A program made the translations under genes and the position numbers. A DNA stretch of 64,000 nt from NCBI GenBank assembly GCA_964535515.1, contig CAZHTA010000002.1, positions 684 through 64,683 of the forward strand, in the 5' to 3' direction. This document shows positions 1 through 64,000 of this stretch, in pieces. The number at the start of each line of letters is the position of its first letter. Position 1 is the first letter of the stretch. Under the pieces are notes generated by a model. It ran no database searches, was not told the DNA's origin, and saw only the letters and a list, made by a program, of their open reading frames with translations. Source of the DNA: an uncultured Gammaproteobacteria bacterium (GTDB taxonomy: Bacteria; Patescibacteriota; Patescibacteriia; Magasanikbacterales; GWA2-37-8).

Positions 1-105
1 TAAATTAATTATTTGTGGCTAATAACTCCCAAATATGATTATTTACTAAACAGAGCTAAGATTAGCCAAAAATATCACTTATCCACTTAAAATACTACCA
101 CTATA

Positions 106-134
106 TTGACAAAAAGGCAAGTTTATGATAATAT
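106..134 (+). promoter_or_regulatory. sigma70-like promoter TTGACA(106-111)-17nt-TAATAT(129-134) upstream of GC-rich non-coding transcript
   Basis: Canonical -35/-10 hexamers with 17-nt spacer read directly; sits about 35 nt upstream of the abrupt switch to GC-rich sequence. Confidence 0.4.
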
Positions 135-140
135 ATTTAG

Positions 141-806
141 TCATTTAGATAATCGTCCGATATCTGCATAGATTTCTATCTATATAGATACCGCTCGGTT
201 ACCGCGCACCGAGGGGGGCCCTCCATCTGGGCTTTGGTATCAAGCGCGTCCTTTCTTTGGATCATCCCATACCTTGGCAGCGTTCGCTGTATGGGAGGTC
301 GGCCAGCTACGTGTGTAAGCTGGGCCACGCAAGTGGTTACTCGAACGCTCTCCTGCCTATTGCCACGCTCTCCAGGCAATCGGTGTACGACGACTTCGGT
401 CGTTGAGTAGGGAGAAACCAACGGAATCGTTGGGAGCAAAAATGGATCAGCACACTGATCCGACTCGTGGTTGGGCAAGCTTCGTCCGACCAACGAGAAC
501 ACTGGGTTCCTGCAAGCAGGGAGCAATTCTGCTTCAGGACGGGCCAGACGATTCTGGCAGTTTCCACCCTGACCTCGGGGGCATGCTCGCGACTACCGCG
601 TCGTGTAGACCATCGGTCGGAATGGCCAACCCCTCCTCTCTCGAGGAGGACACGCCGTCGACACGGTCTAGGGAACTCTAAAGCTCGAGGTAGGGACAAC
701 TACGGGTCCCGGGCCGACGTGTGAGTCGGTCTCTGCGTACGACTGGGATCGGAGGGGGCGCCGACAGCGCCCCCTCCATCCCCAAATTCTCATTGTTTTT
801 TTCTTG
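141..806 (+). ncRNA. candidate large structured ncRNA (unclassified), GC-rich, no credible ORF
   Basis: GC-rich block in an AT-rich genome with many local hairpins, including ACGAC-UUCG-GUCGU, CCUCCUC-ucuc-GAGGAGG and an 11-bp GGAGGGGGCGC/GCGCCCCCUCC stem. All six-frame ORFs overlap each other and are low-complexity. Promoter upstream and T-run/terminators downstream. Confidence 0.4.
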
Positions 807-829
807 AAAGAGAATAGTGAAAAATAAAA

Positions 830-858
830 AATTCCGTTAATAGCGGAATTTTTTGTTT
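830..858 (+). terminator. intrinsic terminator (AATTCCG-loop-CGGAATT then TTTTGTTT)
   Basis: Perfect 7-bp stem directly followed by a T-run; lies downstream of the GC-rich transcript and of an earlier GC hairpin (745-783) plus T7 run (796-802). Confidence 0.5.
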
Positions 859-906
859 CAAATTAATAACCTACTTTTTTACCAGCTAAAAAATTAAAAA
901 CAGATA

Positions 907-935
907 TTGACTCTCAAATATTTTTTTGTTACTAT
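907..935 (+). promoter_or_regulatory. sigma70-like promoter TTGACT-17nt-TACTAT for GC-rich small ORF
   Basis: Hexamers read directly; AGGGGA Shine-Dalgarno about 8 nt upstream of ATG at 968. Confidence 0.4.
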
Positions 936-967
936 CATACCCGGAAGAAAAATCTAGGGGACTCCAC

Positions 968-1297
968 ATGGCATTCGCTGACGCCAAATCCTTGATAAAG
1001 CCACTCACACTGCAAGATGCAGAGCTGTACGTCGGCAACCACAGACCGACAAAGGGTCGGATCGTGAGCCACTCAGAAAACACCAGAGGGCCGCTGTCTG
1101 GCATCATCGCCATTCAGTTGAAACTCCCAAACGGTGACTCCTACCACTGCGCCCCACTGACCGATCCGCTTGGCCTGAGGAAAGTCAACGAAGAGTTCTC
1201 GGTGACCCTGGAACTACGGGGCCGAACCATCCACCTAGAAATCAGCTCAGAACGGTACAACCGGCATGGCGCCAACAAGTCCAGCCACACCTTCTGA
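968..1297 (+). CDS. hypothetical protein (109 aa), GC-rich, foreign-looking composition
   Basis: ORF track frame (track start TTG 926; ATG at 968 has an SD). GC-rich codons. No recognisable domain. Followed by a terminator. Confidence 0.45.
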   Translation: MAFADAKSLIKPLTLQDAELYVGNHRPTKGRIVSHSENTRGPLSGIIAIQLKLPNGDSYHCAPLTDPLGLRKVNEEFSVTLELRGRTIHLEISSERYNRHGANKSSHTF

Positions 1298-1322
1298 TCT
1301 TCTTCCACTTCGGAGGACACAC

Positions 1323-1360
1323 CCCACGCTAGCGAATTCGCCCGTGGGGTTCGCTATTTT
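1323..1360 (+). terminator. intrinsic terminator (CCCCACG...CGTGGGG stem with inner GCG-AATT-CGC, then T-rich tail)
   Basis: Inverted repeat read directly, followed by ttcgctatttt. Confidence 0.5.
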
Positions 1361-1367
1361 CACTCAA

Positions 1368-2465
1368 CTAATATCTTTTTTCAATTACACTCTGTACCAT
1401 ACCAACCATTAAAAGATTAACAATTAAAGACGAACCACCATAACTAACAAAAGGCAATGTCACACCCGTAACTGGTAATACTCCCAAGTTAGCACCGACG
1501 TTAATAACCAACTGACTAAAAAATACAATCGTCACACCACTAACAACTACAGCAGCAAAATCATTATCGGAATGTTTGATAATTCGAATTAATCGCCAAA
1601 ACAAAAAACCAAACAGACCTAAAACTGCAGCTGCACCCGCGAAACCCAATTCTTCACCAATTACTGAAAAGACAAAGTCCGTTTGTGCTTCTGGTAAAAA
1701 TCGTAATTGACTCTGCGAGCCAAAGCCCAGTCCCCGACCAAAAAACTTACCTGAACCAATAGCAATTGCTGCTTGATTAGTATTGTAACCAGCACCTAGT
1801 GGATCTGACTCAGGATAAATAAAAGTTAACACCCGATCTTTTTGATAATCTTGTAAAAGAAAAAACCAACCAAAAACTGCCGCGGCTGTTACTGCAACCA
1901 TCAAACCAACAAGATACAAACGACGCGCCCCAACCAAACACATAATACCAAACCAAACTAGACCCAGTATTACTGCCGATCCAAGGTCGGGTTGCAACAT
2001 CACCAAACCAATTGCTGATAAAGTAACGGCCCCAGTACCAAAGAAAAAAAGCGGACGCTCAAAACGTCGACCAAAACGATACACAATGTAAGCTAAAACA
2101 AGAATCAAACCCCACTTTGCCAATTCCACCGGTTGAAAAGAAAAACCCGCAATAGCAAACCAACCGCGCGTGCCACGAATAGTCGCACCAAAAAACAAAA
2201 CTGCTAATAGTAAAATTAAACAAAGAAGAAAAAACCATTTTGCATAGGAACGAAAAAAACCGCTTTGTCGACTCGAAGCCCAAAACATTAAAACCGTACC
2301 AATTAACAATGCGATTGATTGCTTGCGAAAATATACCAATTCCTGACCGCGTGAGAGATCTACACTGTAGATAGCCGCCAAACCGATCAAAATCAAAAAA
2401 AACACGGCCCCAGTTAATCCCCAATCAAAATTGCGCCATGAAAACTTAGAAAAAAATCCCGACAT
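1368..2465 (-). CDS. SEDS-family peptidoglycan glycosyltransferase (RodA/FtsW)
   Basis: About 10 TM segments. Motifs GTRGW, FQPVELAK, PEAQTDFVFSVIGEELG and PFVSYGGSS are typical of FtsW/RodA. Confidence 0.85.
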   Translation of the reverse strand: MSGFFSKFSWRNFDWGLTGAVFFLILIGLAAIYSVDLSRGQELVYFRKQSIALLIGTVLMFWASSRQSGFFRSYAKWFFLLCLILLLAVLFFGATIRGTRGWFAIAGFSFQPVELAKWGLILVLAYIVYRFGRRFERPLFFFGTGAVTLSAIGLVMLQPDLGSAVILGLVWFGIMCLVGARRLYLVGLMVAVTAAAVFGWFFLLQDYQKDRVLTFIYPESDPLGAGYNTNQAAIAIGSGKFFGRGLGFGSQSQLRFLPEAQTDFVFSVIGEELGFAGAAAVLGLFGFLFWRLIRIIKHSDNDFAAVVVSGVTIVFFSQLVINVGANLGVLPVTGVTLPFVSYGGSSLIVNLLMVGMVQSVIEKRY

Positions 2466-2470
2466 AGTTT

Positions 2471-3433
2471 TTAGCTTTCCGGGGGAAGATATACCGAATT
2501 GTTATAAATGTCAATTAGAGGAAGCACTTTTACATCAGTCACATTTAAACCAACCACAAAACTTCGTAAATCAACCGCCCGTGTCTCGCCTGATTTAAAA
2601 CGTGGTAAATTCAAAGACAGAATACCGACTAACGAGTCACCCTGATACAAACCAACCTGAAAATTAGTATCTGCAAAAGAATATGAACTAGCATTACTTA
2701 GATTGAATTTTATAATATTCGCCGCCGCCCCTTCTGGCCCACCCGAACGTAAAAAAGAAAAATCACTAACTTTAAAATTCAAACGCTCTGCCTGCCACGT
2801 TGCCACATCAACAATATCGTGATTGGAAATACGGCGCCATTGCCAATTACTGATCACCAGCTCTCCCCCACTCGGATAATCTGATTGATCAAAACCTAAA
2901 TATGTAACCATCCTGGTTTCTCCTGGCAAAAGAAAAGAGTGCTTGGCTGGAGTCGGTGTACCATCAATTACAAAATAGTAATCAAAAGAAATATAAAAAC
3001 GACTATTAGGATTAGTTACCTCTCCTATCAAATCATATTTTTTTACCCCTCCAGGCAAAATCTGTGTACCCGCAATTAAAAGTGGTGCCGGAGAATATGC
3101 GGGATGAAAAACAGTGTAATCATAAAAATATGATAAATCACGATCTAACTTACTTCCACTTTCCAAACTATACAAAGCTAGGCTAGCACCCTTAACCAGA
3201 ACAAACAACCAAAAAATAACAGACAACCCAATTAAAACCCCAACAGCTACGCGATACAAAAGAACTCTGTTGCGTGCGAACCAAAAACCCCACTTAAATT
3301 CACTTGTCGTAAACTCAGACGTCGGATCAGTATAACGAGTAAAACTAGGCTTAGGTAACTTAGAAGTATTATCCGAAGTTGGTGTACCAGCACTGGAACG
3401 ATCACCGTTTTGTTGACTATAAATATTGAGCAT
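2471..3433 (-). CDS. hypothetical membrane-anchored protein (single N-terminal TM, extracytoplasmic domain)
   Basis: ORF track. One hydrophobic helix near the N-terminus. Appears co-transcribed with the SEDS gene. No recognisable domain. Confidence 0.5.
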   Translation of the reverse strand: MLNIYSQQNGDRSSAGTPTSDNTSKLPKPSFTRYTDPTSEFTTSEFKWGFWFARNRVLLYRVAVGVLIGLSVIFWLFVLVKGASLALYSLESGSKLDRDLSYFYDYTVFHPAYSPAPLLIAGTQILPGGVKKYDLIGEVTNPNSRFYISFDYYFVIDGTPTPAKHSFLLPGETRMVTYLGFDQSDYPSGGELVISNWQWRRISNHDIVDVATWQAERLNFKVSDFSFLRSGGPEGAAANIIKFNLSNASSYSFADTNFQVGLYQGDSLVGILSLNLPRFKSGETRAVDLRSFVVGLNVTDVKVLPLIDIYNNSVYLPPES

Positions 3434-3558
3434 AAAATTAGTTAAATTGTTCCCTGTTATTATACCCTAAAAAACGTTTTTCTTAAATACTCCCGGCCTT
3501 GCCCACCTAAGATATTTATGGTAAAATTAACTCGTTATTAAAACCAAAATTTCCATTT

Positions 3559-6500
3559 ATGCCTATTCGAAGAATAATAAGGGGGAAGATAAAAGCAGAA
3601 AAACCAACTAAACCGGTAGAAGAAAAAGAGGAAAAAATTGAGATTGAACCAGAAATAATAAAAGCTACAATAACCCATAAAGGAACTAAGGAAAGTAAAA
3701 CTTCCTCAGAATACAGCGCTAAGAATATTACGGTTTTGGAAGGATTAGAAGCGGTACGTCGCCGACCTGGCATGTATATTGGTTCTACTGGTCCAGCTGG
3801 TTTACACCATCTTATCTGGGAAGTTGTCGACAACTCAGTCGACGAAGCTATGGCTGGCCACTGCGATCGTATTGAAGTAACTCTGCTCCCCGACCACATG
3901 GTAGAAGTACGTGATAATGGTCGTGGTATCCCAGTTGATATCCACCCTCAACAAGGCGTAAGTGCCTTGGAAGTTATTTTAACCAAACTACATGCTGGTG
4001 GTAAATTTGGTAATGGTGGCTATAAAATTTCTGGCGGTTTGCACGGTGTAGGTGTTACAGTTGTAAACGCTCTCTCTTCTTACTTAAAAGCTGAGGTTCA
4101 CCTTGGTGGAAAAATTTGGGAACAAGAATACACAGCTGGTAATCCACAAAAAAAAGTTAGGGCCGTTGGTACTTGTAAAGATACAGGTACCACTATTACC
4201 TTCCGAGCCGATGACACTATTTTTGAAACAACTAATTATGAATGGAAGGCGATCGTTGACCACCTACGTCAATATGCTTACCTTTCTAAAGGATTACATT
4301 TCATAATCTCCGATAAACGTAGTCCAGAAGAAAAAGCCGTTGATAAAACAGCAATCAGTTTCCCTAATCCAACTTACCAGTTTTACTTTGAAGGTGGTGT
4401 GGCTTCTTATGTTCGTTATATCAATCACAACAAAGAAGCTAAAGGAGAAAACATCTTTTACGCTGACAAAGAAGCGGACGACGTTAATGTCGAAATTGCT
4501 TTACAGTACAGCGAGGATTACACTGAATCACTTTTTGCTTTTACCAACAATATTCATAATCCTGATGGCGGTACCCACGTTCAAGGTTTCCGCACTGCTC
4601 TAACACGCGTCTTAAACAGTTATGCTCGTAACAAAAATATTTTAAAAGAGAAAGACGCCAACCTAACCGGCGAAGACGTACGCGAGGGTTTGAATGCTGT
4701 CATTTCCATTAAAATACGCGAACCACAATTTGAAGGACAAACAAAATCCAAATTAGGCAATACTGAAGCTAAAACAGCAGTTGAAACAATCATGGGTGAA
4801 GAATTTACCATCTTCTTGGAAGAACATCCTAAGGATGCCGAGGCCATTATTGGTAAATGTTTACTCGCCAGCCGTGCTCGCAATGCTGCCAAAATCGCGC
4901 GTGATGCCATTTTGCGCAAAGGTGCTCTAGAAGGATTTACTCTACCAGGCAAACTAGCGGACTGCTCTTCGCGTGATGCTGAAATTTCTGAATTGTACAT
5001 TGTTGAGGGCGACAGTGCGGGCGGATGTTTTGATGGAAATACCAAAGTTGCGTTGACTGATGGACGTAGCTTGTCATTTATAAAATTAGCAGAAGAATGG
5101 GAACAAGGTAAAACAAACTACTGTTACACAATAAAAAACAATGGCGAAATTGGTATTGAAAAAATATTACACCCACGCATTACCAAGAAAAACGCCACCG
5201 TAATTAAAATCACACTAGATAATGATGAAGAATTGATTTGTACCCCAGATCACAAATTTATGTTACGTGACGGTAGTTACGTCCAAGCTAAAGATCTAAA
5301 ATCCGACATTAGCTTGATGCCTCTCTACCGAAAAACTTCTGTTATAGGAGGTCGTATTACAATAGATGGATACGAGATGGTTCTAAACACAAATAGTAGA
5401 TGGAAATTTACTCATCTTCTTGCTGACGAATATAATTTAACACAAAATGTATATCCTCAAATTGAGAACGGACATAAACATCACAAAGATTTTAATAAAC
5501 TGAACAACAACCCAGATAACATAATCCGTTTGTCTAAAGAAGACCATTTACAAATTCACCGCGAACAGGCGCACAAAACTCTCCATCGTCCAGATTCTAT
5601 TGCTAAATGTAACGAAATTAAACGTTCGGCAATTTATAGAAAAAAAATCTCCGACACGATGAAAAATCTTGGTCCGATGTTAAGTGCCCGAGCCAAAAAA
5701 CAATGGCAAAACGAGGAATATAAAAAATTCATGACGCATAAATTTTTGGAATTTTATAATAACAACGCTGAATACCGAGAAAAAAATAACGAGCTGTTAA
5801 ATAAAATACAAAAAGAGTATTGGGGCAACCTAAACAACCGGACAACACAAGCTGAGCGTGTTAAGGAATCTTTTAAGAACCACCCCGACAGAAAAAAATG
5901 GTTAAGTGAATTAGCAAAAAACCAGTGGAGCAGTGCCGAACTCTTAAATTGGCGCGCACAACAAACCACCAAACAATGGACACCTGAATTTCGCACTAAA
6001 CGTCAACAAGCTTACGCCAAAACATATCTTCAACACAGCTTGTCCTTCGCTAAAACACTAGCCGAACGTGGATTAAATTTCATTTCCACTTACAACCAAG
6101 AAAGAAGCGCTTTGCCAAAACGTAATAATAACATTGTAAAATTTGAAACATTATTAAATCGTTTTTTTGCTGGCGACCAAAATCGATTAGTCGAAGCAGT
6201 GAACAACTTCAACCATAAAATTGTCAGAATAGAAAAAGTCACCAAAAAAGTTGACGTATACGATATTGAGGTGCCACACACCCACAACTTCGCTCTAGCA
6301 AGTGGCATTTTCGTACACAACAGCGCCAAACAAGGCCGCAACCGCGAATTTCAAGCCATTCTCCCACTACGCGGTAAAGTATTAAACGTAGAACGCGCAC
6401 GTCTGGACAAGATCTTAGCTAACAACGAATTGAAATCTCTAATTATTGCAATCGGCACTAATATTGGTGAACAATTCGATATTACTAAGTTACGTTATCA

Positions 6501-7053
6501 TCGTATCATTATCATGACCGATGCGGACGTTGATGGTGCCCACATCCGTACTTTACTTTTAACTTTCTTTTACCGCCATTTCCCTGAACTAGTAAACAAT
6601 GGTCATATATATATTGCCCAACCACCACTTTACAGTGTTAAAACTGGTAAAGAAATAAAATATGCTTACAATGATGAAGAAAAAGAATTGCTCCTAGCCG
6701 AATTAAGTAAAAACAAATCTGCTAAGGCTGAAGCAAAACAGAAAAAAGAAGAAGCTGAGGAAGAAGTACCAGCTGAAGAAAACGGTGAAGAAGGCGGAGA
6801 TGCCCAAGCTGAGTCAATTTTAGTGGGTGGAGTAAAAGTTAACATCCAACGTTACAAAGGTTTGGGAGAAATGAACCCGGAACAACTCTGGGAAACTACG
6901 ATGAATCCAGAAAAACGTTTGATGAAACAAGTAACAGTAGAAGACGCCGGACTAGCTAATGAAACCTTTGAAATTTTAATGGGCGAAGATGTCGAGCAAA
7001 GAAAAAAATTCATCCAGACCAACGCCAAATCCGTAAGTAATTTGGATGTATAA
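3559..7053 (+). CDS. gyrB: DNA gyrase subunit B, interrupted in-frame by an intein (extein plus intein = 1164 aa); about 45-aa N-terminal extension
   Basis: GHKL ATPase motifs (LEGLEAVRRRPGMYIGS, GLHHLIWEVVDNSVDE), the TOPRIM motif EGDSAGG split from SAKQGRNREFQAILPLRGKVLNVE, and the C-terminal tail. Confidence 0.9.
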   Translation: MPIRRIIRGKIKAEKPTKPVEEKEEKIEIEPEIIKATITHKGTKESKTSSEYSAKNITVLEGLEAVRRRPGMYIGSTGPAGLHHLIWEVVDNSVDEAMAGHCDRIEVTLLPDHMVEVRDNGRGIPVDIHPQQGVSALEVILTKLHAGGKFGNGGYKISGGLHGVGVTVVNALSSYLKAEVHLGGKIWEQEYTAGNPQKKVRAVGTCKDTGTTITFRADDTIFETTNYEWKAIVDHLRQYAYLSKGLHFIISDKRSPEEKAVDKTAISFPNPTYQFYFEGGVASYVRYINHNKEAKGENIFYADKEADDVNVEIALQYSEDYTESLFAFTNNIHNPDGGTHVQGFRTALTRVLNSYARNKNILKEKDANLTGEDVREGLNAVISIKIREPQFEGQTKSKLGNTEAKTAVETIMGEEFTIFLEEHPKDAEAIIGKCLLASRARNAAKIARDAILRKGALEGFTLPGKLADCSSRDAEISELYIVEGDSAGGCFDGNTKVALTDGRSLSFIKLAEEWEQGKTNYCYTIKNNGEIGIEKILHPRITKKNATVIKITLDNDEELICTPDHKFMLRDGSYVQAKDLKSDISLMPLYRKTSVIGGRITIDGYEMVLNTNSRWKFTHLLADEYNLTQNVYPQIENGHKHHKDFNKLNNNPDNIIRLSKEDHLQIHREQAHKTLHRPDSIAKCNEIKRSAIYRKKISDTMKNLGPMLSARAKKQWQNEEYKKFMTHKFLEFYNNNAEYREKNNELLNKIQKEYWGNLNNRTTQAERVKESFKNHPDRKKWLSELAKNQWSSAELLNWRAQQTTKQWTPEFRTKRQQAYAKTYLQHSLSFAKTLAERGLNFISTYNQERSALPKRNNNIVKFETLLNRFFAGDQNRLVEAVNNFNHKIVRIEKVTKKVDVYDIEVPHTHNFALASGIFVHNSAKQGRNREFQAILPLRGKVLNVERARLDKILANNELKSLIIAIGTNIGEQFDITKLRYHRIIIMTDADVDGAHIRTLLLTFFYRHFPELVNNGHIYIAQPPLYSVKTGKEIKYAYNDEEKELLLAELSKNKSAKAEAKQKKEEAEEEVPAEENGEEGGDAQAESILVGGVKVNIQRYKGLGEMNPEQLWETTMNPEKRLMKQVTVEDAGLANETFEILMGEDVEQRKKFIQTNAKSVSNLDV
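5026..6321 (+). other. intein (432 aa) inside gyrB with HNH-type homing endonuclease domain
   Basis: Starts with Cys directly after GDSAGG. Block B TPDH. Ends VHN followed by extein Ser (SAKQGR). Internal NGHKHHKDFNKLNNNPDNIIRLSKEDHLQIH resembles an HNH motif. Frame verified (5026-3559 and 6322-3559 both divisible by 3). Confidence 0.8.
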
Positions 7054-7090
7054 GAAACAATTAAACATAATAAAAAACCACCTCGCAAAA

Positions 7091-7122
7091 GATGGTTTTT
7101 TATTTCCTTCTATTTTGAACTA
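7091..7122 (+). terminator. intrinsic terminator after gyrB (AACCACC...GATGGTT then T6)
   Basis: Hairpin with one G-U pair followed by a T-run. Confidence 0.5.
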
Positions 7123-7180
7123 ATTCAAAACAAAAGGGACTTGGCGGTCCAGCTGTGCCCGTAAAGGGAGCTGGACCGCC
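7122..7180 (-). terminator. intrinsic terminator for minus-strand GC-rich operon (12-bp GGCGGTCCAGCT/AGCTGGACCGCC stem then T-run on minus strand)
   Basis: Perfect 12-bp inverted repeat at 7143-7180; the minus strand continues as aagtcccttttgtttt. Confidence 0.55.
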
Positions 7181-7264
7181 GAGATAGGAATGACGAGACG
7201 AACGACTCACCCCGATCATCCGACAGCCGCGAAGGCCGAGCAGACGAATCGAGGGGTGTGACGT

Positions 7265-7750
7265 TTAGTTTAGATCGGGGAGATCGAAAAGGCCGAGGAG
7301 CACACCGAATCCGTAAGCGACCCCATTGGTGACAATGGCGGCGCATAACCCCCACCAGATGGCCTCGAGGAAGTATCCGCACGAGAACCATGCGGAGTAG
7401 TCCTTCCCGTCTCCAGCCGCGAGCGCCCAGCGCCACCCATAGTTAGCGGCGAGGAGATGGAGCAACACCGCAACCACAGTGACCACCACCGCCAACGGCC
7501 GGCGGGCGTCGCTGTCCAAGTTGCTGCGGAGGACCAGTGCCCAAACAACCAGGGACACCACTGGCCCGATTGCGAAGGCCATGACCACGCCGAACCAATC
7601 GACTCCATCCAGCTTCGCGCTGCACCAGACGGAATCATCGTACCCGCCACCACCGGCCAACGCAAGGCCGGGGAGAAGGAACATTACCGTGAAGGCCACG
7701 GCGACCATCGACACCAGCAAGCAGGTTTTCCAGGACCTGTTCAAGTTCAC
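7265..7750 (-). CDS. small integral membrane protein (about 4 TM), GC-rich, holin-like by size and topology
   Basis: ORF track. Hydrophobic segments. ATGA start/stop overlap with the upstream CHAP gene (translational coupling). High-GC codon usage. Confidence 0.55.
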   Translation of the reverse strand: MNLNRSWKTCLLVSMVAVAFTVMFLLPGLALAGGGGYDDSVWCSAKLDGVDWFGVVMAFAIGPVVSLVVWALVLRSNLDSDARRPLAVVVTVVAVLLHLLAANYGWRWALAAGDGKDYSAWFSCGYFLEAIWWGLCAAIVTNGVAYGFGVLLGLFDLPDLN

Positions 7751-9159
7751 CTCCTAGACCAGCCCACGCAGGGCAAGTCTTCGATTGTTCCGCGAACCCA
7801 CCAGAACCCTCCGACGAATTCCTGGAGGGTGGCGCACTCGTACCAGCGTGAGGTATTTTGCTGAACGACACACACGGCATCGTCCTTCACCTCAACGACA
7901 ATCGCGACATGCCCAGGGGCACGATGGCTGTTAGCCGCCACACTCTCCCGACCGTCACGATCAAAGATCAGGATATCATTCACCGCCGGCTTCACCGGCG
8001 AACCGTTCAGGAGCACCGACAAGCCCTTAGCGTTTCCGCTATAGAAATAGCTGTCAGCGTGACCGGTGCGCTCCATGTTCCTATGACCCAGGACGGTGGC
8101 GTAGAACCGATTGACCAGCTCCACACACTGCCACCGTTGGCCATAGCCAGACCGCTCCGATTCACCTTCACCGCGGGGGTGCTGATGAATCTCCGCCCCA
8201 CGATAAAGGCCAACGACCGCTCCCTGCTCCGCTTTGATACCAGGCGGAACAAGGACCACCACACCATTCTTGTCTCCGATACGTGGGAACTGCTCCCCAC
8301 GACCAAAGATAAACGACATGACGGTATCGGTGTAATACCCGAACCGACCGTTGCCGGCCAATCCGAGCCACCCACTTGCCTCCCCGAAGGTCGGCCGATA
8401 GTGAGTGAACACCGACGCGGCACTCGACTTTTCCTCATTGTCCATCTGGATGCCCGAGAGCTCCCAGATGTAAACGAGATCGAAGCCAAGCAACGATATA
8501 TCGGACAATTTTTCCACCCGGAACGGATCCGTGCCGAAGCGCTTACCGTTCAAGTGAAAAAAGTGATAACCCCACCACTCGCCCTGATACTCGAAAGCCA
8601 GAACGAGGTGTGTGTTGATTCCAGCCTTTGCCGCAAGAACTTGCGGGTCCATGCGACTCTGCTGAAAGTGATAGCCGGCCACGTAAAGCCGACTCGAGGA
8701 CAACACCTTGGAGAGATCACTGTCGAACGGGACCAATTCCTTAATCTTGTCCTCAGTTGAGGTTGAGAAATCCTTGGTCCGATCAAAAACTTTGCGGAGG
8801 TCGTCCGCATTGTCCTGACCGAACCGCCAAGCCACCGTCACCTCGAGCTTTTGTCTGCCCAAAATGAAGTTAGCAGCCTGGATCACGGCCGAAGCGCAAC
8901 GCTCGTTGTCCCACATCGACTGCGGGATAAACGCCGGCACCGGGCCGTTACCCGGACGGTCCACAAGACTATCCAGGAGTGATCGCACTTCTACCGGTGC
9001 GCGCGGGCTAAGGGGGAACTTACTCCCCCATTCTTCTTCCACATGGTGACGAGCCACGCAGAAGATCGTTACGAGAACCATCACGACCGAAGTCGCAAAA
9101 ATCCCCGTCACAAAAATCGCGTTGCGCACTCGTCTGCGCTCGGTCCGGCTCAGTCTCAC
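7747..9159 (-). CDS. membrane-anchored protein with C-terminal CHAP-domain peptidoglycan amidase/peptidase, GC-rich (GTG start)
   Basis: N-terminal TM (IFVTGIFATSVVMVLVTIFCV). C-terminal QCVELVNRFY...GHVAIVVEV matches the CHAP catalytic Cys/His pattern. GAGGTGA SD before GTG. About 60% GC by eye. Confidence 0.6.
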   Translation of the reverse strand: MRLSRTERRRVRNAIFVTGIFATSVVMVLVTIFCVARHHVEEEWGSKFPLSPRAPVEVRSLLDSLVDRPGNGPVPAFIPQSMWDNERCASAVIQAANFILGRQKLEVTVAWRFGQDNADDLRKVFDRTKDFSTSTEDKIKELVPFDSDLSKVLSSSRLYVAGYHFQQSRMDPQVLAAKAGINTHLVLAFEYQGEWWGYHFFHLNGKRFGTDPFRVEKLSDISLLGFDLVYIWELSGIQMDNEEKSSAASVFTHYRPTFGEASGWLGLAGNGRFGYYTDTVMSFIFGRGEQFPRIGDKNGVVVLVPPGIKAEQGAVVGLYRGAEIHQHPRGEGESERSGYGQRWQCVELVNRFYATVLGHRNMERTGHADSYFYSGNAKGLSVLLNGSPVKPAVNDILIFDRDGRESVAANSHRAPGHVAIVVEVKDDAVCVVQQNTSRWYECATLQEFVGGFWWVRGTIEDLPCVGWSRR

Positions 9160-9370
9160 CTGTCACCTCGTGATTGTGTGGGTTGTTGACGTTTAGCAAA
9201 TATCTCCACAGCGATTGGCATCGCTGTCATTCCTATCAATTGTCAAAGATCTGTTTCCAAACAGCTAAAAGCCTCAGCTTCCGGCTATTCAAAGAAACAG
9301 ATAATAATAGCATAAATTAGCGAAAAAGTCAATATCCTGTCGTCTGTTATTACTATCCCCATTGAATATG

Positions 9371-9399
9371 TTGACAACCTAGCGGAAATATGGTAATAT
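9371..9399 (+). promoter_or_regulatory. sigma70-like promoter TTGACA-17nt-TAATAT for secE-nusG-rplK
   Basis: Hexamers read directly; a small hairpin CGGCC-ctg-GGCCG plus T5 (9416-9433) lies in the 5'UTR. Confidence 0.4.
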
Positions 9400-9449
9400 T
9401 AAATTGTTAATAAATCGGCCCTGGGCCGTTTTTAAATACTTAAAAAAAT

Positions 9450-9644
9450 ATGAGTATATTTACTGCAGTTAAGAATTACTTCGTTGATTCTTACGCGGAG
9501 ATGAAAAAAGTCTCTTGGCCAACCAAAAAACAAACTACTAATTACAGTTTGTTGGTTATTGGCCTATCAATCGGAATGGCAGTTTTCTTTGCTGTTCTAG
9601 ATTACGTTTTCAACCTTGGTATCGCACAAATGATTGCTCGCTAA
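9450..9644 (+). CDS. secE: preprotein translocase subunit SecE
   Basis: 64 aa, single C-terminal TM, directly upstream of nusG in the conserved secE-nusG-rplK order. Confidence 0.8.
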   Translation: MSIFTAVKNYFVDSYAEMKKVSWPTKKQTTNYSLLVIGLSIGMAVFFAVLDYVFNLGIAQMIAR

Positions 9645-9667
9645 ACCCAATATAAAAATTAAACAAT

Positions 9668-10213
9668 ATGGCAAAACAAACACTTGACCTCGGACGACGC
9701 TGGTATGTATTACACACATACTCTGGCTACGAGGAAAATGTAAAACACAATCTAGAACAACGCGTTGAATCATTTGACATGCGCGATAAGATATTTGGTG
9801 TAATCGTTCCTAAAGAAAAAAGAATTAAAATTAAAAACGGTAAACGTACTACGGTGGAAGAAAAGATTTTCCCTGGTTATGTCTTAGTAGAAATGATTGT
9901 AACTGATGATTCTTGGTACGTAGTCCGCAACACTCCTAACGTTACTGGTTTCGTTGGTTCTGGTACTACTCCAACTCCAATTGACCAAAAAGAAGTTGAC
10001 CAGCTTTTAAAACGTGTTAACGCTACTGAACCACAGCACAAGATTGATATTAACACTGGTGATATCGTACGTATCTCTGACGGTCCATTTAAAAACTTTG
10101 AAGGTAAGGTTTCAGCAGTTGATCCAGAACGTGGAAAAATCAAAGTTATGGTTACTATGTTCGGTCGTGAGACCCCAGTAGAATTAGACGCTTTACAAGT
10201 TAAGAAAATTTAG
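9668..10213 (+). CDS. nusG: transcription termination/antitermination factor NusG
   Basis: NGN domain (WYVLHTYSGYEENV) and KOW motif (GDIVRISDGPFKNFEGKV). Confidence 0.9.
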   Translation: MAKQTLDLGRRWYVLHTYSGYEENVKHNLEQRVESFDMRDKIFGVIVPKEKRIKIKNGKRTTVEEKIFPGYVLVEMIVTDDSWYVVRNTPNVTGFVGSGTTPTPIDQKEVDQLLKRVNATEPQHKIDINTGDIVRISDGPFKNFEGKVSAVDPERGKIKVMVTMFGRETPVELDALQVKKI

Positions 10214-10274
10214 TTAATATGTTAAACGCGACTGGTCCCTTTAGGGACGCTTCTCAGTTGCACTAAAAAAATAT

Positions 10275-10697
10275 ATGGCAAAAAAATTATTGACCCAAAT
10301 CAAATTACAAATCGTCGGTGGTGCTGCTAACCCAGCTCCTCCAGTCGGTCCAGCCCTTGGTCAACACGGTTTGAACATCCAAGGTTTCTGTAAAGAGTTC
10401 AACGACAAGACCCAAGATAAAAAAGGCGAAGTCGTACCAGTAATTATCAACGTTTACGCCGATCGCAGTTTTGACTTCATCATGAAGACTGCTCCAACTG
10501 CTGAGCTTATCAAAAAAGCCGCTAACATCAAAAAAGGTTCTGCTAAACCTCTACAAGAAAAGGTTGGCAAAATCACTAAAGCACAAGTCAAAGAAATCGC
10601 TGAAAAGAAAATGAGCGACTTGAACGCCAAAGATTTAGCCGGTGCAATGAGCATGGTTGAGGGTACTGCTAAACAAATGGGTGTGACGATTGAATAA
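10275..10697 (+). CDS. rplK: 50S ribosomal protein L11
   Basis: [26 protein letters not shown] is the hallmark L11 N-terminus. Confidence 0.9.
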
Positions 10698-10710
10698 AAG
10701 ACAATATTAA

Positions 10711-10750
10711 AAAAACACTCCGAACATAAAACGGAGTGTTTTTGTTTTAT
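10711..10750. terminator. bidirectional intrinsic terminator between rplK(+) and queA(-)
   Basis: AACACTCCG-loop-CGGAGTGTT hairpin flanked by A-run upstream and TTTTGTTTT downstream. Confidence 0.55.
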
Positions 10751-10759
10751 TTACTTTTT

Positions 10760-11860
10760 TTAAACAATTAACATCGCATCCCCAAAACTATAGAACCGAT
10801 ACTTGGCTTCAACTGCTTTTTGATAACATTCTAAAGTAAATTCCCTATCACCAACAAAAGCCGACACCAACATTATCAAGGTTGATTCAGGTAAATGAAA
10901 ATTGGTAATTAAAGCATCCACCACCTTAAATTCAAACCCTGGCTTAATAAAAATATTAATATCTCCACTAAACGCTTCCAACCGTCCGCGCGTAACAAAA
11001 ACCCCTTCCAACGACCGGACAGCGGTTGTACCAACCACCACCACTCGTCTACCCTCTTCCTTGGCGATGTTTATCAACTGTGCATTTTTATCACTCAACT
11101 CCACCCATTCCGGATGCATTTTATGTTCTTCAACATTCTCGGTTTTAACTGGTAAAAATGTTCCTAAACCAACATGCAAAGTAACCTCTGCAAATTCTAC
11201 CCCCTGTTTTTTTAATTGTTCAATTAACTCAGGAGTGAAATGAAAACCCGCTGTTGGTGCCGCTACTGATCCTTCAACTTTAGCATAAACGGTTTGATAA
11301 CGCTCATCCAAATTCAACCCTGATACCTTACCAGCCATTTCTTTAATATATGGTGGCGTTGGCACCTCGCCATACTTATTAGCCTTTGCTCTCACTGTTA
11401 TATCATCATCTTTAAATTGTACTAGCACTGTACCATCCTCTTCTTTGGCAATCACTTCTGCAGAAAAATCTTCGGCAAAAACCACCTTCATTCCTAAGCG
11501 CAATTTCTTTCCTGGTTTAGCCAACACTTTCCACACCCCAAAATTTTCCATTGGCCGAACTAAAAATATTTCAATACTTGGTGCATTAAAAATTCGATCG
11601 GTTAAATCCTTCTTTTTAAAATCAAAAACATCTTCATCTAAAACTAACACTCCTTTTAGGCGTGCCTTAAATACTTTGGAGTTGTTCCAAACCAACAAAT
11701 CACCCGGACGTAAATATTCGCCAATATTAAAAAACTGACGATGGCTAATTTCTTTTGTTGAACGATTAATTACCAACAAACGTGATTGATCGCGTCTTTC
11801 TGCTGGTGTTTGGGCGATTAATTCTTTCGGTAAATTGTAATTAAAATCCGATGTTAACAT
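10760..11860 (-). CDS. queA: S-adenosylmethionine:tRNA ribosyltransferase-isomerase
   Basis: N-terminal FNYNLPKELIAQTPAERRDQSRLLV and overall length typical of QueA. Confidence 0.85.
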   Translation of the reverse strand: MLTSDFNYNLPKELIAQTPAERRDQSRLLVINRSTKEISHRQFFNIGEYLRPGDLLVWNNSKVFKARLKGVLVLDEDVFDFKKKDLTDRIFNAPSIEIFLVRPMENFGVWKVLAKPGKKLRLGMKVVFAEDFSAEVIAKEEDGTVLVQFKDDDITVRAKANKYGEVPTPPYIKEMAGKVSGLNLDERYQTVYAKVEGSVAAPTAGFHFTPELIEQLKKQGVEFAEVTLHVGLGTFLPVKTENVEEHKMHPEWVELSDKNAQLINIAKEEGRRVVVVGTTAVRSLEGVFVTRGRLEAFSGDINIFIKPGFEFKVVDALITNFHLPESTLIMLVSAFVGDREFTLECYQKAVEAKYRFYSFGDAMLIV

Positions 11861-11863
11861 ATA

Positions 11864-12721
11864 TTAACGCAAATACTTAGCCACATTACGGTTGTGCTCA
11901 TCTAATGTTTTAGCATAGTGCATACCACCCTCTGTGTCGCTCATAAAATACCAATAATCATTTTTCGTTGGGTAAATAGTGGCCTCAATTGCTTTTAAAC
12001 TTGGATTACCAATTGGCCCAAGTGGTAGACCAGGATATTTATAGGTGTTATAAAAAGAATCCAACTGACGATCTGCAGCGTTAATCGCTGGATCATTTTT
12101 ACCGGTAACATAATTTACTGTAGCACAAGATTGCAGTGCCCACCTCATTTTATTACGTCGCCAAAAAATATCTGCTACCAACCTCATATCCTCTGTCGTT
12201 GGCGCTTCCTTTTCTACCACTGATGCCATAGTGAGTACTTCAAAAAAATTCTTGTTTTGTTTTTTTATATCCGCTCGCATTTCTAGAGTAATTCGATCAT
12301 CTAAAACAGCAAATATTTTTTTAATAACTTCTTCTGGTTTGGCATCAGCATAAACACGATAAGTTTCCGGTAAAAAATATCCTTCATATGAAACATTACT
12401 AGTTTTACTATCAAACAACTCTGCCAAAGTACCAGTTGCTGCCCAACTTAATTCTGGCGCTACCACCCCTGATGCACGATAGTTTTTAGCTGGTTCACCT
12501 ACTAAAGAATACAACTCGTTATCATTTTTTATCAATCCTTTTTTAACCCAATCCGCTGCAATCTGACGCAAATTCCACCCCGGAATTATTGTGATGTTGA
12601 TTTCCTCTCGTGGTGGTGGTGGAATATACTTAGGACGGCTAAAGTAGCGATAACCAAAAAAACTCAATACTATTAATATGATTATTGCAAACAAAAAAGA
12701 ATTAATTCTTTTGATATTCAT
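11864..12721 (-). CDS. mltG: endolytic murein transglycosylase MltG (YceG family)
   Basis: N-terminal TM. YNTYKYPGLPLGPIGNPS motif is characteristic of MltG. Confidence 0.8.
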   Translation of the reverse strand: MNIKRINSFLFAIIILIVLSFFGYRYFSRPKYIPPPPREEINITIIPGWNLRQIAADWVKKGLIKNDNELYSLVGEPAKNYRASGVVAPELSWAATGTLAELFDSKTSNVSYEGYFLPETYRVYADAKPEEVIKKIFAVLDDRITLEMRADIKKQNKNFFEVLTMASVVEKEAPTTEDMRLVADIFWRRNKMRWALQSCATVNYVTGKNDPAINAADRQLDSFYNTYKYPGLPLGPIGNPSLKAIEATIYPTKNDYWYFMSDTEGGMHYAKTLDEHNRNVAKYLR

Positions 12722-13419
12722 TATACTAATGGGTTAAACCCTTCTTCTGCCCGATAATATTTTTCTAGCGTATCAGTCGGAAACCATTGTCCGCTATGAC
12801 AATGAGAATACACCACGCCTTGTGGCGACATTTTTTCAAAACAATCTCGCTCAATCATACAAAAACCCGGTGGTAAAATATCTAACACCTCTTTTTCCAT
12901 TACATAGCCACCCGCATTGTTTAAATTAGAAGGCGCTTCTTCTAACTTTGGTTTTTCAATAAACCGCTTAATCTTCTCCCCTTCCAGTTCAGCAATACCA
13001 TATTGTGTTACATCCTCAACCGGGAAAAGAGCCAAAGTAATTTTGGCTTGATTACGAACGTGCGTAGCAATTAATTCTTGCCAATTAAAATCTGCCAAGT
13101 TATCACCATTAATTACTAAAAATGTTTCCGTCATATGTTCAGCCGCCTTACGAATTGCCCCACCCGTACCAAGTGGTTCGTCCTCAACACAATACTCAAT
13201 ATTTACTCCCCATTTACTACCATCACCAAAATATTCTTTGATTAAATCGGCCCGATAACCAATAGACAAAACAACATCGGTAATACCGTGTTTTTTAAAA
13301 TTCAGCAGCGCGTGCTCAATAATCGGAATACCTTTAATCGGTAAAAGCGGCTTCGGGGTATTTTCCGTTAATGGACGCAAACGTGTACCCAAACCACCTG
13401 CTAAAATGATTGCCTTCAT
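12721..13419 (-). CDS. sugar-phosphate nucleotidyltransferase (NDP-sugar pyrophosphorylase family)
   Basis: MKAIILAGGLGTRLRPLTENTPKPLLPI signature; start moved to the conserved Met rather than the track start (13437). Confidence 0.75.
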   Translation of the reverse strand: MKAIILAGGLGTRLRPLTENTPKPLLPIKGIPIIEHALLNFKKHGITDVVLSIGYRADLIKEYFGDGSKWGVNIEYCVEDEPLGTGGAIRKAAEHMTETFLVINGDNLADFNWQELIATHVRNQAKITLALFPVEDVTQYGIAELEGEKIKRFIEKPKLEEAPSNLNNAGGYVMEKEVLDILPPGFCMIERDCFEKMSPQGVVYSHCHSGQWFPTDTLEKYYRAEEGFNPLV

Positions 13420-13420
13420 A

Positions 13421-13951
13421 TTACAAATCAATAACAATACGTAACCAATACATTATTACCGTAACCAAACCAGCCAAAGAAAGTCCGCCAACAAGATCAA
13501 AGGGATAATGTACGCCCGCATACACTCGCCCCCAACAGACCCACAGAGCCATCGGTAACAACGCCCAAGCAGCTGGCAAACCAAGTAATAACCCTAAGAA
13601 AAAAAGTAAGAAAGCAGAAAAAGCATGATCTGATGGGAATGACTTCCAATTACTTAAAGGATAAAATAAAAGATGGCTCTCTGGATGTTTTACATGCGGA
13701 CGAGATTCTTTCACAATCATACCAATCAACAAGCTCAGCATTATGCCCAGTGCCCAAGCACTGCCTAAAATCATTACTCCGATAAACATCGCTTTTCTCT
13801 CTGGCATACGCACCATCCACAAACCAACTAAAAACCAAGCCGCCATACCAAAAATCACCCACTCCGCACCCGCACGGCCAAAGGCATCAAACCAACGATT
13901 TTTGCCAACTAAGCTGTTAATTTTAAGAAAAAGACGTGTATTCCAATCCAT
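13421..13951 (-). CDS. PAP2-family membrane phosphatase (e.g. undecaprenyl-diphosphatase-like)
   Basis: PAP2 motifs KESRPH, PSDHA and GVHYPFD within a polytopic membrane protein. Confidence 0.7.
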   Translation of the reverse strand: MDWNTRLFLKINSLVGKNRWFDAFGRAGAEWVIFGMAAWFLVGLWMVRMPERKAMFIGVMILGSAWALGIMLSLLIGMIVKESRPHVKHPESHLLFYPLSNWKSFPSDHAFSAFLLFFLGLLLGLPAAWALLPMALWVCWGRVYAGVHYPFDLVGGLSLAGLVTVIMYWLRIVIDL

Positions 13952-14047
13952 ATGAGATATATATTAACAAAAAGAACAGCTAAAAGCAACCATGCCTCAA
14001 GCCTTGAATTTTTTTGATTTAGTGATATAATTCACCCCATCAAACCT

Positions 14048-14120
14048 GCGCCTGTAGCTCAGGGGTTAGAGCACTGCCCTTATAAGGCAGGGGTCGATGG
14101 TTCGAAGCCATCCAGGCGCA
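14048..14120 (+). tRNA. tRNA-Ile with anticodon UAU (reads AUA)
   Basis: Cloverleaf folded by hand: acceptor GCGCCUG/CAGGCGC, D-arm GCUC..GAGC, anticodon stem CUGCC/GGCAG with loop cuUAUaa, T-arm GAUGG-UUCGAAG-CCAUC. No encoded CCA. Confidence 0.7.
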
Positions 14121-14128
14121 CTAAACAT

Positions 14129-15109
14129 ATGAAAAAACCAATCCCAAACATTAAAGACTTCCCAAAAACTCCGATCCAACGGCTTGATATTTTTTTAACC
14201 GAAACACTAAAAATTACCCGCTCTCAAGCCCAAAAGATGCTTGAACGCGGAGAAGTTTTGGTAAACGGCGAACCATATTTTAAAACCGGACAAAAAATCG
14301 GCGACAAAGATAAAGTTACCTTCGTAAAACCGACACCTAAGAAGAGTGACAAGCAGGAAACAAAGGTGGTTGTAGAAAAAACAAAAAAATTTACTTTCAA
14401 AGATTTAAAAATTGTTAAAAAAACCGCTGACTTTTTTATCGTCGATAAACCAACTGGCATGCTCTCGCATTCGACTTTAAAAAAAGAACCGGATTCTTTA
14501 GCAGAACTAATGGTAAAAAAATTCCCAGAAATAAAAAAAGTGGGAGATGATCCAGTCCGTCCCGGTATTGTTCATCGCCTAGACAAAGAAGCCTCCGGAC
14601 TTCTAGTTGTCGCTCGGACACCAGAAATGTTTGAACATCTAAAAAAGCAATTTAAAAAACGTACTATCCAAAAAGAATACCTAGTTTTAGTGCACGACAA
14701 AGTCGCCAAAGATTGGGCAGAAATAAACTTTCGCATTGATCGTTCGGAAACATCGGATCGCATGGCGGCTCGTCCCACTTCCGAAAAAGGTGAACCATCC
14801 GAAATCGGCAAAGAGGCGCTAACGGAATTTTGGGTAGAGAAAAGATTTGTAAATTTTACTCTTCTTCGGGTAAAAATTCACACCGGCCGAATGCATCAAA
14901 TCCGTGCACACATGCTAGCCTATGACCATCCGGTAGTTGGTGACCCATTGTATTTCCAGAAAAAACAAAAACGCACTTGGGACGACCGTCTCGGCCGACT
15001 ATTTTTGCATTGCAATAAAATTGCTTTCAAAAATTTAGATGGAAAAATGGTTGAGGCAGAATCACCCTTGCCAGAACAACTAGAAAACTTTCTTAAAACC
15101 TTGTCGTAA
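14129..15109 (+). CDS. RluA-family 23S rRNA pseudouridine synthase (RluD/RluC-like) with N-terminal S4 domain
   Basis: HRLDKEASGLLVVAR and GRMHQIRAHM catalytic motifs. Confidence 0.8.
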   Translation: MKKPIPNIKDFPKTPIQRLDIFLTETLKITRSQAQKMLERGEVLVNGEPYFKTGQKIGDKDKVTFVKPTPKKSDKQETKVVVEKTKKFTFKDLKIVKKTADFFIVDKPTGMLSHSTLKKEPDSLAELMVKKFPEIKKVGDDPVRPGIVHRLDKEASGLLVVARTPEMFEHLKKQFKKRTIQKEYLVLVHDKVAKDWAEINFRIDRSETSDRMAARPTSEKGEPSEIGKEALTEFWVEKRFVNFTLLRVKIHTGRMHQIRAHMLAYDHPVVGDPLYFQKKQKRTWDDRLGRLFLHCNKIAFKNLDGKMVEAESPLPEQLENFLKTLS

Positions 15110-15110
15110 T

Positions 15111-15734
15111 ATGGACACTGATAAACAAAACCCAATTATCATTATCAGTGGACCCGCTGGTGTAGGAAAAACCACGGTTGCTAAAGCATTACAACGTGAT
15201 TATCCAAATCTAGAAACTAGCGTTACATATACTACTCGCCAACCACGCGCCGAAGCACCAGAAGACAAAAAAATATATTACATTACCATCCCTGAATTTG
15301 AAGACATGATTACTCAGGGTGAATTTTTAGAATGGGCAAAGGTACATGGACAATACTACGGTACTCATAAAAACAAAACTCTAGAAAAATTAAAAACTCA
15401 TCCGGTAATTTTCAACATTGATATCCAAGGGGCAAAACAAGTAATGGAGAATACCGCTGGTCACCCGTTAATTAGCATCTTTCTTGTACCAGAATCAATC
15501 GATCAAATAAAAGAAAGAATTATCAAACGTGGGCATTCTGATCCTAGCGACCTAGCCCTACGCCTTGAATCAGCTGAAAAAGAACTAAAAGAACAGGGTA
15601 TTTACCAGTACCAAATTATAAACAGCGAAGGACGACTAAAAGAAACCATCGCTCAGGTAGAAAAAATCCTTGCTCCGTATTTAATCAAAAAAACCTCAAT
15701 ACTTAGCCAAATTAGCTCTTTTTTCAATTTTTAA
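15111..15734 (+). CDS. gmk: guanylate kinase
   Basis: P-loop SGPAGVGKTT and guanylate-kinase signature TTRQPR. Confidence 0.85.
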   Translation: MDTDKQNPIIIISGPAGVGKTTVAKALQRDYPNLETSVTYTTRQPRAEAPEDKKIYYITIPEFEDMITQGEFLEWAKVHGQYYGTHKNKTLEKLKTHPVIFNIDIQGAKQVMENTAGHPLISIFLVPESIDQIKERIIKRGHSDPSDLALRLESAEKELKEQGIYQYQIINSEGRLKETIAQVEKILAPYLIKKTSILSQISSFFNF

Positions 15735-15799
15735 ATTTGAGCCTTGACAAAAAACCAAAAATTGGCTAAAATATGGCAACATCTATCTTAATTTGAAAT

Positions 15800-16156
15800 A
15801 TGACTGAAACAAAAACCAACGAAATTTACAAGCCAGGTATGGTGGTAAAAGTCCACCAAAAAATTAAGGAAACTAATACTAAAGGTGAAGAAAAAGAACG
15901 TATCCAGATTTTTGAAGGAACGATTCTCGCTGCCAAACACGGACAAGAAATTGGCGCCACTATCACCGTACGTAAAGTTTCTGAAGGCATTGGTGTAGAA
16001 AAAATCTACCCAATCCATTCGCCGGTAATCGCTAAGATTGAAATCGTAAAACAATTCCGCGTCCGCCGTGCTAAATTACATCACTTACGTGATCCAAAGT
16101 TCAAACGAAGATTAAAGGAAGTTAAGAAGGCAAAGACAACGACAACAAAAAAGTAA
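15800..16156 (+). CDS. rplS: 50S ribosomal protein L19
   Basis: Length and [11 protein letters not shown] motif; own TTGACA-17-TAAAAT promoter at about 15745-15773. Confidence 0.8.
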
Positions 16157-16162
16157 CTAACT

Positions 16163-16196
16163 AAAAAATCCCGACTCAATCGGGATTTTTTGTTTG
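16163..16196. terminator. bidirectional intrinsic terminator (AAAAAATCCCGA-loop-TCGGGATTTTTT) between rplS(+) and uvrA(-)
   Basis: Hairpin with A-run and T-run on either side. Confidence 0.55.
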
Positions 16197-16222
16197 TCCT
16201 AAATAACTAAATTATTCACTTC

Positions 16223-19006
16223 CTACAAATACTTTCCTGTTTGGCTCTTTTTGTTTTTCTTTATATCACTCGGAGTTCCTTCGGCAATTAATGATCCACC
16301 GCCCTTGCCACCTTCTGGCCCAAGTTCGATCACCCAATCAGAACAATTAATCACATCCACATTGTGCTCAATTACCATAACAGTATTCCCCTTCTCTACC
16401 AAACGTTCGAGAACACCCAAAAGATTTTGAATATCAGCAAAATGTAAACCAGTAGTAGGCTCATCTAAGATATACAACGTCTTACCCGTAGCCGAACGAA
16501 CTAATTCAGTAGCCAATTTAATTCTCTGTGCTTCACCACCAGATAGAGTGGTAGCAGGTTGACCAAGGCGCACATAACTCAAACCAACTGCTCGCAATAA
16601 ATCTAACTTATCCGATAAAGCCGGAACATCATGAAAAAACTTATACGCTTCTTCTACCGTCATCTGCAAAACATCAGCAATGTTTTTGTTATGATAATGC
16701 ACCTCTAGCGCTTCTTGATTGTAGCGCGAACCATTACATTCGTTACACACCACAAATACATCAGCTAAAAATTGCATTGGAATGCGAACATACCCTTCGC
16801 CGGCACAGGCCTCACAACGGCCACCGCCTTTAACGTTAAAACTAAACTTACCGGCGTCGTAACCGCGTAATCGTGCTTCTGGCAAATTGGAAAACAAATC
16901 ACGAATAAGAGTGAAGATACCTGTATAGGTAGCAGGATTAGAACGTGGTGTTCTACCAATCGGTGCTTGATCCACCGAAATTACCTTATCAATATGATCA
17001 ACCCCTTTTATCTGCTTGTGTTCTCCTGGTTCATCTTTAGCACGATAAAATTTCTTGAGCAATGCCTTAGCTAAAACTTCTACTACCAAAGTAGACTTAC
17101 CTGAACCAGAAACACCTGTCACACAAACTAATCTTCCTAACGGAATATTAACAGTAATATTTTTCAAATTAAATGCCTTTGCACCAACCACTGTTAGACT
17201 ATTCTTGTTTGTCTTTTTTACCACCTTCTCTAACTTAACCTTTTCTTTACCAGACAAATACAAACCTGTTAAAGATTCTTTCACTTTTTTAACTTCTGCT
17301 ACTGTACCTTGAGCGACAATCTCACCACCATACACACCTGCTCCTGGACCAACATCAATTAAATAATCAGCTGCTTCCATCATAGCGGAATCATGTTCAA
17401 CCACGATTACTGAGTTGCCCAAATCACGTAAAAATTTCAAAGTACCAATCAGCTGCTGATTATCACGTGGATGTAAACCCATGGACGGTTCATCAAGTAT
17501 ATATATTACCCCAGTTAATCCAGAAGACAGCTGAGAAGACAACCGAACACGCGTAACTTCACCGCCAGACAAAGTGTTTAACGATCGATCTAAACTTAAG
17601 TATCCCAAACCTACTTTCTCTAAGTTAGACAAACGCGGTAATAATTCTTTAATAATTGGCGCAGTAATGACTGGCTTAATTTTAGCCGCCCCAATCTTTT
17701 TTAATGCTGCCTGATTCTCTTCTACACTCATACAAGACAAATCAGCAATGGTATAACCTCCCAACTTAACCGCTAACGACTCCGGGCGCAAACGTTTTCC
17801 TTGACACTTCGGACAAACCATTTCACGCATGTATTGCTCGATTTCTTTACGTACATACTCAGAAGTAGTTTGAAGATGGCGCTCACACAAATCATTAACC
17901 ACACCAACAAAAGTAGTAGTCTTGTTTTCTACTGTGTATGTCTCATTACCTGTGCCGTACAAAATGACCTCGCGAACATTTTCGGCTAAATTCTCCCAAG
18001 AAATATTTAAAGAAAAATGATGTTCTTCCGCTACTACCGCCAACATCTTTTGATACCAGCTCTGATTACCAGTAATTCTGGTCCAAGGCTGGATAGCACC
18101 TTCCGCTAAAGTCAAACGTGGATTAGGAATAATCAAATTTACATCTACTTCCATTGTCAACCCTAAACCCGTACAACGCTGACAAGCCCCATATGGACTG
18201 TTAAAACTAAAACTACGGACATCTAATACTGGTAAAGTACGATCACATTTAGGACACAAACCGACGATAGAAAAAAGTTCTTCGCTTAAATTACTTTTAG
18301 CAATTAGTAAACCATTGCTAAAATCCAATGCTAAATCAACCAAACGCATTGGATCGTCTTTTTTAATATCTTCGATCTTACCAACCATCACCGCAACATC
18401 ATGAATCATTCCGGGCTTGAATGAATACTTCGCAAACTCTGGCAATTTCATTACTTCCCCATTAACCATTACCCATTCATACCCCGACTTTTCAATCTTG
18501 TCTAAAATCGCTCGATGCTCAATCTGACTATGACGTACGATTGGAGAAAATATTGAAACCGCGCTACCACGACGCGCCATTTTACGTACATTCTCGGAAA
18601 TTTCACCGGGAGTATTCGCTAGTACACGAACACCGCATTCTGGACAATACTGTTCACCAGCACGCGCAAACAAGAGACGTAAATAATCATATATCTCCGT
18701 AACCGTACCCACAGTAGAACGTGGATTCTGGGCAAATACCTTTTGATCAATCGCGATTGTTGGTGACAAACCATCAATACCATCAATATCTGGTTTGTCA
18801 CGTACTTCCATAAACTGACGCGCATAAGCAGACAAAGATTCCGCATAGCGTCTTTGCCCTTCAGCATAAATTGTATCAAATGCTAACGAAGATTTGCCTG
18901 AACCAGACAAACCAGTGATTACCACGAGTTTGTTTTTCGGAATTTCGATATTAACATTTTTAAGATTGTGTACTCTTGCCCCCCTAATAATTATCTTGTC
19001 TGGCAT
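16223..19006 (-). CDS. uvrA: excinuclease ABC subunit A
   Basis: Two ABC ATPase modules ([23 protein letters not shown]) and zinc-finger Cys clusters. Start placed at [11 protein letters not shown] (the track start at 19039 would overlap the upstream gene). Confidence 0.9.
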
Positions 19007-19019
19007 AATTTTTAAAATA

Positions 19020-20474
19020 TTATAGGCTATTTTGATCATCCCAACAGTCAGTGTTATCGTCGCCTGAACAATTTTGTATGGGATTCCACTTCGAATCGTT
19101 ATTTAAACCAGGAAAATTTGAGCGCATAATGGTAATATTACAAACAAAACCTTTCTGTAACTCCTCTAAACTAATAAGAGACTTAACAAACTCTGAATTA
19201 CTCGCTAAAATTTTTATATTAGGTTCATCAGATATCGCAGCACAAGAACATCTCTTACCATAGTCTGCTTCACAATCTGGTGCAACAGAATTTAATATTT
19301 TATAACCCAATGTCCCTAAATTAACCACACACTCACCGCCTGTATTTTTACCAATCGCGTGCCAATCATCACAACCAGACGAGGCTGGATTAGCTGGACA
19401 ACTACTCCCATAAAAACCACCACCTTCATCATTCGTTTCACCCCCAAGATAAAACCCTGCCAAATTATCTTTTCCACCACACACACCAGACAAGTTGTTC
19501 GGCTCAAACATATAATTACGTGCTTTATCCGGCAAATCCAAATCATCAACTCTTTCAAGATCTCCATCTTTGCACATTGCAATCAACATTAAATTATTAT
19601 CAAAAATATTATCATCCAAATCGGAACAAAAAAAACCAGGATCACCTTTTATTGTACCAGCCAACATCCCTACTACACATTTAGGAAATTCTTCTTTTAG
19701 ATCCTTGTTTTGATAACAGACATTCCCTGGATCACAAACATCTCCCTTACAAATAGCTCCACCACTTTTTTTAACATAATATTGTTTACCACAAATAAAA
19801 TCTTTTGGGTTGTAAGACAAACTAAAATCAGCTGCCTCAGATTTAGTTTTATCAACTTTTACCCCTGGTTCTCCAGCAAATGCAAAAACACTAGACGACG
19901 CTGCCTGTGAACAGAACTCCGGCGTCAACGAATTTGTTTTAATCATAAACGTCTGTGGCAGACGTAAATTTACCAAAGCTGGATTAATCGTATTTAAAAT
20001 TACATAGGAAAGGTATGCAATCAGTAAGCCTATTAACGCCCCACCAATTCTCTTCTTGGCGCTACTAATTGCTTCGCTATTACCACCCGATGTTACATAT
20101 TGCGCTCCGGCAATAATTATCATTACCGCCGCTAAGATGCCAGCAATGCTAAGAGCATAGTTATAGTTTACTAAAATAAACTGTCCAACATCTTTAAATT
20201 GAGTTTGTCCACCAAATTTAACTTCTGTTTCAATAACCCCAGCCGGCAAACATTTTCCCCAACCTTCTTTATCGCAAGGGGCTTCGTTCTTTAAAAAACC
20301 CTTTGGTGCATCCGCGCTAGAAGCACCAAAATCTTTTCTTACTTTTAGACACTCTGCCTCTTCCCAACATATTGGATTAAATTCGGGAATCAAACTAGAG
20401 TCTGCTGAACGTGCCGGCAATACTGGTAATAAAAACATCCCTACCAATAAAACTAAAAATATTTTTCTCTTCAT
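19020..20474 (-). CDS. secreted Cys-rich protein with signal peptide and central two-TM VirB2/TrbC-like module (TINPALV motif)
   Basis: Signal peptide. [61 protein letters not shown] is paralogous to modules in the ORFs at 51560 and 53131. C-terminal domain very Cys-rich. Confidence 0.6.
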
Positions 20475-20477
20475 ATA

Positions 20478-21248
20478 CTATTTATTTAATTTAGAAAAGA
20501 AAGATTCCCAAACCTCCCATGGTACTACGCCTTGAATTTTTTCACCGTTTACAAAAAAAGTAGGAGTACCATTGATACCTAATTTAAAACCATCGGCATA
20601 ATCACGATTTACTTCCGTTGCCATGGTATGATTATTAAAACACTCACTTAATTTTTTAAAATCTAATCCAGTTAAATCTGCCATCTCTTTCAAATCTTTC
20701 GCTGTAACACTCACCGGCAAACTATCCTGGTTCTCATATAACCAATCATGCACTGGCCAGAACAACCCCTGTTGATAAGCACACCCCGCTAATTCAGCAA
20801 TCTTACTCGTACCTGGGTACAGAGACTCTAATGGGAAATCACGAACAATCAATTTAACCTTTTGTCCGTATTTGCTCAAAACCTTCTTTAAAATCGGCAT
20901 AGCGGCCTTAGAATTAGGACACTTAAAATCAACAAACTCAACAATTACAATCTCCGCATTCGCATTACCCAAAAACGGGTCATCCGTAGTTTCTATCTCA
21001 GTTCTCTGCACAAAGTCTGGTCCAGAATTACTGCCCGAAGCGCTAAACTCACCATAAATCTTCTGGGTTAGCGCTTCCCCTCGACCAGCTCTAATCTCGC
21101 TCCAATAGTAGATCGTTAGCCCGCCAAAACCCAAAATACTTGCCACAATCAACGCTAAAAGGCCAACCAAGGCCACTTTCCAACCACTATGATACCAATG
21201 TTTAAGAGGAATTGATTGATTTTCCATAGATATTTTATAGTTAGACAA
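20478..21248 (-). CDS. DsbA-like thioredoxin-fold protein (active site CPNS, CxxS variant), membrane-anchored
   Basis: N-terminal TM, VEFVDFKCPNSKAAMP at the expected active-site position, DsbA-like C-terminal half (GINGTPTFFVNG). Confidence 0.6.
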   Translation of the reverse strand: MSNYKISMENQSIPLKHWYHSGWKVALVGLLALIVASILGFGGLTIYYWSEIRAGRGEALTQKIYGEFSASGSNSGPDFVQRTEIETTDDPFLGNANAEIVIVEFVDFKCPNSKAAMPILKKVLSKYGQKVKLIVRDFPLESLYPGTSKIAELAGCAYQQGLFWPVHDWLYENQDSLPVSVTAKDLKEMADLTGLDFKKLSECFNNHTMATEVNRDYADGFKLGINGTPTFFVNGEKIQGVVPWEVWESFFSKLNK

Positions 21249-21349
21249 GCATAGTATACCATAAAAAGGTTTTTTGCAATACCCCAGCCCTTAACACACA
21301 ATTGACAAAAATGAGTTAAACTGGTATCATATTAAGTACTTAAAACTCT

Positions 21350-21568
21350 ATGACTCAAACTATTTTTAACATCGTTCAAATAATCTTAGCAGTTGTCCTG
21401 ATTCTAATCGTGCTATTACAACAAAAAGGCACTGGCTTAAGCGGCGTTTTTGGAGGTTCTTCTAATATATACAGCACCAAACGTGGGGTTGATAAAATTC
21501 TTCATTACTCTACGATTGTCGTTTCAATCGTCTTCTTTGCTCTTTCTTTGCTTCGTTTAGTTTTCTAA
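21350..21568 (+). CDS. secG: preprotein translocase subunit SecG
   Basis: 72 aa, two TM segments, LLQQKGTGLSGVFGG motif; TTGACA-17-TATCAT promoter at about 21303-21331. Confidence 0.75.
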   Translation: MTQTIFNIVQIILAVVLILIVLLQQKGTGLSGVFGGSSNIYSTKRGVDKILHYSTIVVSIVFFALSLLRLVF

Positions 21569-21605
21569 AACTAACCCTAACTCTTAGGTTAAGCAACCTA
21601 CTCCC

Positions 21606-23564
21606 ATGAATTGGAAAGTACTTTTTTCACGCTTTAAAAAACCGGACCACACTGTCACCCGGAAAAATTTGGATAGTAAATTAATCAAAAGAATTAATTT
21701 ACGCCAATTACCTAAATTATCACAATTAAAATACGTGGGAAGTTTTTTAAGTACCGTAGAAAAAAAGGTAGTAATTGGCGGTTTAATTGTTTCCCTAGTC
21801 GGTTTACTCGGTTGGACAACAGTCTTTTTGTCACGCCACTATGAACGTGCGCCTAAAGTTGGCGGCGAATATATCGAGGGTCTTATTGGACAACCAAAAT
21901 ATATTAACCCAATCTTTTCTACTACTAATGATGTTGACGCTGACATTGTCGGATTAGTCTACGCTGGATTATTTAAATACAGTAAAGAAGGTACAATCGA
22001 ATCAGAACTAGCCGAAAGCTATGAACTGAGCAAAGATAAAAAAACCTATACCGTAAAATTAAAACCAAATTTAAAATGGCCTGATGGCCAACCAATTACC
22101 GGCCAAGATGTATCATATACTTTTGAAACTATCCAAAACCCAGAAGTAGGCAGCCCGCTATTTGCTGCCATGCAAGGAGTAAAAATTGAAACACCGGATG
22201 AACTAACAATTAGTTTTACTCTTAAAGAATCCTTTTCTCCTTTCTTGGGTGTATTAACTACCGGAATATTACCAAGTCATCTTTGGTCAGAAATTCCACC
22301 CGCTAGTATAAAACTAGCTAAACTAAATTCCCAACCCGTTGGCGCTGGTGTTTGGAAATTTTCTAAATTAATAAAAGACGAAGGAGGAAATATCCAAACT
22401 TTAACACTTGCTCCCAACGATCTGTATTACGGGCAACACCCATACCTAAAAATTATTACTTTCAAATTTTATAATAACTACACCGAAGCAATTAACGGCT
22501 TACGCGGACAAAACATTAATGGCATTGCCTTTGTTCCACAAAAATTAAAAGATAAAGTAGGAGGAAAAAATATTAACCTCTATGAATTTACTTTACCTCA
22601 ATACAGCGCAATGTTTTTTAACCAAAATCAATCTACTGAACTAAAAGATAAAGACTTACGTTTGGCTCTAAATTTAGCAATTGATAAAGAAAGAATCATC
22701 CGTGAAGCACTAGATGGTGCCGGGGTAACGATCGACTCTCCGATTTTACCAGGCATGCTTGGATATGACGCAACCATTAAAGATGCTGAATTTAATCCTG
22801 AGTTAGCAAACAAAACATTAGATAAAAAATGGACACGTATTCAACCGGAAGAATACTTTAGTATCAAACAAACAGTCGAATTAAAAAACTACCAAACTGA
22901 AATTGAAGAAGTAAAAAAGAACGCTAGTTCTACTCCTGAAATGGTTTCTTCTACCTTAGAAAAAATTACTAACGATGCAAAACGTACGGTACGCCAGACC
23001 ATGGATGCCGGACAATCATTCTACCGCAAAGATAGTAAAGGTAACATTCTGGCTCTAACCATTACCACTGCTGATACTCCAGAATATTTAAAAACCGCTC
23101 AAACAATTGCGACTTTCTGGCGAGCGTTAGGTATCCAAACCAATATTCAATCTCTTAGTGGATACCAACTAAACAAAGACATTGTCCGTGATCGCAATTA
23201 CCAAATCTTTTTGTATGGTGAAATTGTTGGTGCGGATCCTGACCCATATTCTTTCTGGCATTCTTCACAAGGAGATTACCCTGGCATGAATTTAGCAATG
23301 TTTTCTGATCGCAATGCTGATAAAGTTTTAGAAGAAGCCCGTACTACTTTCTCTAGCGCTGACCGAGTAAAATTGTATAAAAAATTCCAAGAAATAGTAA
23401 CGGCTGAGATCCCAGCAATATTTCTTTATACCCCCAAACATTTAATGGCTATTAGCCAAGATATCAAGGGAGCCAGAATAGAAAACCCTACAACCCCCGC
23501 TAATCGCTTCCAATATCTAAGCGAGTGGTACACTAAAACCACTTGGCGTTGGAAGAGCAACTAA
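21606..23564 (+). CDS. ABC transporter substrate-binding protein, family 5 (oligopeptide/nickel type), membrane-anchored
   Basis: N-terminal TM anchor then SBP_bac_5-like body (KYINPIFSTTNDVDADIVGLVYAGLFKY, PDGQPITGQDVSYTFE). Confidence 0.7.
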   Translation: MNWKVLFSRFKKPDHTVTRKNLDSKLIKRINLRQLPKLSQLKYVGSFLSTVEKKVVIGGLIVSLVGLLGWTTVFLSRHYERAPKVGGEYIEGLIGQPKYINPIFSTTNDVDADIVGLVYAGLFKYSKEGTIESELAESYELSKDKKTYTVKLKPNLKWPDGQPITGQDVSYTFETIQNPEVGSPLFAAMQGVKIETPDELTISFTLKESFSPFLGVLTTGILPSHLWSEIPPASIKLAKLNSQPVGAGVWKFSKLIKDEGGNIQTLTLAPNDLYYGQHPYLKIITFKFYNNYTEAINGLRGQNINGIAFVPQKLKDKVGGKNINLYEFTLPQYSAMFFNQNQSTELKDKDLRLALNLAIDKERIIREALDGAGVTIDSPILPGMLGYDATIKDAEFNPELANKTLDKKWTRIQPEEYFSIKQTVELKNYQTEIEEVKKNASSTPEMVSSTLEKITNDAKRTVRQTMDAGQSFYRKDSKGNILALTITTADTPEYLKTAQTIATFWRALGIQTNIQSLSGYQLNKDIVRDRNYQIFLYGEIVGADPDPYSFWHSSQGDYPGMNLAMFSDRNADKVLEEARTTFSSADRVKLYKKFQEIVTAEIPAIFLYTPKHLMAISQDIKGARIENPTTPANRFQYLSEWYTKTTWRWKSN

Positions 23565-23589
23565 AGCAATTTAAGTTTTAAAAAATCTC

Positions 23590-23674
23590 GGGCAAGTGGC
23601 GGAATTGGTATACGCGTACGTCTCAGAAGCGTATGGGGAAACCCACAGGAGTTCGACTCTCCTCTTGCCCACCA
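23590..23674 (+). tRNA. tRNA-Leu (anticodon CAG), class II with long variable arm, CCA encoded
   Basis: Hand fold: acceptor GGGCAAG/CUUGCCC, anticodon loop cuCAGaa, long variable arm, T-arm GGAG-UUCGACU-CUCC, 3' ACCA present. Confidence 0.7.
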
Positions 23675-23746
23675 AATTTATCTCTCGACCAGTCGAGATG
23701 AGAGAAAAATCTTCTTTTATTTATTTTATTTAATTCATAAAAAATT

Positions 23747-25528
23747 ATGATTACAACTAACACGCAACGTGAACCGAAAAAAACTTTCGGAACACGTCAA
23801 AATACTCGCGCCCCGCAAAGGCGCACTAACTATCAACCCTCTTTTTCTCGTTTCCGAAACGATGACACCAAATTAAAAGTTATGGTCGTCGGCGGATTAG
23901 AAGAAGTTGGGCGTAACTGTACCTTCTTGGAATACAATAATGACATTATCATTATTGACATGGGATTACAATTCCCAGAAGAAGACATGCCTGGTATTGA
24001 TTACATCATCCCTAACATGGGATACCTAAAAGGCAAAGAAAAAAATATCCGTGGCGTAATTATCACCCATGCTCATTACGACCACATCGGTGGTATCCCC
24101 CATCTTATCCCAATGCTTGGCTATCCTCCGATCTATGGCTTACCATTAACTAACGCCATCATCAAAAAAAGACAAGAGGACTACAAAGGATTAAAGCCGC
24201 TTAACATTCACAATCTAAAAATTGAAGACAAACTAAGGCTCGGTAGTTTTGAAGTAGAATTTTTCCACTTAAACCACAACATTCCCGATACTATGGGTGT
24301 GGTAATTAATACTCCAGAAGGAACAGTGGTCCATACGGGTGACTGGAAATTCGACTATCAACCTGTCGCTGGTGATCAACCCGCTGACTTACAAAGAATC
24401 GCCCAAATCGGTGCTAAAGGAGTAATGGCCCTTTTGACTGACTCAACTAATGCTTCCCAGCCTGGCCATCAAATGTCTGAATCAGAAATCGGAACAAACT
24501 TAGATGACATTATCGCCAAAGCTCCTGGCCGATTGATTATTGGCACCTTTGCTTCTCTGCTCTCGCGTATTAAACAAATTGTTGATATTGCAGAAAAAAC
24601 TGGCAAAGTTGTGGCGCTCGACGGTTACTCAATGAAAAACAACGTTGAAATTGCTAAAGAATTGGGATACATGAAATTTCATCCCAAAACTTTTGTTGAC
24701 TTAACCAAAGTGAAAGATTATCCCGACGACAAAGTCATCATCATCTGTACAGGTGCCCAAGGAGAAAAAACTGCTTCTTTGATGCGTATCGCTAATGGCG
24801 AACATCGCATAATTAACTTAAGCAAAGGTGACACAGTCGTATTCTCTTCTTCTGTTATCCCAGGTAACGAACGCACAGTACAACGTTTAAAAGACACGCT
24901 GTTTAGAAAAGGTGCCAATGTTATCCATTATCAAATGATGGACGTTCATGCTGGTGGCCACGCCAAAGCAGATGACGTTAAATTAATGATCCGTCTTTTG
25001 AATCCAAAATATTTTGTACCAATCGAAGGCAACCACTTCTTGCTACATTACAACGCACGTGTTGCTGAATCAATTGGCTTTGATAAAGAAAAGATTTTTA
25101 TCGCTGACAATGGACAGGTAATGGAATTCAAAGCCGGTGTTGGAAAACTAACCAAAGAAAAAATTCCCGCTGACTATGTATTCGTTGACGGCTTAGGCGT
25201 GTCCGATGAAACCAACGTGGTTTTGCGCGATCGCCAAGTTTTAGCCGAAGATGGAATGGTTGTGGTAATTGTTACGGTTGATTCTAAAACTGGAAAATTA
25301 ATCCAAAACCCTGACATCATTTCCCGTGGTTTTGTCTTCCTAAAAGAGCACAAAGAACTAATCGAAGACTTACGTCACCGTGTCAAAAAAACCGTTGTCG
25401 ATTCTGACCCACTATCTTGGGCAGACACCAACAATATCCGCAACAAAATCCGTGACTATGTTGGCCAATTCCTGTTTACCAAGACAGAAAAAAGACCAAT
25501 GATTTTACCAGTGGTGATTGAAGTGTAA
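23747..25528 (+). CDS. rnj: ribonuclease J (metallo-beta-lactamase/beta-CASP RNase)
   Basis: HAHYDHIGG and DGTVVHTGDWKFD motifs; Arg-rich about 40-aa N-terminal extension. Confidence 0.85.
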   Translation: MITTNTQREPKKTFGTRQNTRAPQRRTNYQPSFSRFRNDDTKLKVMVVGGLEEVGRNCTFLEYNNDIIIIDMGLQFPEEDMPGIDYIIPNMGYLKGKEKNIRGVIITHAHYDHIGGIPHLIPMLGYPPIYGLPLTNAIIKKRQEDYKGLKPLNIHNLKIEDKLRLGSFEVEFFHLNHNIPDTMGVVINTPEGTVVHTGDWKFDYQPVAGDQPADLQRIAQIGAKGVMALLTDSTNASQPGHQMSESEIGTNLDDIIAKAPGRLIIGTFASLLSRIKQIVDIAEKTGKVVALDGYSMKNNVEIAKELGYMKFHPKTFVDLTKVKDYPDDKVIIICTGAQGEKTASLMRIANGEHRIINLSKGDTVVFSSSVIPGNERTVQRLKDTLFRKGANVIHYQMMDVHAGGHAKADDVKLMIRLLNPKYFVPIEGNHFLLHYNARVAESIGFDKEKIFIADNGQVMEFKAGVGKLTKEKIPADYVFVDGLGVSDETNVVLRDRQVLAEDGMVVVIVTVDSKTGKLIQNPDIISRGFVFLKEHKELIEDLRHRVKKTVVDSDPLSWADTNNIRNKIRDYVGQFLFTKTEKRPMILPVVIEV

Positions 25529-25573
25529 AAAACAAAATTTGACAAAAAACTACCCTTACGGTAAATTAAAGAT

Positions 25574-25633
25574 ATGAACAAAATCCACTTACAATTAAAC
25601 GCTTGGTGGACTGCTCCTAACTGCGGGCAGTGA
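25574..25633 (+). CDS. trp leader peptide (19 aa, MNKIHLQLNAWWTAPNCGQ) with tandem Trp codons
   Basis: Small ORF read directly; the UGG-UGG pair sits immediately before overlapping antiterminator/terminator alternatives upstream of trpB. Confidence 0.5.
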   Translation: MNKIHLQLNAWWTAPNCGQ

Positions 25634-25661
25634 TTTTGATTTTTTAATTTACTTTCACTAA

Positions 25662-25687
25662 CTGCCCGCTGTGGGCAGTTTTTGTTT
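25662..25687 (+). terminator. attenuator terminator (CUGCCC-gcugu-GGGCAG then T5GT3) in trpB leader
   Basis: Perfect 6-bp GC stem plus T-run. Upstream segment GCGGGCAGTGA (25623-25633) can alternatively pair with TCACT-AA-CTGCCCGC (25656-25670) as an antiterminator. Confidence 0.55.
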
Positions 25688-25794
25688 ATCTAAAAATTCT
25701 ATGAAATCACTCTATCACAATTACTCACGATTTAGCTGGCAAAAGATTAATACCGGGTGACTTTTATATTATTCAATATTCTAATTTTAAACAT

Positions 25795-27003
25795 ATGAAC
25801 TCACAAACAATTAACTACAAAACACTACCTAACACCGAAGGATACTTCGGTGAATATGGCGGACAATTAGTTCCGCCCCAACTCAAACCCGCTTTAGATG
25901 AAGTGGCGAAAGCCTACGAAGAAGCAAAAAATGATCCAACCTTCCAAAAAGAATATGAAGATCTCTTAAAGAATTATGTTGGCCGGCCGTCACCTCTCTA
26001 CTTCGCCAAAAACCTAACAGCCAAACTTGGTGGAGCCAAAATATATCTAAAACGTGAAGACCTAAATCACACGGGCGCACACAAAATAAACCACACATTA
26101 GGTGAGGCACTTCTCGCTAAACGTATGGGTAAGAAAAAACTCTTAGCGGAAACTGGTGCTGGACAACATGGTGTAGCACTAGCAACTGCCGCAGCAATAG
26201 TTGGACTAGAATGTGAAATACACATGGGCGCAATCGACGTAGCTAAACAACATCCTAATGTTATAAGGATGAAGCTGCTCGGAGCAACAGTAGTAGAAGT
26301 AACTACTGGCGGACGTTGTTTAAAAGATGCTGTAGACAGTGCCTTTGGCGTATACATGCAAGACTACAAAAACGTCTTCTTCGCAATTGGCTCGGTGGTT
26401 GGTCCTCATCCCTACCCTCAAATGGTACGCGATTTCCAATCAATCGTTGGCAAAGAAGCCAAGGAACAAATATTGGAACTAGAAAAACGTTTACCTGATT
26501 ATCTCATCGCTTGCGTTGGTGGCGGTTCTAACGCTATCGGACTATTTAATGAATTCCTAAACGACGAACAGGTAAAAATGATTGGTGTTGAACCAGCAGG
26601 AAAAAGTTTCAAACCTGGTGAACACGCCGCCACACTCACTTTAGGCACACCTGGCGCTATCCACGGAATGATGACTTATCTTTTACAAGACGACAAAGGC
26701 GAACCACTACCCGTACACTCAATTGCTTCCGGCCTTGACTACCCTGGTGTTGGCCCAGAACATTCTTATCTCAAAGATACGGGCAGAGTTGAATATACCA
26801 ATGCGAACGATGAAGACGCACTAAAAGCATTTTTGGAACTTTCAAAAGTTGAAGGTATTATCCCAGCACTAGAAAGTTCACATGCTATCGCCCAAGCGAT
26901 AAAATTTGCACCCACACTAGATAAAGACAAAATAATTATTGTTAACCTATCTGGTCGAGGCGACAAAGATGTCGATTACGTGGCGGAAAAATTAGGTATG
27001 TAA
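25795..27003 (+). CDS. trpB: tryptophan synthase beta chain (TrpB1 type), apparently solitary
   Basis: PLP-lysine motif [27 protein letters not shown]-terminal motif. No trpA or other trp genes adjacent. Confidence 0.9.
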
Positions 27004-27014
27004 TATAAACAAAA

Positions 27015-27048
27015 ATACCTCCGAAAAAAACTCGGAGGTATTTTATTT
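27015..27048 (+). terminator. intrinsic terminator after trpB (ACCTCCG-aaaaaaa-CGGAGGT then T-run)
   Basis: Read directly. Confidence 0.55.
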
Positions 27049-27162
27049 CTTGTTCCAAGACCTCCACAACAGTAAAAATTTTACTGCTCTGGAGGTTCGG
27101 TCTTGAAACAGGTGTAGTGCCTGAGAAAGGCGGCGTGCGAATGCACAACCGAACCGACGGGA

Positions 27163-27504
27163 CTAGCCCTCAGAGAAGACCACATCATACTCATCCACGT
27201 CACGATCAGGGATGTCGAAGAAGGCGATGGTCTCCGAGAACAGCCGCTTCAAGGTGAAACGGTCGCTGGACAAGACCGGCTCCCAGTTCAACAGCGAAAA
27301 AGTGGTCGTCCTCCTGAACCGATAATCGCTGTCATGATGCCAACGCAGAGTCAGGCCCGCCGGATCAAACCCTGACCCACCCTCCACTCGACCGCTGCTT
27401 ATCGTCCCATCGGAGCGATACCCAACGATCCTGGCACGAAGCGCGAGATCATCTTCGTGCTCTTCGCAAAACCTGCGCACTTCCCCCCAAGTGGACATCT
27501 CCAT
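27163..27504 (-). CDS. hypothetical protein (113 aa), GC-rich island C
   Basis: ORF track. GC-rich codons unlike neighbours. No TM and no recognisable domain. Confidence 0.45.
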   Translation of the reverse strand: MEMSTWGEVRRFCEEHEDDLALRARIVGYRSDGTISSGRVEGGSGFDPAGLTLRWHHDSDYRFRRTTTFSLLNWEPVLSSDRFTLKRLFSETIAFFDIPDRDVDEYDVVFSEG

Positions 27505-27641
27505 GCCCCCTTCTACGGTTGCATTAACAATTCCACCCTAACAAAAAAATGGGGGGGGGGTGTCAACTACCCATACCACCCTCTTTGCTCTTATTCCTTT
27601 TCTTCTGTATAATATTGATAGTTAAGTTAATTTAAAAAAAT

Positions 27642-28676
27642 ATGCCCAAAACAAAAAAATTACACGTCGTCTTCTATGGCATCTGGCCAGAGATGAAAGA
27701 ATATATCCGTTCTCATATGAGCGGCTTTGGTTGCTCAATTTTAGAAGAAAAAGATATTACGGAAAAAAATATTAAAAAAGACACTGACGTATTAGTGGTA
27801 TTTGTTGAATCCCCAGTCACCAAAAAAACCATTGCCCAAATGCCTAACTTAAAAATGATCGCCACCATGAGTACTGGTTATGACCACATCGACACCAAAG
27901 CTGCCAAAGCAAAAAAAATCCCAGTATGCACTGTCCCTTTCTATGGCGAAAATACCGTCGCCGAACATGCTCTCGCTTTAATACTAGGATTAACACGTAA
28001 ACTCTTTCAGTCAGTTAAAAGAGTAAAAGAAGGTGTATATGATTATCATGGTCTACGCGGAGTTGATTTAAAAGGAAAAACTTTAGGTGTAATCGGTACC
28101 GGCCGCATTGGCATTCATTTGATTCGCATGGCTAAAGGGTTAGAAATGAATGTGATCGGTTACGATCCATACCCAAACAAAGATGTGGCCGAAGAGATGG
28201 GCTTTACTTATACTACCTTAGATAAACTTCTCGCCACCTCTGATGTAATTAGTTTACATGTTCCTCTTTTCCCTGAGACATATCACATGATAAACAAAAA
28301 AAATATTAAGAAAGTCAAAAAAGGCGCTTACATTATCAACACTGCACGCGGTGGTTTAATTGACCCAGAAGCATTAGTCTGGGCTTTACAAAAAGAACAA
28401 ATTTCCGGTGCTGGCCTAGATGTTTTAGAAGACGAAGGATTTGTCCAAGAGGAAGACAAGTTCCTCTCTGGTGGGTGCACTGAGTGTCAGATCAAAACTA
28501 ATTTGATGAACAACATAATCATTGATCATCCTAATACGATCGTAACTCCTCACAACGCATTCAATAGTACTGAGGCTTTACAAAGAATAATCGATACGAC
28601 TATTGAGAACATCCGTTCATTTGCTAAAGGCGAAATAAAAAACGACGCCACCGCACCTAAGCCAAAGAAAAAATAG
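27642..28676 (+). CDS. D-isomer-specific 2-hydroxyacid dehydrogenase family (NAD-binding)
   Basis: Rossmann motif GVIGTGRIGIHLIRMA and the catalytic Arg/Glu/His arrangement typical of D-LDH/PGDH-like enzymes. Confidence 0.75.
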   Translation: MPKTKKLHVVFYGIWPEMKEYIRSHMSGFGCSILEEKDITEKNIKKDTDVLVVFVESPVTKKTIAQMPNLKMIATMSTGYDHIDTKAAKAKKIPVCTVPFYGENTVAEHALALILGLTRKLFQSVKRVKEGVYDYHGLRGVDLKGKTLGVIGTGRIGIHLIRMAKGLEMNVIGYDPYPNKDVAEEMGFTYTTLDKLLATSDVISLHVPLFPETYHMINKKNIKKVKKGAYIINTARGGLIDPEALVWALQKEQISGAGLDVLEDEGFVQEEDKFLSGGCTECQIKTNLMNNIIIDHPNTIVTPHNAFNSTEALQRIIDTTIENIRSFAKGEIKNDATAPKPKKK

Positions 28677-28774
28677 ACAGAAAAACACAAAAAATCCCCA
28701 TAAAATATGGGGATTTTTGATATCCAACCTTGACAAGCACTAAATTTTATGATACTCTAAATTTGTTCATTATT

Positions 28775-29115
28775 GGTAATCGCCCCAACCTAGTTGGGAG
28801 AGGAAAGTCCGAACATCTTCCAATGCAAATTGGAAAAAAGGATAGTGGGTAACACCCACCCCCCGATCCGCAAGGTACCGGGGCGGGAAAGCGGCACAGA
28901 GACTATACTATCCCGGCTTACCCGGGAGAAAGGTGAAAAGCGCATGGGGGTTTTGGTTCTAGATCAAAGCTACTATGCCCCATCCACAGCAATGTGGAAT
29001 GGTGCCAAGCCCTATCTGATGCAAGAGCAGCCTTGTGACTGGAATACCTAGTCGCTTGGAAAAGTTCGCTCGCAATGATTCTGATGGTAACATCAGGACT
29101 AGATAAATGATTACC
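28775..29115 (+). ncRNA. rnpB: RNase P RNA (bacterial type)
   Basis: P4 signature GAGGAAAGUCCGAACA near the 5' end and CCCGGCUUACCCGGG further on. P1 formed by GGUAAUC (28775-28781) with GAUUACC (29109-29115). Promoter-like TTGACA at about 28731. The overlapping 85-aa ORF is spurious. Confidence 0.7.
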
Positions 29116-29230
29116 TCCTGTTAAAAAGACTTAGGCCAAAATATACTGAAAAATCCAATACGCGGAAAGTATCAGTGTAATATGGTTCGGTCTTACAACA
29201 GAAGACAAAATTCGGCTTATAATAATGAAC

Positions 29231-29263
29231 AACAAAAATCCCGATTTATTCGGGATTTTTGTT
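29231..29263. terminator. bidirectional intrinsic terminator (AAAAATCCCGA-ttta-TTCGGGATTTTTG)
   Basis: Near-copy of the rplS/uvrA terminator motif; overlaps the stop codon of the minus-strand ORF 29246-29557. Confidence 0.5.
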
Positions 29264-29557
29264 TAACATACTTTTTATCCTTTCTCCTTCTCTCTCCACC
29301 ACATCACCGTCTTTTTCTCCCGCATGTGCTTTTACCCCGGCATAGACTGGAGCGCGCTGATCTAAATGCAAATCAAACGACCAATTTTCTCCTTTGTCTT
29401 CAATGTATACATGAAACCTAGGATACAACATCGTTCGATCGGGGTGGCGCGTGTAACTCTTACCCCCACCATGGCGATCTACTTTTAAACCATAGCCACA
29501 ACGACGAATATATTGCTCAGAATCAGGTACCTGACTTTTTGGTAATAATATTTTCAT
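29246..29557 (-). CDS. hypothetical protein (103 aa)
   Basis: ORF track. Moderately elevated GC. No recognised domain. Confidence 0.4.
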   Translation of the reverse strand: MKILLPKSQVPDSEQYIRRCGYGLKVDRHGGGKSYTRHPDRTMLYPRFHVYIEDKGENWSFDLHLDQRAPVYAGVKAHAGEKDGDVVEREGERIKSMLNKNPE

Positions 29558-29559
29558 AT

Positions 29560-30588
29560 TTATATTTTTTTAATAATCCCCTTATTCGCATCTACTTCTA
29601 TTAAGTCACCATCTTTAAAAACTTCCGTCGCGATTTTTACATCAATTATACATGGAATCTTCAGCTCCCGTGCAATAATGGACGCATGACACACAATACC
29701 ACCCTCGTCAGTAATGATCGCTGCTGCTAACTTTAGCGCTGACATTAAATCAAAATTCGTCATGGGCGCCACAACAATATCACCCTTCTTTACTTTCTTA
29801 ATATCATTAACTGACTTTACTATCTTAACTCTACCTATTACTTTTCCTTTACTTGACACCCGGCCTTTAAAAACTTTCTGTCCTTTTTTTATGACCACCT
29901 TATCTAAAACAATTTTGTTATCAATTTTCTTCACACAACTTTCTAAACTCCCCAAACAAATATTCCCGTTAGAAGTAACAACAAAACCACGCCACCTTTT
30001 CTTTAACTCGGGCAACGGCGGAATCTTGCCAAACACTTCGTCCTTCCTTACACAAACGACATACTTTTTTAAAGCTGGTTTAAAACGTAGCAACCCATCG
30101 ATAATCTTCTTGTTGTTGTCAACAAAGTAAGTGTCCTTATCTCTTAGCTGCTTAGCTATAATTCGCGCCCAACCAGGAATCGCACGTTGTTCCACGGCCA
30201 AATAATACATTATCGGATAACTAGCCATATAACACTCAACCGCCTCGACGTAGCTCTTAAATTCTGTCCAAGAATTAAACTCCCACGCCTTTAATTTCTT
30301 AGCCCCTACGCGACATTGTTTAAGAATTTCCTTAATTTTATCGGGTTCTTTTTTACACATTACAACTATTTTTTTCTTTATCAATTTAATCATCTCCTCA
30401 TTCTCCCAAATCTCTACAGCACCATCATGTAGATAATCTAAACAAATCAAAGGTGATGAAAAAACAGCGCTAGAAGGCTTGAGAGATATCCGATCTAGTG
30501 TTTTTAACCACGTCTCTTGAATGATAAGAGAACTATCGCGAGTATAGTTTTTTGTTAACAATATATTTTTCTCAAGCTTCTTTTTCAT
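29560..30588 (-). CDS. protein with C-terminal PEP-utilising-enzyme mobile (phosphohistidine swivel) domain, N-terminal domain of unknown function
   Basis: C-terminal GDIVVAPMTNFDLMSALKLAAAIITDEGGIVCHASIIARELKIPCII matches the PEP-utiliser swivel domain with its catalytic His. Confidence 0.6.
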   Translation of the reverse strand: MKKKLEKNILLTKNYTRDSSLIIQETWLKTLDRISLKPSSAVFSSPLICLDYLHDGAVEIWENEEMIKLIKKKIVVMCKKEPDKIKEILKQCRVGAKKLKAWEFNSWTEFKSYVEAVECYMASYPIMYYLAVEQRAIPGWARIIAKQLRDKDTYFVDNNKKIIDGLLRFKPALKKYVVCVRKDEVFGKIPPLPELKKRWRGFVVTSNGNICLGSLESCVKKIDNKIVLDKVVIKKGQKVFKGRVSSKGKVIGRVKIVKSVNDIKKVKKGDIVVAPMTNFDLMSALKLAAAIITDEGGIVCHASIIARELKIPCIIDVKIATEVFKDGDLIEVDANKGIIKKI

Positions 30589-32024
30589 ATCTTTTTTACC
30601 ACTCCGTTTATAGCATCAACTTCAATTAAATCACCATCCTTAATTTTTTTAGTTACACCTACCACTCCAATCACTGCGGGAATTTTTAACTCTCGACTAA
30701 TAACAGAAGCGTGGCTGAGCACACTACCCTCTTCCGCCACAATCGCCTTGATCTTTCTCATATACGGTACCATATCAGGTAAAGTTGAGTCTGTTACCAA
30801 AATATCCGTGCCCTCAATTTTCTTATAGTCACTTTTAGACAAAACCAAAACTGCCCTACCACGAACTAAACCACGAAACGCCGGCCTTCCTTGCAAAGCA
30901 ATATTATCATCCACCTCACTAAACTTTAATTTACTTAACAACTTGTTTACAGCTTGACCTTCTATCTGATACCCTCGACTACCAATTCTAAAAAATGCAA
31001 AACCACGACGTCTCTCTAAAATCAGTCTACGCAAACTAACATCTTTAATTAAACCTTTTAATCCATTTTTTACCTCTTCTGGATAGAGATACAAAACATC
31101 CTGAGCTTTGTTAAGCTTTAAAACTCTCGCTACGGCAGCAAATAAATTTTGAACATAATAGGACGACTGATCCATCGCCTCTGAACGCCAACTACGAAAA
31201 TATATTGCCTCATTTAAAGTACGAACTTCTACCCTTTCATCTGGAGACAATTTCTCCAACAACTTATCAAAATCTTTCTTAGATTTTAGATAAGAAGACA
31301 AAAGTTTTTTGTACTCTTTTGCTGGAGTAAACACCGACCTAAGCTCGTGTAAAAAATACTCTTTACTATGAAAATCAAAAAACATCCCTTTGCTTTTTAA
31401 AAAAGAAAATAACTCAGTGTGTTTCTCTAATTGTCGTTTAAATTGTAGTGAGTCCAGACCTGCGTTTTTAGCAACAATAGCTAAATTTAACAAACTCAAA
31501 CGTTCTTCTGCGGTCGCGGTCTGACGCAACGGCGTCATCACTAAATTTTCATATTTCTCCCAATCTCGAAAATGTTTTTTTAATATTCCCAAAACTGATT
31601 GCGCCAATTGTTTCTCAATCATGAATGGCACAAACGCATAAACACCATATTTAACTACTGCGTCTACATATTTTTGATATTCCTTTAACAACTCCGCTGG
31701 TTGCACTTTGTCATATTTGTTAGATAACAATTTTCGCCAAGTTATCTGATCTTTGGTGTTAACTGCATAGGCCTGCTGCATGTATTTCAACATTACTCGC
31801 GGTTTTTTTCGATATGCAACCCACAAATTATTACTGAAAAGATCCCAATCCTTTTTTGCCCCAATCATATTACCAGCACAGCTAGCGATAGTTTTCATTG
31901 TCGGAGCATATACCGAATTAGGAGAAACCAAACTACCATGAACAAAAAAATATACCAACAGTGGTGTACGTTCACGTTTGTGGTACAAAAGCCATTCAAT
32001 TTTAGTAAGCTCCGAATAGTTCAT
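30585..32024 (-). CDS. paralogous protein with C-terminal PEP-utilising-enzyme mobile domain, larger unknown N-terminal region
   Basis: C-terminal DILVTDSTLPDMVPYMRKIKAIVAEEGSVLSHASVISRELKIPAVIG. 4-nt overlap with the downstream paralogue. Confidence 0.6.
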   Translation of the reverse strand: MNYSELTKIEWLLYHKRERTPLLVYFFVHGSLVSPNSVYAPTMKTIASCAGNMIGAKKDWDLFSNNLWVAYRKKPRVMLKYMQQAYAVNTKDQITWRKLLSNKYDKVQPAELLKEYQKYVDAVVKYGVYAFVPFMIEKQLAQSVLGILKKHFRDWEKYENLVMTPLRQTATAEERLSLLNLAIVAKNAGLDSLQFKRQLEKHTELFSFLKSKGMFFDFHSKEYFLHELRSVFTPAKEYKKLLSSYLKSKKDFDKLLEKLSPDERVEVRTLNEAIYFRSWRSEAMDQSSYYVQNLFAAVARVLKLNKAQDVLYLYPEEVKNGLKGLIKDVSLRRLILERRRGFAFFRIGSRGYQIEGQAVNKLLSKLKFSEVDDNIALQGRPAFRGLVRGRAVLVLSKSDYKKIEGTDILVTDSTLPDMVPYMRKIKAIVAEEGSVLSHASVISRELKIPAVIGVVGVTKKIKDGDLIEVDAINGVVKKI

Positions 32025-32125
32025 ACTTCGAAATAGTAACAGAAAAGACCGAGAATTTCAACCCAAAATCTAATTGACCAAAACCATCCTTTAGCGTAAA
32101 ATGGAAGAAAATACTAATTATCCCT

Positions 32126-33544
32126 ATGAAACGCTTTGAACTAATATTTACCTTTCTCCAATTACCTTTGGATTACCTAGCCATAATCCTCGCTGGTTTT
32201 GCTGCCTATGGATTACGTTTTTCTAATATCGTCACTTCAATCCGACCAGTAATCTTTAACCTTGGTTGGGATAAATATTGGCCATTGGTTCTAGTGGTTG
32301 GTATTGGTTGGCTGGTGATATTTGCTTTAAATGGGCTATACAAAATCGACCCAAACCGTAAATTCGCTGCCGACATCTCCCGTATCTTCATGGCCTGCTC
32401 TACTGGCTTTGCCGCCATTACCATTTATGTATTTTTTACCTTACAAAAATTTGATTCTCGCTTCTTGGTATTAGTTAGTGGAGTTTTAGCGATAATCTTT
32501 GTTATATTAGAACGAATGACCGTCCGTGGTATCAAAGCCATTCTTTACCACCAAGGAATCGGACTACGCAAATTAGTAATTGTTGGCAATGAAAATATCT
32601 CCCAAATTATCGCCGATTCATTTAAACAAAAAAAATATCTAGGATATTCTGTGGTTGGTGTTTTTAACCACTTTAGCGAAGAAGTAAAAAAGCAGATAAA
32701 AGAACTCCGCCCTGACGAAATGCTTTTTACTGATCCAAAAGCATCTGAAGAAGAGGCCTTACAAGCCGTAGATTTTGCTAATGAAAATCACCTAACTTTT
32801 CAATATTCAGCTGATCTTTTTGCAACCATTTCCACTAACATGACGGTCTATGCAGTCGCGGGCATACCGATAATCGAACTCCGTCGTGCTCGAATTGGTG
32901 CTTGGGGAAGAATTGCCAAACGTCTGTTTGATATTGTTGTTAGCCTGATTTTGATTATTATCCTCTCCCCGATCTATTTCCTAATTGCCCTGGGTATTTT
33001 AATTGAAACCGGCCGACCGATAATCTACAAAAACGAACGTGTCGGCCAAAAAGGTAAAAAGTTCACCACTTTAAAATTCCGTTCAATGTACCAAAAATAT
33101 TGCACTGGCACACAGTTTGATTCTCAAAACCAAGCGGCACTAACGGAAGAAGAAAAACTAATCGCTAATCAAAATGTTAAGGATGGTCCAGTGTACAAGA
33201 TAAAAGACGACCCAAGAGTTACAAAGTTTGGTCATATCATCCGCGCTTGGAGTTTGGATGAGCTACCACAATTCTGGAATATCTTAAAAGGTGAAATGAG
33301 TTTGGTTGGCCCTCGCCCACACCAACCACGTGAAGTAGAGAAATATGAAAAATGGCACAAGATCGTCATGGTGGTAAAACCCGGTTTAACTGGTATGGCC
33401 CAAGTATCTGGTAGAAGCAACCTCACCTTTGACGAAGAAGTTAAGCTCGACACTTTCTATATTGAAAACTGGTCCTGGTTGTTAGATTTAATAATCTTAA
33501 TCAAAACTCCCTTTGTCGTAATTAAACGCAAAGGTGCTTGGTAA
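32126..33544 (+). CDS. polyprenyl-phosphate glycosyl-1-phosphate transferase (bacterial sugar transferase, WbaP/CpsE-like)
   Basis: N-terminal TM bundle and C-terminal sugar-transferase domain ([22 protein letters not shown]). Confidence 0.8.
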
Positions 33545-33548
33545 AAAT

Positions 33549-34670
33549 ATGCGGATCGCCCTAGTACACGACTACCTCGCGCAAGATGGAGGGGCGGAGC
33601 GCGTCTTAAAAGCTCTCCAAGAAATTTGGCCTAGTGCGCCAATTTTTGTATTATTCCATGATCCTAAGAAAATCAATTACATCCCAACAGAAAAAATCAT
33701 TGAATCATTTCTCGCAAAAATGCCATTTATCCGCTCGTCATTCCCTTGGTATTTACCGCTAATGCCCGTGGCTACTGAACGTCACGACTTAAGCAAATTT
33801 GACATTGTCATTTCTTCCTCCAGTGTCTTCGCTAAAGGCGTTATTACCCCGCCCCATGCTCTCCACGTGTCATATTGCCATACACCCGCACGGTTCCTCT
33901 GGGCAGACAGTCATGATTACCTATCTGATCTAAAAAGAAGCCGACTGATAAAAATAATACTACCACCTTTGATGCATCGCTTACGCCTTTGGGACCAAAT
34001 GAGCACTGAGCGAGTAGACCAGTTTATCGCTAACTCACGCACAGTTCGTCAACGTATTTTAAAATATTACCGTCGTGAAAGTGTCGTTATCCACCCGCCA
34101 GTAACAATCCAGCCAACGACTAACAACAGAGTTGGGCAATATTTTGTTGCCGGCGGAAGACTGGTACCTTACAAACGATTAGATATCGCCATCAAAGTAT
34201 TTAATCGTTTAGGTTGGAATTTAAAAATATTTGGTACTGGTCCAGAGTTAAATTATCTTAAAAAAATCGCTAAACCAAATATTGAATTCTTAGGAAAAAT
34301 CTCTGAAGAAGAAAAAGCCAATATCCTTTCTGGTGCCCGCGCTTTTATCCACCCCCAATTAGAAGATTTTGGCATCACCCCGATTGAAAGCATGGCTGCT
34401 GGTCGCCCGGTTATTGCCTATGGCCAAGGCGGTGCTACAGAAACTATTCGCCACAACATCACCGGCATATTTTTTCCTGAACAAACCTGGGAATCACTAT
34501 ACGAAGCATTAATAAAATTCAAACCTTTTGAATGGGATACCCAGAAGATAAAAGAACACGCGGCTGAATTCAGCGCCGAAAAATTCAAAACTGAAATCAA
34601 AAAGCAAGTTGAGGACTACTATGAAGAATTTAAAAAAGGTTGGAACCAATGTCAATTAAAAGTAAACTAA
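33549..34670 (+). CDS. glycosyltransferase family 4
   Basis: EDFGITPIESMAAGRPVIAYGQGGATETI (the GT4 E-x7-E region). Start placed at MRIALV. Confidence 0.75.
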   Translation: MRIALVHDYLAQDGGAERVLKALQEIWPSAPIFVLFHDPKKINYIPTEKIIESFLAKMPFIRSSFPWYLPLMPVATERHDLSKFDIVISSSSVFAKGVITPPHALHVSYCHTPARFLWADSHDYLSDLKRSRLIKIILPPLMHRLRLWDQMSTERVDQFIANSRTVRQRILKYYRRESVVIHPPVTIQPTTNNRVGQYFVAGGRLVPYKRLDIAIKVFNRLGWNLKIFGTGPELNYLKKIAKPNIEFLGKISEEEKANILSGARAFIHPQLEDFGITPIESMAAGRPVIAYGQGGATETIRHNITGIFFPEQTWESLYEALIKFKPFEWDTQKIKEHAAEFSAEKFKTEIKKQVEDYYEEFKKGWNQCQLKVN

Positions 34671-34713
34671 AACCCCGGTTGTTACCGGGGTTTTAAAATA
34701 TCTCAAAAACAAT

Positions 34714-35961
34714 TTAATTAAAACCGATAAAAGAAGAAACAACCAAAGCAACTGTCGCAGCAATAATACCAGCAATTGTTAACCAAGCAATCGCATTTCC
34801 AATTGGCTTGTTGGTGTACTCACCCATGATACGTTTGTTGTTTATTATCTTCATCACAAAAATCAAGATAAACGGCAAAAGAATACCGTTGATATCTTGT
34901 GACCAGATCATTATTTTAATCAAAGAAATACCTGGAATCAAAACCATCAAAGCCGGAACAAAAATAGTAAGGAGAATAATGCTGTAAAACACTCTACCAT
35001 TCTCCCAAGTAGTATCAAACCCTGATTCCCAACCAAACGCTTCACAAATCGCATAGGCAGTGGCAGTTGGTAAAATAAAAGCGCCAAGCATTGAAGCAAT
35101 GAACAAACCAAAAGCAAACAAAAATTGTGCAAGTTCTCCGGCTAACGGACGCAGTGATTGAGCAGCATCAGCGGCGCTCTCAATGCGAATACCATGTTTG
35201 TACAAAGTAGCGGCCGTACCAATAATGATAAAAAAACTAACAATGTCAGTGATAAAAGCACCAATATATACTTCTACTTTTTCCGCCTTGTAGTGCTTAA
35301 TCTCTAGCCCCTTATCAACCACATAGGACTGAATAAAAAATTGCCCCCAAGGCGTGATGGTCGTACCAATCAAAGCAATCATGGTTAAAAGAAACGGCGC
35401 ATTCCACTCTAAAGTAGGTTTAAACATGTCCTTTACGGCCGCACCGAAATCTGGTCCGATAACAAAGCCGTTGATGATATAAACAATGTAGAAAAAAGAA
35501 AACAACAAAAATATTTTTTGCGTGGTTCTAAACGATCCTTTGTAAAGGATAAACCAAACCACTAAAGCTGAAATTGGTACTGACAAATATTTACTAATTC
35601 CAATTAAAGAAAAAGAGGAAGCGACACCAGCAAACTCAGCGGTTACTGTGCCAACATTAGCAACTAACATAAGCAACATCGCTAGTGCTGTCAGTTTTAC
35701 ACCAAAAGTCTCACGAATAATACCGGCTAAACCCTGACGGGTGACTAAACCAATACGCACCCCCATCTCCTGGGTAATCGCCAAAGAAAAAGTAATTAAA
35801 AGTAGTACCCACAACATTTTAGTTCCAAAGTGGGCACCAGCAATTGAATAAGTAGTAATACCACCCGCATCATTGTCAGCATTAGCCGCAATAATACCAG
35901 GACCAATTACTCCCAAGAAAAAAACAATTTTAATCCACCAATGTCGCAATCTACCTTGCAT
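34714..35961 (-). CDS. Nramp-family divalent metal transporter (MntH-like)
   Basis: About 11 TM segments. N-terminal GPGIIAANADNDAGGITTYS resembles the Nramp DPGN region. Confidence 0.65.
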   Translation of the reverse strand: MQGRLRHWWIKIVFFLGVIGPGIIAANADNDAGGITTYSIAGAHFGTKMLWVLLLITFSLAITQEMGVRIGLVTRQGLAGIIRETFGVKLTALAMLLMLVANVGTVTAEFAGVASSFSLIGISKYLSVPISALVVWFILYKGSFRTTQKIFLLFSFFYIVYIINGFVIGPDFGAAVKDMFKPTLEWNAPFLLTMIALIGTTITPWGQFFIQSYVVDKGLEIKHYKAEKVEVYIGAFITDIVSFFIIIGTAATLYKHGIRIESAADAAQSLRPLAGELAQFLFAFGLFIASMLGAFILPTATAYAICEAFGWESGFDTTWENGRVFYSIILLTIFVPALMVLIPGISLIKIMIWSQDINGILLPFILIFVMKIINNKRIMGEYTNKPIGNAIAWLTIAGIIAATVALVVSSFIGFN

Positions 35962-35966
35962 ACATT

Positions 35967-37205
35967 TTAAGCTTGCGGCACCAAATGGCGCATCACATCG
36001 TCGATTGTTACTACCCCTAACATTCTCTGCTCTTTGTCCAACACCACAGCTGTATACAGATCATATTTGGTCATAACCTTAATTACGTCTTCCACATCTT
36101 GATCAACTTGTAAAACCGAACTAATTGGAAAAGTTTTAACTAACTCTTTAATATTTTTATCAGGATCAGAAATTAATAACCAACGCAAAGAAACTGACCC
36201 TAAAAACTTATCATCTTCGCCTAAAACGTAAACATAAACAATGGAACGCAAAGTAGCAGATACTTTTTTAATTTCCGCAATCACCTCTCTCACTGTCCAA
36301 TCTGGTTTAACACGAATATACTCAGACGTCATCAAACCACCAGCGGTATCATCTTCATATTTAATCAATTTCTCAATTTTTCTTGCCTTTTGATTTTGAA
36401 TATATGACAAGAAAATACGTGCCTCTTCTTTGGGCATAGTTTTAAGCAAGTCCACGATTTCGTCAGTAGACATCTGTCCTAAAATACTAGACATTTTTTC
36501 TGGACCCAAATATTTAACCAACACTTTCTGCAAATGTGGATCTACTTCTTCCAAAACCTTTGCTGCTGATTTAGCGTCCAAACTAACCACCAATTGACTA
36601 CCGGCTTTAACATTCAAATCTTCAATAACATTAGCCAAATCAGCTGGGTGAAGCCGATTCAAATTTTTAGCGGCTGTATCTAATTTTAAAATGCCTCTCA
36701 CTGGCTGGGTGTGACGCCAATCAATCAAATTAACCTTTAGCCAATCACGAAAATCTAGCCACTCCAAACCCATTCGACGTAACAACCCTTTGGTGCTTAC
36801 ATCAATCCCCACCACGCTCATCTTGTCTTTAAAAATATTAAGACGTAAATCATTAACCCGCACTAACCGTGCACCCTCCACATCCACAATCTGTTCGTCC
36901 ATCACATCACGCTTTAAATATACCCAACCAGCGTTCTCAACCTCAGGTGTAGTAGATATTTTTTTAATTGGTGTTTTAAGAAAAATAAAACGCCGGCTAA
37001 AATTGCCGACGAAAGAATATGGTACTAAAATATTTTCCCCACTCTCTTTGCTTTCTATTACCAAAAATTCTAAAGGTTGATATTCTGACGCTTTGGAACT
37101 AATTAAAATATCTTTTAACCTCCCCACAACCTCATCAGCACTGTCTTTAACCTTATGATTTAGTAATTCACTTAAGTATGGCATATGGTAATAGTTAGAC
37201 GCCAA
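35967..37205 (-). CDS. MgtE-N domain plus tandem CBS domain protein lacking the MgtE channel TM domain
   Basis: MgtE intracellular N-domain-like region and CBS pair. No C-terminal hydrophobic segments. Sits immediately upstream of the Nramp gene on the same strand. Confidence 0.6.
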   Translation of the reverse strand: MASNYYHMPYLSELLNHKVKDSADEVVGRLKDILISSKASEYQPLEFLVIESKESGENILVPYSFVGNFSRRFIFLKTPIKKISTTPEVENAGWVYLKRDVMDEQIVDVEGARLVRVNDLRLNIFKDKMSVVGIDVSTKGLLRRMGLEWLDFRDWLKVNLIDWRHTQPVRGILKLDTAAKNLNRLHPADLANVIEDLNVKAGSQLVVSLDAKSAAKVLEEVDPHLQKVLVKYLGPEKMSSILGQMSTDEIVDLLKTMPKEEARIFLSYIQNQKARKIEKLIKYEDDTAGGLMTSEYIRVKPDWTVREVIAEIKKVSATLRSIVYVYVLGEDDKFLGSVSLRWLLISDPDKNIKELVKTFPISSVLQVDQDVEDVIKVMTKYDLYTAVVLDKEQRMLGVVTIDDVMRHLVPQA

Positions 37206-37230
37206 TATTATATCCTAAAAAAGAGAAAAA

Positions 37231-37315
37231 AACAACCATAAACAAAAACACCATCCGCAAAAACCTCCTCGCTATATCTACAAATATTTGTAAACATAGC
37301 GGGAAGCGGATGGTG
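37231..37315 (-). terminator. intrinsic terminator for GC-rich island D gene (CACCAUCCGC...GCGGAUGGUG 10-bp stem, then T-run on minus strand)
   Basis: Inverted repeat 37249-37258 with 37306-37315; the minus strand continues tttttgtttatgg. Confidence 0.5.
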
Positions 37316-37342
37316 TCTTGTTGTCTCCTCTCCCCGGGCGCT

Positions 37343-37921
37343 TCATGAAATTAGCGCCTCCTCGATGGCGGCCAAGAAACGGGAGTGCTCGGTCCACAAA
37401 GGGCCGTTGTCGTAGGTTTGTCCTTCTTTTGATACACGACCGAGTGTGTGGTAGTAGCCGCGTTCTTCGAACAGAGAAGCCACGAATTCGATCTCGTCAT
37501 CAGACCAAGCTGAGCCGAGTTCGATGACATCGACTCCACGTTGGACTTCGGGATAGTCAGCCCCGAACGCGAGCAGCTCGCGGAAGGTCGCGGGACGAAG
37601 GTGTCTCCGCCTGAAGCGCGCGAGAATTTCTTCGGTGCGCGCTTTTCTCTTCATGTCAACGAGCACCAAGTCTGTGGTGCTCGCGACACCCCTTTCTTCA
37701 GCACTGTCGAAGCGGGCCATATTCACTCTGATATCGCAGCTGCTGTAGTCCCCAGCGCGTACCAACTCCGCGGTAGGCTTGCGGGGATCGTTGTCGATCC
37801 GGTAGATCCCCTTTTCTTCGACGAGGCGTCGCCTTAGAAATCGGCGAACCTCATCCGGGCACTTCGTTAGTAGTGCCTGGTCTTTCTCCGAGAACAGCTG
37901 AAAGTACGCTTCGGGTTCCAT
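37343..37921 (-). CDS. hypothetical protein (192 aa), GC-rich island D
   Basis: ORF track. High-GC codons. No TM and no recognisable domain. Confidence 0.45.
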   Translation of the reverse strand: MEPEAYFQLFSEKDQALLTKCPDEVRRFLRRRLVEEKGIYRIDNDPRKPTAELVRAGDYSSCDIRVNMARFDSAEERGVASTTDLVLVDMKRKARTEEILARFRRRHLRPATFRELLAFGADYPEVQRGVDVIELGSAWSDDEIEFVASLFEERGYYHTLGRVSKEGQTYDNGPLWTEHSRFLAAIEEALIS

Positions 37922-38131
37922 TTGGCCGTTCCTTTCGTTCTAGGGGTTAACTTGGCCATCTTGGCCGAAGGGAAGTTGGGATTTTCGGTCCCAGCCTTCT
38001 TTTGTGAATATTTAATTAAAATTAAACATACCAAAAGAAAGCAGGGACACATTTTTAAAGAACAACGTAAAATATCACGTTTCATTGATTTTGTCAAGAA
38101 TACCTGTTAAAGTATGGTGGTATTTATACCT

Positions 38132-39235
38132 ATGAAAATCGGCATTGACGCGCGCATGTACGGCCCTAACCAAGGTGGCATTGGACGATACATTGAGCAA
38201 TTAATAAAACAACTACAAAAGATTGATCTAAATAATCAGTATGTTTTGTTTTTACGTTCTGATAACTTTACTGACTGTGAAATCACTAACCCAAACTTTA
38301 AAAAAATATTAGCTGACATTAAGTGGTATAGCCTAAAAGAACAAACTAGTTTTAGCGGAATCATTAAAAAAGAGTCTGTTGACCTAATGCACTTCCCCCA
38401 CTGGAACATACCTTTGTTTTACCGCGGTAAGTTTATCATCACTATCCATGATTTAATCATGTATCACTTTCCTCGCACTGAGGCCTCTACTCACGGACCT
38501 TTGATATATTGGGTAAAAGACAAGCTGCATCGCTTGATCTTATCATCTGCTGCCAAACGCGCTATTGCCATTATTGCCACCAGCGAATTTACCAAAAACG
38601 ATATCGTAAAAGAGTTGGGGGTTAGTCCCGAAAAAATCACCGTTACCTACCAAGCTCCTTTTTCTAAAAATACTTCAACTGAACCACTGCCTAGTGAAAT
38701 AAAAAAACCATACGCTTTGTATGTTGGAACTAGCTACCCCCATAAAAATCTTTCACGACTGCTACGTGCCTGGAAGAAAATCGAAGAAAGAAGCCCCGAG
38801 CTTAACCTGGTACTAGCGGGAAGAAAAAACTTTTTTTATGACCAATTGATTGGCTCACCAGAATTTAAAAACTGTGAAAGAATAATATATATACCTAACC
38901 CAACTGACGGGCTATTAGAGACACTCTACCAAAATGCTTACCTTTTTGTCTTTCCTTCACTTTATGAAGGTTTTGGTCTACCCCCACTAGAAGCAATGTT
39001 GCGTGATATTCCCGTTGCCTCATCTAACGGATCCTGCTTACCAGAAGTCTTAGGTAACGCCGCCTGGTATTTTGACCCCAACGACACCGAAGACATGGCT
39101 CGTAAAATTTTAATGACTTCTGACAACCCTGATCTTCGTATTACTCTACAAAAATCCGGTGCTGAACTACTAAAAAAATACTCTTGGGAAGAGCTGACCC
39201 ACAAGACACTTCGGCTCTACCAAAAAAGTGGATAA
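38132..39235 (+). CDS. glycosyltransferase family 4/1
   Basis: EGFGLPPLEAM motif. Start at MKIGIDARMY. Confidence 0.75.
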   Translation: MKIGIDARMYGPNQGGIGRYIEQLIKQLQKIDLNNQYVLFLRSDNFTDCEITNPNFKKILADIKWYSLKEQTSFSGIIKKESVDLMHFPHWNIPLFYRGKFIITIHDLIMYHFPRTEASTHGPLIYWVKDKLHRLILSSAAKRAIAIIATSEFTKNDIVKELGVSPEKITVTYQAPFSKNTSTEPLPSEIKKPYALYVGTSYPHKNLSRLLRAWKKIEERSPELNLVLAGRKNFFYDQLIGSPEFKNCERIIYIPNPTDGLLETLYQNAYLFVFPSLYEGFGLPPLEAMLRDIPVASSNGSCLPEVLGNAAWYFDPNDTEDMARKILMTSDNPDLRITLQKSGAELLKKYSWEELTHKTLRLYQKSG

Positions 39236-39304
39236 CTTCCTAAAAAAACAATGCCAAAAGTTGTAAATTGATGTATAATATAGAAGAGAAAAATCAATTT
39301 AAAC

Positions 39305-41833
39305 TTGGTTCAAATGGCAAAGGCAAAAAAACGCCTACAAGTAAGGCGTTGTGCGGTTTGTAACAAGGCAGGACACAACAAAACTACCTGCTCGCAATAC
39401 CTCGCAACCTTAAAACCGGCAGATCATCCCCGCACGGTGAATTTTTTTGTTCACCATGTTGCACACAGCCCAACTCAATCACCTCATGTGATTGATCTTA
39501 AGAACAATAATGCAAACCACTGGAGTAAGGTGGAAAGCGTCTCCCCTACTGAATCAACTAACCCACTTTATCATTTCTACCACGAGGCAAAATCAAATGT
39601 TGCCACCCCGAACCAAAGTCTTTTCGCGGCGCCGTTAGCAAACGCTCAACGACCAGGAACATTTAATCAAGAGGTAGAAAAAGATTTTGAACCAACACCA
39701 CAAAAAAGTAAACGTACTTCTGTAAATCCATTTAAAACAATTGGGGAAAAAATTAACAACACAAAAGAAAAAATTTCTAGCACGATAACAAACAGTATTG
39801 CCAATACTGCTAGATCAATAGCCAACACAAAAAACAATATTAAAACATCGCTTCGCCCTAACCTAAAGAAAATGATTTGGGCAGGAGCGCTTATGATCTT
39901 CGTAACAATCGTGCCCGGACCAACTTGGGGATATTATCAAAACCTTAAAAGCACTACTGCCAATATCGCCTCTAACGGAACCGCTGGCTTTTTAGCTTTG
40001 CAAGATGCTACCACTGCTTTAATGCAGGCCAACATGCCAGCAGCCCAAGAATCAATGACCACAGCATTAAATCGTTTCGATAATGCGGTCACTACCATGG
40101 AGACTAAACACAAATTCTTACAAAATCTAGCTTCCGCCTTACCGGTAATTGGCGACGAAGTAACTAGCCGACAAAAATTAGTCTTGGCTGGACAACAACT
40201 AACTCTAGGTAACACCTACCTTCTTAAAGGATTAACCGAAAGCCAGAACGCCCCGTCATCCACTCTGACCGCTCGTGCTAATACTATCATCACCCACCTA
40301 CGCGCTGCTTTACCTAATTATGAAAAAGCTTTAGGAAATTTGCAGGCCGTAAAAACCGATGTCCTGCCTTTGCAATATCAAGGTGCGTTTAAAGATTACC
40401 GCACTCTTTTTGCTTCTATCTTTTCTGATTTAAAAAACTTGGACAATCTCGGTGACTCTATTCAAGAAGCATTTGGTGGTAAAGGATTACGACGTTACTT
40501 ACTCGTCTTTCAAAACACACACGAGATCCGCCCTACTGGTGGTTTTATGGGAAGCTTCGCTATTCTCACCGTTAAAGATGGTGAAATTGTAAATTTGGAA
40601 GTACCGCCTAATGGTACCTATGATTTAGAAAAAAAACTTGACACATATCTTGAACCACCCCGCCCAATGCTCTTAGCCAACAACCGTTGGGAATTCCAAG
40701 ATGCCAATTGGTTCCCAGATTTTCCAGCTAGTGCAGAAAAAGCACTCTGGTTCTATCAGCACAGCCGCAACGAAACGGCTGATGGTGTAATCGCTATTAA
40801 CTCTACTGTCTTAGAAAGAATCTTAGGAATAATCGGTCCGGTAAAAGATGAAAAACGTGGGCTGGTTTTAACCCAAGAAAATGCCCTTGGTACCATTCAA
40901 CAAAAAGTTGAAACCTGGGACGAAGAAAAGAAGGATTACCGACCAAAACAAATCATCACTGACCTCTCTCAAACCTTCTTAGAATATTTTAAGAACATCG
41001 AACCAGCAAATCTTTTGCCACTCTTGGTTAACCTGGAAGAGTCACTACAACAAAAAGAAATTCAAGCCTACTTTACTGATTATAAAACTGAGGCAGCGGC
41101 CAAAGAATTTGGTTGGGCCGGACAAATCCTTAACACTAATTCTGACCAAGATTATCTCTTGGTGGTAAACACAAACATTCGTAGTCAAAAATCTGACGCA
41201 AACATCAAACAAACAGTTAGCCACCAAGCAGTAATTAATTCTGACGGCTCAATCACTGACACTGCTACTATCACCCGTACCCATACTGGAACTAATGACG
41301 GCAGCTTGTACGGCGCAATCAATATCGACTACATTCGCCTGTATGTTCCAGAAGGCAGCGAACTAATCTCTGCCAACGGCTTTACTTGGCCAGAAGAAAA
41401 GTCTTTCAAAGTACCGGATAGCTGGGCTAAAAAAGACACATTTTTAGCTGGACTAGAAAAAGAAATTAAAATTGATGCGCAAAGTGGTACCCGTATCACT
41501 AATGAATTTAACAAAACTGCTTTTGCTAATTGGATTATAACCGAACCAGGACAAACCTCACAGGTTGAATTTGTCTATCGATTGCCCAACAACGTCTTCA
41601 CTGGAGAAAAACCATCTGTTATGTCAAAAGAAAAAACCGCTCACTATCAACTAGTCGCCCAAAGACAATCTGGCTCAGAGACTAGTTTTGAAAGTCAAAT
41701 AATTTTACCAAATAATTTAACACCGGTTTGGAAAGATGGAAACGAAATCGAAGTTGCTGCTAATGGCATGGTAATTACACCCCAACAATTAAAGACTGAC
41801 CGTATTTGGAGTTTGGTAGCTAAGGAGAAATAA
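39305..41833 (+). CDS. large membrane-anchored extracytoplasmic protein (842 aa), N-terminal CCHC zinc-knuckle-like motif
   Basis: CAVCNKAGHNKTTC near the N-terminus, one TM (MIWAGALMIFVTIVPGP), long extracellular region with a DUF4012-like segment (LLVFQNTHEIRPTGGFMGSF). Confidence 0.5.
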   Translation: MVQMAKAKKRLQVRRCAVCNKAGHNKTTCSQYLATLKPADHPRTVNFFVHHVAHSPTQSPHVIDLKNNNANHWSKVESVSPTESTNPLYHFYHEAKSNVATPNQSLFAAPLANAQRPGTFNQEVEKDFEPTPQKSKRTSVNPFKTIGEKINNTKEKISSTITNSIANTARSIANTKNNIKTSLRPNLKKMIWAGALMIFVTIVPGPTWGYYQNLKSTTANIASNGTAGFLALQDATTALMQANMPAAQESMTTALNRFDNAVTTMETKHKFLQNLASALPVIGDEVTSRQKLVLAGQQLTLGNTYLLKGLTESQNAPSSTLTARANTIITHLRAALPNYEKALGNLQAVKTDVLPLQYQGAFKDYRTLFASIFSDLKNLDNLGDSIQEAFGGKGLRRYLLVFQNTHEIRPTGGFMGSFAILTVKDGEIVNLEVPPNGTYDLEKKLDTYLEPPRPMLLANNRWEFQDANWFPDFPASAEKALWFYQHSRNETADGVIAINSTVLERILGIIGPVKDEKRGLVLTQENALGTIQQKVETWDEEKKDYRPKQIITDLSQTFLEYFKNIEPANLLPLLVNLEESLQQKEIQAYFTDYKTEAAAKEFGWAGQILNTNSDQDYLLVVNTNIRSQKSDANIKQTVSHQAVINSDGSITDTATITRTHTGTNDGSLYGAINIDYIRLYVPEGSELISANGFTWPEEKSFKVPDSWAKKDTFLAGLEKEIKIDAQSGTRITNEFNKTAFANWIITEPGQTSQVEFVYRLPNNVFTGEKPSVMSKEKTAHYQLVAQRQSGSETSFESQIILPNNLTPVWKDGNEIEVAANGMVITPQQLKTDRIWSLVAKEK

Positions 41834-41867
41834 TACAAATTTAAAATTAAAATATATTAATTAAAAT

Positions 41868-43802
41868 ATGGCTAAAGAAACCCCTTCTTTTTTTACTCAA
41901 CCTTTACCCGAAGAACCCGCTAAACCAAAACGACGGGTAGTACGTAAAAAACCCACCACTCCAACTACAACACGCCCACGCCGTTCTTTTGTAACAAAAG
42001 AACAGGCTATTAACACCCAAAAAATTAACCAACAATTAAACAGTATTTATCGTGATGAAAGTGGTAAAATTCCTGATATGAGCAGAATCAAAATCAAAAA
42101 AGAAGGGTCAGCATTTAAAAAGTTTTTCATATTCCTAATCGTAGTCGGACTCTTGGCAGCGGCAGCTTGGACTGGTTTTTTCATGATGCCAAAAAAGAAT
42201 TTATCCGGAGAACAAGTCACTGTCACTGTTGAAGGACCAGAAAATGTTGTCTTTGGCGCCACTACTACCTATGATCTCGTAATTTCTAACCAACAAAAAG
42301 TGGGAATAAAAAACATTAACCTGACCATCCGCTATCCGGAAAGTTTTGTTTTTGCTACTAGTTCAATTACCCCTACTAACCAAGGTAATAGTGAATGGAA
42401 CTTGGGTGATCTGGCAGGAAGTAAAAACAAAAAACTACAAATTAGTGGCATTTACTATGGTGCTCTAAACCAAGATCAATCCTGGAGGGTGTCAGCTCGT
42501 TACAAACCAGAAAATTTTAATTCCGAAATGCAGCGCAGCACGGTTAAAACCACCCGCATCACCCGCTCCCCTTTTACTTTAACTGTCACTGGCCCAGATA
42601 AGATAGCGATTGGAAACGAGGTAGAATATACTGTCACTTTAGAAGATCGCGAGGGTAAAGCCGGACAAAAGTTTGTTGTTCAAAACGAATGGCCAAATAA
42701 TTTCTATCCAACTTCTTCTACTCCTGCTTTAGAAAAAAACAACAGCTGGGGTTTTGCCTATGCTCCACCTACTTCTACCACAACTTTAGTATTACCAATT
42801 AAACAAGAATTTAAGGTTATCGGCAAATTTAGTGACAGCGAGCAAAAAGACGCTTCCCTAAAATCTTCCCTGCTCTTTGTATACAACAAAACAAATTACA
42901 AAATCGGTGAAACCTCAATCACAACTGAATTAATTAAAAACTCCGTTTCCCTTCAAATGGCAATCAACGGATCATTAGAAAAAATTTCCACTCGTCCAGG
43001 TGAAGGACTAAACGTAACTGTTTCAGCAAAAAATGAAAGTAAAGAAAAATTAACCAAAGCAACAGTCAGTGTATATTTTGATGCCCCCGCTTACCAAAAA
43101 GCAAGCGTGCTTGATTGGGCAAAAATTACTGACAAACTAGACGGCGACGTGGTTGGTAAACAAATATCTGATACTATCCGCCAAGGAAAAATCACTTGGA
43201 ACAGTTCTAAATTAAGCACTCTAGGTAGTTGGAAAACTGACCAAGAAGTACAATTTGAATTCCAGGTACCACTTAAAGATATTAAGACTGTTGATTGGAG
43301 CGCAGTTAAAGAAAACAAAATCATTGCTACACCAGAAATTGTATTTACCGACTCTGCTGGCGCTGTTCAGATCATTACCGGTAAGCCGTTAGAGATAACA
43401 ATCAACTCTGACCTTGGTTTGGAAGTTAGAGACGAAATTGAAAACTCTGCTGGAAAAGAAATACATAATATTACCTGGGTAATCAACAATACTGTCCACC
43501 CCCTTAAAAATATCACCCTAAGTGCTGACCTATATGGTGACATCACTGTTACCGAGCCAATAGTTGCTCCGGCTGGCAAAGTTACTTATGACCAAAAAGA
43601 AAAAAGATTGACCTGGGAAATACCCCAGATGGGAAGTGAGACCGACGTCTTAGCGCTCCCCTTCACAATTACACTTAACAAGAAAAACCCTACTCAAAAT
43701 CTCTTAGTTAGCAAAGTCCGAGTTCAAGCTGAAGACGCAACCACTAACGAAACACTAGATTTAATGGGTGAAGAAGTACCATTGATAACAGAACAGCTAT
43801 AA
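41868..43802 (+). CDS. hypothetical membrane-anchored surface protein (644 aa)
   Basis: Basic N-terminus, one TM, long beta-rich extracellular region; terminator at 43807-43836. Confidence 0.5.
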   Translation: MAKETPSFFTQPLPEEPAKPKRRVVRKKPTTPTTTRPRRSFVTKEQAINTQKINQQLNSIYRDESGKIPDMSRIKIKKEGSAFKKFFIFLIVVGLLAAAAWTGFFMMPKKNLSGEQVTVTVEGPENVVFGATTTYDLVISNQQKVGIKNINLTIRYPESFVFATSSITPTNQGNSEWNLGDLAGSKNKKLQISGIYYGALNQDQSWRVSARYKPENFNSEMQRSTVKTTRITRSPFTLTVTGPDKIAIGNEVEYTVTLEDREGKAGQKFVVQNEWPNNFYPTSSTPALEKNNSWGFAYAPPTSTTTLVLPIKQEFKVIGKFSDSEQKDASLKSSLLFVYNKTNYKIGETSITTELIKNSVSLQMAINGSLEKISTRPGEGLNVTVSAKNESKEKLTKATVSVYFDAPAYQKASVLDWAKITDKLDGDVVGKQISDTIRQGKITWNSSKLSTLGSWKTDQEVQFEFQVPLKDIKTVDWSAVKENKIIATPEIVFTDSAGAVQIITGKPLEITINSDLGLEVRDEIENSAGKEIHNITWVINNTVHPLKNITLSADLYGDITVTEPIVAPAGKVTYDQKEKRLTWEIPQMGSETDVLALPFTITLNKKNPTQNLLVSKVRVQAEDATTNETLDLMGEEVPLITEQL

Positions 43803-43973
43803 AGCAAAATCCTCCGAAAAACGGAGGATTTTTTTATATTTAAAAATCGCTTAGAAACAACTTACCACCAGCTGAAAGCCGGTGGTAAGAGTTGGCGTTA
43901 AAGGTTTAACCCTCTAGCATCACAATTACTAGTATATCACAAAATATCAATTTTGTCAAGTTTTTTGGCCAAA

Positions 43974-45338
43974 TTATGCTAAAATTACTTGTTCTACTTC
44001 TTTTGTTTTTTCAACTAACAACTCCTTAAACCGAGTTTCTAAATTAAGCCGCAATAACGGCTCGGTATTGCTCCCTCGCACATTAAACCACCAATCTTGG
44101 TAAGTAAAAGTTAAACCATCCAAATCATTAACTACTGCATCACCATATTTTTCTTTTAAACGAGCAAAGGCAGACGCCTTGTCTTCGACGGTATAGTTAA
44201 TCTCACCCGAATGAAAATATTTTCGTAACGGCTTAACATATTCTGCCGCTACTAAACCTGATTCCGACAACTCTTGCAAAAAGTCTGCCACTACAACAAG
44301 TGGCGCCTCAAAAGTACCATAAGGAAATTGTACAAAAAAATGACCAGAAGATTCTCCACCAAAAACTGCGCCAGTTTTTAACATTTGTTCTTTTATTAAA
44401 GAATGCCCAACACGTGTAACCGATGGCTTACCACCACCCTCTAAAATCAAATCTTCAGTTATCTTCCCGGGACGAATGTCATAACAAATCACTGCCCCAG
44501 GATTAGTACGCAAAAATATTCTGGCCATAATCCCCCGAACCATTGCTGGCTCAACCAACTCGCCTTCATTATCAATAAAAAATATCCGATCACCATCACC
44601 ATCAGTCGCAATACCAAGATCAGCTTTTTCTACTCTTACTCTTTCCTTTAAATCTTTAATATTCTCTTCTTGAAATGGATCAGGCTGATGACTAGGGAAG
44701 CTACCATCCAACTCATTGTTCATTTTTATCACCTCAATTTGGGGCAACAAAGAAAAAAATGGTTCAAGATACGTAATTCCCATAGAATTGGCAGTATCCA
44801 AGACAACCTTAAACGGTTTAATTTTAGAAAAATCCGCCCACTTTTTAATAGTTTCCACCTCTTCTTTACCAATATCATTATGTTCCGTCACTTTTCCTTT
44901 TATTGTTACTTCTACCAAGGTATTTGCTCGTACTAATTCCTTTAACTCTTCCATTCCCATTCCCTTACCAACTGGCTTTGACCCATCTCGTACCAATTTT
45001 AACCCATTGTATTCCTTCGGATTATGTGAAGCTGTCACCAATATGCCACCGTCATATTTAAAATATGCCACAGCAAAGTAAAAAGTTGGGGTAGAAGACA
45101 AACCAATATCAACTACATCTCCCCCTTGATCAACTATCCCATTTTTTAAGGCTAAAAAAAGTGGCGGCGAGGAAAGACGCATATCGTGCCCTACCACCAA
45201 CTTAACATCCTGTCTCCCTATCTCTTTTTGACGCATCGAAACAAACGCGCGACCGACTCGATAGGCCAAATCCTCGTCTAATTCACTGGGGTATAACCCA
45301 CGAATATCATAGGCCTTAAAAATGTTCTCAGGAAACAT
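43974..45338 (-). CDS. phosphoglucomutase/phosphomannomutase (alpha-D-phosphohexomutase)
   Basis: Active-site TASHNPKEYNGLK and metal-binding DGDGDR motifs. Confidence 0.85.
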   Translation of the reverse strand: MFPENIFKAYDIRGLYPSELDEDLAYRVGRAFVSMRQKEIGRQDVKLVVGHDMRLSSPPLFLALKNGIVDQGGDVVDIGLSSTPTFYFAVAYFKYDGGILVTASHNPKEYNGLKLVRDGSKPVGKGMGMEELKELVRANTLVEVTIKGKVTEHNDIGKEEVETIKKWADFSKIKPFKVVLDTANSMGITYLEPFFSLLPQIEVIKMNNELDGSFPSHQPDPFQEENIKDLKERVRVEKADLGIATDGDGDRIFFIDNEGELVEPAMVRGIMARIFLRTNPGAVICYDIRPGKITEDLILEGGGKPSVTRVGHSLIKEQMLKTGAVFGGESSGHFFVQFPYGTFEAPLVVVADFLQELSESGLVAAEYVKPLRKYFHSGEINYTVEDKASAFARLKEKYGDAVVNDLDGLTFTYQDWWFNVRGSNTEPLLRLNLETRFKELLVEKTKEVEQVILA

Positions 45339-45430
45339 AAAAATATTGAATTTTAAGATAAAATTAGCTTTGACGGACAGCTAAAAACATTATATAATAC
45401 AATCGCCTTGTAGGCAAACTTTTTTCGTAT

Positions 45431-47926
45431 ATGAATATTTTAGATCGCTTCTCCACTCACTTAAAAAACACCATAACTAAGGCCATAAAAGTGGCCACGG
45501 ATTTAAAAAACCCAAGTGTTGAACCAATCCACTTACTGTATGTTTTGTTTGGTGAAAAAGGGTCGGTCGGAACAGAAGTTTTAACCCGTTTAAAAATTGG
45601 CCAACGCGAAACCGAGAATATCATCCTCACCCTACCAATCGAACCCGACGCAAAGGTGCAAGAGCCACCAACTATTGTAATTCCCCCACTTTCAACTTTA
45701 ACTAGAAGTGCCTTAGAAAAAGCCATGCTCGTAGCAGAAGAAAATCGCCACAATTACGTCGGCACCGAGCACCTTCTCTATGCCCTAGTTAACCTAGGTG
45801 ATCAAAATATTTTAACCCTCCTAAAAAACTGTCACATTAAATTAGAAGAGGTTAACAAACAACTTGAAACCGTAATTAACAACGCCACCCAATTCCCTGA
45901 AATTACCGAAGCCATGGACGTCTTAGATAAATTTGCTGGAAATTTAGATAGCCAAGAAAACACAAGCCCTGCTCCCCAGAAAAACAAAAAGAACAATCGA
46001 AACAAAGAAACTGCTCTAGATTTTTTTGCTACCAATCTAACTACCAAAGAAAATCAAAAAAATATCGACCCGGTAATCGGTCGAGAAAAAGAAATCGAAC
46101 GGGTAATTCAAATAATCTGCCGCCGCACTAAAAACAACCCAGTATTACTTGGTGATCCTGGTGTTGGTAAAACTGCCATTATCGAAGGATTAGCCCGCCG
46201 TATCACCCTAGGCGAAGTTCCAGACTTACTACTCAACAAAAAAATATATTCCCTTGATATGGGCCTGCTTATCGCCGGTACAATCTATCGCGGTGAATTT
46301 GAAGGCCGGCTTAAGCAAGTAATCGATGAAGTAATACAAGATCCAAACATTATTCTTTTTATCGATGAGATACACAATATTGTTGGTGCTGGTTCTAATC
46401 AAGGTACGATGGACGCGGCCAATATCCTAAAACCCGTATTAGCCCGTGGCCAAATTCGTTGTATTGGCGCGACCACTCCCGGTGAATTTAAAAAACATAT
46501 TGAGAATGATGCTGCTCTAGAACGTCGTTTCCAAGCAGTCATGGTAAAAGAACCATCACCGGAAGAAACAATACAAATCATTGAAGGAATAAAGAAAAAT
46601 TACGAACTCTATCACCTTATCAAAATCGAACCCGATGCAATCGAAGCGGCCGTACGTTTGTCTATCCGACACATTGCCAACAAATTCTTGCCTGATAAGG
46701 CGATCGACTTAATCGACGAAACATCAGCTGCTAAAAGGATAAAATTAAAACCACTGGCCTGGCAGAATAAACTAATGCACCTACGTCAAAAACTAGAAAA
46801 AACAATACGGGACAAAGAAAACGCTGCGCGAACAGACAAATTTGACGACGCAGTAAAATACAAAAAAGAAGAAGAGGAAATCAAAAAAGAAATTAAACTA
46901 TTAGAAAAGAAAGCGGAAGAAAAACAGCCGAAAATGATTGGCTCAATTAACGCCCAAGATATTGCTGAGCAGCTATCTAAAATTACTGGTGCTAAATTAA
47001 ACGACCTTAACAAAGAAGAAAAAATCTCAATCGCCGACAAATTAAAAATGCAAATTATCGGCCAAGACGAAACCATTAGTAGTGTGGCCAAGCAAATTCG
47101 CCGAGCAGAACTAGAGCTATCACACCCCGACCGACCACTCGCCTCTTTCCTCTTCGTTGGTCAAAGCGGTGTGGGAAAAACTGAACTGGCTAAAGCCCTG
47201 GCTGAGACCCTCTATCCCGGTCGTGATGCCCTCATTAAATTAGACATGAGCGAATTTAATGAGGCCTTTGGGGTATCTAAATTACTTGGTTCACCAGCTG
47301 GATATATTGGCTATCGTGAATCAAACCAATTTACTGACAAACTCAAATTAAATCCTTACTCAGTAATATTATTTGACGAAATTGATAAAGCCCACAAAGA
47401 TGTAACTAAACTACTACTACAAATTTTAGAAAATGGCGAAATTACCGATTCTACCGGCAAGAAAATTTCTTTAAGACATGGTATAATAATACTAACAACT
47501 ACTGTCGGAGCCGAAGAGCTAAGTCGGGGAAATTTTGGTTTTAATGAAATTAACAACCTGACAAAAGAAAAATTAAATAAGGTTACCGAAGCACTCAAAC
47601 AACATTTTAGTCCGGAGGTGATAAACCGCCTTGATCAAATTTGTTTATTTAACTCCTTAACACCAAAAGATTTAGTAAAAATTGCTGAATTAGAAATCAA
47701 CCGCCTTAATACTCGCCTCTTGCATTACCAAACTAATGTGGTTGCTAAAGAAGAAATACTAAAGAAACTACTAGAACAACTACCAAAAGAAAAAAACAGT
47801 GCTCGAGACTTACGACGTGAAGTTCGTGGGCAGATTGAAGAATTGATTGCTGAAGAAATAATGAAAGAAAAAGTAAAAAGTAAATATCAGTTAACTTTTA
47901 AAGATAACCAGTTAGCTTTAAAATAA
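45431..47926 (+). CDS. clpC: ATP-dependent Clp protease ATP-binding subunit (ClpC-like, two AAA+ modules)
   Basis: Clp-N repeats, [10 protein letters not shown] and [10 protein letters not shown] Walker A motifs, short M-domain. Confidence 0.85.
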
Positions 47927-47927
47927 T

Positions 47928-49595
47928 ATGCCGGACGAATCGGCACCGGTGCCAACACAACCAACACCCGTGCCAGCCGACAACAACCAAAAACCAGAAA
48001 CAATAAACTTACCAATCGAAGGTAATGTTGTTAGTGCTATAGGAACCGGCGGAGCAACGGCTAAATTAGAAAATGGCAAGGTAAATATTAAATTTGATCT
48101 TCCAAAAGAAGTTAAGCCAACTACCACACAACCAACAAACAAAACAACAGATGAGCCCGAGGCACCCGCCTCAGAAGAAATAGCCACTGGCGGTGATGAC
48201 GAAACAGAAACCCCGCCTAATGCTCCAACAACTAATACAGAACCTACCCCACCACCCCCTCCTTTGCCAGCTCCAGAAAAAACAGGACAACCAACGGATG
48301 AACAAAATACACCGGCTAAGCCATTAGCACCACTACCTTCATCACCTGCTCCAGAACCAGGTACCCCAACTACTGAAAAAGCACCTCAAGGAACACCTAA
48401 CCAAAACGATCAAACTCCACCACCAACCAGTGATGCTTCTTTGCCACCACCAGGCGGACAAACACCAAACAGCGAAGAAGGTGCTCCTCCTACTAACCCA
48501 AATGAACCAACGCAACCAGTTCCTGGACAAGGACAGCCACCAACACCAGGTGCACAACCACCAGGCACGCCAACCACTCCAAATCCAACCAAACCAGGAA
48601 ACCCGGTTACTGGGGGTTTAAAAAATGCTCAAGCCTTAGCCAGAGGCGCCAAGAAAGGTCTTGGCGGTGCAAAGAAGCTTGCTGGCGGCGCAAAAAATTT
48701 AGTAACCAAACCAAAAGAAACAATGAAAAAAGCTGGCCAAAAATTGGCTAATGCTGGAAAAGATGGTTTAAATAAAATGGGCGCAGCAGCAAAACAAGGA
48801 GTTAAAAACAAAGCTTCTGATCTTGCTAATAGTTTGCGTACAACAAAATCAAAAAAAAGAAGACTACTTAAAGATATAGACAAGATTTCAAAAGAAATCA
48901 CTGCGCTTCAGGGCGGTCTTGATAACCTAAAATCATCTCATGCTCTAATGCTGCTTAAATTCTTCTTCCCAGGACTGTATAGCAAGATAGCTGGAATAAC
49001 AGAAATAAAAGGAAACGTTTCACAAAAAGCAAAAGTAAAAGCTCTCGGCGCACAACTAACCGCTCTTAAAACAGCTAGAGGGGCACTACAATCAGCGCGA
49101 TCGGCCGCAGCGGTATTAGATGCTTTAGTACTTTTGGTAGAAATGATAACATCAACACTAGGAACTGTAATATTCCCAATTTTAATAATATTGTTATCAC
49201 CATTAATCGTCCTAGCGCTAACGATAGTATTTTTTGCAGTTGGTGGAACATTTTCCCGAGCTTTTAAACAACTAGTAAGCCAGATTAGCAAACTAATCGA
49301 ACCGCTAGAAAAAACATTGGATAAGGAAAAGAATATATTGGGGAAGATGGAAACGAAAAAAGGTAAACGAGCAGAATTAGAAAACCTAGATAAAGAAGAG
49401 GCTCAACAACAAAAACCACAACAACAACCACCTCCTGGACAACAACCCACTCCAGCACAACCACAACCAGATACTGTTCCTCCACAACCCTCTCCTAGTG
49501 CTCAACCCACACCACCGCAGCCCGCTTCTGAACAATCACCCGGACCACAAGCACAACCAACGCCGCCAGCAGAAAACAATCCTTCAACTACATAA
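47928..49595 (+). CDS. Pro/Thr/Gln-rich low-complexity membrane protein (555 aa)
   Basis: Pro-rich N- and C-terminal tails (PTPPPPPLPAPE..., QQPPPGQQPTPAQPQP) flanking a hydrophobic helix (IFPILIILLSPLIVLALTIVFFAV); start 2 nt after the clpC stop. Confidence 0.5.
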   Translation: MPDESAPVPTQPTPVPADNNQKPETINLPIEGNVVSAIGTGGATAKLENGKVNIKFDLPKEVKPTTTQPTNKTTDEPEAPASEEIATGGDDETETPPNAPTTNTEPTPPPPPLPAPEKTGQPTDEQNTPAKPLAPLPSSPAPEPGTPTTEKAPQGTPNQNDQTPPPTSDASLPPPGGQTPNSEEGAPPTNPNEPTQPVPGQGQPPTPGAQPPGTPTTPNPTKPGNPVTGGLKNAQALARGAKKGLGGAKKLAGGAKNLVTKPKETMKKAGQKLANAGKDGLNKMGAAAKQGVKNKASDLANSLRTTKSKKRRLLKDIDKISKEITALQGGLDNLKSSHALMLLKFFFPGLYSKIAGITEIKGNVSQKAKVKALGAQLTALKTARGALQSARSAAAVLDALVLLVEMITSTLGTVIFPILIILLSPLIVLALTIVFFAVGGTFSRAFKQLVSQISKLIEPLEKTLDKEKNILGKMETKKGKRAELENLDKEEAQQQKPQQQPPPGQQPTPAQPQPDTVPPQPSPSAQPTPPQPASEQSPGPQAQPTPPAENNPSTT

Positions 49596-49621
49596 ACTAT
49601 ACTAAAAAATAACAAAAACAT

Positions 49622-50857
49622 ATGTCCCCAAACCTAAAACGTATTCTCTTAATCATCGGCTTGCTCGTTGTGACCGCGCTCATTGGCTTCGGCCTCTATA
49701 CCATGTTTAAGCGCAGCGCACCCGGAAGAGTAACACCTGGACAAATTGCTACAACTACACCAGGTAGATTACCAGCTGCTGGCGAAAGATTACCTGACGC
49801 CACCACCACCCCTGGCGTTTTAGTTCCTGGCGGACAAGTGTTACCAACTGCCGGATATATCCCCCAAACAACTCCGGGGTATTACAAACCAACACCAGTA
49901 ACCAAAGTAACTTCTGACTATGCCACCTTCCCTTCTTTAAGCAAAGGTGGAATATTACGCTATCACAATGCTGCTGATGGCAAATTCTATCGTGTTTCAT
50001 CAGACGGGACAATCAGAGAATTAACTGACCAAATATTTTACAACGTACAAAAAGTTACCTGGGCAAATACTAAAGACGAAGCTGTCCTAGAATACCCCGA
50101 TGGTGCAAAAACTATCTACAATTTTGAAACAAAAACACAAGTGTCAATTCCCAAACACTGGGAAGAGTTTTCCTTTTCTCCTGATAGCAACGAATTGGCA
50201 GCTAAAAGTGTTGGTCTCTCACCAGAGAATCGCTGGCTAATTACTTTTAATGATGATGGCACAGGCACAAAATTAATTGAACCAATGGGTAACAACGCTG
50301 ACAAAGTACAAGTAAGCTGGTCGCCAAGTCGCCAAGTTGTCGCCTTCTCTCAAACCGGTGAACCTTTAGGAGCAGATCGTAAAGAAATTTTGTTTGTTGG
50401 TTTAAATGGTGAAAACTTTAAATCCACAGTAGTAGAAGGAAATGATTTCCGCCCTCAATGGTCACCTACTGGCAACCGTCTTCTTTATAGTGTCTACAGT
50501 GCTAGAAGTAACTACCAACCAGAACTCTGGGTGGTTGACGCCTATGGCGAAGATATCGGATCGAATCGTCAGATGTTAAAAATTAACACCTGGGCAGACA
50601 AGTGTGCTTTCCAAAATAACACTACCATATATTGTGCAGTACCACGCGACCTACCAGAAGGATCAGGCATGCTGCCAGAGTTAGCCGCTGGAACATATGA
50701 TGATTTTTACAAGATCGACTTAAAAACTGGATTAAAAACTGGTATACCATTAGGTGGAGATTATGAGATTGCGAATGTTTCTTTTGACACTGCGGGTGAA
50801 AAAGTATTTTTTACTGCCAAAAGTCAAACTGGTATTTTTGAAGTAAAATTAAAGTAA
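49622..50857 (+). CDS. membrane-anchored TolB-like beta-propeller protein
   Basis: N-terminal TM, TTTPG repeats, PD40/WD40-like repeats (WSPSRQVVAFS, PQWSPTGNRLLYS). Confidence 0.5.
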   Translation: MSPNLKRILLIIGLLVVTALIGFGLYTMFKRSAPGRVTPGQIATTTPGRLPAAGERLPDATTTPGVLVPGGQVLPTAGYIPQTTPGYYKPTPVTKVTSDYATFPSLSKGGILRYHNAADGKFYRVSSDGTIRELTDQIFYNVQKVTWANTKDEAVLEYPDGAKTIYNFETKTQVSIPKHWEEFSFSPDSNELAAKSVGLSPENRWLITFNDDGTGTKLIEPMGNNADKVQVSWSPSRQVVAFSQTGEPLGADRKEILFVGLNGENFKSTVVEGNDFRPQWSPTGNRLLYSVYSARSNYQPELWVVDAYGEDIGSNRQMLKINTWADKCAFQNNTTIYCAVPRDLPEGSGMLPELAAGTYDDFYKIDLKTGLKTGIPLGGDYEIANVSFDTAGEKVFFTAKSQTGIFEVKLK

Positions 50858-50865
50858 AAAAATAT

Positions 50866-51519
50866 ATGGAACATTCAAAAAAATTCTATCTCATATTCGG
50901 ACTAGCGGTATTATTGTTCGCTAGTATTTTTGCTTGGCAAGTAAGAAAAACAATGAATATTGATGTTACTCAAAATACCGAACCACTAATTAGTGAACAG
51001 ATATATAACATATCAATAACCGATGAGGAGACCCCCCTAGGTAATCCTGGGGCAGCAATTACAATTACAGAATATTTAGATTTAAATTGTTCTGATTGTG
51101 TAAACAAATACAACGAAATCAACAAAATTGTTAATGACAACCCAACTAAGTTAAGATTGTTTTTAAAACTAGCTGATACTAGTGGGTTGTTTTCGCACGA
51201 CTCTACCTACGCCAACACTGCCGCCTATTGTGCTAACCAACAAAAACGTTACTGGCCATTTTTAGATTCTCTGATGAGTAAAGAAAAACGCTGGAGCGAG
51301 GATTCACTTAATGCCGCAGCGGGTGAAGCAAAGATAAACCTAACAGCTTGGAATCGTTGTCGCGAAAACGATAATACCGTAGCTGCTGTAAACCTGTCTT
51401 TACAACTAGCCAAAGATTTAGGTGTTACTATTTCACCAACAATATTTGTTAACAACAAACGAATTGATCCAAAAGCAGAAATCAGCTTGACGGAGATAAT
51501 CAACAAATTTATTGAGTAA
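50866..51519 (+). CDS. DsbA-like thiol:disulfide oxidoreductase (CSDC active site), membrane-anchored
   Basis: N-terminal TM, EYLDLNCSDC CxxC motif, DsbA-like C-terminal half (TISPTIFVNN). Confidence 0.65.
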   Translation: MEHSKKFYLIFGLAVLLFASIFAWQVRKTMNIDVTQNTEPLISEQIYNISITDEETPLGNPGAAITITEYLDLNCSDCVNKYNEINKIVNDNPTKLRLFLKLADTSGLFSHDSTYANTAAYCANQQKRYWPFLDSLMSKEKRWSEDSLNAAAGEAKINLTAWNRCRENDNTVAAVNLSLQLAKDLGVTISPTIFVNNKRIDPKAEISLTEIINKFIE

Positions 51520-51559
51520 ACAATTATTTTAAACTAACACACATCGACTACTAAAAAAT

Positions 51560-53125
51560 ATGGTAAAAAAAATAAGACTAAAAATTCTCCTAATTGGATT
51601 AACTGCCGTCTTATTGTTTTTGCCACAAACCACTCTTTTCGCCGCTACTAAAAGTCACATTGGCGATCCTTGTATAAACGATATCACTAATGCTGATTGC
51701 GAAGTTGATGGTGCGGATTTAGATTGTGAAAAAAGTAATAAAAAAGACGCTACAAAATATTGCACTGCAAACAGTGACTCCGACTGCATTGCTGAATACG
51801 GTACCCCCGCCAAAGGAAGTTGGGTGCGCAGTAGTGGAACAGATTATACTTATAATCTTGCCTATTGTTATAACTCCGCCACTAAAGAAGTAAAAACCGC
51901 CGCTGGAATAAACACCGACGTCAGCCCAATAGGCAACTTAGTGGGCGCTGTATTTGATTCCCCCGCTACTCAGGCTGCATTATTAGAAGAAGTAAAATCT
52001 TTTAAACCAGGATTAGAAATTCGTTTGCCCGGTTTAACATTTAGTGACCTATCTAACACTATCGACGAGGAAGGATACCTTCATATCCCTTGGATTGGCG
52101 AGTTTATCAAAGCCCTATACAATTTTGGCTTAGTAATTGTTAGTATCGTGGCAGTGGTGATGATCATAATGCAAGGAGCAAAGATTGTTGTTTCGGGTGG
52201 AGAATCAAAGGTAGAGGGATACAAAAAGATTGGACAAATAGCAATTGGTTTGGTTATTGCTTGGGGATCGTATGCCATACTCTATACTATCAATCCAGCG
52301 TTGGTTGAATTTGAGAGCTTGAAAGTTCGCTATATCCAACCAGACAAATTAGAACAATATAATGAATATGTTAACCCATCCGATGCTAGCCCGATTATAA
52401 CTGGCGGAGCATCCACTTTTGGCGCTAATGGTATTCCTGATTTTAAACAATGCGACTCACGTTGGAAAGATTTACCTTACGATGGTGTATACAAAGGGAA
52501 AAAACTAGGATGTTTTAGACAAGTAAAAAACAAAAAAAACCAATATGAAGGCTCGATCTGTACCAGTGGTTGTGGCGTCACTTCTTTAGCTGATGTATTG
52601 GTATATTATGGCTACAGTAATATTACCCCAGTAGACACAGCCCGATATGCCGTAGAAATTGGCGCACGGTCTGGTTGTAATGGCTCAATCGGATCATTGC
52701 TTTGCAATAAAATCGCTACTAAGTGGCCTGACCTCAAATGCAACAACATCAATCCCCAAAAAGAAATAAGCAAAATAGTTTCGCTGCTGCGAGAAAAAAA
52801 ACCCGTAGTATTTTCCTGCCACGATTGTCACGGCTTCACCAAAACCGAACAAGACATCACCTTTGAGGCACACTACCTGGTATTAACCGGAGTAGACGAT
52901 AGTGGTAACTGGTTTTCAGTAAATGATCCAGGAAGGCAAAGTGGAATGGTAAGAATATCCGCTAAGGAATTCGCTGAAGGAAGAGTGGCAACTACTTTCG
53001 CAGTAGAAAAAAAAGACGGCAGCACTGCAAATACTACTAATGGTGAATGTGTTACAATAAGTGCAACATTTAGCGCCACCCAAGCTGACTGCTTAGCACA
53101 AGACGGCACTTGGCAACCACAATAA
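51560..53125 (+). CDS. secreted Cys-rich protein: signal peptide, Cys-rich N-domain, two-TM VirB2/TrbC-like module, C-terminal C39-like cysteine peptidase domain
   Basis: QCDSRWKD...GCGVTSLADVLVYYG...HYLVLTGVDD resembles the C39/papain-like peptidase Cys and His. Central module near-identical to the downstream paralogue. Confidence 0.6.
   Translation: MVKKIRLKILLIGLTAVLLFLPQTTLFAATKSHIGDPCINDITNADCEVDGADLDCEKSNKKDATKYCTANSDSDCIAEYGTPAKGSWVRSSGTDYTYNLAYCYNSATKEVKTAAGINTDVSPIGNLVGAVFDSPATQAALLEEVKSFKPGLEIRLPGLTFSDLSNTIDEEGYLHIPWIGEFIKALYNFGLVIVSIVAVVMIIMQGAKIVVSGGESKVEGYKKIGQIAIGLVIAWGSYAILYTINPALVEFESLKVRYIQPDKLEQYNEYVNPSDASPIITGGASTFGANGIPDFKQCDSRWKDLPYDGVYKGKKLGCFRQVKNKKNQYEGSICTSGCGVTSLADVLVYYGYSNITPVDTARYAVEIGARSGCNGSIGSLLCNKIATKWPDLKCNNINPQKEISKIVSLLREKKPVVFSCHDCHGFTKTEQDITFEAHYLVLTGVDDSGNWFSVNDPGRQSGMVRISAKEFAEGRVATTFAVEKKDGSTANTTNGECVTISATFSATQADCLAQDGTWQPQ
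51985..52327 (+). repeat. about 340-bp near-identical (about 90% by eye) direct repeat, copy 1 of 2, encoding the two-TM module
   Basis: Direct alignment with 53707-54047 shows long identical runs (for example ttacaattttggcttagtaattgttag, caaaggtagagggatacaaaaagattggacaaat). Confidence 0.8.
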
Positions 53126-53130
53126 TTATT

Positions 53131-54747
53131 ATGAAAAAAATATTAATAACGACCTTCATAATATTAACAACCATAATCCCACAGGCTACACTAGCCAGTG
53201 TTAGTTGTGGTGCAGTCTACTGCCAATCTGACCAGATTTGCAACAACGATCCAGCTAGCCCTGCTTGCTTATCTAAAACAAACCAGGATTGCACTCAGAG
53301 CAGCGACTGTGGATCAGGTGTTTGTACTATTCCAGCTGGTGAATCAAAAAACAAATGTTTTGTCCAATTATCAACCGGCCTACCCATCGGTTCTGTTTGC
53401 AATGTTAATTCTGAGTGTCTATCAAATGATTGCGAAGGTAGTCAGAAAAAAAATGGGGCAGGAAATGCAACTAGCTATTGCGATTGCAATGACGCTGGCG
53501 ACTGTCAACAAAAATGGGGGGCACCCGCTAGTGGAGAATGGGAATGTGTTGATGGCGCGTCAGTCACTTTTGATTTAGACTATTGTGTAAACGAAGCAAA
53601 CAAAAGGATAGAGCCCACCCTACCAGAATACAAAAATGATGCCAGCATGTTTGGTAAACTGTCTGATGCTCTTTTTGACACAAAGGCTTTACAAGCCAAC
53701 CTGCTCCAAGAAGTTAAATCATTTAAACCTGGATTAGAAATCCGCTTACCCGGTTTAACATTTAGTGATTTAGCCAAAACCGTTGATTCTGAAGGATATA
53801 TCCAAATTCCTTGGATTGGAGAATTCATCAGAGCATTATACAATTTTGGCTTAGTAATTGTTAGCATCGTGGCCGTGGTAATGATCATCATGCAGGGAGC
53901 GAAGATTGTTGTATCGGGCGGAGAATCAAAGGTAGAGGGATACAAAAAGATTGGACAAATTGCAGTTGGTTTGGTTATTGCTTGGGGATCATATGCTATA
54001 CTCTACACTATTAACCCAGCATTAGTTGAATTTAAAAGTTTAAAAATAAAATACATTGAAACTATCCCCTTGGATGTTTTTGATAAAGGAGAAGCCCCGA
54101 CCCCATCTCACCCTAAAGCACTAAATGCTACCAACTTTGATGCTTTGTTCCAATCATACGGCAACTGCATCTCCGTTGATTGGCATGTTATCAAAGCCAT
54201 GGCATATATAGAATCATCACTAGATTCTAGTGTAGTTAATAGTTTAGGATTCGCTGGGCTTTTCCAAACAAAAACAAACTTCTGCCAAAGCTCTTTAAAA
54301 AGATACGGCTTAGATAACAAATGTACAGAACTAACAAATCCCGAGCTCAGCACTGCTGTCGGAACAAGCATGATACGCGACTCTATCAACCAAATTAAAA
54401 AGAAATGCCCTAATATTGATGGTGACTCATTAGCATATTTTATCTACATCGGACACCAAAGCGGACAAGGAACACTTTCCAATGTTATTGCCCAAACTTG
54501 TACATACACCAACGCATATACTTATATCCATAGTTCTTGGGAAAAACAAAGTGGCGGTAAATATGCTGACTCTACCGGCAAAAAAAGAACAGCTGTACAT
54601 ATTGCTACCGAAGCAGATAAAGGTGCAAAAAAAATGATTGGCTTGGTACAAGGAATGGGTGTAACAAATGCTTTAACTACTGTCGATAAAAACAAATGTC
54701 CACTCGACACCGCTAGCCTTAGATTTATCCTTACTGTAACACCGTAA
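53131..54747 (+). CDS. secreted Cys-rich protein: signal peptide, Cys-rich N-domain, two-TM VirB2/TrbC-like module, C-terminal lytic transglycosylase (SLT) domain
   Basis: AMAYIESSLDSSVVNSLGFAGLFQ matches the SLT catalytic-Glu and GLxQ motifs. Start placed at MKKILITT. Confidence 0.6.
   Translation: MKKILITTFIILTTIIPQATLASVSCGAVYCQSDQICNNDPASPACLSKTNQDCTQSSDCGSGVCTIPAGESKNKCFVQLSTGLPIGSVCNVNSECLSNDCEGSQKKNGAGNATSYCDCNDAGDCQQKWGAPASGEWECVDGASVTFDLDYCVNEANKRIEPTLPEYKNDASMFGKLSDALFDTKALQANLLQEVKSFKPGLEIRLPGLTFSDLAKTVDSEGYIQIPWIGEFIRALYNFGLVIVSIVAVVMIIMQGAKIVVSGGESKVEGYKKIGQIAVGLVIAWGSYAILYTINPALVEFKSLKIKYIETIPLDVFDKGEAPTPSHPKALNATNFDALFQSYGNCISVDWHVIKAMAYIESSLDSSVVNSLGFAGLFQTKTNFCQSSLKRYGLDNKCTELTNPELSTAVGTSMIRDSINQIKKKCPNIDGDSLAYFIYIGHQSGQGTLSNVIAQTCTYTNAYTYIHSSWEKQSGGKYADSTGKKRTAVHIATEADKGAKKMIGLVQGMGVTNALTTVDKNKCPLDTASLRFILTVTP
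53707..54047 (+). repeat. copy 2 of 2 of the two-TM-module repeat
   Basis: As for copy 1; divergence is far lower than in the flanking N- and C-domains. Confidence 0.8.
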
Positions 54748-54767
54748 AATTTGTTAAATGACTAACT

Positions 54768-56108
54768 ATGAATAAAAATACCATCATCTTCTCTTGTTCT
54801 CATTGCGGCGCCCAATTCCAAAAATGGATTGGACGATGTTTGGAGTGTGGCCAGTGGGGAACAATTGAAAAAGCACAACTAACTGGCGATAAGTCTGATA
54901 AAAAAGAAGACGTTGAATACGCACCAGTTAAAACAGTAAGTTTAAAAAATGTTGAAGGGAAAAACACTTTAAGGATAAAAACCAACACCGAAGAATTGGA
55001 CCGAGTTTTAGGCGGCGGAATTGTCCCGGGCAGTTTAATTCTTCTAGGCGGCGAACCAGGCATTGGCAAATCTACTTTAGCTCTTCAAATCGCCACCCTC
55101 TTGTCCCCTACCTTGTACTTTTCCGGTGAAGAATCAATTGAACAAATAAAATTACGCGCTGACCGATTAAAAATTACCGGCGCTGGCTTGGAAGTTGGCA
55201 ACACCACATCAGTAGAAAATATTATCGCCACCATAAAAACAAAAAAGCCAAAACTTGCGATTATTGATTCAATCCAAACTGCTCGTTCCAATGAAGCTGA
55301 CGGCGAAAGCGGCAGCATTACCCAGGTTCGTGCCGCTACAGTTAAGTTTATGGAAACCGCCAAAGCAACTGGCACAACAATTGTCCTAATCGGACAAGTA
55401 ACTAAAGAAGGTGCGGTAGCTGGACCAAAAACACTAGAACACCTAGTCGATGTAGTGATGTATCTTGAAGGTGACAAATACCACCAATATCGAATCTTGC
55501 GAGCAGCTAAAAATCGCTTTGGTTCTACTGACGAAATCGGCGTATTCTCAATGACTGAAAAAGGGTTAGAAGAAGTTAAAAATCCTTCAGCAGCATTCCT
55601 AGCTGGCCGTGGTGAACCAGTACCAGGTACCGCCATCACTTGTCTTATGGAAGGCAGCCGACCAATTCTGGTAGAAATTCAAGCGCTAGTAACAAAAACA
55701 AATTTTGGCTTCCCCCAACGCCGTGCCTCAGGATTTGATTTAAACCGTTTGCAAGTTTTAATTGGTGTCTTATCCAAACGCGCTAAATTACCACTTGAAT
55801 CATATGATGTCTTTTTAAATGTTGTCGGCGGTGTAAATGCTGAGGAACCAGCCGCTGATCTCGCTGTCATCCTCGCTCTCGCCTCAGCTTTAAAAGAAAA
55901 AACATTACCCGCTGATTTAGCAGCATTCGGTGAAGTCGGACTAGGCGGCGAAGTACGACCAGTATCACAACAAAAAAGACGACTAGAAGAAATTAAAAAA
56001 ATGGGGTTAAAATTTGCCGTAACGCCAGTAACAAACGAAAAAATTAGTGACATGAAAATTGCACCAATAAAAAACGTCCAAGAAGTAGTAGAGAAAATAG
56101 TGAAGTAA
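54768..56108 (+). CDS. radA: DNA repair protein RadA (Sms)
   Basis: N-terminal C4 zinc finger (CSHCGAQFQKWIGRCLECGQWG), RecA-like P-loop GEPGIGKST, KNRFG motif, Lon-like C-terminal domain. Confidence 0.9.
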   Translation: MNKNTIIFSCSHCGAQFQKWIGRCLECGQWGTIEKAQLTGDKSDKKEDVEYAPVKTVSLKNVEGKNTLRIKTNTEELDRVLGGGIVPGSLILLGGEPGIGKSTLALQIATLLSPTLYFSGEESIEQIKLRADRLKITGAGLEVGNTTSVENIIATIKTKKPKLAIIDSIQTARSNEADGESGSITQVRAATVKFMETAKATGTTIVLIGQVTKEGAVAGPKTLEHLVDVVMYLEGDKYHQYRILRAAKNRFGSTDEIGVFSMTEKGLEEVKNPSAAFLAGRGEPVPGTAITCLMEGSRPILVEIQALVTKTNFGFPQRRASGFDLNRLQVLIGVLSKRAKLPLESYDVFLNVVGGVNAEEPAADLAVILALASALKEKTLPADLAAFGEVGLGGEVRPVSQQKRRLEEIKKMGLKFAVTPVTNEKISDMKIAPIKNVQEVVEKIVK

Positions 56109-56126
56109 AAAAGAAAAACAAAAAGT

Positions 56127-56163
56127 AAAAAAATCCACCTGCCAAATTAGGCAGGTGGTTTAA
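56127..56163. terminator. bidirectional intrinsic terminator (CCACCTGCC-aaatta-GGCAGGTGG) shared by radA(+) and the island E genes(-)
   Basis: A-run upstream gives a T7 run on the minus strand; TTTAATT on the plus strand. Confidence 0.55.
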
Positions 56164-56282
56164 TTCCAGGGAGGCCGACGACGGACACATCCAGTTCGTC
56201 GCGTACATGTACGCATTGAACCTTCAGCATCCGTCGCCGGCTATGAGGAGGGAGAACCGTAGAACCTAAGGCCAAAGACGCC

Positions 56283-56540
56283 TCAGGCAGTCTCGTCGGT
56301 CGGAGCGACGACAGCCTGAGCAGCGGCCTGCTGCTCAATCTCGTACTCGTACACCGCTCTGTGTACGACGCTGACCGGAATCAGCGCCAAGGGCGGTGTC
56401 TCATCATGACCCCGCTTCACGAGCGCGCACACGAAGTGTTGCTCACGAAACGTTCCTCCTATTTTGGGAGGCGGGCCCGGGCGCGTCACATCGACAGCCC
56501 ACTTGTCACCTTTCTTGGTCGTGAAGAACTTATCGCCCAT
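56283..56540 (-). CDS. small hypothetical protein (85 aa), GC-rich island E, downstream member of an overlapping pair
   Basis: ORF track. ATG with GAGG 6 nt upstream. Overlaps the upstream gene by 11 nt. N-terminus KKGDKWAVDV is faintly DUF2188-like. Confidence 0.45.
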   Translation of the reverse strand: MGDKFFTTKKGDKWAVDVTRPGPPPKIGGTFREQHFVCALVKRGHDETPPLALIPVSVVHRAVYEYEIEQQAAAQAVVAPTDETA

Positions 56541-56763
56541 CTCGAGCCTCTTTCGCGGCAGGTGGCACCGGAACCACCAAGTTCATGGCGTTCATGCGTC
56601 CGAAACGCGCCCCGTTTTTGGGGTTGAACACCAAGACCTCGACCGCCTGCTGACCCTCGACGAAGTCGACGTGTGCTGCTGCGACGAGGAGCTTCTGCTC
56701 CCGGTCGCTGCGCTTATACACAACGACCTTCCCGTCGAGTCGCGGATCTCTATTCTTCGCCAC
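56530..56763 (-). CDS. small hypothetical protein (about 77 aa, GTG start), GC-rich island E, upstream member of an overlapping pair
   Basis: Start moved to GTG at 56763, which has a strong GAGGAGG SD 5 nt upstream (the track Met at 56883 lies in AT-rich sequence). Candidate TTGACT-17-TACGAT promoter on the minus strand at about 56850-56880. Confidence 0.4.
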   Translation of the reverse strand: MAKNRDPRLDGKVVVYKRSDREQKLLVAAAHVDFVEGQQAVEVLVFNPKNGARFGRMNAMNLVVPVPPAAKEARDGR

Positions 56764-56932
56764 TTCTTCCTCCTCGGAAATCCAACCCAGCCAAAATGGC
56801 GGGAAAAGCGAGGCGTCGTGCCTCTCAGTTCCACATGGGTTAAAAACAGAAATAATCGTATCAAAAAACCAGCAAAAAGTCAATGCTTTGCCGGTTTTAA
56901 TGGAAAAAATATATTTTAAAATTTTTGTCTCA

Positions 56933-59011
56933 TTATTCCCAATGTACCCTGTCCATCTTCTTGAAGCCTTTTAAAATCTGTGGGTAATTTTTGGGATTTT
57001 CCACTATCTTTAATGCCCAAACTCTTGCGTCTTTTATTATCTCCCGATCTCCTAAAGTCGCCAACTTTAAATCCATCTGTCCACTTTGCTCAATACCATA
57101 TACTACACCCGGACCACGTTTAGATAGATCGTATTCTGCTAATTTAAAACCATCTAAGTTCTTTTCAAAAAAATTCAATCTTTCTAATACACTACTACTA
57201 CCATTTTCAGAAAAAACTAAACAATATGATTGATGAATACTTCTCCCAACACGACCACGAAATTGATGCAGCTGTGCTAAACCAAATCGCTCCGCGCTTT
57301 CAATCATCATCACGCTAGCATTTGGAATATCTACCCCCACTTCCACCACCGCAGTTGAAACCAAAATATCAATCGTGCCATTTTTAAACTTACTCATTAC
57401 CTCTTCTTTTTCTTTACCTAACATCTTGCCGTGTAAATATCCAACCCTTAAATCTGGAAAGATTTGTTTTGATAATTTTTCATATTCTGTCAATACACTC
57501 TTCTTTTCGCTCCCTAAATTTGTATCCTCAATTAATGGACAAACCACAAATGCCTGACGGCCGCTTTTAACTTGCGCCCGGATAAAATCATACGCCTTAA
57601 CACGATTAGAAGATTCAACAACACGAGTGATAATCGATTTTCTACCGACTGGTAATTCATTAATTACTGACAAATCTAAATCACCATAGACAGTTAAAGC
57701 CAAAGAACGCGGAATTGGTGTCGCCGTCATACTTAAAAAATGTGGTTTTGTTTTAACCGCCGTTTTTTCCTTTAACGCTTTTCTTTGTTCTACTCCGAAA
57801 CGATGCTGCTCATCTACTACAACTAATCCTAAATTTCTAAAGCTAATATTCTCACTCAACAGAGCATGCGTGCCAACTACCAAAGTAACCCTGCCGTTAT
57901 TAATATTTTCAAACACTTGCTTTTTTTGTTTAGCAAAACTAATGTCCTCGTCGCCCACCTCACCACTAATCTTTGCCTGACTCCTGGTTAACAAACCAAT
58001 TTTAACAGGTGTGCCAGAAAACAGCTGATTTAAAGAATTAAAATGTTGGCTGGCCAGAATCTCGGTTGGAACCATAAAAACTGTCTGCAGACCATTTAAA
58101 GCGGTATTGTACCCTGCCAGAGCCGCGACCACGGTTTTGCCCGAACCAACATCACCTGACAACAAACGATTCATTGGATGACCTTTCCCTAAATCACCTA
58201 AAATCTCCCAAGCAGAAATTTTCTGTGATTTAGTTAAAGTGAACGGCAAGCGATCAACAAATTCTTTAATCTCCTTTTCTTGAAATTTGATCACTGGCGC
58301 TTTTTCCTTTTCTCGACGTGATCGTTCAATAGCAGAATGTATCTGCAAAGAAAGAAGTTCGTCAAATTTGAGACGACGCAAACACTCAGCCAAATCTTTT
58401 TCGTCAGTAGGAAAATGCAGCCCTTTAATCGCATTACCAATTGGTATCAAATCTTCACCTTCTAAAATATCGTTTGGCAACCACTCTGGGATCTTACTGA
58501 CTAAAGGCAACACCTGACTAATTAGGAAACGTAATTGCTTTTCCGTTAAACCTGCAGTCAATGGATACACTGGTACTAATCGAGCAGTGTGAGTTGTTTC
58601 TTTTTTCCCAATCTTTTCATACACTGGGCTAACAAATTGTGCTCCCAACATATCAAGTGATACTTTGCCAGACAAAGAAATACCATCGCCAATTTTTAAC
58701 ACGCGTGTTATGTATGGTTGGTTAAACCAAACCACTCGAACCGCACCGGTCTCATCTTCGATCAAAGCTTCAGTAATAATCTTCCGAGTTTTAAAACTAC
58801 GTCGGCTAGCAATCAAATTTACTCGGCCGCTAACAGTAACGGTTTCATCTGATTTCAAATCTTTAATCATTACCACCTTACGAAAATCGTCATAACGAAA
58901 AGGAAAGTAATACAAAAGATCCTGGGCAGTTTTAATACCCAGATTGTTCAATTTTTTTACCAGCACTTTACCTACACGATTGAGTTGTGAAACCGAAGTA
59001 GAAAGATCCAT
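56933..59011 (-). CDS. recG: ATP-dependent DNA helicase RecG
   Basis: Wedge domain plus helicase motifs (GDVGSGKT, DEQHRFG, C-terminal helicase domain). Confidence 0.9.
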   Translation of the reverse strand: MDLSTSVSQLNRVGKVLVKKLNNLGIKTAQDLLYYFPFRYDDFRKVVMIKDLKSDETVTVSGRVNLIASRRSFKTRKIITEALIEDETGAVRVVWFNQPYITRVLKIGDGISLSGKVSLDMLGAQFVSPVYEKIGKKETTHTARLVPVYPLTAGLTEKQLRFLISQVLPLVSKIPEWLPNDILEGEDLIPIGNAIKGLHFPTDEKDLAECLRRLKFDELLSLQIHSAIERSRREKEKAPVIKFQEKEIKEFVDRLPFTLTKSQKISAWEILGDLGKGHPMNRLLSGDVGSGKTVVAALAGYNTALNGLQTVFMVPTEILASQHFNSLNQLFSGTPVKIGLLTRSQAKISGEVGDEDISFAKQKKQVFENINNGRVTLVVGTHALLSENISFRNLGLVVVDEQHRFGVEQRKALKEKTAVKTKPHFLSMTATPIPRSLALTVYGDLDLSVINELPVGRKSIITRVVESSNRVKAYDFIRAQVKSGRQAFVVCPLIEDTNLGSEKKSVLTEYEKLSKQIFPDLRVGYLHGKMLGKEKEEVMSKFKNGTIDILVSTAVVEVGVDIPNASVMMIESAERFGLAQLHQFRGRVGRSIHQSYCLVFSENGSSSVLERLNFFEKNLDGFKLAEYDLSKRGPGVVYGIEQSGQMDLKLATLGDREIIKDARVWALKIVENPKNYPQILKGFKKMDRVHWE

Positions 59012-59334
59012 ACGTTTGTTAGTCCATTATATCAAATACCGAACAAATTGGGGAGACAAAAATATCCTGGCTTATGGCCAGGATATTTAAGTTCCACACA
59101 ACAGAGAAACGGCTTCCTCCCACCCCTTTCTCTCTCTAAAAGAGGCGAGAGGAAGGGGGACATATTCCCCACTTCCAAGTTCTTTAACTAAATACCTGCG
59201 AACAGATAGTCAATCAAAGACCCGTCACTTTATCATTTTACTTGCAGATTGTCAATCTGAAATGGATAACTCTACGCACAGTTTTCAATTTCTTTTTTAA
59301 GATGAACCTAAATTTGGCTAAAATATACCTATTT

Positions 59335-59378
59335 ACTGTCAAAATATATTTGACAGTTGTTCAGTTTTGTGATATATT
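59335..59378 (+). promoter_or_regulatory. promoter TTGACA(59350-59355)-17nt-TATATT(59373-59378) overlapped by a perfect palindrome ACTGTCAAA-atatat-TTGACAGT (59335-59357): candidate autoregulatory operator
   Basis: 9-bp arms read directly; the -35 element is embedded in the right arm. A second palindrome CAGATTG-t-CAATCTG lies at 59245-59259. Confidence 0.45.
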
Positions 59379-59400
59379 GCCATTAATAACAAACAATAAC

Positions 59401-60168
59401 ATGTATAAAAAACTACTATCCAGCCTAGGGTTAAATGATAATGAGTCTACCTTATACGAAATTTTACTATCCCAAGGCCCTCAAACCGCCAAACAGCTCT
59501 TAGGTAAAATTGCTCTAACTAGGAGCAACATCTACAACGTGATGGGCAATTTAACTAAATTGGGCTTAATCACTGAAGCTAAAGATCGGTCAGGAAGAAC
59601 AATCTTCCGTGCCGAACCGCCAGCAAAACTAGAAAGCATCCTCACTGAAAAAGAACAAGAACTAACTCTTGCCAAACGAGAATTAAACACTTGCCTACCG
59701 TCATTAGAGCAAATGTTTGTTTACACCCAAGATCGACCGGTTGTAAAATATTATGAAGGATACGAAAAAGTAAAAAAGATTTATGAAGAAACTTTGCTTG
59801 ATAAACCCGAAGAAATTTGGGCGATTGTCTCAATGTATAGCTTTAAATTAATGGATGGATATTTATCAGAGTATTCAAAAAAAAGAAAAAATTTAAATAT
59901 TAAAACAAAAATAATCTCCAGTCGCGAAATCACACCAGAAATGTTGGAACAAGATGTAAAACTAAACAAAGAACGTCGTTTTTATCAAACATCATTTCCG
60001 ACGGAAATAAATATCTTTAAAAACAAAGTAGCGCTAATTTCTTATCGAGAAAAAGTGTTAGGCATGATAATTGAAGATAAGGACTACGCTGACACTATGC
60101 GTATTTTGTTTATGGGCCTTTGGTCAACAGCAGAAAATCCTTACTTGGGTAAAACAAAAAATAACTAA
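59401..60168 (+). CDS. TrmB-family-like HTH transcriptional regulator
   Basis: N-terminal winged-helix region (STLYEILLSQGPQTAKQLLGKIALTRSNIYNVMGNLTKLGLI). Start at MYKKLL (the track start at 59242 reads through the promoter). Confidence 0.55.
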   Translation: MYKKLLSSLGLNDNESTLYEILLSQGPQTAKQLLGKIALTRSNIYNVMGNLTKLGLITEAKDRSGRTIFRAEPPAKLESILTEKEQELTLAKRELNTCLPSLEQMFVYTQDRPVVKYYEGYEKVKKIYEETLLDKPEEIWAIVSMYSFKLMDGYLSEYSKKRKNLNIKTKIISSREITPEMLEQDVKLNKERRFYQTSFPTEINIFKNKVALISYREKVLGMIIEDKDYADTMRILFMGLWSTAENPYLGKTKNN

Positions 60169-60178
60169 AATCTAAAAT

Positions 60179-61042
60179 ATGCTAGACCAAACAAGAGAAC
60201 TGCCAACAGACGCAACCAAAGAATTTAAAAAACCCAACTACACTTTGGAAATAAACCAGGAATTCTTAAATTTTCGTGAAATGAAAACCACCAAAGAAGA
60301 AGATCGGCCATGGAAAAAAATACCCATAGAATTAAGTGTTACCAAAGCAGACGGCACGATAGTTGAAAAACTAAACGCCAATACACCCTTCTTTACTTTT
60401 CATGATGCCAACGGTAATTTTATTACCGTCCCTGCTGACGTTGCTGGACATATCAACGAACTACATATTCAAGGCAAAGATGATGGTAGTAAATTTAACG
60501 AACCTTCCCTCGTTGATTTGTTCAATGATGCAGCCGCTAAAATGCCCGAGGGAATTGCTGATCGACCAGGAATTTTTTCTTTGGACGTTGAAATGGGTAA
60601 ATCAATGGGCAAAGAAGGGGTGGCATCCACACAAGAATTACTATCCGACGGTATTTTAAACGAATCCGATATTACCACCGCTAATAAAATGAAGGATGAG
60701 GTTAAACAACTTAACCAATATGGCGACGAAGAAGCCAAACGAATTTTTATAGAAATATTTAAAAAAGAAAATCCTAATTGCAAAATTCAATTTCAACTCA
60801 TACGTAATTTAGTTCTAGTTCCAACCGTCTCTACGCCCAAACGAAGCACAACTAAATTATTTATGATGTTTGGACCAAATGCACATGAACAAAACAAATC
60901 TCTTTATACTGCCGCACCCGGACGCAACATGCCAAGGCACCCAAACCCAGGAGAACATACAACTCACGAAGGTGTGTTTAACCAAGAAACTTTTGACGAA
61001 TCAGCCGACGCTTGGTTTGATACAGTACTATTAATTGGATAA
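60179..61042 (+). CDS. hypothetical protein (287 aa)
   Basis: ORF track. No recognised domain. Confidence 0.45.
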   Translation: MLDQTRELPTDATKEFKKPNYTLEINQEFLNFREMKTTKEEDRPWKKIPIELSVTKADGTIVEKLNANTPFFTFHDANGNFITVPADVAGHINELHIQGKDDGSKFNEPSLVDLFNDAAAKMPEGIADRPGIFSLDVEMGKSMGKEGVASTQELLSDGILNESDITTANKMKDEVKQLNQYGDEEAKRIFIEIFKKENPNCKIQFQLIRNLVLVPTVSTPKRSTTKLFMMFGPNAHEQNKSLYTAAPGRNMPRHPNPGEHTTHEGVFNQETFDESADAWFDTVLLIG

Positions 61043-61075
61043 CAAAAAACCACCTTAATGGTGGTCTTAAAAAAA

Positions 61076-61531
61076 CTAATCCATTGGTCTCATCACATCT
61101 GGCGGTATTTTTTTGGCTGCATCATTAATCAGATCTTGAATATCGCTCATGTCTATTCTTTCGCTCGAATTACCTTGTGCCCGATTAATTTCTGCTTGCG
61201 TCAACTTCTGCCCAATTGAAGCATCGATCACATTCCACTCTGTCTGATTGCCTTTGAATACCCCCTCTTCACCATCAGCAGCAAACTCCCGAATCTTCTT
61301 TTGCATCCCATTCCAAAAACCACCAAGATACGCCCGTTTTTGTTCGCTATCTTCGGGCACGCCCGGAATACCAAGAAATTCACCTCCCGGTTGTACAATT
61401 TTTATCATTTCTTGTCCCCCAACAAACTTGCCCTGTTCTCTAACGGAATATAAATCCTCCGGAGAACTAATAGCTTCGGTTGATGGTGGAGGTGGTTGAT
61501 ACCCTCTATTATCTACATGACCAAAAGCCAT
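61076..61531 (-). CDS. hypothetical protein (151 aa)
   Basis: ORF track. No recognised domain. Confidence 0.45.
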   Translation of the reverse strand: MAFGHVDNRGYQPPPPSTEAISSPEDLYSVREQGKFVGGQEMIKIVQPGGEFLGIPGVPEDSEQKRAYLGGFWNGMQKKIREFAADGEEGVFKGNQTEWNVIDASIGQKLTQAEINRAQGNSSERIDMSDIQDLINDAAKKIPPDVMRPMD

Positions 61532-61547
61532 ATATAAATATTATGTG

Positions 61548-61619
61548 TGCGCCCATTAGGAGTCGAACCTAAATTTTCGGCTTCGCAGGCCAATGTCCTA
61601 TCCATTGAACGAAGAGCGC
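61548..61619 (-). tRNA. tRNA-Arg (anticodon GCG)
   Basis: Hand fold of the reverse complement: acceptor GCGCUCU/UGGGCGC (one mismatch at 7:66), D-arm GUUC-AAUGGAUA-GGAC, anticodon stem UUGGC/GCCGA with loop cuGCGaa, T-arm UUAGG-UUCGACU-CCUAA. Confidence 0.6.
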
Positions 61620-61690
61620 TTGAAAAAATTAACCCCGCTCCACCAACCAGCTAAACTAGTTTAAGTAGAGCGGAGTTAATTTTATTGGTT

Positions 61691-62194
61691 TTATAATTTA
61701 AATAAACGACTAATACGATCACTTAATGGTTCCTCTTCTTGTTCTAGATCTTCTTCGATAAACTGATTTAGGTGGTCACGAATTGGGCGAGGGTCATTTT
61801 CTAACAATGGTACCTGTACCCGATGACGCACCACTCCATTTAAACCAAAATACAAATTTTTTATTGCTGGTGGATCATAGATCATCCAAAAACTAGTAAA
61901 CTCACTAAACCGATAAAACTTCTTACCAATAACAACGCCTGTTTCTGTAATCACTACTGGAACCTCCATCGGTTCCACCATATCATGCATGAACAAAATT
62001 ATTCCAAACAACACTAGCACCAAAGCAAACAAGTAGTTGCCGCTGATAAGAGCATAGCCTACCAAAGACACACCAATGATACCCATTAAAGTATACCAAC
62101 GACGGTCACGCTCATGCTGCTCATACTCTTTCACAGTCCATTCAAAGACAACGTCGCCGATGTCTATTTCATTTTTAATTATGTCTTGAGGCAT
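61691..62194 (-). CDS. two-TM membrane protein with bacterial PH-like C-terminal domain (YdbS/YdbT-like), start uncertain
   Basis: Two hydrophobic helices (LMGIIGVSLVGYALISG, FALVLVLFGIILF) followed by a soluble domain. The track start at 62245 abuts the tRNA, so the ATG at 62194 (MPQDIIK) is preferred. Confidence 0.4.
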   Translation of the reverse strand: MPQDIIKNEIDIGDVVFEWTVKEYEQHERDRRWYTLMGIIGVSLVGYALISGNYLFALVLVLFGIILFMHDMVEPMEVPVVITETGVVIGKKFYRFSEFTSFWMIYDPPAIKNLYFGLNGVVRHRVQVPLLENDPRPIRDHLNQFIEEDLEQEEEPLSDRISRLFKL

Positions 62195-62254
62195 ATTATT
62201 ATTAAAGATGAGAAAAATTGAGGCCCCAGACGAAAATCCCTCCACTCATCTTTG

Positions 62255-62328
62255 TGGACAATACAGGACTCGAACCTGTGACCTCTTGAATGTGAATCAA
62301 GCGCTCTAACCAGCTGAGCTAATTATCC
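62255..62328 (-). tRNA. tRNA-Val (anticodon CAC)
   Basis: Hand fold of the reverse complement: acceptor GGAUAAU/AUUGUCC (one G-U pair), D-arm GCUC..GAGC, anticodon loop uuCACau, T-arm ACAGG-UUCGAGU-CCUGU. Confidence 0.65.
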
Positions 62329-62406
62329 CTATTTTATCAAAACAGTGGCGGGTATAGCAAGAACATTGTAACATAATATATTTAAAAAATCAAGATATCC
62401 GCCAAT

Positions 62407-63915
62407 TTGAACCATTTTACAATCTATGATACAATGATCAGTGTTATGGATACTGAAAATCGCATCAATTTCTTGCAACCACAACCACTAACCCCAACCC
62501 CTGAACCGCGCCGTCCCAAAAAGGCCGGGTTATTTTTTATTTTCCTCATAATCGCCTTCTTTTTGGTAGGTTATGGCTATCGCCAATACTCCTTAAACGA
62601 ATGGCCAAAAGAGGCGAACGGCTATGATCCAGTCACCTTAAAACCTAAAAAGACTAGCGTTTTCCAAGTAGTAAAAAACTTTGTTTTCCACTCTGACAAC
62701 CTTTTGGTAGGACAAGACAAAGACAGAGTCAATATTCTACTTTTAGGCATGGGCGGCGCTGGGCATGACGGACCGTATTTGACTGATACCAATATCATCT
62801 TAAGCGTCCAACCTAGCACTAAACAACTTGCCATGGTTTCTGTACCACGTGATTTGGGGGTTAATATTAGTGATGGAATTAGAAAAATTAACTACGCTAA
62901 CGCTTTTGGCGAAGCCAACAATCCTGGAACCGGCGGTGAATACGCTCGCCAAATATTTCAAAAAACCTTTAATCTGGACATCCCCTACTATGTCCGGGTG
63001 GATTTTAAAGCCTTTGAAGAATTAATCAACGAAGTAGGTGGGGTAACTGTTGATGTCACTCGCGCCTTTACTGATTCACAATTCCCTGGCCCTAACCATT
63101 CTTATCAAACAATCATCTTCGAAGCCGGTAACCAATCAATGAACGGCGAACGTGCGTTACAATACGCTCGCAGTCGACACGGTAATAACGGTGAGGGATC
63201 AGATTTTGCTCGCGCTCGTCGTCAACAACAAATCTTAACTGCCCTTAAAGAAAAACTTTTATCTTTTGGCACTTACACCAACCCAATCCGAGTACAAAAT
63301 ATTTTACAAACACTTTCAGAACACATCACCACTAATTTAGATTTTGGCCAATTAATGTATTTAGCAAATTTAGGGCGTGAAGCCAATGAAGGAATCAAGA
63401 TGTTAGTGTTAGACAATGGCAACACAGGTTTCCTAAACTCTTCAATCGCCCCCTCCGGCGCTTTTATTCTTTCTCCTCGCACTGGTAATTACGACAACAT
63501 TAAATTAGCAAAAAAAAACATTTTTAGTGATGAAATTGCCCAGACTGCTCCACCAACTCCAATCGAAAATCAATCAATTTTCCCAACCGCTAAAATTGAA
63601 ATTCAAAATGGCACCTGGATCCCTGGGTTGGCCGCTTTAGTACAAAAGAAACTACAAGACACTGGCTTCACTGTTTTAGCACCCGGCAATAGTGCACAGC
63701 GTCCTTGGGATAAGACTTACATTTACGTCATAAAAAAGAACATCGCGCCAGAAATCACCAACGCGATTGCTAATGAATTAAGCGCCGAGGTAAAAACCGG
63801 CCTGCCAAGTTGGTTGCCGTTGGTTAACACTAGCACCATATCCGCAACGGAAAATATCGGGTATAATAAAGAAGCAGACATTCTAATTATTTTAGGAACT
63901 GATACTAAACAATAA
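62407..63915 (+). CDS. LytR-CpsA-Psr (LCP) family cell-wall polymer transferase, membrane-anchored
   Basis: TM anchor, LCP core (VNILLLGMGGAGHDGPYLTDTNIILSV, PRDLGVNI, NYANAFGE, RALQYARSRHG), C-terminal LytR_C-like domain. Confidence 0.8.
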   Translation: MNHFTIYDTMISVMDTENRINFLQPQPLTPTPEPRRPKKAGLFFIFLIIAFFLVGYGYRQYSLNEWPKEANGYDPVTLKPKKTSVFQVVKNFVFHSDNLLVGQDKDRVNILLLGMGGAGHDGPYLTDTNIILSVQPSTKQLAMVSVPRDLGVNISDGIRKINYANAFGEANNPGTGGEYARQIFQKTFNLDIPYYVRVDFKAFEELINEVGGVTVDVTRAFTDSQFPGPNHSYQTIIFEAGNQSMNGERALQYARSRHGNNGEGSDFARARRQQQILTALKEKLLSFGTYTNPIRVQNILQTLSEHITTNLDFGQLMYLANLGREANEGIKMLVLDNGNTGFLNSSIAPSGAFILSPRTGNYDNIKLAKKNIFSDEIAQTAPPTPIENQSIFPTAKIEIQNGTWIPGLAALVQKKLQDTGFTVLAPGNSAQRPWDKTYIYVIKKNIAPEITNAIANELSAEVKTGLPSWLPLVNTSTISATENIGYNKEADILIILGTDTKQ

Positions 63916-63916
63916 T

Positions 63917-64000
63917 ATGCCTACACCAGCTAAAATTATCGAGACTACCCTCCCGACAGTAGCAATTGTCGGCCGAGTCAATGTGGGAAAATCCACTCTG
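63917..64000 (+). CDS. der: ribosome-biogenesis GTPase Der (EngA), 5' partial; runs off the window
   Basis: MPTPAKIIETTLPTVAIVGRVNVGKST matches the Der N-terminal G1 P-loop. Confidence 0.7.
   Translation, partial: MPTPAKIIETTLPTVAIVGRVNVGKSTL

Follow-up and report, generated by a model that had tools for sequence, protein, structure and literature searches.

The GC-rich island between secE and gyrB in the stretch of DNA analysed here (64,000 nucleotides, the window) is, on balance, probably a long-inherited two-gene envelope module, consisting of an enzyme that would cut wall peptides and its partner protein, with a GC-richness that would have come about through selection on mRNA structure. 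Its two minus-strand genes, 9159-7747 and 7750/7744-7265, form an operon with its own promoter and a strong terminator. In the following, W denotes the locus in the window, and L001, L060, and similar labels denote the other loci with which it was compared.

Results

Both genes of the operon have a GC content of 0.57-0.61, compared with about 0.38 in the flanks, and over the whole of 7001-9250 the GC content stays at 0.55-0.61, with flanks at about 0.35-0.42. The GC3 values are 0.67 and 0.78 in the two genes, against a window median of 0.34, and the description of a GC-rich block unlike its neighbours, given in a first-pass annotation of this DNA, is thus correct. A consensus scan located a promoter-like site upstream (TTGACT, 17 nt, (TG)CTATTAT; 9304-9332, minus strand), with 10 of 12 matches and an extended -10; W shares both the -35 and the extended -10 with L001, L060, and L061. 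From the sequence and an alignment of four upstream regions, transcription from a predicted start would produce a 5' untranslated leader of about 135 nt (9160-9297, minus strand), which contains a small conserved hairpin (CTGTT at 9264-9260 and AACAG at 9255-9251) and the conserved CTTTGACAAT at 9248-9239. The ribosome-binding site GAGG of the enzyme gene lies at 9169-9166, six nt 5' of the GTG start.

At the opposite end, sequence and folding place a GC-rich 3' untranslated region (7125-7264, minus strand) that ends in an intrinsic terminator. The perfect 12-bp stem reported earlier for the hairpin at 7143-7180 was indeed confirmed (GGCGGTCCAGCT/AGCTGGACCGCC, followed by the U-rich tail CCCUUUUGUUUUG), with an MFE of -30.2 kcal/mol and a z of -5.1, and none of 200 shuffles was equally stable. 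L001 possesses an equivalent terminator hairpin with a CTTTTGTTTTGAA tail. Folding scans also detected a second, AT-rich and bidirectional hairpin directly past gyrB (7069-7104), which is the gyrB terminator, constitutes the low-coordinate boundary of the island, and has an equivalent element in L001. Searches for known RNA families in the island and its untranslated regions yielded sub-threshold terminator-like matches only. A 300-aa antisense ORF (7858-8760, plus strand) was rejected as a gene, as it has no Pfam match, and is read as a by-product of the high GC3.

Based on the ORF, its homologs, and the model, gene 1 (7747-9159, minus strand, GTG start) encodes a protein of 470 aa that is anchored in the membrane and contains two cysteine-peptidase domains. 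The gene, the GAGG upstream of it, the N-terminal transmembrane helix, and the CHAP pattern are all present as first annotated. The enzyme has 16-17 full-length homologs (identity 34-55%), and its AlphaFold model shows a pLDDT of 85.4 and a pTM of 0.80. Hydropathy gives a single N-terminal transmembrane segment (residues 15-33) with the basic tail MRLSRTERRRVRN before it, and hydropathy together with the model helix 5-47 places a signal-anchor at about residues 15-36 (9052-9117, minus strand). The positive-inside rule is an established basis for membrane topology, and the basic tail and anchor helix thus predict an N-in orientation, with the catalytic domains outside.

The N-terminal domain (about residues 50-300; 8260-9012, minus strand) is probably an undescribed papain/NlpC-P60-like domain, in which C88, H184, H199, D171, and D227 are invariant. 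It would be a very divergent NlpC/P60-like domain with Cys88-His184-His199 as the putative catalytic residues. It was also considered as a copy of the CHAP domain, and this was rejected since hhalign aligned only the shared linker.

The C-terminal domain (about residues 308-470; 7750-8238, minus strand) belongs to the glutathionylspermidine-amidase type of CHAP domains. Residues 338-435 match Pfam CHAP (PF05257) with an E of 3.9e-10 (40.5 bits, cut-off 26), and a precomputed match to the same family is found in all 16 full-length homologs. The translation contains both QCVELVNRFY and GHVAIVVEV; C345 is invariant, H417 is nearly invariant (one truncated sequence excepted), and Q434 is invariant or nearly so, while in the model C345 opens helix 345-356 and H417 opens strand 417-424. 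The closest relative of this domain, in both sequence and structure, is glutathionylspermidine (Gsp) amidase. The Cys and His of the two proteins align, and the Gsp AEQN aligns with VQQN in the enzyme, indicating that the Glu of the triad is replaced by Gln; the CHAP-only relatives in other phyla retain EQN. No synthetase domain was found in the enzyme by profile searches.

The relatives bear signal peptides, and nearly all of the fold neighbours of the enzyme are wall hydrolases, with Tse1, Tae3, and Tn916-like hydrolases among them. The most distant CHAP relative found, P0018, also contains a fused L,D-transpeptidase domain. A LysM-like module ends the partner protein in L002 and L021 (LysM E 0.036 for L021, below threshold), and this module also occurs as a fusion at the enzyme C-terminus in P0031, P0034, P0037, and P0039. 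The architecture of the enzyme, in which an undescribed papain-like domain is combined with an exported glutathionylspermidine-amidase-like CHAP domain, is absent from Pfam.

Gene 2 (7265-7750, minus strand), defined from the ORF, sequence, and hydropathy, encodes a small partner protein of 161 aa when started at GTG 7750, or likelier of 159 aa when started at TTG 7744. The four-helix, 161-aa protein first annotated here thus keeps its ORF (7750-7265) and its four hydrophobic segments, and probably loses its start: the TTG lies two codons past the GTG and five nt 3' of AGGAGG (7755-7750), and this spacing favours it. The stop of the enzyme gene and the start of the partner gene do overlap, in a sequence that reads GTGA and not the ATGA reported before. 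The hydrophobic segments (11-29, 55-73, 86-104, and 137-155) correspond to a signal-peptide-like segment up to ALA, followed by GGGGYDDSVWC and three transmembrane helices. The combination of signal peptide, Gly run, and Cys is common to the downstream ORFs at 13 loci, and these partner ORFs vary both in length (44-181 aa) and in the number of transmembrane helices that follow the signal peptide (three, one, or none).

A word-index search for database homologs of the partner returned only the partner itself. Pfam, NCBIfam, and PHROG afforded no significant match (best E 0.047-0.77, to unrelated or function-unknown families) and no holin, and the one PADLOC match was to a 2TM effector (E 0.066), with no defence or immunity family match. 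Between genomes whose NusG proteins are 99.4% identical, the partner has 57% amino-acid identity and a dN/dS of 0.43. It is a small protein, exported or membrane-inserted, and it evolves rapidly. A defence system was also tried as a candidate and rejected, as PADLOC found nothing.

The module is carried at conserved chromosomal sites. At least six assemblies keep it between nusG-secE and gyrB (W, L001, L060, L011, and L012, with L061 assigned on partial flanks), and L002, L006, L018, and L021, which are monophyletic in the enzyme tree, carry it between rnhB/SWIB and leuS; housekeeping genes flank it at all 20 loci examined. The synonymous sites of the flanks are saturated (dS 1.1-2.7 between W and L001, 0.7-2.9 between L002 and L006), and the conserved synteny over such flanks thus argues for long residence. 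Protein database searches recovered the full-length enzyme family from Patescibacteria only, where MAGs titled Gammaproteobacteria were counted as Patescibacteria through flank identity, and no donor outside Patescibacteria emerged from the homolog searches.

These results do not support the horizontal import from a high-GC or phage donor that the first-pass annotation had proposed. It had asked about Actinobacteria or phages as the source, and the searches recovered the full-length family from neither; it had also set down beforehand that syntenic orthologs would speak against a foreign origin, and L001, L060, L011, and L012 do have such orthologs at this position, with the same GC excess. 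No integrase or tRNA lies beside the cassette, and mobility genes were not seen. A perfect 12-nt inverted repeat (7183-7194 and 9226-9237) brackets the island and was considered as the terminal repeats of a transposon; it is attributed to chance, since five further loci have no counterpart and, by our estimate, chance alone would yield about 0.2 repeats of this kind. The cassette is thus most likely chromosomal and long inherited, and not a recent import. W and L001 differ in the other GC-rich inserts that they carry at equivalent positions, and a 192-aa protein from another GC island has one homolog only.

The GC3 of the enzyme gene is above that of its flanks in 14 of 14 loci, with a mean difference of +0.22, and correlates with host GC3 at r 0.50 (p 0.07). 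Among non-Patescibacteria relatives, the GC excess is about 0 to +0.03, and +0.05 at one Methanosarcina locus. When the mRNA was compared with synonymous-codon permutations, the folding z in six orthologs was -6.1 (W), -7.6, -9.1, -7.8, -4.9, and -6.4, with about -5 to -9 as the range over seven orthologs, and control genes, including GC-rich ones, gave +0.4 to -2.2. Indeed, the enzyme gene has the most extreme z among 50 ORFs in the window, where typical genes have about -1. Per 120 nt, the folding excess comes to about -5 to -8 kcal/mol in orthologs including W. It is as large as that of RNase P RNA and was seen again in most of the orthologs tested, down to 35% protein identity. It is greater on the sense than on the antisense strand in 8 of 8 orthologs (-6.0 versus -1.2 in W).

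The excess survives window dinucleotide shuffles, codon shuffles, and synonymous permutations, and an artefact of codon periodicity or composition was rejected as its cause because it is kept under all three. GC alone was rejected as well, since GC-rich control genes and non-Patescibacteria homologs have a z of about 0. A discrete conserved RNA element within the gene was also discarded, because the structure-excess profiles of the orthologs are uncorrelated (rho about 0, with one out-of-frame L012 slice left out of the comparison). Covariation analysis counted 20 double changes against 12.7 +/- 2.5 in shuffles, a difference of little weight since it comes from three sequences and a structure derived from the same sequences. 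Between L001 and L060, the dS of CHAP is 0.32, versus 1.0-1.1 for gyrB and queA. By inspection, the size of the GC excess is not clearly matched by that of the structure excess among the orthologs: L009 and L016 combine a GC excess with a structure excess of only about -2 kcal/mol, and in L028 some structure excess occurs with no excess of GC. We infer selection on mRNA structure as the likeliest cause of the GC-richness.

Discussion

In the mechanism that we propose, the product of gene 1 would be held in the cell's own membrane by its N-terminal helix, with two papain-fold peptidase domains outside, and would most likely cut amide bonds in the peptide part of peptidoglycan, its presumed substrate, at the cell surface. 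This cutting may serve to remodel or open the cell's own wall, or to process wall peptides. The link to peptidoglycan is drawn from the wall hydrolases among the fold neighbours, the L,D-transpeptidase fusion of P0018, and the LysM-like module. Gene 2 would be translationally coupled to gene 1, and the mature end of the partner would begin with an oligo-glycine/acidic/Cys motif; its most likely role, which we purely infer, would be to modulate, restrain, or tether the enzyme. Selection would act on mRNA structure, through expression level and/or stability, and the G+C enrichment would be a by-product. Counted against the wall substrate is that glutathionylspermidine, on which the nearest solved relatives act, is a small-molecule amide and not peptidoglycan, and that the LysM-like match is below threshold. 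Counted against the model as a whole are the Gln in place of the triad Glu, the variable architecture of the partner, the GC and structure excesses that do not go clearly in parallel, the uncorrelated structure profiles, and the weak covariation.

A further point counted against this model is that the enzyme is far more diverged than its flanks, which allelic replacement would explain as well. The module might be an exchangeable cassette of a Patescibacteria gene pool, repeatedly swapped by homologous recombination between conserved flanks, as in surface-antigen loci, which we consider fairly unlikely. Repeated swapping would allow the cassette to keep the composition of the pool, without drift to that of the host, and if the site is a recombination hot spot, GC-biased gene conversion could raise the GC further. 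Between W and L001, the enzyme is 55% and the partner 32% identical, against 73-96% for the flanks, and the closely related L001, L060, and L061 sequences form a mosaic, with long identical nucleotide stretches beside variable ones. The loose tracking of host GC3 and the differing GC-rich inserts of W and L001 also suit such an exchange. However, no GC-rich donor pool was found, as each family member is chromosomal and GC-richer than its chromosome, and in the monophyletic leuS-site clade the enzyme divergence (51%) is near that of the flanks (57-70%). Mobility genes and consistent terminal repeats were not seen, and recombination alone leaves the sense-biased RNA folding excess unexplained.

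It is unlikely that the two genes form an antagonism pair, in which the enzyme would be a weapon against the wall of a host or competitor at the contact site, and the partner its immunity protein or inhibitor. A true transmembrane helix and a short stalk tether the enzyme to its own membrane, no secretion-system, delivery-domain, or toxin-marker genes were found within about 6 kb at the loci with genes listed, and the partner matches no defence or immunity family. These points outweigh, in our view, the features that such a pair would share: a small exported protein gene directly 3' of the amidase gene, a very fast-evolving partner and a raised dN of the enzyme, a patchy spread (46 clusters among 1.84 billion representatives), and Tse1 and Tae3 among the fold neighbours. 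Patescibacteria are also commonly epibionts (PMC12102498). For the host wall as a target, which the first-pass annotation had suggested, the results speak neither in favour nor against.

The probability is small that the enzyme is no wall hydrolase at all and instead processes or ligates peptides or proteins, for example by cutting or transfer on the oligo-glycine of the partner, in a sortase-like or Lpp-like wall attachment, or alternatively by extracellular hydrolysis of a gamma-glutamyl/glycyl amide conjugate. Its nearest relatives, the Gsp and trypanothione amidases, act via a thioester intermediate, and the AxA, Gly run, and Cys are the sole conserved feature in most partners; however, the N-terminus of the partner resembles an ordinary Sec signal peptide and not a double-glycine leader, wall hydrolases make up most of the fold neighbours, and a LysM-like module, albeit below threshold, is associated with the family.

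Finally, the phage-derived lysis cassette (endolysin plus holin) of the first-pass annotation, whether domesticated or a prophage remnant, is largely refuted and highly improbable: the CHAP fold is common to many endolysins, the operon is compact with overlapping genes, and in the clade of the window, removal of the signal peptide would leave the partner with three transmembrane helices, as in class I holins, but neither gene has a relative in GenBank phages (tblastn, 50,697 records), in an IMG/VR pattern scan, or in plasmids, the PHROG matches are weak (E 1e-3) and cover the CHAP fold only, the BFVD matches are weak, single-domain CHAP (E about 1e-4 or weaker), the neighbours are housekeeping genes at all loci, the enzyme has a Sec-type anchor of its own, orthologs of the partner contain at most one transmembrane helix, no holin family matches, and the CHAP domain is nearest to Gsp amidase and not to lysins.

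The two-gene envelope module would be a candidate for how Patescibacteria of the Magasanikiibacteriota/Uhrbacteria type cut or remodel their surface peptidoglycan peptides. It also calls for caution in genome scans, in which a sharply bounded GC-rich island within an AT-rich genome would usually be taken for horizontal transfer. If selection on mRNA structure holds a gene 15-20 GC points above its genome, the methods that detect foreign DNA from composition need a new control, and the module would be a tractable example for expression control in minimal, RNase-poor symbionts.

More tentatively, and with rather less than even confidence, we suggest that GC-rich islands of AT-rich Patescibacteria may represent a class of genes with mRNAs selected for dense, ncRNA-like folding, in which folding, and not foreign origin, keeps the GC; of these islands, the present operon is the best documented. 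If so, hyper-structured mRNAs could be a gene-specific expression programme, for very low translation or long life, and dense folding could let the mRNA survive RNase activity in stress, dormancy, or infection. The genes under such a programme would here be those of a wall enzyme that is potentially self-lytic and of a partner that evolves fast.

Comparison with known systems

The amidase domain of E. coli Gsp (PDB 3a30/2io7) and trypanothione synthetase-amidase (2vpm) belong to the same CHAP subfamily as the enzyme. The E. coli Gsp triad consists of C59, H131, and E147, whereas the enzyme has Gln for Glu. Gsp is cytoplasmic and fused to an ATP-grasp synthetase, while the enzyme is predicted to be exported and membrane-tethered and is not fused to a synthetase, and unlike in Gsp, its CHAP domain comes after a second papain-like domain.

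With the CHAP and NlpC-P60 hydrolases of Gram-positives and phages (PcsB, LysK/LysGH15 CHAP, LytE, CwlO, and MepS), the enzyme shares the papain-like fold, in which the Cys opens a helix and the His lies on a strand, as well as a predicted extracytoplasmic location and a multi-domain architecture. The VirB1-like hydrolases (TraG of pIP501, PrgK of pCF10, CwlT, and Tn916 Orf14) likewise combine an N-terminal anchor with two wall-hydrolase domains; in monoderm conjugation, one of these domains is CHAP or NlpC/P60, and they open the cell's own wall locally (PMC12102498). Unlike these systems, no cassette locus has virB4 or other T4SS genes nearby, and the first domain of the enzyme is a predicted cysteine peptidase, whereas that of the VirB1-like hydrolases is a lytic transglycosylase or muramidase.

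The Tae/Tai, Tse1/Tsi1, and LytE-IseA pairs likewise place a wall amidase gene beside a fast-evolving gene for a small exported protein. In contrast to these pairs, the cassette lacks a secretion apparatus and its enzyme is anchored in the membrane; the partner shows no sequence relationship and is often just a short Gly/Cys peptide.

As for the mRNA, selection for local structure is a general phenomenon in bacterial coding regions, and ORF-wide structure sets translation efficiency. The enzyme gene resembles this general case, in that its native sequence folds more stably than synonymous permutations over the whole ORF, but differs from it in degree, with a z of -6 to -9 versus about -1 for typical genes, far outside the distribution of genes in the window, in its tie to a GC island within an AT-rich genome, and in its conservation across the gene family down to 35% protein identity.

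Organization of the operon

The two genes are encoded on the minus strand between gyrB and secE. The enzyme gene (9159..7747, 470 aa), which has a GTG start with GAGG 6 nt upstream, is directly followed by the partner gene (7750..7265, 161 aa). The enzyme-gene stop overlaps a GTG that could serve as the partner start, and the overlap reads GTGA instead of the ATGA reported in the first-pass annotation; a TTG at 7744, two codons past this GTG and 5 nt after AGGAGG, is the more likely start. A promoter-like sequence (TTGACT-17-(TG)CTATTAT; 9332-9304, minus strand) and a small leader hairpin are kept in three related assemblies, and the operon ends in a perfect 12-bp terminator stem with a U-rich tail (7143-7180; MFE -30.2 kcal/mol, z -5.1), beyond which lies a second, AT-rich hairpin serving gyrB. 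GC is 0.55-0.61 over about 7140-9240 versus 0.35-0.42 outside, and GC3 reaches 0.67 in the enzyme gene and 0.78 in the partner gene versus a window median of 0.34. The ORFs, the stem and both composition contrasts thus confirmed the description of a two-gene, GC-rich operon with its own terminator. The secE and CHAP promoters diverge, and a small GC hairpin (CGGCCCWGGGCCG) that separates them at 9416-9428 is kept in four of four related assemblies.

A rare two-domain enzyme of Patescibacteria

Pfam recovered the annotated CHAP domain (residues 338-435) with a match above the cut-off (E 3.9e-10), and the top NCBIfam match of the enzyme was the amidase part of glutathionylspermidine (Gsp) synthetase/amidase. 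A 17-member family profile, searched against all PDB sequences, had no matches other than the synthetase-amidases for Gsp and trypanothione (E 1.6e-14 to 8e-10). The N-domain (residues about 50-300) gave no match in Pfam or among PDB sequences and no sequence relation to the CHAP domain by hhalign; despite the absent matches it is strongly conserved, with C88, D171, H184, H199 and D227 invariant. Since a basic N-terminus precedes the single hydrophobic helix (residues 15-33/36), the positive-inside rule predicts that the enzyme is anchored N-in and that both catalytic domains lie on the outside.

A word-index search retrieved 16 full-length homologs of 34-55% identity, and an N-domain profile found only 46 proteins among 1.84 billion cluster representatives, 32 of them with E <1e-30, so the domain is rare. 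Among one-genome-per-species GTDB contigs, full-length members occur in Magasanikiibacteriota, Uhrbacteria, the Parcubacteria group and unclassified Patescibacteria MAGs, and the locus closest to the window is L012 of Magasanikiibacteriota (NusG 85%, L11 83%, GyrB 77%). MAGs titled 'uncultured Gammaproteobacteria' also carry the cassette (loci L011, L013, L018, L019, L020 and L022). These titles look wrong and would be mislabels, since the flanking proteins of L011, the one such MAG checked, match those of the window (NusG about 85%; NusG, L11 and GyrB 74-85% identical). Uhrbacteria also have relatives that consist of the CHAP part alone and carry signal peptides, and more distant ones are found in Nitrospirota/Manganitrophaceae, Myxococcota, Chloroflexota, Dormiibacterota and one Methanosarcina MAG; in the distant relative P0018, the CHAP domain is joined to an L,D-transpeptidase domain. 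Some Uhrbacteria/Patescibacteria genomes encode the two domains of the enzyme as separate, adjacent ORFs (L028, 6001-7594; L032, 5851-7418), an N-domain protein followed by a CHAP protein that has a signal peptide of its own, and the GC excess is absent from L028.

A fast-evolving partner protein

The downstream ORFs of 13 loci share one feature, a signal-peptide-like start with a glycine run and usually Cys/CxC, in which an AxA-type site is followed by GGGG(G)YDD... or DGG... and, at most about 10-15 residues on, by Cys or CxC. Their forms otherwise comprise three transmembrane helices (the window, L001, L060, L061 and L012), one helix (L009, L016, L017, L019 and L020), peptides of 44-45 aa (L006 and L018), or a coiled-coil with a LysM-like module, flanked by Cys, after it (L002 and L021; LysM E 0.036, below threshold). 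With this variation between loci, and no holin, defence or other family match, the holin role first proposed is unsupported; a word search likewise returned no database homolog of the partner. In the homologs P0031, P0034, P0037 and P0039 the enzyme itself carries this LysM-like module at its C-terminus, which ties both gene products together and points towards peptidoglycan. Partner evolution is very fast: identity is 57% between L001 and L060 (dN 0.36, dN/dS 0.43), where NusG is 99.4% identical, and 32% between the window and L001. The partner may act as a modulator, inhibitor or tether. The two-domain cysteine-peptidase architecture with such a fast-evolving Gly/Cys-motif partner is new and found only in Patescibacteria.

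Origin of the GC-rich island

A phage lysis module is contradicted by tblastn searches with the enzyme, which returned nothing from 50,697 phage records or from 72,556 plasmids, by an IMG/VR scan without any relative, by weak matches in BFVD (single-domain CHAP only, E about 1e-4 or weaker) and PHROG (E 1e-3 or worse), and by the housekeeping genes that surround the cassette at every locus examined.

Recent import from a high-GC donor is not supported either. In the window, L001, L060, L011 and L012, nusG-secE and gyrB flank the cassette, as they do in L061, where only partial flanks are available; in L002, L006, L018 and L021, which form a single clade in the enzyme tree, its neighbours are SWIB/rnhB and leuS. 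Flanking-protein identity is 73-96% between the window and L001, with saturated synonymous sites (dS 1.1-2.7), and 57-88% between L002 and L006 (dS 0.7-2.9). At each of the 14 loci tested, the GC3 of the enzyme gene exceeds that of its flanks (by +0.22 on average and by no less than +0.05), and the downstream ORF is likewise GC-rich; the excess is about 0 to +0.03 in non-Patescibacteria relatives and +0.05 at the Methanosarcina locus. The GC contrast of the first-pass annotation therefore stands, but not as a sign of recent import, since orthologs at the same site share it between saturated flanks, an outcome that the annotation itself had named as refuting a foreign origin. No integrase or tRNA adjoins the island. 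A perfect 12-nt inverted repeat flanks it (7183-7194, GATAGGAATGAC; 9226-9237, GTCATTCCTATC); considered as mobile-element ends, the repeat was taken as chance, with none in five other loci and about 0.2 expected by chance by our own estimate. The GC island is family-wide, long-lived and coupled to an exceptionally structured mRNA.

Excess folding of the enzyme mRNA

Seeking a cause of the GC excess other than origin, we folded native sequences in 120-nt windows with ViennaRNA and compared the energies with those of null models. With dinucleotides shuffled within windows as the null, the enzyme mRNA of the window had a mean z of -2.07 versus -0.74 for the antisense strand; neighbouring genes gave +0.19 to -0.56, and five of six orthologs -1.45 to -2.58. 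Against synonymous-codon permutations, which keep the protein and codon usage, six orthologs gave gene-level z values of -6.1 (the window), -7.6, -9.1, -7.8, -4.9 and -6.4; per 120 nt, the excess amounts to some -5 to -8 kcal/mol. Control values were near zero: -1.5 for queA, -2.2 for gyrB, +0.2, -0.8 and -1.9 for GC-rich flank genes of GC-richer hosts, and +0.1, +0.4 and -0.3 for GC-rich CHAP homologs of Dormiibacterota, Myxococcota and Manganitrophus. Of all 50 window ORFs that reach 100 aa, the enzyme gene had the most extreme z (-7.4), and 43 ordinary genes averaged an excess of -0.90 +/- 1.37 kcal/mol. The local z of the enzyme mRNA equalled or fell below the value for the window RNase P RNA (-1.5). 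The sense-strand excess was larger than the antisense one in eight of eight orthologs (-6.0 versus -1.2 in the window), which fits G-U pairing in RNA and not a DNA palindrome. Split and CHAP-only Patescibacteria forms showed an excess of -2.5 to -8.3, and L009 and L016 little.

Between L001 and L060, dS was 0.32 in the enzyme gene, 1.0-1.1 in gyrB and queA, and 0.46-0.49 in nusG and rplK, while the dN of the enzyme gene was above that of all four. Together with a nucleotide identity about equal to the amino-acid identity, this low dS fits constraint on synonymous sites. The excess profile along the gene is uncorrelated between orthologs (rho about 0), and covariation in a three-sequence alignment is weakly above controls; it is general foldedness that is kept across orthologs, and not a discrete element.

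The main alternative is an exchangeable cassette, in which frequent exchange keeps the composition of a shared pool; such exchange would likewise account for the much greater divergence of the enzyme than of its flanks between the window and L001. Compared by inspection, the excesses in GC and in folding show no clear scaling across orthologs. Of the explanations considered, we currently favour selection on mRNA structure, which would keep the enzyme gene rich in GC, and give it about an even chance of being right.

Other features of the window

The gyrB gene (3559-7053, plus strand) contains an intein of roughly 432 aa at GyrB residues about 490-921 (CFDGNT...VHN|S), which is missing from the 731-aa, otherwise 90% identical ortholog of L001; the GyrB of L012 has a shorter one (Pfam Intein_splicing). 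Two GC-rich islands (190-810 and 56150-56850; GC 0.55-0.63) without convincing ORFs have a local folding z of -1.6 to -1.9 on both strands, equal in strength to RNase P RNA (28764-29235), and no above-threshold Rfam match; each is a candidate for a structured RNA not yet described. Further small ORFs with a high GC content (GC3 0.64-0.69), at 27163-27504 (minus), 37343-37921 (minus) and 926-1297 (plus), had no Pfam or PADLOC match. The 192-aa GC-rich ORF has one known homolog (71% identity), and the 113-aa and 192-aa ORFs out-fold synonymous permutations by about -3.5 and -4.6 kcal/mol per window. The site next to ftsW appears to hold variable inserts, since the window carries its first GC island there (190-1310) and L001 an unrelated, GC-richer 194-aa membrane ORF (11512-12096, minus). 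ARAGORN placed a tRNA-Ile (anticodon TAT) at 14048-14121 (plus).

Proposed function and comparison with known systems

We propose that a sigma-70-type promoter of its own drives a heavily folded, G+U-rich operon mRNA, whose folding probably limits translation and/or lengthens mRNA life. The N-terminal anchor would insert the enzyme in the membrane, with the NlpC/P60-like and Gsp-amidase-like cysteine peptidases just outside it, near the peptidoglycan peptides of the cell itself. The partner would be co-translated and exported, and signal-peptide cleavage would bare an oligo-glycine/acidic/Cys end beside the membrane, which could regulate, inhibit or position the enzyme. The bond cleaved, the wall targeted and the action of the partner are all inferred.

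The searched literature held no link of Patescibacteria to CHAP domains or to such GC-rich islands. The operon is more interesting than a domesticated lysis cassette, for reasons unlike those first advanced. Its gene-pair logic is similar to that of amidase/immunity pairs, but their delivery system is absent here. Membrane-anchored two-domain VirB1-like hydrolases belong to monoderm conjugation systems (PMC12102498); although no T4SS genes lie near the cassette loci, the architecture of the enzyme is similar. Finally, whereas Gsp amidase proper is defined in part by a triad Glu and a cytoplasmic synthetase fusion, neither of which the enzyme has, its CHAP domain is a true member of the CHAP family, nearest to the Gsp-amidase branch.

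Follow-up and report, generated by a model that had tools for sequence, protein, structure and literature searches.

A probable ribosome-mediated tryptophan attenuator and a second conserved small ORF upstream of a stand-alone trpB in a Patescibacteria genome

The closest described counterpart of the element reported here is trpL of Escherichia coli, in which, under the Yanofsky model, a short leader ORF containing UGG codons in tandem, three alternative pairings (1:2, 2:3, and 3:4) and an intrinsic terminator precede the first structural gene, the leader stop codon lies inside or beside region 2, and charged tRNA-Trp is sensed through the position of the ribosome. This layout recurs at positions 25539-25794 of a Patescibacteria (candidate phyla radiation, CPR) genome, upstream of a stand-alone trpB, and the region is very likely a ribosome-mediated leader-peptide transcription attenuator of the trpL type that controls this gene, a reading that also takes in the leaderless start and the second small ORF (uORF2) described below. 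Unlike trpL, which controls trpEDCBA, the element precedes a single trpB, shows no detectable homology to its E. coli counterpart, has no Shine-Dalgarno (SD) site and apparently no 5' UTR, and is followed after the terminator by the conserved uORF2. The match to the Rfam Trp_leader model (RF00513) at 25598-25686 reached 16.4 bits (E 1.1) against a gathering score of 41; the element works like trpL yet lies outside that sequence family.

Two other kinds of system are relevant to uORF2. Chen and Yanofsky are said to have described in 2003 that the rtpA (anti-TRAP) operon of Bacillus subtilis combines a T-box with the leader peptide rtpLP. At rtpLP, the terminating ribosome masks the rtpA SD site, and the peptide sequence is not conserved. 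The present locus resembles rtpA in having two tandem sensors, a transcriptional one first and then a short ORF with a Trp codon just before the structural gene, and one related locus (L012), which has a T-box-like leader followed by uORF2, shows the same order of parts as rtpA. It differs from rtpLP in that uORF2 is conserved as a peptide, has a variable stop position, and occurs in a host without SD sites. Conservation of the amino acids across the roughly 11 residues that lead up to a defined point is shared by uORF2 with TnaC, SpeFL, and the Erm leaders, and as in TnaC, there is an invariant Trp upstream of a gene of tryptophan/indole metabolism. TnaC carries the pattern W12-D16-P24, to which uORF2 bears no sequence resemblance; moreover, the gene regulated here makes tryptophan rather than degrading it, and uORF2 is a candidate arrest peptide by its sequence.

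Leaderless leader peptides have precedents in Deinococcus deserti (PMC4007540) and in mycobacteria (bioRxiv 10.1101/834739). Attenuators of D. deserti, Corynebacterium, and Mycobacterium start at the AUG of a short regulatory ORF that is rich in the sensed amino acid and lies before biosynthesis or tRNA-synthetase genes, and a start of this kind is predicted here. These bacteria belong to other phyla and use leaderless mRNAs genome-wide, whereas the geometry found here was confined to the leader among the genes inspected and the start is a prediction. Like Chlamydia trachomatis with its trpRBA operon, the present organism has a reduced genome that appears to keep the last step of tryptophan synthesis for indole salvage under Trp-responsive control, and several CPR relatives have a TrpR-family repressor gene linked to trpB (L083, L093, L096, L018, and L165). 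Functional cis-attenuation of the TrpL type is missing in Chlamydia, where the annotated TrpL is an atypical one without validation and YtgR acts in trans (PMC7755916). The CPR element, in contrast, has the form of a textbook cis-attenuator, and trpA is absent from the 64 kb around it.

Table 1. Features of the trpB locus, with positions in the window (the whole 64-kb stretch of DNA analysed)
Feature	Position	Strand	Basis or remark
-35 box TTGACA	25539..25544	+	sequence reading, promoter scan; TTGnnn in the same register in 22 related loci
-10 box TAAATT	25562..25567	+	17 nt after the -35 box, 6 nt (AAAGAT) before the leader ATG
uORF1, trp leader peptide MNKIHLQLNAWWTAPNCGQ followed by a stop codon, 19 codons	25574..25633	+	sequence reading; counterparts in 32 related loci
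Tandem regulatory Trp codons UGG UGG (codons 11-12)	25604..25609	+	sequence reading
Region 1 (ACUGCUC), partner of region 2	25610..25616	+	hairpin 25610-25631, -10.0 kcal/mol
Region 2 (GCGGGCAGUGA), antiterminator 5' arm, overlaps the leader stop codon	25623..25633	+	folding, covariation
Region 3 (UCACUAACUGCCCGC), antiterminator 3' arm and terminator 5' arm	25655..25669	+	folding, covariation
Region 4 (GGGCAGUU) and U-tract UUUUUGUUUAU	25673..25688	+	terminator hairpin 25660-25680
uORF2, conserved as a peptide, between terminator and trpB	25701..25760	+	translation, 19 aa; peptide shared by 30 distinct loci
trpB (tryptophan synthase beta, 402 aa), regulated gene	25795..27003	+	PALP domain; TIGR00263
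Bidirectional terminator hairpin closing the trpB transcription unit	27012..27044	.	13-14 pairs, both strands

The trpB product is a canonical TrpB (TrpB1), scoring 586.8 bits with the TIGR00263 equivalog HMM (cut-off 392.45), while the TrpB2-type model TIGR01415 gave 180 bits, below its cut-off of 519. An earlier note on this DNA, made from the sequence alone, had described trpB as standing alone. This held in the 64-kb window, where Pfam scans and tblastn searches with Paenibacillus TrpE, TrpD, TrpC, TrpF, and TrpA found no other trp genes, and in 312 kb of flanking DNA (flanks of 10 kb or less) from 38 related loci, in which trpB was solitary too. The lone gene would thus far fit a role in indole salvage, making tryptophan from imported indole and serine. 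On the same strand upstream lies an RNase J gene (rnj) that ends at 25528, with the leader hairpin ~130 nt further downstream. No terminator was found between the end of rnj and the leader promoter, so read-through transcripts bearing a 5' leader are possible. The genome is SD-poor throughout; the missing SD sites before uORF1, uORF2, and trpB are consequently uninformative and were dropped as an argument.

The window contained only one intergenic short ORF with tandem UGG codons that resembles a leader peptide, uORF1. Folding of the RNA yielded three mutually exclusive pairings: a hairpin of regions 1 and 2 at -10.0 kcal/mol (z -1.7), an antiterminator of regions 2 and 3 at -18.3 kcal/mol (z -5.8), and a terminator of regions 3 and 4 at -13.1 kcal/mol (z -4.05), where the 2:3 and the 3:4 pairing were each matched by 0 of 200 shuffles, and the fold of the whole leader reached -38.6 (z -5.8). 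A scan of the window picked out the terminator hairpin 25660-25680 with TTTGTTTATC as well as the 1:2 hairpin at 25610-31. The former, with its UUUUUGUUU, is an intrinsic terminator between the leader ORF and trpB, and the antiterminator, whose 5' arm sits at the leader stop codon, is exclusive with it. In the minimum-energy fold of the ribosome-free RNA, the terminator had 0 of its 8 pairs; basal termination would therefore need folding kinetics or translation. Masking a ribosome footprint, which is a thermodynamic model only, left 0/8 terminator pairs with the mask at the W codons and 8/8 with the mask at the stop codon. The 19-codon ORF with its UGG pair and the alternative pairing of antiterminator and terminator had both been read correctly in the earlier note, and the classic trp attenuation layout proposed there is borne out by the pairings and the footprint masking, and by the recurrence and compensatory changes among relatives.

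The closest relatives of this TrpB (72-89% identity) come from Patescibacteria MAGs and metagenome contigs, and the same attenuator layout was found upstream of trpB in about 32-35 related Patescibacteria loci. The leader ORFs of 32 distinct loci had their W at nt 30 or 33 (as WW or a single W) and their stop at nt 45-63 (in L096 at nt 75), and a hairpin with U-run was present in each of these loci. In the uORF1 comparison, one W was invariant and a second was present in 23/27 loci; four loci had a single Trp codon in uORF1; the N-terminal half of uORF1 was far more variable than the core of uORF2 in the same loci. The stem sequences differed among loci with complementarity retained: the 2:3 duplex was better than shuffles, at z<-2, for 25 of the 32 loci, and in nearly all loci region 2 straddled the stop codon, at -7 to +15 relative to the stop. 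RNAalifold selected the antiterminator independently, with 92% of cells paired compared to 31-47% in slid controls. Column-wise covariation was scored on 13 sequences and one 6-bp helix: four of the six antiterminator pairs had a compensatory change on both sides, and the covariation score was reached by 0/500 shuffles. The terminator was left out of this count because the MAFFT alignment (A1) put its 3' arms out of register. With the footprint masked at the W codons, the terminator was absent in 29/32 loci, the stalled-state fold retaining it in L081, L088, and L092, and once the footprint was moved to the stop codon, the terminator was present in 31/32. The attenuator reading thus draws on sequence elements, energetics, conservation, covariation, and positional logic, all of which were observed, and I infer from there the transcription start site, the stalling, the response in vivo, the mechanism of uORF2, and the salvage role of trpB.

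The proposed sequence of events is as follows. A sigma-70-type promoter would start the RNA at the A of the leader AUG, and a 70S ribosome would load on this leaderless 5'-AUG. When charged tRNA-Trp is plentiful, the ribosome would pass UGG UGG, reach the UGA stop, and cover region 2, upon which regions 3 and 4 would form the terminator and transcription would end at ~25685. When charged tRNA-Trp is scarce, the ribosome would stall on the UGG codons and cover region 1, leaving region 2 free to pair with region 3 as the antiterminator; the terminator would not form and RNA polymerase would continue. The read-through RNA carries uORF2 first, which would be translated and whose nascent chain, together with its one Trp codon, may act in cis. 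In an organism with SD-less genes, this would place trpB expression under a second control related to Trp. TrpB would then make tryptophan from imported indole and serine.

The promoter TTGACA-17-TAAATT scored 10/12 in a promoter scan and was the best plus-strand site between 23000 and 29500; the scan and direct reading of the sequence agree with the earlier note that it ends 6 nt before the leader ATG. A TANNNT preceded the ATG by exactly 6 nt in 24 of the 32 distinct loci, and in 22 of those 24 a -35 box of the TTG type lay at a distance of 16-18 nt; every other spacing between -10 box and ATG occurred in at most seven loci (<=7). The register of -35 box, 17 nt, -10 box, 6 nt, and ATG aligned without gaps in 13/13 genome loci, and it was kept although the upstream genes differ among loci. 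The same 6-nt geometry was absent from 45 other genes of the window, whose promoter-like sites lay 20-31 nt upstream. The promoter geometry predicts A25574 as the transcription start and hence a leaderless leader mRNA, as the earlier note had suggested, because the -10 hexamer sits exactly 6 nt before the ATG in these 24 loci. The leader mRNA therefore probably lacks a 5' UTR, with initiation on leaderless mRNA at the trpB locus.

The earlier note had passed over uORF2, although it is conserved. Its single Trp codon lies at 25737-25739 within the motif aromatic-x-[NQH]-x-small-T-x-aromatic-W-R, in which the W was invariant in 30/30 loci and after which conservation stopped. The entropy by codon position was 0.85/0.88/1.41 in the core and 1.56/1.56/1.76 just after W-R, a third-position wobble that places the conservation before this fixed point at the level of amino acids and not of RNA, as in arrest peptides. 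Beyond the motif, the tails were 0-32 residues long, with some of the peptides as short as 15 aa. The motif occurred 21 times in 1.49 Mb, each time just upstream of trpB, and a profile search of 5.8 billion proteins without a trpB anchor returned five peptides, all abutting trpB. From the W to the trpB ATG, the distance was 44-65 nt in 27/30 loci; uORF2 overlapped the trpB start by ATGA in L081, L082, L009, and L090, and by more in L007, L093, and L161-L167. It also follows leaders of the T-box-like or TrpR type.

Several other accounts of uORF2 were tried and rejected. An RNA structure joining it to the trpB start found no support: the segment 25701-25815 folded no better than shuffles (z +0.67), and the folds of relatives were weak and dissimilar. 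A promoter of its own that would render uORF2 leaderless was dismissed, as inspection of the window and of relatives gave no -10 box that kept to one spacing, and so was a frameshift or fusion into trpB, as the W-to-ATG distances fell in all three frames. A hairpin starting at the W-R codons (GGCG...) with z<-1.5 was present in 16/30 loci and absent in the window and in L081, L082, and L006; a second terminator with the W-R codons as its 5' arm is hence missing from the window's clade and was left as a clade-specific feature.

Three other readings of the leader were weighed against the attenuator. The region could be imagined to be a T-box or a different riboswitch that binds a ligand or tRNA, with the WW ORF as an incidental feature, on the grounds that GGUGGACUGC was remarked in the earlier note to look vaguely like a T-box core, and that a weak match of T-box type precedes trpB in L012 (24.5 bits, E 0.0016, core AAAUAGGGUGGCACCACG). 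The note had nevertheless dismissed a T-box, rightly so, given that no Rfam T-box (RF00230) or other riboswitch matched within 25450-25850 even at E<=10, where the top matches were spurious rRNA, miRNA, and snoRNA models, and none reached its gathering score anywhere in the window. Only ~110 nt separate the leader start from the terminator, and the ORF with its W and stop positions is conserved across the 32 loci, so that hardly any credence is left for a riboswitch. The hairpin and U-tract might instead terminate the RNase J gene, which runs on the same strand a short way upstream, with the WW ORF and alternative pairing arising by chance and trpB relying on its own constitutive promoter; this is extremely improbable, as the unit of leader, terminator, and trpB occurs behind unrelated upstream genes in relatives, the 2:3 pairing shows compensatory changes, a promoter sits between rnj and the ORF, and the promoter scan found no plus-strand promoter-like site between 25688 and 25795. 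An attenuator that is real but not leaderless, in which uORF1 is read from transcripts with a 5' leader (rnj read-through or another promoter) by SD-independent initiation as elsewhere in this genome, deserves more attention and is still improbable. The open path from rnj into the leader would allow it, the lack of an SD site before uORF1 says little in such a genome, and eight loci have no -10 box at the 6-nt spacing (L081, L083, L085, L087, L090, L091, L018, and L109), some of them directly behind a TrpR-like gene and one, L081, being the closest relative (TrpB identity 89%), in which no such box was recognisable. Against it stand the sharp 6-nt peak with its paired -35 boxes, the constancy of this register behind differing genes, and the more distant promoter-like sites of the other window genes.

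For uORF2, the choice is between action in cis and other functions. I tentatively propose, at somewhat short of an even chance, that uORF2 and relatives such as MNKFIFKQHCTEFWR form a new family of regulatory nascent peptides at stand-alone Patescibacteria trpB genes, in which arrest or pausing at the invariant Trp-Arg would sense charged tRNA-Trp, free Trp, or indole and gate trpB translation or the fate of the mRNA. Its pairing with a leaderless WW attenuator, with a T-box-like leader, or with a TrpR-type repressor would make it a portable module, and together with uORF1 it would act as a two-tier sensor. Conservation as a peptide, tight linkage to trpB with occasional overlap of its start, and the narrow spacing between W and trpB ATG would also suit a uORF2 that is not cis-regulatory, which I regard as rather unlikely: it could encode a free micropeptide acting together with TrpB, for instance by replacing the missing activation by TrpA, or serve as a ribosome-reloading ORF for the SD-less trpB start or as a shield of the mRNA against Rho or RNase J. 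The abrupt end of conservation at W-R, the variable tails, and the very short members are typical of ribosome-tunnel sequences and speak against a micropeptide, while a reloading ORF would not by itself conserve an 11-residue peptide motif.

Literature searches yielded no description of leader-peptide attenuation for Patescibacteria/CPR. The kind of attenuator is already known, and the addition of uORF2 is possibly novel. In uncultivated, reduced-genome bacteria with unusual ribosomes, such an attenuator implies tight coupling of transcription and translation, and at the trpB locus probable initiation on leaderless mRNA. In different relatives, trpB is preceded by a WW attenuator, by a T-box-like leader, or by a TrpR-family gene, which indicates strong and repeated selection for Trp-responsive control, and such close control of a lone trpB suggests that indole cross-feeding is a genuine route of nutrition. 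With uORF2, the locus offers a concrete candidate for a regulatory nascent peptide of a new kind, and if this is true, uORF1 and uORF2 would constitute a two-tier sensor in organisms whose ribosomes are minimal and whose genes have no SD sites.

The region at 25300-25900 contained every element that the earlier note had listed for a Trp-Trp attenuator, namely a promoter, an ORF with tandem UGG codons (uORF1, the leader-peptide ORF) and alternative hairpins (see table). The promoter scored 10/12 in a consensus scan and was the top plus-strand site within 23000-29500. Folded alone, the upstream 1:2 hairpin reached -10.0 kcal/mol (z -1.7), the 2:3 antiterminator -18.3 kcal/mol (z -5.8) and the 3:4 terminator -13.1 kcal/mol (z -4.05), so that both alternative pairings for which folding had been proposed beat shuffled sequence (each was equalled by 0/200 shuffles), while the full leader folded at -38.6 kcal/mol (z -5.8). 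The switching arms are GCGGGCAGU for region 2, ACUGCCCGC for region 3 and GGGCAGU for region 4.

Leader elements, trpB and further features of the window
Feature	Coordinates	Strand	Details
RNase J gene (rnj)	23747-25528		neighbour gene
Promoter	TTGACA 25539-25544, 17 nt, TAAATT 25562-25567, 6 nt, ATG 25574	+	sequence reading of 25300-25900
uORF1	25574-25633	+	encodes MNKIHLQLNAWWTAPNCGQ, then stop; UGG UGG at 25604-25609
Upstream (1:2) hairpin	25610-25631	+	hairpin listing of scan
Terminator-like hairpin	25660-25680	+	followed by TTTGTTTATC; hairpin listing of scan
uORF2	ATG 25701 to TGA 25760	+	19 residues; between terminator and trpB; W-R-equivalent site 25737-25742
trpB	25795-27003
Class-A RNase P RNA (bacterial)	28764-29235		143.8 bits; 90 nt downstream of 2-hydroxyacid dehydrogenase gene
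Other neighbours			SBP_bac_5 solute-binding protein, DsbA-like protein, T4SS-pilin-domain protein, UvrA, 2-hydroxyacid dehydrogenase
Further window ORFs			NusG, L11, QueA, RecG, intein-containing GyrB
ClpB/ClpC-type AAA+ chaperone			window ORF; domains Clp_N, AAA_2, ClpB_D2-small

In nearly all relatives from the candidate phyla radiation (CPR, Patescibacteria), trpB is preceded by a short leader ORF containing tandem Trp codons (e.g. MKIFCLKLNAWWTAS, MLKKGSYMNIAWWTAHICG, MKNNKLQLISTWWEADIF, MKILPVKVNLSWWSAHYCRR); four loci have a single W instead. Counted from the ATG in 32 distinct loci, the leader ORF has its first W codon at nt 30 or 33 and its stop at nt 45-63 (75 in one), and the hairpin and U-run end at ~nt 100-121; region 2 nearly always spans the leader stop codon, at -7 to +15, and the 2:3 duplex beats shuffles (z<-2) in 25 of the 32. 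Stem sequences vary by clade and the pairing logic stays constant: regions 2, 3 and 4 read GUGGG(UAGUC), (GAC)AACCCAC and GUGGG in the L013 clade, CACGGG, CCCGUG and ACGGG in L007, and GGCGGC, GCCGCC and GGCGG in L010. For 13 genome loci, RNAalifold independently picked the antiterminator helix, in which 92% of cells were paired (31-47% in slid controls) and 4/6 pairs had changed on both sides, a covariation score reached by 0/500 shuffles.

Each nascent leader was then folded with a ribosome footprint masked. With the A site on the last UGG, 29/32 loci had no terminator; with the A site on the stop codon, 31/32 formed one. In the window, 0/8 and 8/8 terminator pairs formed, respectively. Within this thermodynamic model, such switching is the behaviour demanded by the Yanofsky model. 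Conserved layout and masked-fold switching across the 32 loci, together with compensatory pairs in the 13 genome loci, support the ribosome-mediated trp attenuation proposed earlier, and the region is very probably a leader-peptide attenuator.

At gathering thresholds, Rfam returned only RNase P and tRNAs from the whole window. The dismissal of a T-box in the earlier note held, as a permissive scan (E<=10) gave neither a T-box nor a riboswitch at 25450-25850. The Trp_leader model RF00513 matched below threshold at 25598-25686 (16.4 bits vs a gathering score of 41, E 1.1). The leader acts like E. coli trpL, with which it has its mechanistic design in common, yet by sequence it lies outside this (proteobacterial) Rfam family.

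The suggestion of a leaderless leader mRNA was backed by spacing. In 24/32 distinct loci a TANNNT ends precisely 6 nt ahead of the ATG, and 22 of these also show a TTG -35 box 16-18 nt away; any other spacing from 0 to 15 nt occurs in at most 7. In the 13 genome loci TTGnnn-17-TAnnnT-6-ATG aligns without gaps throughout. Since a -10 box usually lies 7 nt from the start site, transcription is predicted to begin at the A of the uORF1 AUG. The layout looks specific to the leader peptide, because 0/45 other window genes share this geometry; several have sigma-70-like promoters 20-31 nt upstream of the start, which implies short unstructured 5' UTRs. Exceptions are the nearest relative, L081, with no recognisable -10 box at 6-nt spacing, and some loci in which the leader directly follows a TrpR-family gene. 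In the window, some RNA with a 5' leader may also arise by read-through from rnj, which lacks its own terminator. Judged from promoter geometry, it is reasonably likely that uORF1 mRNA is leaderless, a feature that it would share with Deinococcus deserti, for which 14 leaderless leader peptides were predicted (PMC4007540), and with the actinobacterial case of mycobacterial Cys attenuators (10.1101/834739).

A second small ORF, uORF2, had been overlooked and has counterparts in 30 distinct related loci (e.g. MNKFIFKQHCTEFWR, MKYYFYNRATYYWRCKS and MKKFIYHNLATFYWRGN, each ending in a stop, and MRTRSYFRKPGVYYWRQ, which runs on). An alignment anchored on the Trp codon shows this residue in every locus (30/30), followed by CGN in 27 loci and CAA in 3; the ten residues before it are conserved as aromatic-x-aromatic-x-[NQH]-x-[C/S/A/G]-T-x-aromatic. 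Averaged over this core, entropy at the three codon positions is 0.85/0.88/1.41, i.e. third-position wobble, and rises to 1.56/1.56/1.76 just past W-R; the stop falls anywhere from immediately after W-R to ~30 codons on, sometimes overlapping the trpB ATG (ATGA). The N-terminal half of uORF1 is far more variable at all three positions in the same loci, which argues that uORF2 conservation is not merely recent common ancestry. The codon after the Trp always begins with C and is never AGR, though 19-37% of Arg codons are AGR. A small hairpin that starts with GGCG at W-R and has a U-rich stretch behind it is seen in roughly half of the loci, but not in the window's clade. In the window, the RNA from uORF2 to trpB is unstructured (z +0.67).

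A loose uORF2 motif, built from the same peptides it recovers, gave 21 matches in 1.49 Mb on both strands, each just upstream of trpB. Searching a uORF2 profile against 5.8 billion proteins, with no trpB anchoring, returned five small proteins, one being the query's own (L093); in the three whose contigs were read (seven loci; P0001 lies outside the set), a TrpB-homologous ORF overlaps the 3' end of the peptide. In L012 (Saccharibacteria-labelled), uORF2 is kept before trpB and the WW leader is replaced by a weak T-box-like leader at 3738-3962 (24.5 bits, E 0.0016, below gathering; AAAUAGGGUGGCACCACG core). In L093 and L165-L167, uORF2 follows TrpR-family or other genes without any uORF1; it is missing in L087 and in some loci with a WW leader and a TrpR-family gene (L083, L096, L018, L109). 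These combinations mark uORF2 as a separable, trpB-tied module, and I have good confidence that it is likely a real conserved coding element. L002 and L086 carry an extra long structured spacer between uORF2 and trpB, with a CACCCyGUU ... AACrGGGU pairing; this spacer extends to the trpB start region and may be an additional RNA element limited to that clade.

Conservation of a peptide up to a fixed point and not beyond is the signature of sequences active in the ribosome tunnel. For uORF2, a tunnel-acting nascent peptide is favoured. It would help the ribosome to pause or arrest at Trp-Arg, which would serve as a second readout of Trp status, with effects on trpB translation, on coupling or on the stability of the mRNA. 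Alternatively, uORF2 might encode a free micropeptide partner of the TrpA-less TrpB, or might be a mere ribosome-reloading ORF. That uORF2 makes a regulatory nascent peptide of a new kind, the preferred reading, is no more than plausible, at somewhat less than an even chance. The tandem order of attenuator and uORF2 resembles the B. subtilis rtpA operon, where a transcriptional sensor is followed by a Trp-containing uORF.

The window trpB is a canonical TrpB1 (TIGR00263, 586.8 bits vs a cut-off of 392); a TrpB2-type identity was rejected, its model scoring far under cut-off. That trpB stands alone locally was borne out: the 64-kb window holds no other trp gene, and tblastn with Paenibacillus TrpE, TrpD, TrpC, TrpF and TrpA matched neither the window nor 312 kb of flanks of 38 related loci. 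Everything seen locally, in window and flanks, fits a possible role of this trpB in indole salvage. Among GTDB genomes and JGI metagenomes, the TrpB is closest (72-89% identity) to those of MAGs from Patescibacteria, Paceibacterota and Saccharibacteria, which marks the window as part of a CPR-type genome. Its GC content is ~40% and Shine-Dalgarno (SD) sequences are nearly absent before 45 window gene starts, so their absence before uORF1, uORF2 and trpB is uninformative alone. Elsewhere in the window, an intein (Intein_splicing domain, residues 512-921) splits GyrB (3559-7053) between its GyrB and Toprim domains, and a GC-rich island at 7001-9000 (56% vs ~39% background) with a CHAP-domain ORF (7747-9159, minus strand) and several overlapping GC-rich ORFs is probably horizontally acquired.

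Many CPR relatives have a small Trp_repressor-family gene (PF01371) next to or near trpB (L083, L093 at 76.5 bits, L096, L018, L105, L109, L002, L086, and L165-L167, where it is grouped with tRNA-synt_1b (Trp/Tyr-tRNA synthetase family), transaldolase and Asp/Glu racemase genes); none was found near the window trpB. WW(W)R leader peptides also occur in more distant, non-CPR members of the TrpB clade, including Maridesulfovibrio, Desulfomicrobium and others, Desulfovibrionales among them (L030, L031, L034, L039, L045, L053, L057, L059, L075, L116, L117, L121, L123), with terminators where inspected (L030, L045) and an apparently solitary trpB in L030. Carboxylicivirga L028 combines a single-W leader (MIELDSKYYWRNLNCI) and a terminator with an apparently solitary trpB. 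Because Desulfovibrionales relatives carry a WW(W)R leader and terminator before an apparently solitary trpB, the trpB-plus-attenuator unit may have moved between phyla. Chlamydia trpRBA offers a like setting, in which a reduced genome has retained the indole-to-Trp step alone, and functional TrpL-type cis-attenuation is reportedly missing there (PMC7755916). A literature search on leader peptides, attenuation, and leaderless or SD usage in Patescibacteria/CPR found nothing. The attenuator design is already known; here it is first described for CPR, in a predicted leaderless form and on a stand-alone trpB.

Follow-up and report, generated by a model that had tools for sequence, protein, structure and literature searches.

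Pilin-hairpin/hydrolase fusion proteins in a Magasanikbacteria-like genome and their possible relation to the Patescibacterial T4SS

Patescibacterial PF18895 pilins include those of the array SEML1_0014-0019, which is essential in Southlakia epibionticum (Wang 2023, PMC10633639; Quinonero-Coronel 2025, PMC12102498). Immediately after virB4, S. epibionticum has genes for essential hydrolases: SEML1_0007 has a DD-peptidase domain and SEML1_0006 is lysozyme-like (PMC12102498). VirB1-type hydrolases of monoderms (PrgK of pCF10, TraG of pIP501, CwlT of ICEBs1, and the TrsG/CD419 profiles) are presumed to open the wall locally (PMC12102498). Cryo-ET has revealed an 8.6-nm tube-like conduit from a Saccharibacterium to its host (PMC11880426).

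We analyzed a 64-kb stretch of DNA (the window) from a candidate-phyla-radiation, Magasanikbacteria-like genome. Judged by sequence comparison, three of its genes (A, B, and C) belong to a large, Patescibacteria-specific family that combines a PF18895 hairpin with a Cys-rich N-domain and an exchangeable envelope hydrolase; this fusion architecture has apparently gone undescribed so far. Our preferred reading, to which we assign a probability of about 0.55, is that A- and B-type proteins are pilin-hairpin-anchored, DsbA-folded wall hydrolases that serve the Patescibacterial T4SS as its VirB1-like arm.

Fusion architecture and hairpin identity

Gene A (51560..53125, plus strand) is an ORF of 521 aa that encodes a signal peptide (aa 1-29), a Cys-rich N-domain (aa 30-124), a linker (aa 125-175), a two-helix pilin hairpin of PF18895 type (aa 176-251; 52085..52312, plus strand) that terminates in YTINPALVEF, and a papain-like Peptidase_C39_2 domain (aa 328-457; 52541..52930, plus strand), followed by a Cys-containing tail. 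Gene B (53131..54747, plus strand) encodes 538 aa counted from ATG 53131, a possible start inside an ORF that opens earlier, at TTG 53110; its signal peptide and 16-Cys N-domain precede a pilin hairpin (aa 226-301; 53806..54033, plus strand) and an SLT domain (aa 341-456; 54151..54498, plus strand). Gene C (19020..20474, minus strand; 484 aa) has a signal peptide, a short N-domain, a canonical-type pilin hairpin (aa 95-170; window positions 19965-20192), and a 312-aa tail with 18 Cys, which found no family match in Pfam and for which only five relatives were retrieved. When ORFs in all six frames were scanned with a profile, exactly three copies of the module turned up in the 64 kb. The fusion proteins A, B, and C contain 17, 22, and 22 Cys, with none inside the hairpin; in the AF2 model of A, helices span residues 177-211 and 215-244 at a pLDDT of about 90, a value also reached by the N-domain. 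The first-pass annotation had described A and B in this way (signal peptide, Cys-rich N-domain, two-helix hairpin) and had named C as a third paralogue with the same module and a Cys-rich tail; our analysis bears out both descriptions, with C scoring 26.7 bits against PF18895 (T4SS_pilin; gathering threshold, 26.6).

A and B score 15.1 and 15.7 bits against PF18895, under the gathering threshold. C also matches the NCBIfam Mbov_0395 pilin-like model (4.4e-4), and PF18895 is matched by 43 of 87 close relatives, at best with an E value of 5.1e-17. When we searched with a hairpin-only profile made from 97 fused hairpins, including those of A, B, and C, it retrieved stand-alone PF18895 pilins of 104-181 aa at E values of 1e-19 to 1e-25. 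Some of these bear the NCBI name "pilin," and 117 of the 119 retrieved have an [IVLT]NP motif after helix 2, which is also present in A, B, and C. At the level of sequence homology, then, the hairpin of A, B, and C truly belongs to the Patescibacterial T4SS_pilin domain family (PF18895). It shares with the stand-alone pilins a signal peptide, two hydrophobic helices separated by a short basic loop (seen in the sequences and, for A, in the AF2 model), and a C-terminal (L/Y)xTINPxLV. The proteins differ in size: A, B, and C, at 484-538 aa, add a Cys-rich N-domain of 70-200 aa and a C-terminal enzyme or Cys-rich domain of 230-310 aa, and the loop is one or two residues shorter in A and B. Stand-alone pilins continue for a median of 21 residues beyond [IVLT]NP, the point at which the enzyme extension of the fusions starts.

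The earlier description of the module as VirB2/TrbC pilin-like stands as regards homology to a pilin family, PF18895, but a direct match was not found: A, B, and C gave none to TrbC/VirB2 (PF04956) in Pfam at E ≤ 0.1, a PDB profile search with the window proteins found no solved VirB2/TraA pilins, and Foldseek searches of the PDB with two models returned only generic helical hairpins (E > 1). The connection of the hairpin to VirB2 therefore runs through PF18895 only. One relative (L072) scores 24.5 bits against PF04956 (E = 3e-5; gathering threshold, 27.9), and one stand-alone pilin (P0211) bears both PF18895 and PF04956 labels. The window proteins resemble the diderm TrbC/VirB2 pilins (PF04956; F TraA, T-pilin) in their predicted helix-loop-helix with both ends outside, but gave no significant sequence or structure match to them in these searches. 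Solved structures of conjugative pili place both ends of the pilin at the outer surface.

Catalytic domains and family composition

The C-termini had been assigned as C39/papain-like in A and SLT in B; both domains score above Pfam gathering thresholds, and their catalytic motifs are intact on alignment. The Peptidase_C39_2 domain of A (PF13529; E = 1.9e-12, 48.4 bits versus a gathering threshold of 24) retains the Q, GCGxTS, GHYxVLTG, and NDPG motifs kept in all 13 members aligned (consensus vP.fkQ, GCGpTSl, gHy.VlTg, vNDPg). Its candidate catalytic set, assigned by analogy, comprises the Gln of the Q motif, the Cys in SGCGVTS, the His in EAHYLVLTG, and the Asn/Asp in VNDPG. In the SLT domain of B (PF01464; E = 2.4e-9, 37.2 bits versus 21.3), AYIES aligns with the AIES of EmtA, which we take to hold the EmtA catalytic Glu, and GLFQ aligns with GLMQ, while the third motif is a variant, YIGHQSG, rather than AYNxG type; these SLT motifs are kept across an alignment of 23 sequences.

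C39_2 does not count among the established families of peptidoglycan hydrolases. We suggest that the domain in A may nevertheless act on peptidoglycan, because paralogues hold SLT, amidase, VanY, M23, or NlpC domains in the same slot. The description of these proteins as wall-cutting enzymes holds for the presence of hydrolase-type domains with intact catalytic residues; for C39_2 the substrate is suggested by family context only. None of the outcomes that the first-pass annotation had named as refuting its reading was observed. The window has other wall genes, encoding FtsW (1368-2465) and a CHAP protein (7747-9159), both without the module.

The family numbers 26,118, 8,223, and 471 cluster representatives at E values of ≤1e-3, ≤1e-10, and ≤1e-30, respectively, and almost all of the top 150 members have 350-850 aa and an internal module. 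From such sequence searches, the fusion architecture is widespread in Patescibacteria, which are tiny epibiotic bacteria. Among 87 relatives, the C-terminal domains are SLT (n = 17), Amidase_2 (10), VanY/M15 (10), C39_2 (8), and GDSL (6), and more rarely M23 (2), glucosaminidase (1), NlpC/P60 (1), and CHAP (1). Three cassettes (the N-domain, the hairpin, and the catalytic domain) are shuffled as the family evolves. With a front part that stays constant, C-termini that behave as cassettes, and paralogues that recombine, it resembles polymorphic toxin/effector families, in which N-terminal trafficking parts are constant and C-terminal enzymatic cassettes vary; it differs in that its cassettes encode wall hydrolases or esterases instead of nucleases or deaminases, and in that the genes occupy a conserved core-genome position.

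Genomic context and candidate roles

Genes A and B lie in a co-directional string, clpB, a Pro/Thr/Gln-rich membrane protein gene, a tolB-like gene, dsbA, A, B, and radA, with gaps of ≤41 nt. A putative promoter (TTGACG-17-TATAAT; 45370..45398, plus strand), the best sigma-70-like candidate but a consensus match only, precedes the string, and a G+C-rich hairpin after radA (56135..56158) is terminator-like on both strands. The Pro/Thr/Gln-rich protein (47928..49595, plus strand; 555 aa) has a coiled-coil-like center and C-terminal hydrophobic segments, and is conserved as a cluster (c540) in nine loci. The TolB-like beta-propeller protein (49622..50857, plus strand), which has an N-terminal TM helix and weak PD40/TolB matches, is found as a partner of fusion genes in 40-41 of 80 related loci. 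As the first-pass annotation had it, a DsbA-like gene adjoins each locus: both are Thioredoxin_4/DSBA proteins, and such adjacency recurs in about 56 of the 80 loci, in most of them with the DsbA gene in the same orientation and at most 31 nt upstream. The first, a DsbA/MdbA-like oxidoreductase with an N-terminal TM helix and a CSDC motif (50866..51519, plus strand; 41 nt upstream of A), matches Thioredoxin_4 at 5.4e-18 (66 bits) and also DSBA. The second (20478..21248, minus strand; immediately upstream of C) matches Thioredoxin_4 at 4.9e-24 (86 bits), but its motif is CPNS, not CxxC, so that the second Cys is missing; its orthologs are paired with C-type genes beside uvrA in 19 loci.

A profile search, together with Pfam, found no match to virB4, prgI, or other T4SS-cluster profiles within the 64-kb window. 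Among the 80 related loci, 20 have the fusion gene within a virB4-prgI cluster, two genes downstream of virB4 and prgI, in the order c836-c411-PrgI-c220-VirB4-(c201|c347)-fusion-(TolB-like), where the VirB4 and PrgI labels come from one Pfam-scanned representative per BLAST cluster and from crude ORF calling. These T4SS-linked fusions carry NlpC/P60, 3D, CHAP, or VanY domains, and four have PF18895 above gathering. In five loci (L050, L054, L061, L063, and L070), the VirB4 core is joined directly to TolB-like, DsbA, and fusion genes. Although the window showed no virB4, leaving the TolB-like/DsbA/fusion module of this genome on its own there, the TolB-like and DsbA partners are retained, and the TolB-like protein is homologous (3.4e-10) to the protein encoded after the fusion gene in virB4 operons. 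The virB4/prgI vicinity typical of PF18895 pilins is shared by relatives of A, B, and C but not by the window. Two Saccharibacterial loci (L078 and L079) encode module-bearing proteins of 540 and 964 aa downstream of virB4, in a position like that of SEML1_0007/SEML1_0006. The fusions resemble SEML1_0007 and SEML1_0006 in place relative to virB4 and in catalytic type (DD-peptidase, lysozyme-like, Cys protease), but the published annotation of these two proteins, which we compared by description only, lists no pilin domain.

Since the same fusion genes directly follow virB4-prgI in other Patescibacteria, we infer that the fusions are the VirB1-equivalent, wall-opening arm of the T4SS. After export of the N-domain through its Sec signal peptide, the hairpin would insert so that its short Lys-rich loop is cytoplasmic and the N-domain and the catalytic domain face outward, as in the VirB2 pilin topology. 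The adjacent DsbA/MdbA-like oxidoreductase would form disulfides in both outward domains, and the lytic transglycosylase of B and the papain-like peptidase of A would cut peptidoglycan locally, with the pilin hairpin tethering them to the T4SS/pilus apparatus or recruiting them there. In this genome, too, the fusions would be functionally linked to the T4SS. In monoderm VirB1-type hydrolases, one N-terminal TM segment or signal serves as the anchor, and two catalytic domains are often combined in the same protein. The fusions share with them SLT, CHAP/NlpC-P60, and M23-type domains, membrane tethering, and T4SS-cluster position, but have an internal pilin-hairpin anchor flanked by predicted extracytoplasmic domains, a single catalytic domain each, and a DsbA partner of their own. 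Against the VirB1-like reading count the window without T4SS profile matches, the housekeeping neighbors (clpB, radA, recG, and uvrA), the scores of A and B under the PF18895 gathering threshold, the missing matches to PF04956 and to solved pilins, the generic hairpins returned by fold searches, the standing of C39_2 as a family, and the basis of the VirB4 and PrgI labels.

The same setting suggests another role, which we consider rather unlikely: the proteins could be housekeeping autolysins in which a pilin-derived hairpin was co-opted as a two-helix anchor with no current T4SS role. A monoderm with a tiny genome must hold its own growth and division hydrolases, namely a transglycosylase, an amidase, a carboxypeptidase, and an endopeptidase, at the membrane, the C-terminal domains of the 87 relatives make up a complete autolysin set, and the FtsW and CHAP proteins of the window lack the module. 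No T4SS gene was found in the window, where, as in most Magasanikbacteria-type loci, the fusion genes lie among core genes (clpB, radA, recG, uvrA, and pgm) in conserved, vertically inherited synteny. What speaks for the T4SS instead is that one-quarter of the loci have the fusion gene within a virB4-prgI operon, to which the TolB-like partner also belongs, that virB4-adjacent hydrolases are essential in one organism whose T4SS is essential, and that the hairpin, with its pilin-specific motifs and extreme constraint (see below), exceeds the needs of a passive anchor. In class ABY1, T4SS loci often include recG and radA, the genes that flank A and B in the window.

It is also conceivable, but improbable, that the fusions are minor pilins that co-polymerize with stand-alone PF18895 pilins or are cleaved after INPxLV as the pilin matures, so that their hydrolases reach the host cell wall and let the conduit through, the exchangeable C-termini being polymorphic weapons fitted to host wall chemistry. 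The constant N-terminal/hairpin part, variable catalytic cassette, and recurrent recombination recall polymorphic effectors, the enzyme extension begins where stand-alone pilins are about to end, GDSL esterase/lipase variants suggest targets besides the cell's own wall, and cryo-ET shows the tube-like conduit described above. However, we have no evidence for polymerization or processing of the fusions, a 250-aa globular domain on each subunit would cause steric clashes in a filament of VirB2 type, and fold searches did not place the hairpin with solved pilins. Neither A nor B adjoins an immunity-like gene: the gaps, 5 nt between A and B and 20 nt between B and radA, contain no ORF. An extension of this idea, equally doubtful, is that the Patescibacterial T4SS pilus is an enzyme-armed drill, with the fusions in a VirB2-like filament or clipped at INPxLV during assembly; if so, host-matched, recombining glycan-, peptide-, and ester-cleaving enzymes would be carried to the host wall and open the path for a conduit of roughly 8.6 nm, which would also account for the apparent lack of VirB1 in most Patescibacterial T4SS loci.

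Probable homogenization of the A and B hairpins

Proteins A and B are 88% identical over 121 aa and 97% identical (73/75) over the two-helix hairpin, whereas their N-domains are 36-38% identical and their C-termini are unrelated. A repeat search delimited the homogenized DNA tract to 51987..52286 and 53708..54007 (both plus strand), 86% identical over 300 nt. The first-pass annotation had reported about 90% identity over 340 bp and recent gene conversion. The tract is real, but the figure was slightly too high: 51985-52327 is 84.3% identical to its partner at an offset of 1721, and only the core (52082-52300) reaches 89%; random offsets gave 26% (maximum, 36%). The second tract coordinate (53707-54047) was one base off.

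The A-B hairpin has a dS of 0.58 and a dN of 0.012 (NG86; noisy estimates from only 75 codons), and in 40 of the 54 core codons that differ, the change is synonymous. Given a dN of 0.012 against a dS of about 0.6, much of the protein identity reflects strong purifying selection. Such selection, acting on the hairpin alone after an old duplication, might account for the block without any gene conversion; hairpins from different genomes (P0005-P0010) are also ≥90% identical in protein. We think this account improbable, since protein-level selection does not lower dS: in comparison with the syntenic relative L001, hairpin dS is 1.25 for A-B1 and saturated for B-B1, and flanking orthologs have values of 1.2-1.65. 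N-domain identities (A-A1, 49%; B-B1, 66%; A-B, 38%) place the A/B duplication before the split from L001. A hairpin dS of about 0.6, under the ortholog dS of 1.2 or more, therefore supports conversion between the paralogues after that split, although "recent" overstates it; the block is best described as a conversion tract of intermediate age and hairpin size (about 300 nt). Consistent with conversion, the A-type gene of L001 bears a C-type hairpin, and tandem pairs elsewhere share the same 300-nt tract at 98% (L060) and 90% (L020) identity.

Patescibacterial pilin hairpins within large secreted proteins

ORF calling recovered three genes where the first-pass annotation had placed them: A (51560-53125, + strand; 521 aa), B (53131-54747, + strand; 538 aa from its ATG, within an ORF that opens at a TTG at 53110), and C (19020-20474, − strand; 484 aa). 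Each of the three proteins starts with a typical Sec signal peptide, in which a basic n-region and a hydrophobic core precede small residues at the presumed cleavage site, as had been proposed for A and B, and each is Cys-rich (17, 22, and 22 Cys in A, B, and C), with no Cys inside the hydrophobic hairpin and six Cys invariant in the A/B-type N-domain. Global alignment bore out a near-identical block between diverged flanks: the A and B N-domains are distantly related (36 to 38% identity), the shared block is 88% identical over 121 aa, its two-helix core of 75 aa is 97% identical, and the C-termini are unrelated. When all six-frame ORFs of the window were scanned with a profile made from the A, B, and C modules, three copies and no more were found, which agrees with the earlier designation of C as a third paralogue with a Cys-rich tail; this 312-aa tail contains 18 Cys and has only five detectable relatives, with no family match in Pfam or NCBIfam and no informative homologue annotation.

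In Pfam scans, C scored 26.7 bits against PF18895 (T4SS_pilin; gathering threshold, 26.6); A and B scored 15 to 16 bits, below gathering, because their loop is one or two residues shorter than the canonical loop of C (14 protein letters, not shown). C also has a weak NCBIfam match to a Mycoplasma ICE "pilin-like conjugal transfer protein." A single-sequence word-index search with the module gave three fragments only, so that an exhaustive profile search was needed; it retrieved 26,118 cluster representatives at E ≤ 1e-3, of which 8,223 reach E ≤ 1e-10 and 471 reach E ≤ 1e-30. With few exceptions, the best 150 relatives are 350 to 850 aa long with the module internal, and PF18895 matches 43 of the 87 drawn from them for Pfam scanning (best E, 5.1e-17). 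Stand-alone proteins of 104 to 181 aa, most carrying PF18895 and some named "pilin" by NCBI, were retrieved at E 1e-19 to 1e-25 by a profile made from the hairpins of 97 fused proteins, including A, B, and C. An [IVLT]NP motif follows the second helix in 117 of 119 short pilins, with a median tail of 21 residues after it; because of this shared motif, the "TINPALV" string singled out by the first-pass annotation is the hallmark of the whole Patescibacterial pilin family. At the sequence level, the profile searches and the motif settle the homology of the shared module to PF18895 pilins, and A, B, and C are best described as pilins with large extensions at both ends.

The earlier label, VirB2/TrbC-like, thus holds for pilin homology by way of PF18895 but needs softening, since the tie to classical TrbC/VirB2 is indirect only: A, B, and C have no match to PF04956 (TrbC/VirB2) in the Pfam scan, one relative reaches 24.5 bits (gathering threshold, 27.9), and one short pilin carries both Pfam labels. 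Solved pilins were recovered neither by a PDB sequence-profile search with the hairpin nor by Foldseek with our models. AlphaFold2 predicted the N-domain of A and long helices at residues 177 to 211 and 215 to 244 with a pLDDT of ∼90 (87-sequence alignment); the C-terminal half was poorly modeled because the alignment mixes unrelated C-termini. This full-length model gave no Foldseek match in the PDB below E 0.35, and a second model of the N-domain plus hairpin, of lower confidence (pLDDT 69), matched generic helical hairpins only. We treated as hydrophobic noise the hairpin's match to cytochrome bd subunit II in the PDB profile search (E 0.23), as well as its cytochrome-bd, MscL, and DUF350 matches in NCBIfam and Pfam.

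Exchangeable hydrolase domains and the A/B hairpin tract

Pfam confirmed the C39/papain-like peptidase assigned earlier to A (Peptidase_C39_2; E 1.9e-12) and the SLT domain assigned to B (E 2.4e-9), and the catalytic motifs of both are intact by alignment. B aligns with Escherichia coli EmtA at the three family-1 lytic transglycosylase motifs (AYIES/AIES, GLFQ/GLMQ, and YIGHQSG/SYANGAG), which are kept in 23 SLT-type relatives; AIES holds the catalytic Glu of EmtA. The full papain-like set (vP.fkQ, GCGpTSl, gHy.VlTg, and vNDPg) is kept in A and twelve C39_2-type relatives. A phmmer search of the PDB with the C-terminal region of A gave only small, spurious matches. Peptidoglycan is a well-founded candidate substrate for B; for A, we infer the same substrate from the slot that its C39_2 domain occupies. 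Among 87 close relatives, what follows the shared front part (N-domain and hairpin) is an SLT (n = 17), Amidase_2 (n = 10), VanY (n = 10, plus other M15 models), C39_2 (n = 8), GDSL esterase/lipase (n = 6), M23 (n = 2), glucosaminidase, NlpC/P60, or CHAP domain, and the nearest relatives, P0005 to P0010, combine front parts close to A or B with quite different C-termini. Elsewhere in the window, a 470-aa protein (7747-9159, − strand) that ends in a CHAP domain (E 3.9e-10) and lacks the pilin module is a candidate for a further secreted-type wall hydrolase.

At the DNA level, the A/B block is a 300-nt direct repeat with 86% identity; chance identity at random offsets in the window is 26%, with a maximum of 36%. 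The first-pass annotation had reported about 90% identity, which is nearer 85% (84.3% over its own range and 89% over a 219-nt core), and its second repeat coordinate was one base off. NG86 estimates for the hairpin, noisy over its 75 codons, are dN 0.012 and dS 0.58 between A and B, and synonymous sites are saturated in the adjacent linker and N-domains. Because hairpin dN is so far below dS, the protein identity comes mostly from purifying selection, and the conversion event is not recent.

The claim of "recent gene conversion" therefore loses its first word, but homogenization is favored by comparison with L001, a fully syntenic relative of the window. N-domain identity is 49% between A and a 547-aa L001 gene (A1), 66% between B and a 532-aa L001 gene (B1), and 38% between A and B; because the N-domains pair A with A1 and B with B1, the A/B duplication predates the split from L001. 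Yet hairpin dS is lower for A-B (0.58) than for A-B1 (1.25), B-B1 (saturated; 77% nucleotide identity), or flanking orthologs (1.2 to 1.65), and the A-type gene of L001 carries a C-type hairpin (67% identity to C versus 47% to A). N-domain orthology, the lower A-B dS, and this C-type hairpin together support the view that the A and B hairpins were homogenized. The tract recurs in a Saccharibacterial tandem pair of 3D and CHAP fusions that sits two genes downstream of virB4 (L060, 5813-7797; 300 nt at 98% identity, hairpin dS 0) and in a second pair (L020, 9269-13228; 300 nt at 90% identity, dS 0.53); the genes of both pairs are diverged outside the hairpin-sized tract, and other tandem pairs are fully diverged. 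Because of this recurrence, we conclude that the family evolves by exchanging three cassettes, with the hairpin periodically homogenized between neighbors. It provides a clean example, in reduced genomes, of shuffled cassettes and of gene conversion over a hairpin-sized tract.

Conserved neighbors and the T4SS connection

A scan of one genome per species, a set outside which the window's own genome lies, gave 80 related loci with 98 module-bearing ORFs, almost all of 300 to 960 aa. Most belong to Candidatus Magasanikbacteria, which GTDB places in class ABY1; others are from Kerfeldbacteria, Uhrbacteria, Kuenenbacteria, Paceibacteria, and Saccharibacteria. Many TPA MAG records titled "uncultured Gammaproteobacteria bacterium" (L001, L003, L010, L012, and others) have Patescibacteria gene content and synteny identical to that of Magasanikbacteria; for this reason the titles look like taxonomic mislabels, and the window (40% G+C) represents a Magasanikbacteria-like Patescibacterium. 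In Magasanikbacteria RIFOXYD1_FULL_40_23 (L032, 9851-12325), the module gene seems to be broken into two overlapping ORFs (151 and 264 aa), and the hairpin match in the next gene is interrupted; a frameshift, a pseudogene, or an assembly error may explain this.

The window holds two arrangements: clpB/Pro-rich membrane protein/tolB-like/dsbA/A/B/radA, with recG convergent, and, on the minus strand, uvrA/C/dsbA. Both are conserved, as their partners recur across the 80 loci: a DsbA-like gene in ∼56 (usually codirectional and ≤31 nt upstream), a TolB-like beta-propeller gene in 40 to 41, RadA, RecG, and ClpB in 28 to 29 each, and UvrA in 19. The first string is codirectional with gaps of ≤41 nt; by consensus matches only, the best promoter-like site lies ahead of clpB and a strong hairpin follows radA. 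The DsbA-like gene reported earlier beside each locus is real in both cases (Pfam Thioredoxin_4/DSBA). The partner of A and B has the active-site motif CSDC; that of C (20478-21248, − strand) has CPNS at the CxxC site, missing the resolving Cys, and may be a monothiol isomerase or chaperone instead of an oxidase. The Pro-rich membrane protein (47928-49595, + strand; 555 aa), whose gene overlaps the clpB stop and heads the tolB-like/dsbA/A/B string, has Pro/Thr/Gln-rich low-complexity ends, a Lys-rich coiled-coil-like center, and C-terminal hydrophobic segments; it is kept in 9 related loci (cluster c540) and gave noise-level matches only, and no family, in Pfam and NCBIfam. Between radA (54768-56108) and recG (56933-59011) lies an island (56150-56850) with ∼600 nt at 58 to 62% G+C, whose ORFs have no family match and which has no credible Rfam match. 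Alignment with L001 is confined to the outer 130 to 150 nt at either end, which makes the G+C-rich core an insertion specific to this lineage; a foreign DNA remnant, a small mobile element, and a structured RNA are candidates.

The fusion genes adjoin virB4 and prgI in a quarter of the loci, and in many lineages they are the second gene after virB4. A VirB4-type ATPase is encoded in 20 of the 80 loci (P-loop_TraG, AAA_10, and DUF87 on the representative L079:5727-7565) and a PrgI/VirB3-like protein in 17. The order is stereotyped, c836/c411/PrgI/c220/VirB4/(c201 or c347)/fusion gene, followed either by c435 with dnaA a few genes on or by TolB-like/DsbA/ClpB; the c-numbered clusters are conserved neighbors without family assignment, of which c435 is a homologue (E 3.4e-10) of the TolB-like protein in the window. 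These T4SS-linked fusions carry NlpC/P60, 3D, CHAP, or VanY domains, four with PF18895 above gathering. In L050, L054, L061, L063, and L070, the VirB4 core is joined directly to the TolB-like/DsbA/fusion module, and these loci bridge the Saccharibacterial arrangement and that of the window. In the 64-kb window itself, T4SS cluster profiles gave no matches, nor did Pfam scans of its larger ORFs reveal a T4SS gene.

Published data fit a T4SS link of the fusion genes. Class ABY1 T4SS loci commonly take in recG and radA, and the essential genes directly downstream of virB4 in S. epibionticum encode hydrolase homologues: SEML1_0007, a protein of 1,113 aa that ends in a DD-peptidase fold, and SEML1_0006 (lysozyme-like plus Cys protease) (PMC12102498). 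A supplementary table of the same survey labels a gene two positions after virB4 "VirB2" on the basis of PF18895 (PMC12102498). No description of pilin-hydrolase fusions turned up in the literature we searched, whose coverage was incomplete. Our searches show thousands of "VirB2-like" matches to be fusions of this kind, paired with a dedicated disulfide oxidoreductase; such genes are now called "hypothetical," "DUF1634," or "pilin."

A candidate wall-opening component

The central idea of the first-pass annotation, pilin-like anchors carrying wall-cutting enzymes, holds, and extends to a very large Patescibacteria-wide family tied to an unusual T4SS. This family is a variant of PF18895 pilins and VirB1-type hydrolases, not a separate category. 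We propose that, once the protein has been exported by Sec and its signal peptide cleaved, the hairpin would lie within the membrane, its Lys-rich loop on the cytoplasmic side; because of this topology, the Cys-rich N-domain and the enzyme would both be outside. The upstream oxidoreductase would make the disulfides of the outward-facing domains, and the pilin hairpin would bring the enzymes to the assembly site of stand-alone pilins, where they may cut the wall locally as the VirB1-equivalent of the Patescibacterial T4SS. Sequence alone does not tell whether the target wall is the organism's own, that of the host, or both.

The core-gene context of A, B, and C in the window genome favors the main rival, in which the proteins serve housekeeping alone and their hairpin is an anchor that was co-opted; we consider this rival rather unlikely. 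Cryo-ET of a Saccharibacterium and its host has revealed a tube-like 8.6-nm conduit between the two (PMC11880426), in line with a further reading, that the fusions are built into, or clipped off, the pilus and arm it against the host wall; we regard this as unlikely. Formal assignment to the polymorphic toxins with an immunity gene was rejected, as no small ORF is adjacent.

A large fraction of bacterial diversity belongs to the Patescibacteria, which live attached to host cells. In the sole species tested, both the T4SS and its VirB2-like pilins are essential (PMC10633639, PMC12102498). The fusions are candidates for the missing wall-opening component, which would answer in concrete terms why VirB1 seems to be lacking from Patescibacterial T4SSs. 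The catalytic Glu and Cys, the hairpin, and the INPxLV junction are mutable targets that allow testing of how an ultrasmall monoderm builds a conduit across two cell walls.

Elsewhere, the window encodes FtsW/RodA (1368-2465), a tRNA-Ile with anticodon TAT (14048-14121, + strand), and a GyrB (3559-7053, + strand) interrupted by an intein (Intein_splicing, aa 512 to 921) between its DNA_gyraseB and Toprim domains. Its class A RNase P RNA (28764-29235, + strand) spans 472 nt versus 367 model positions and thus carries insertions.
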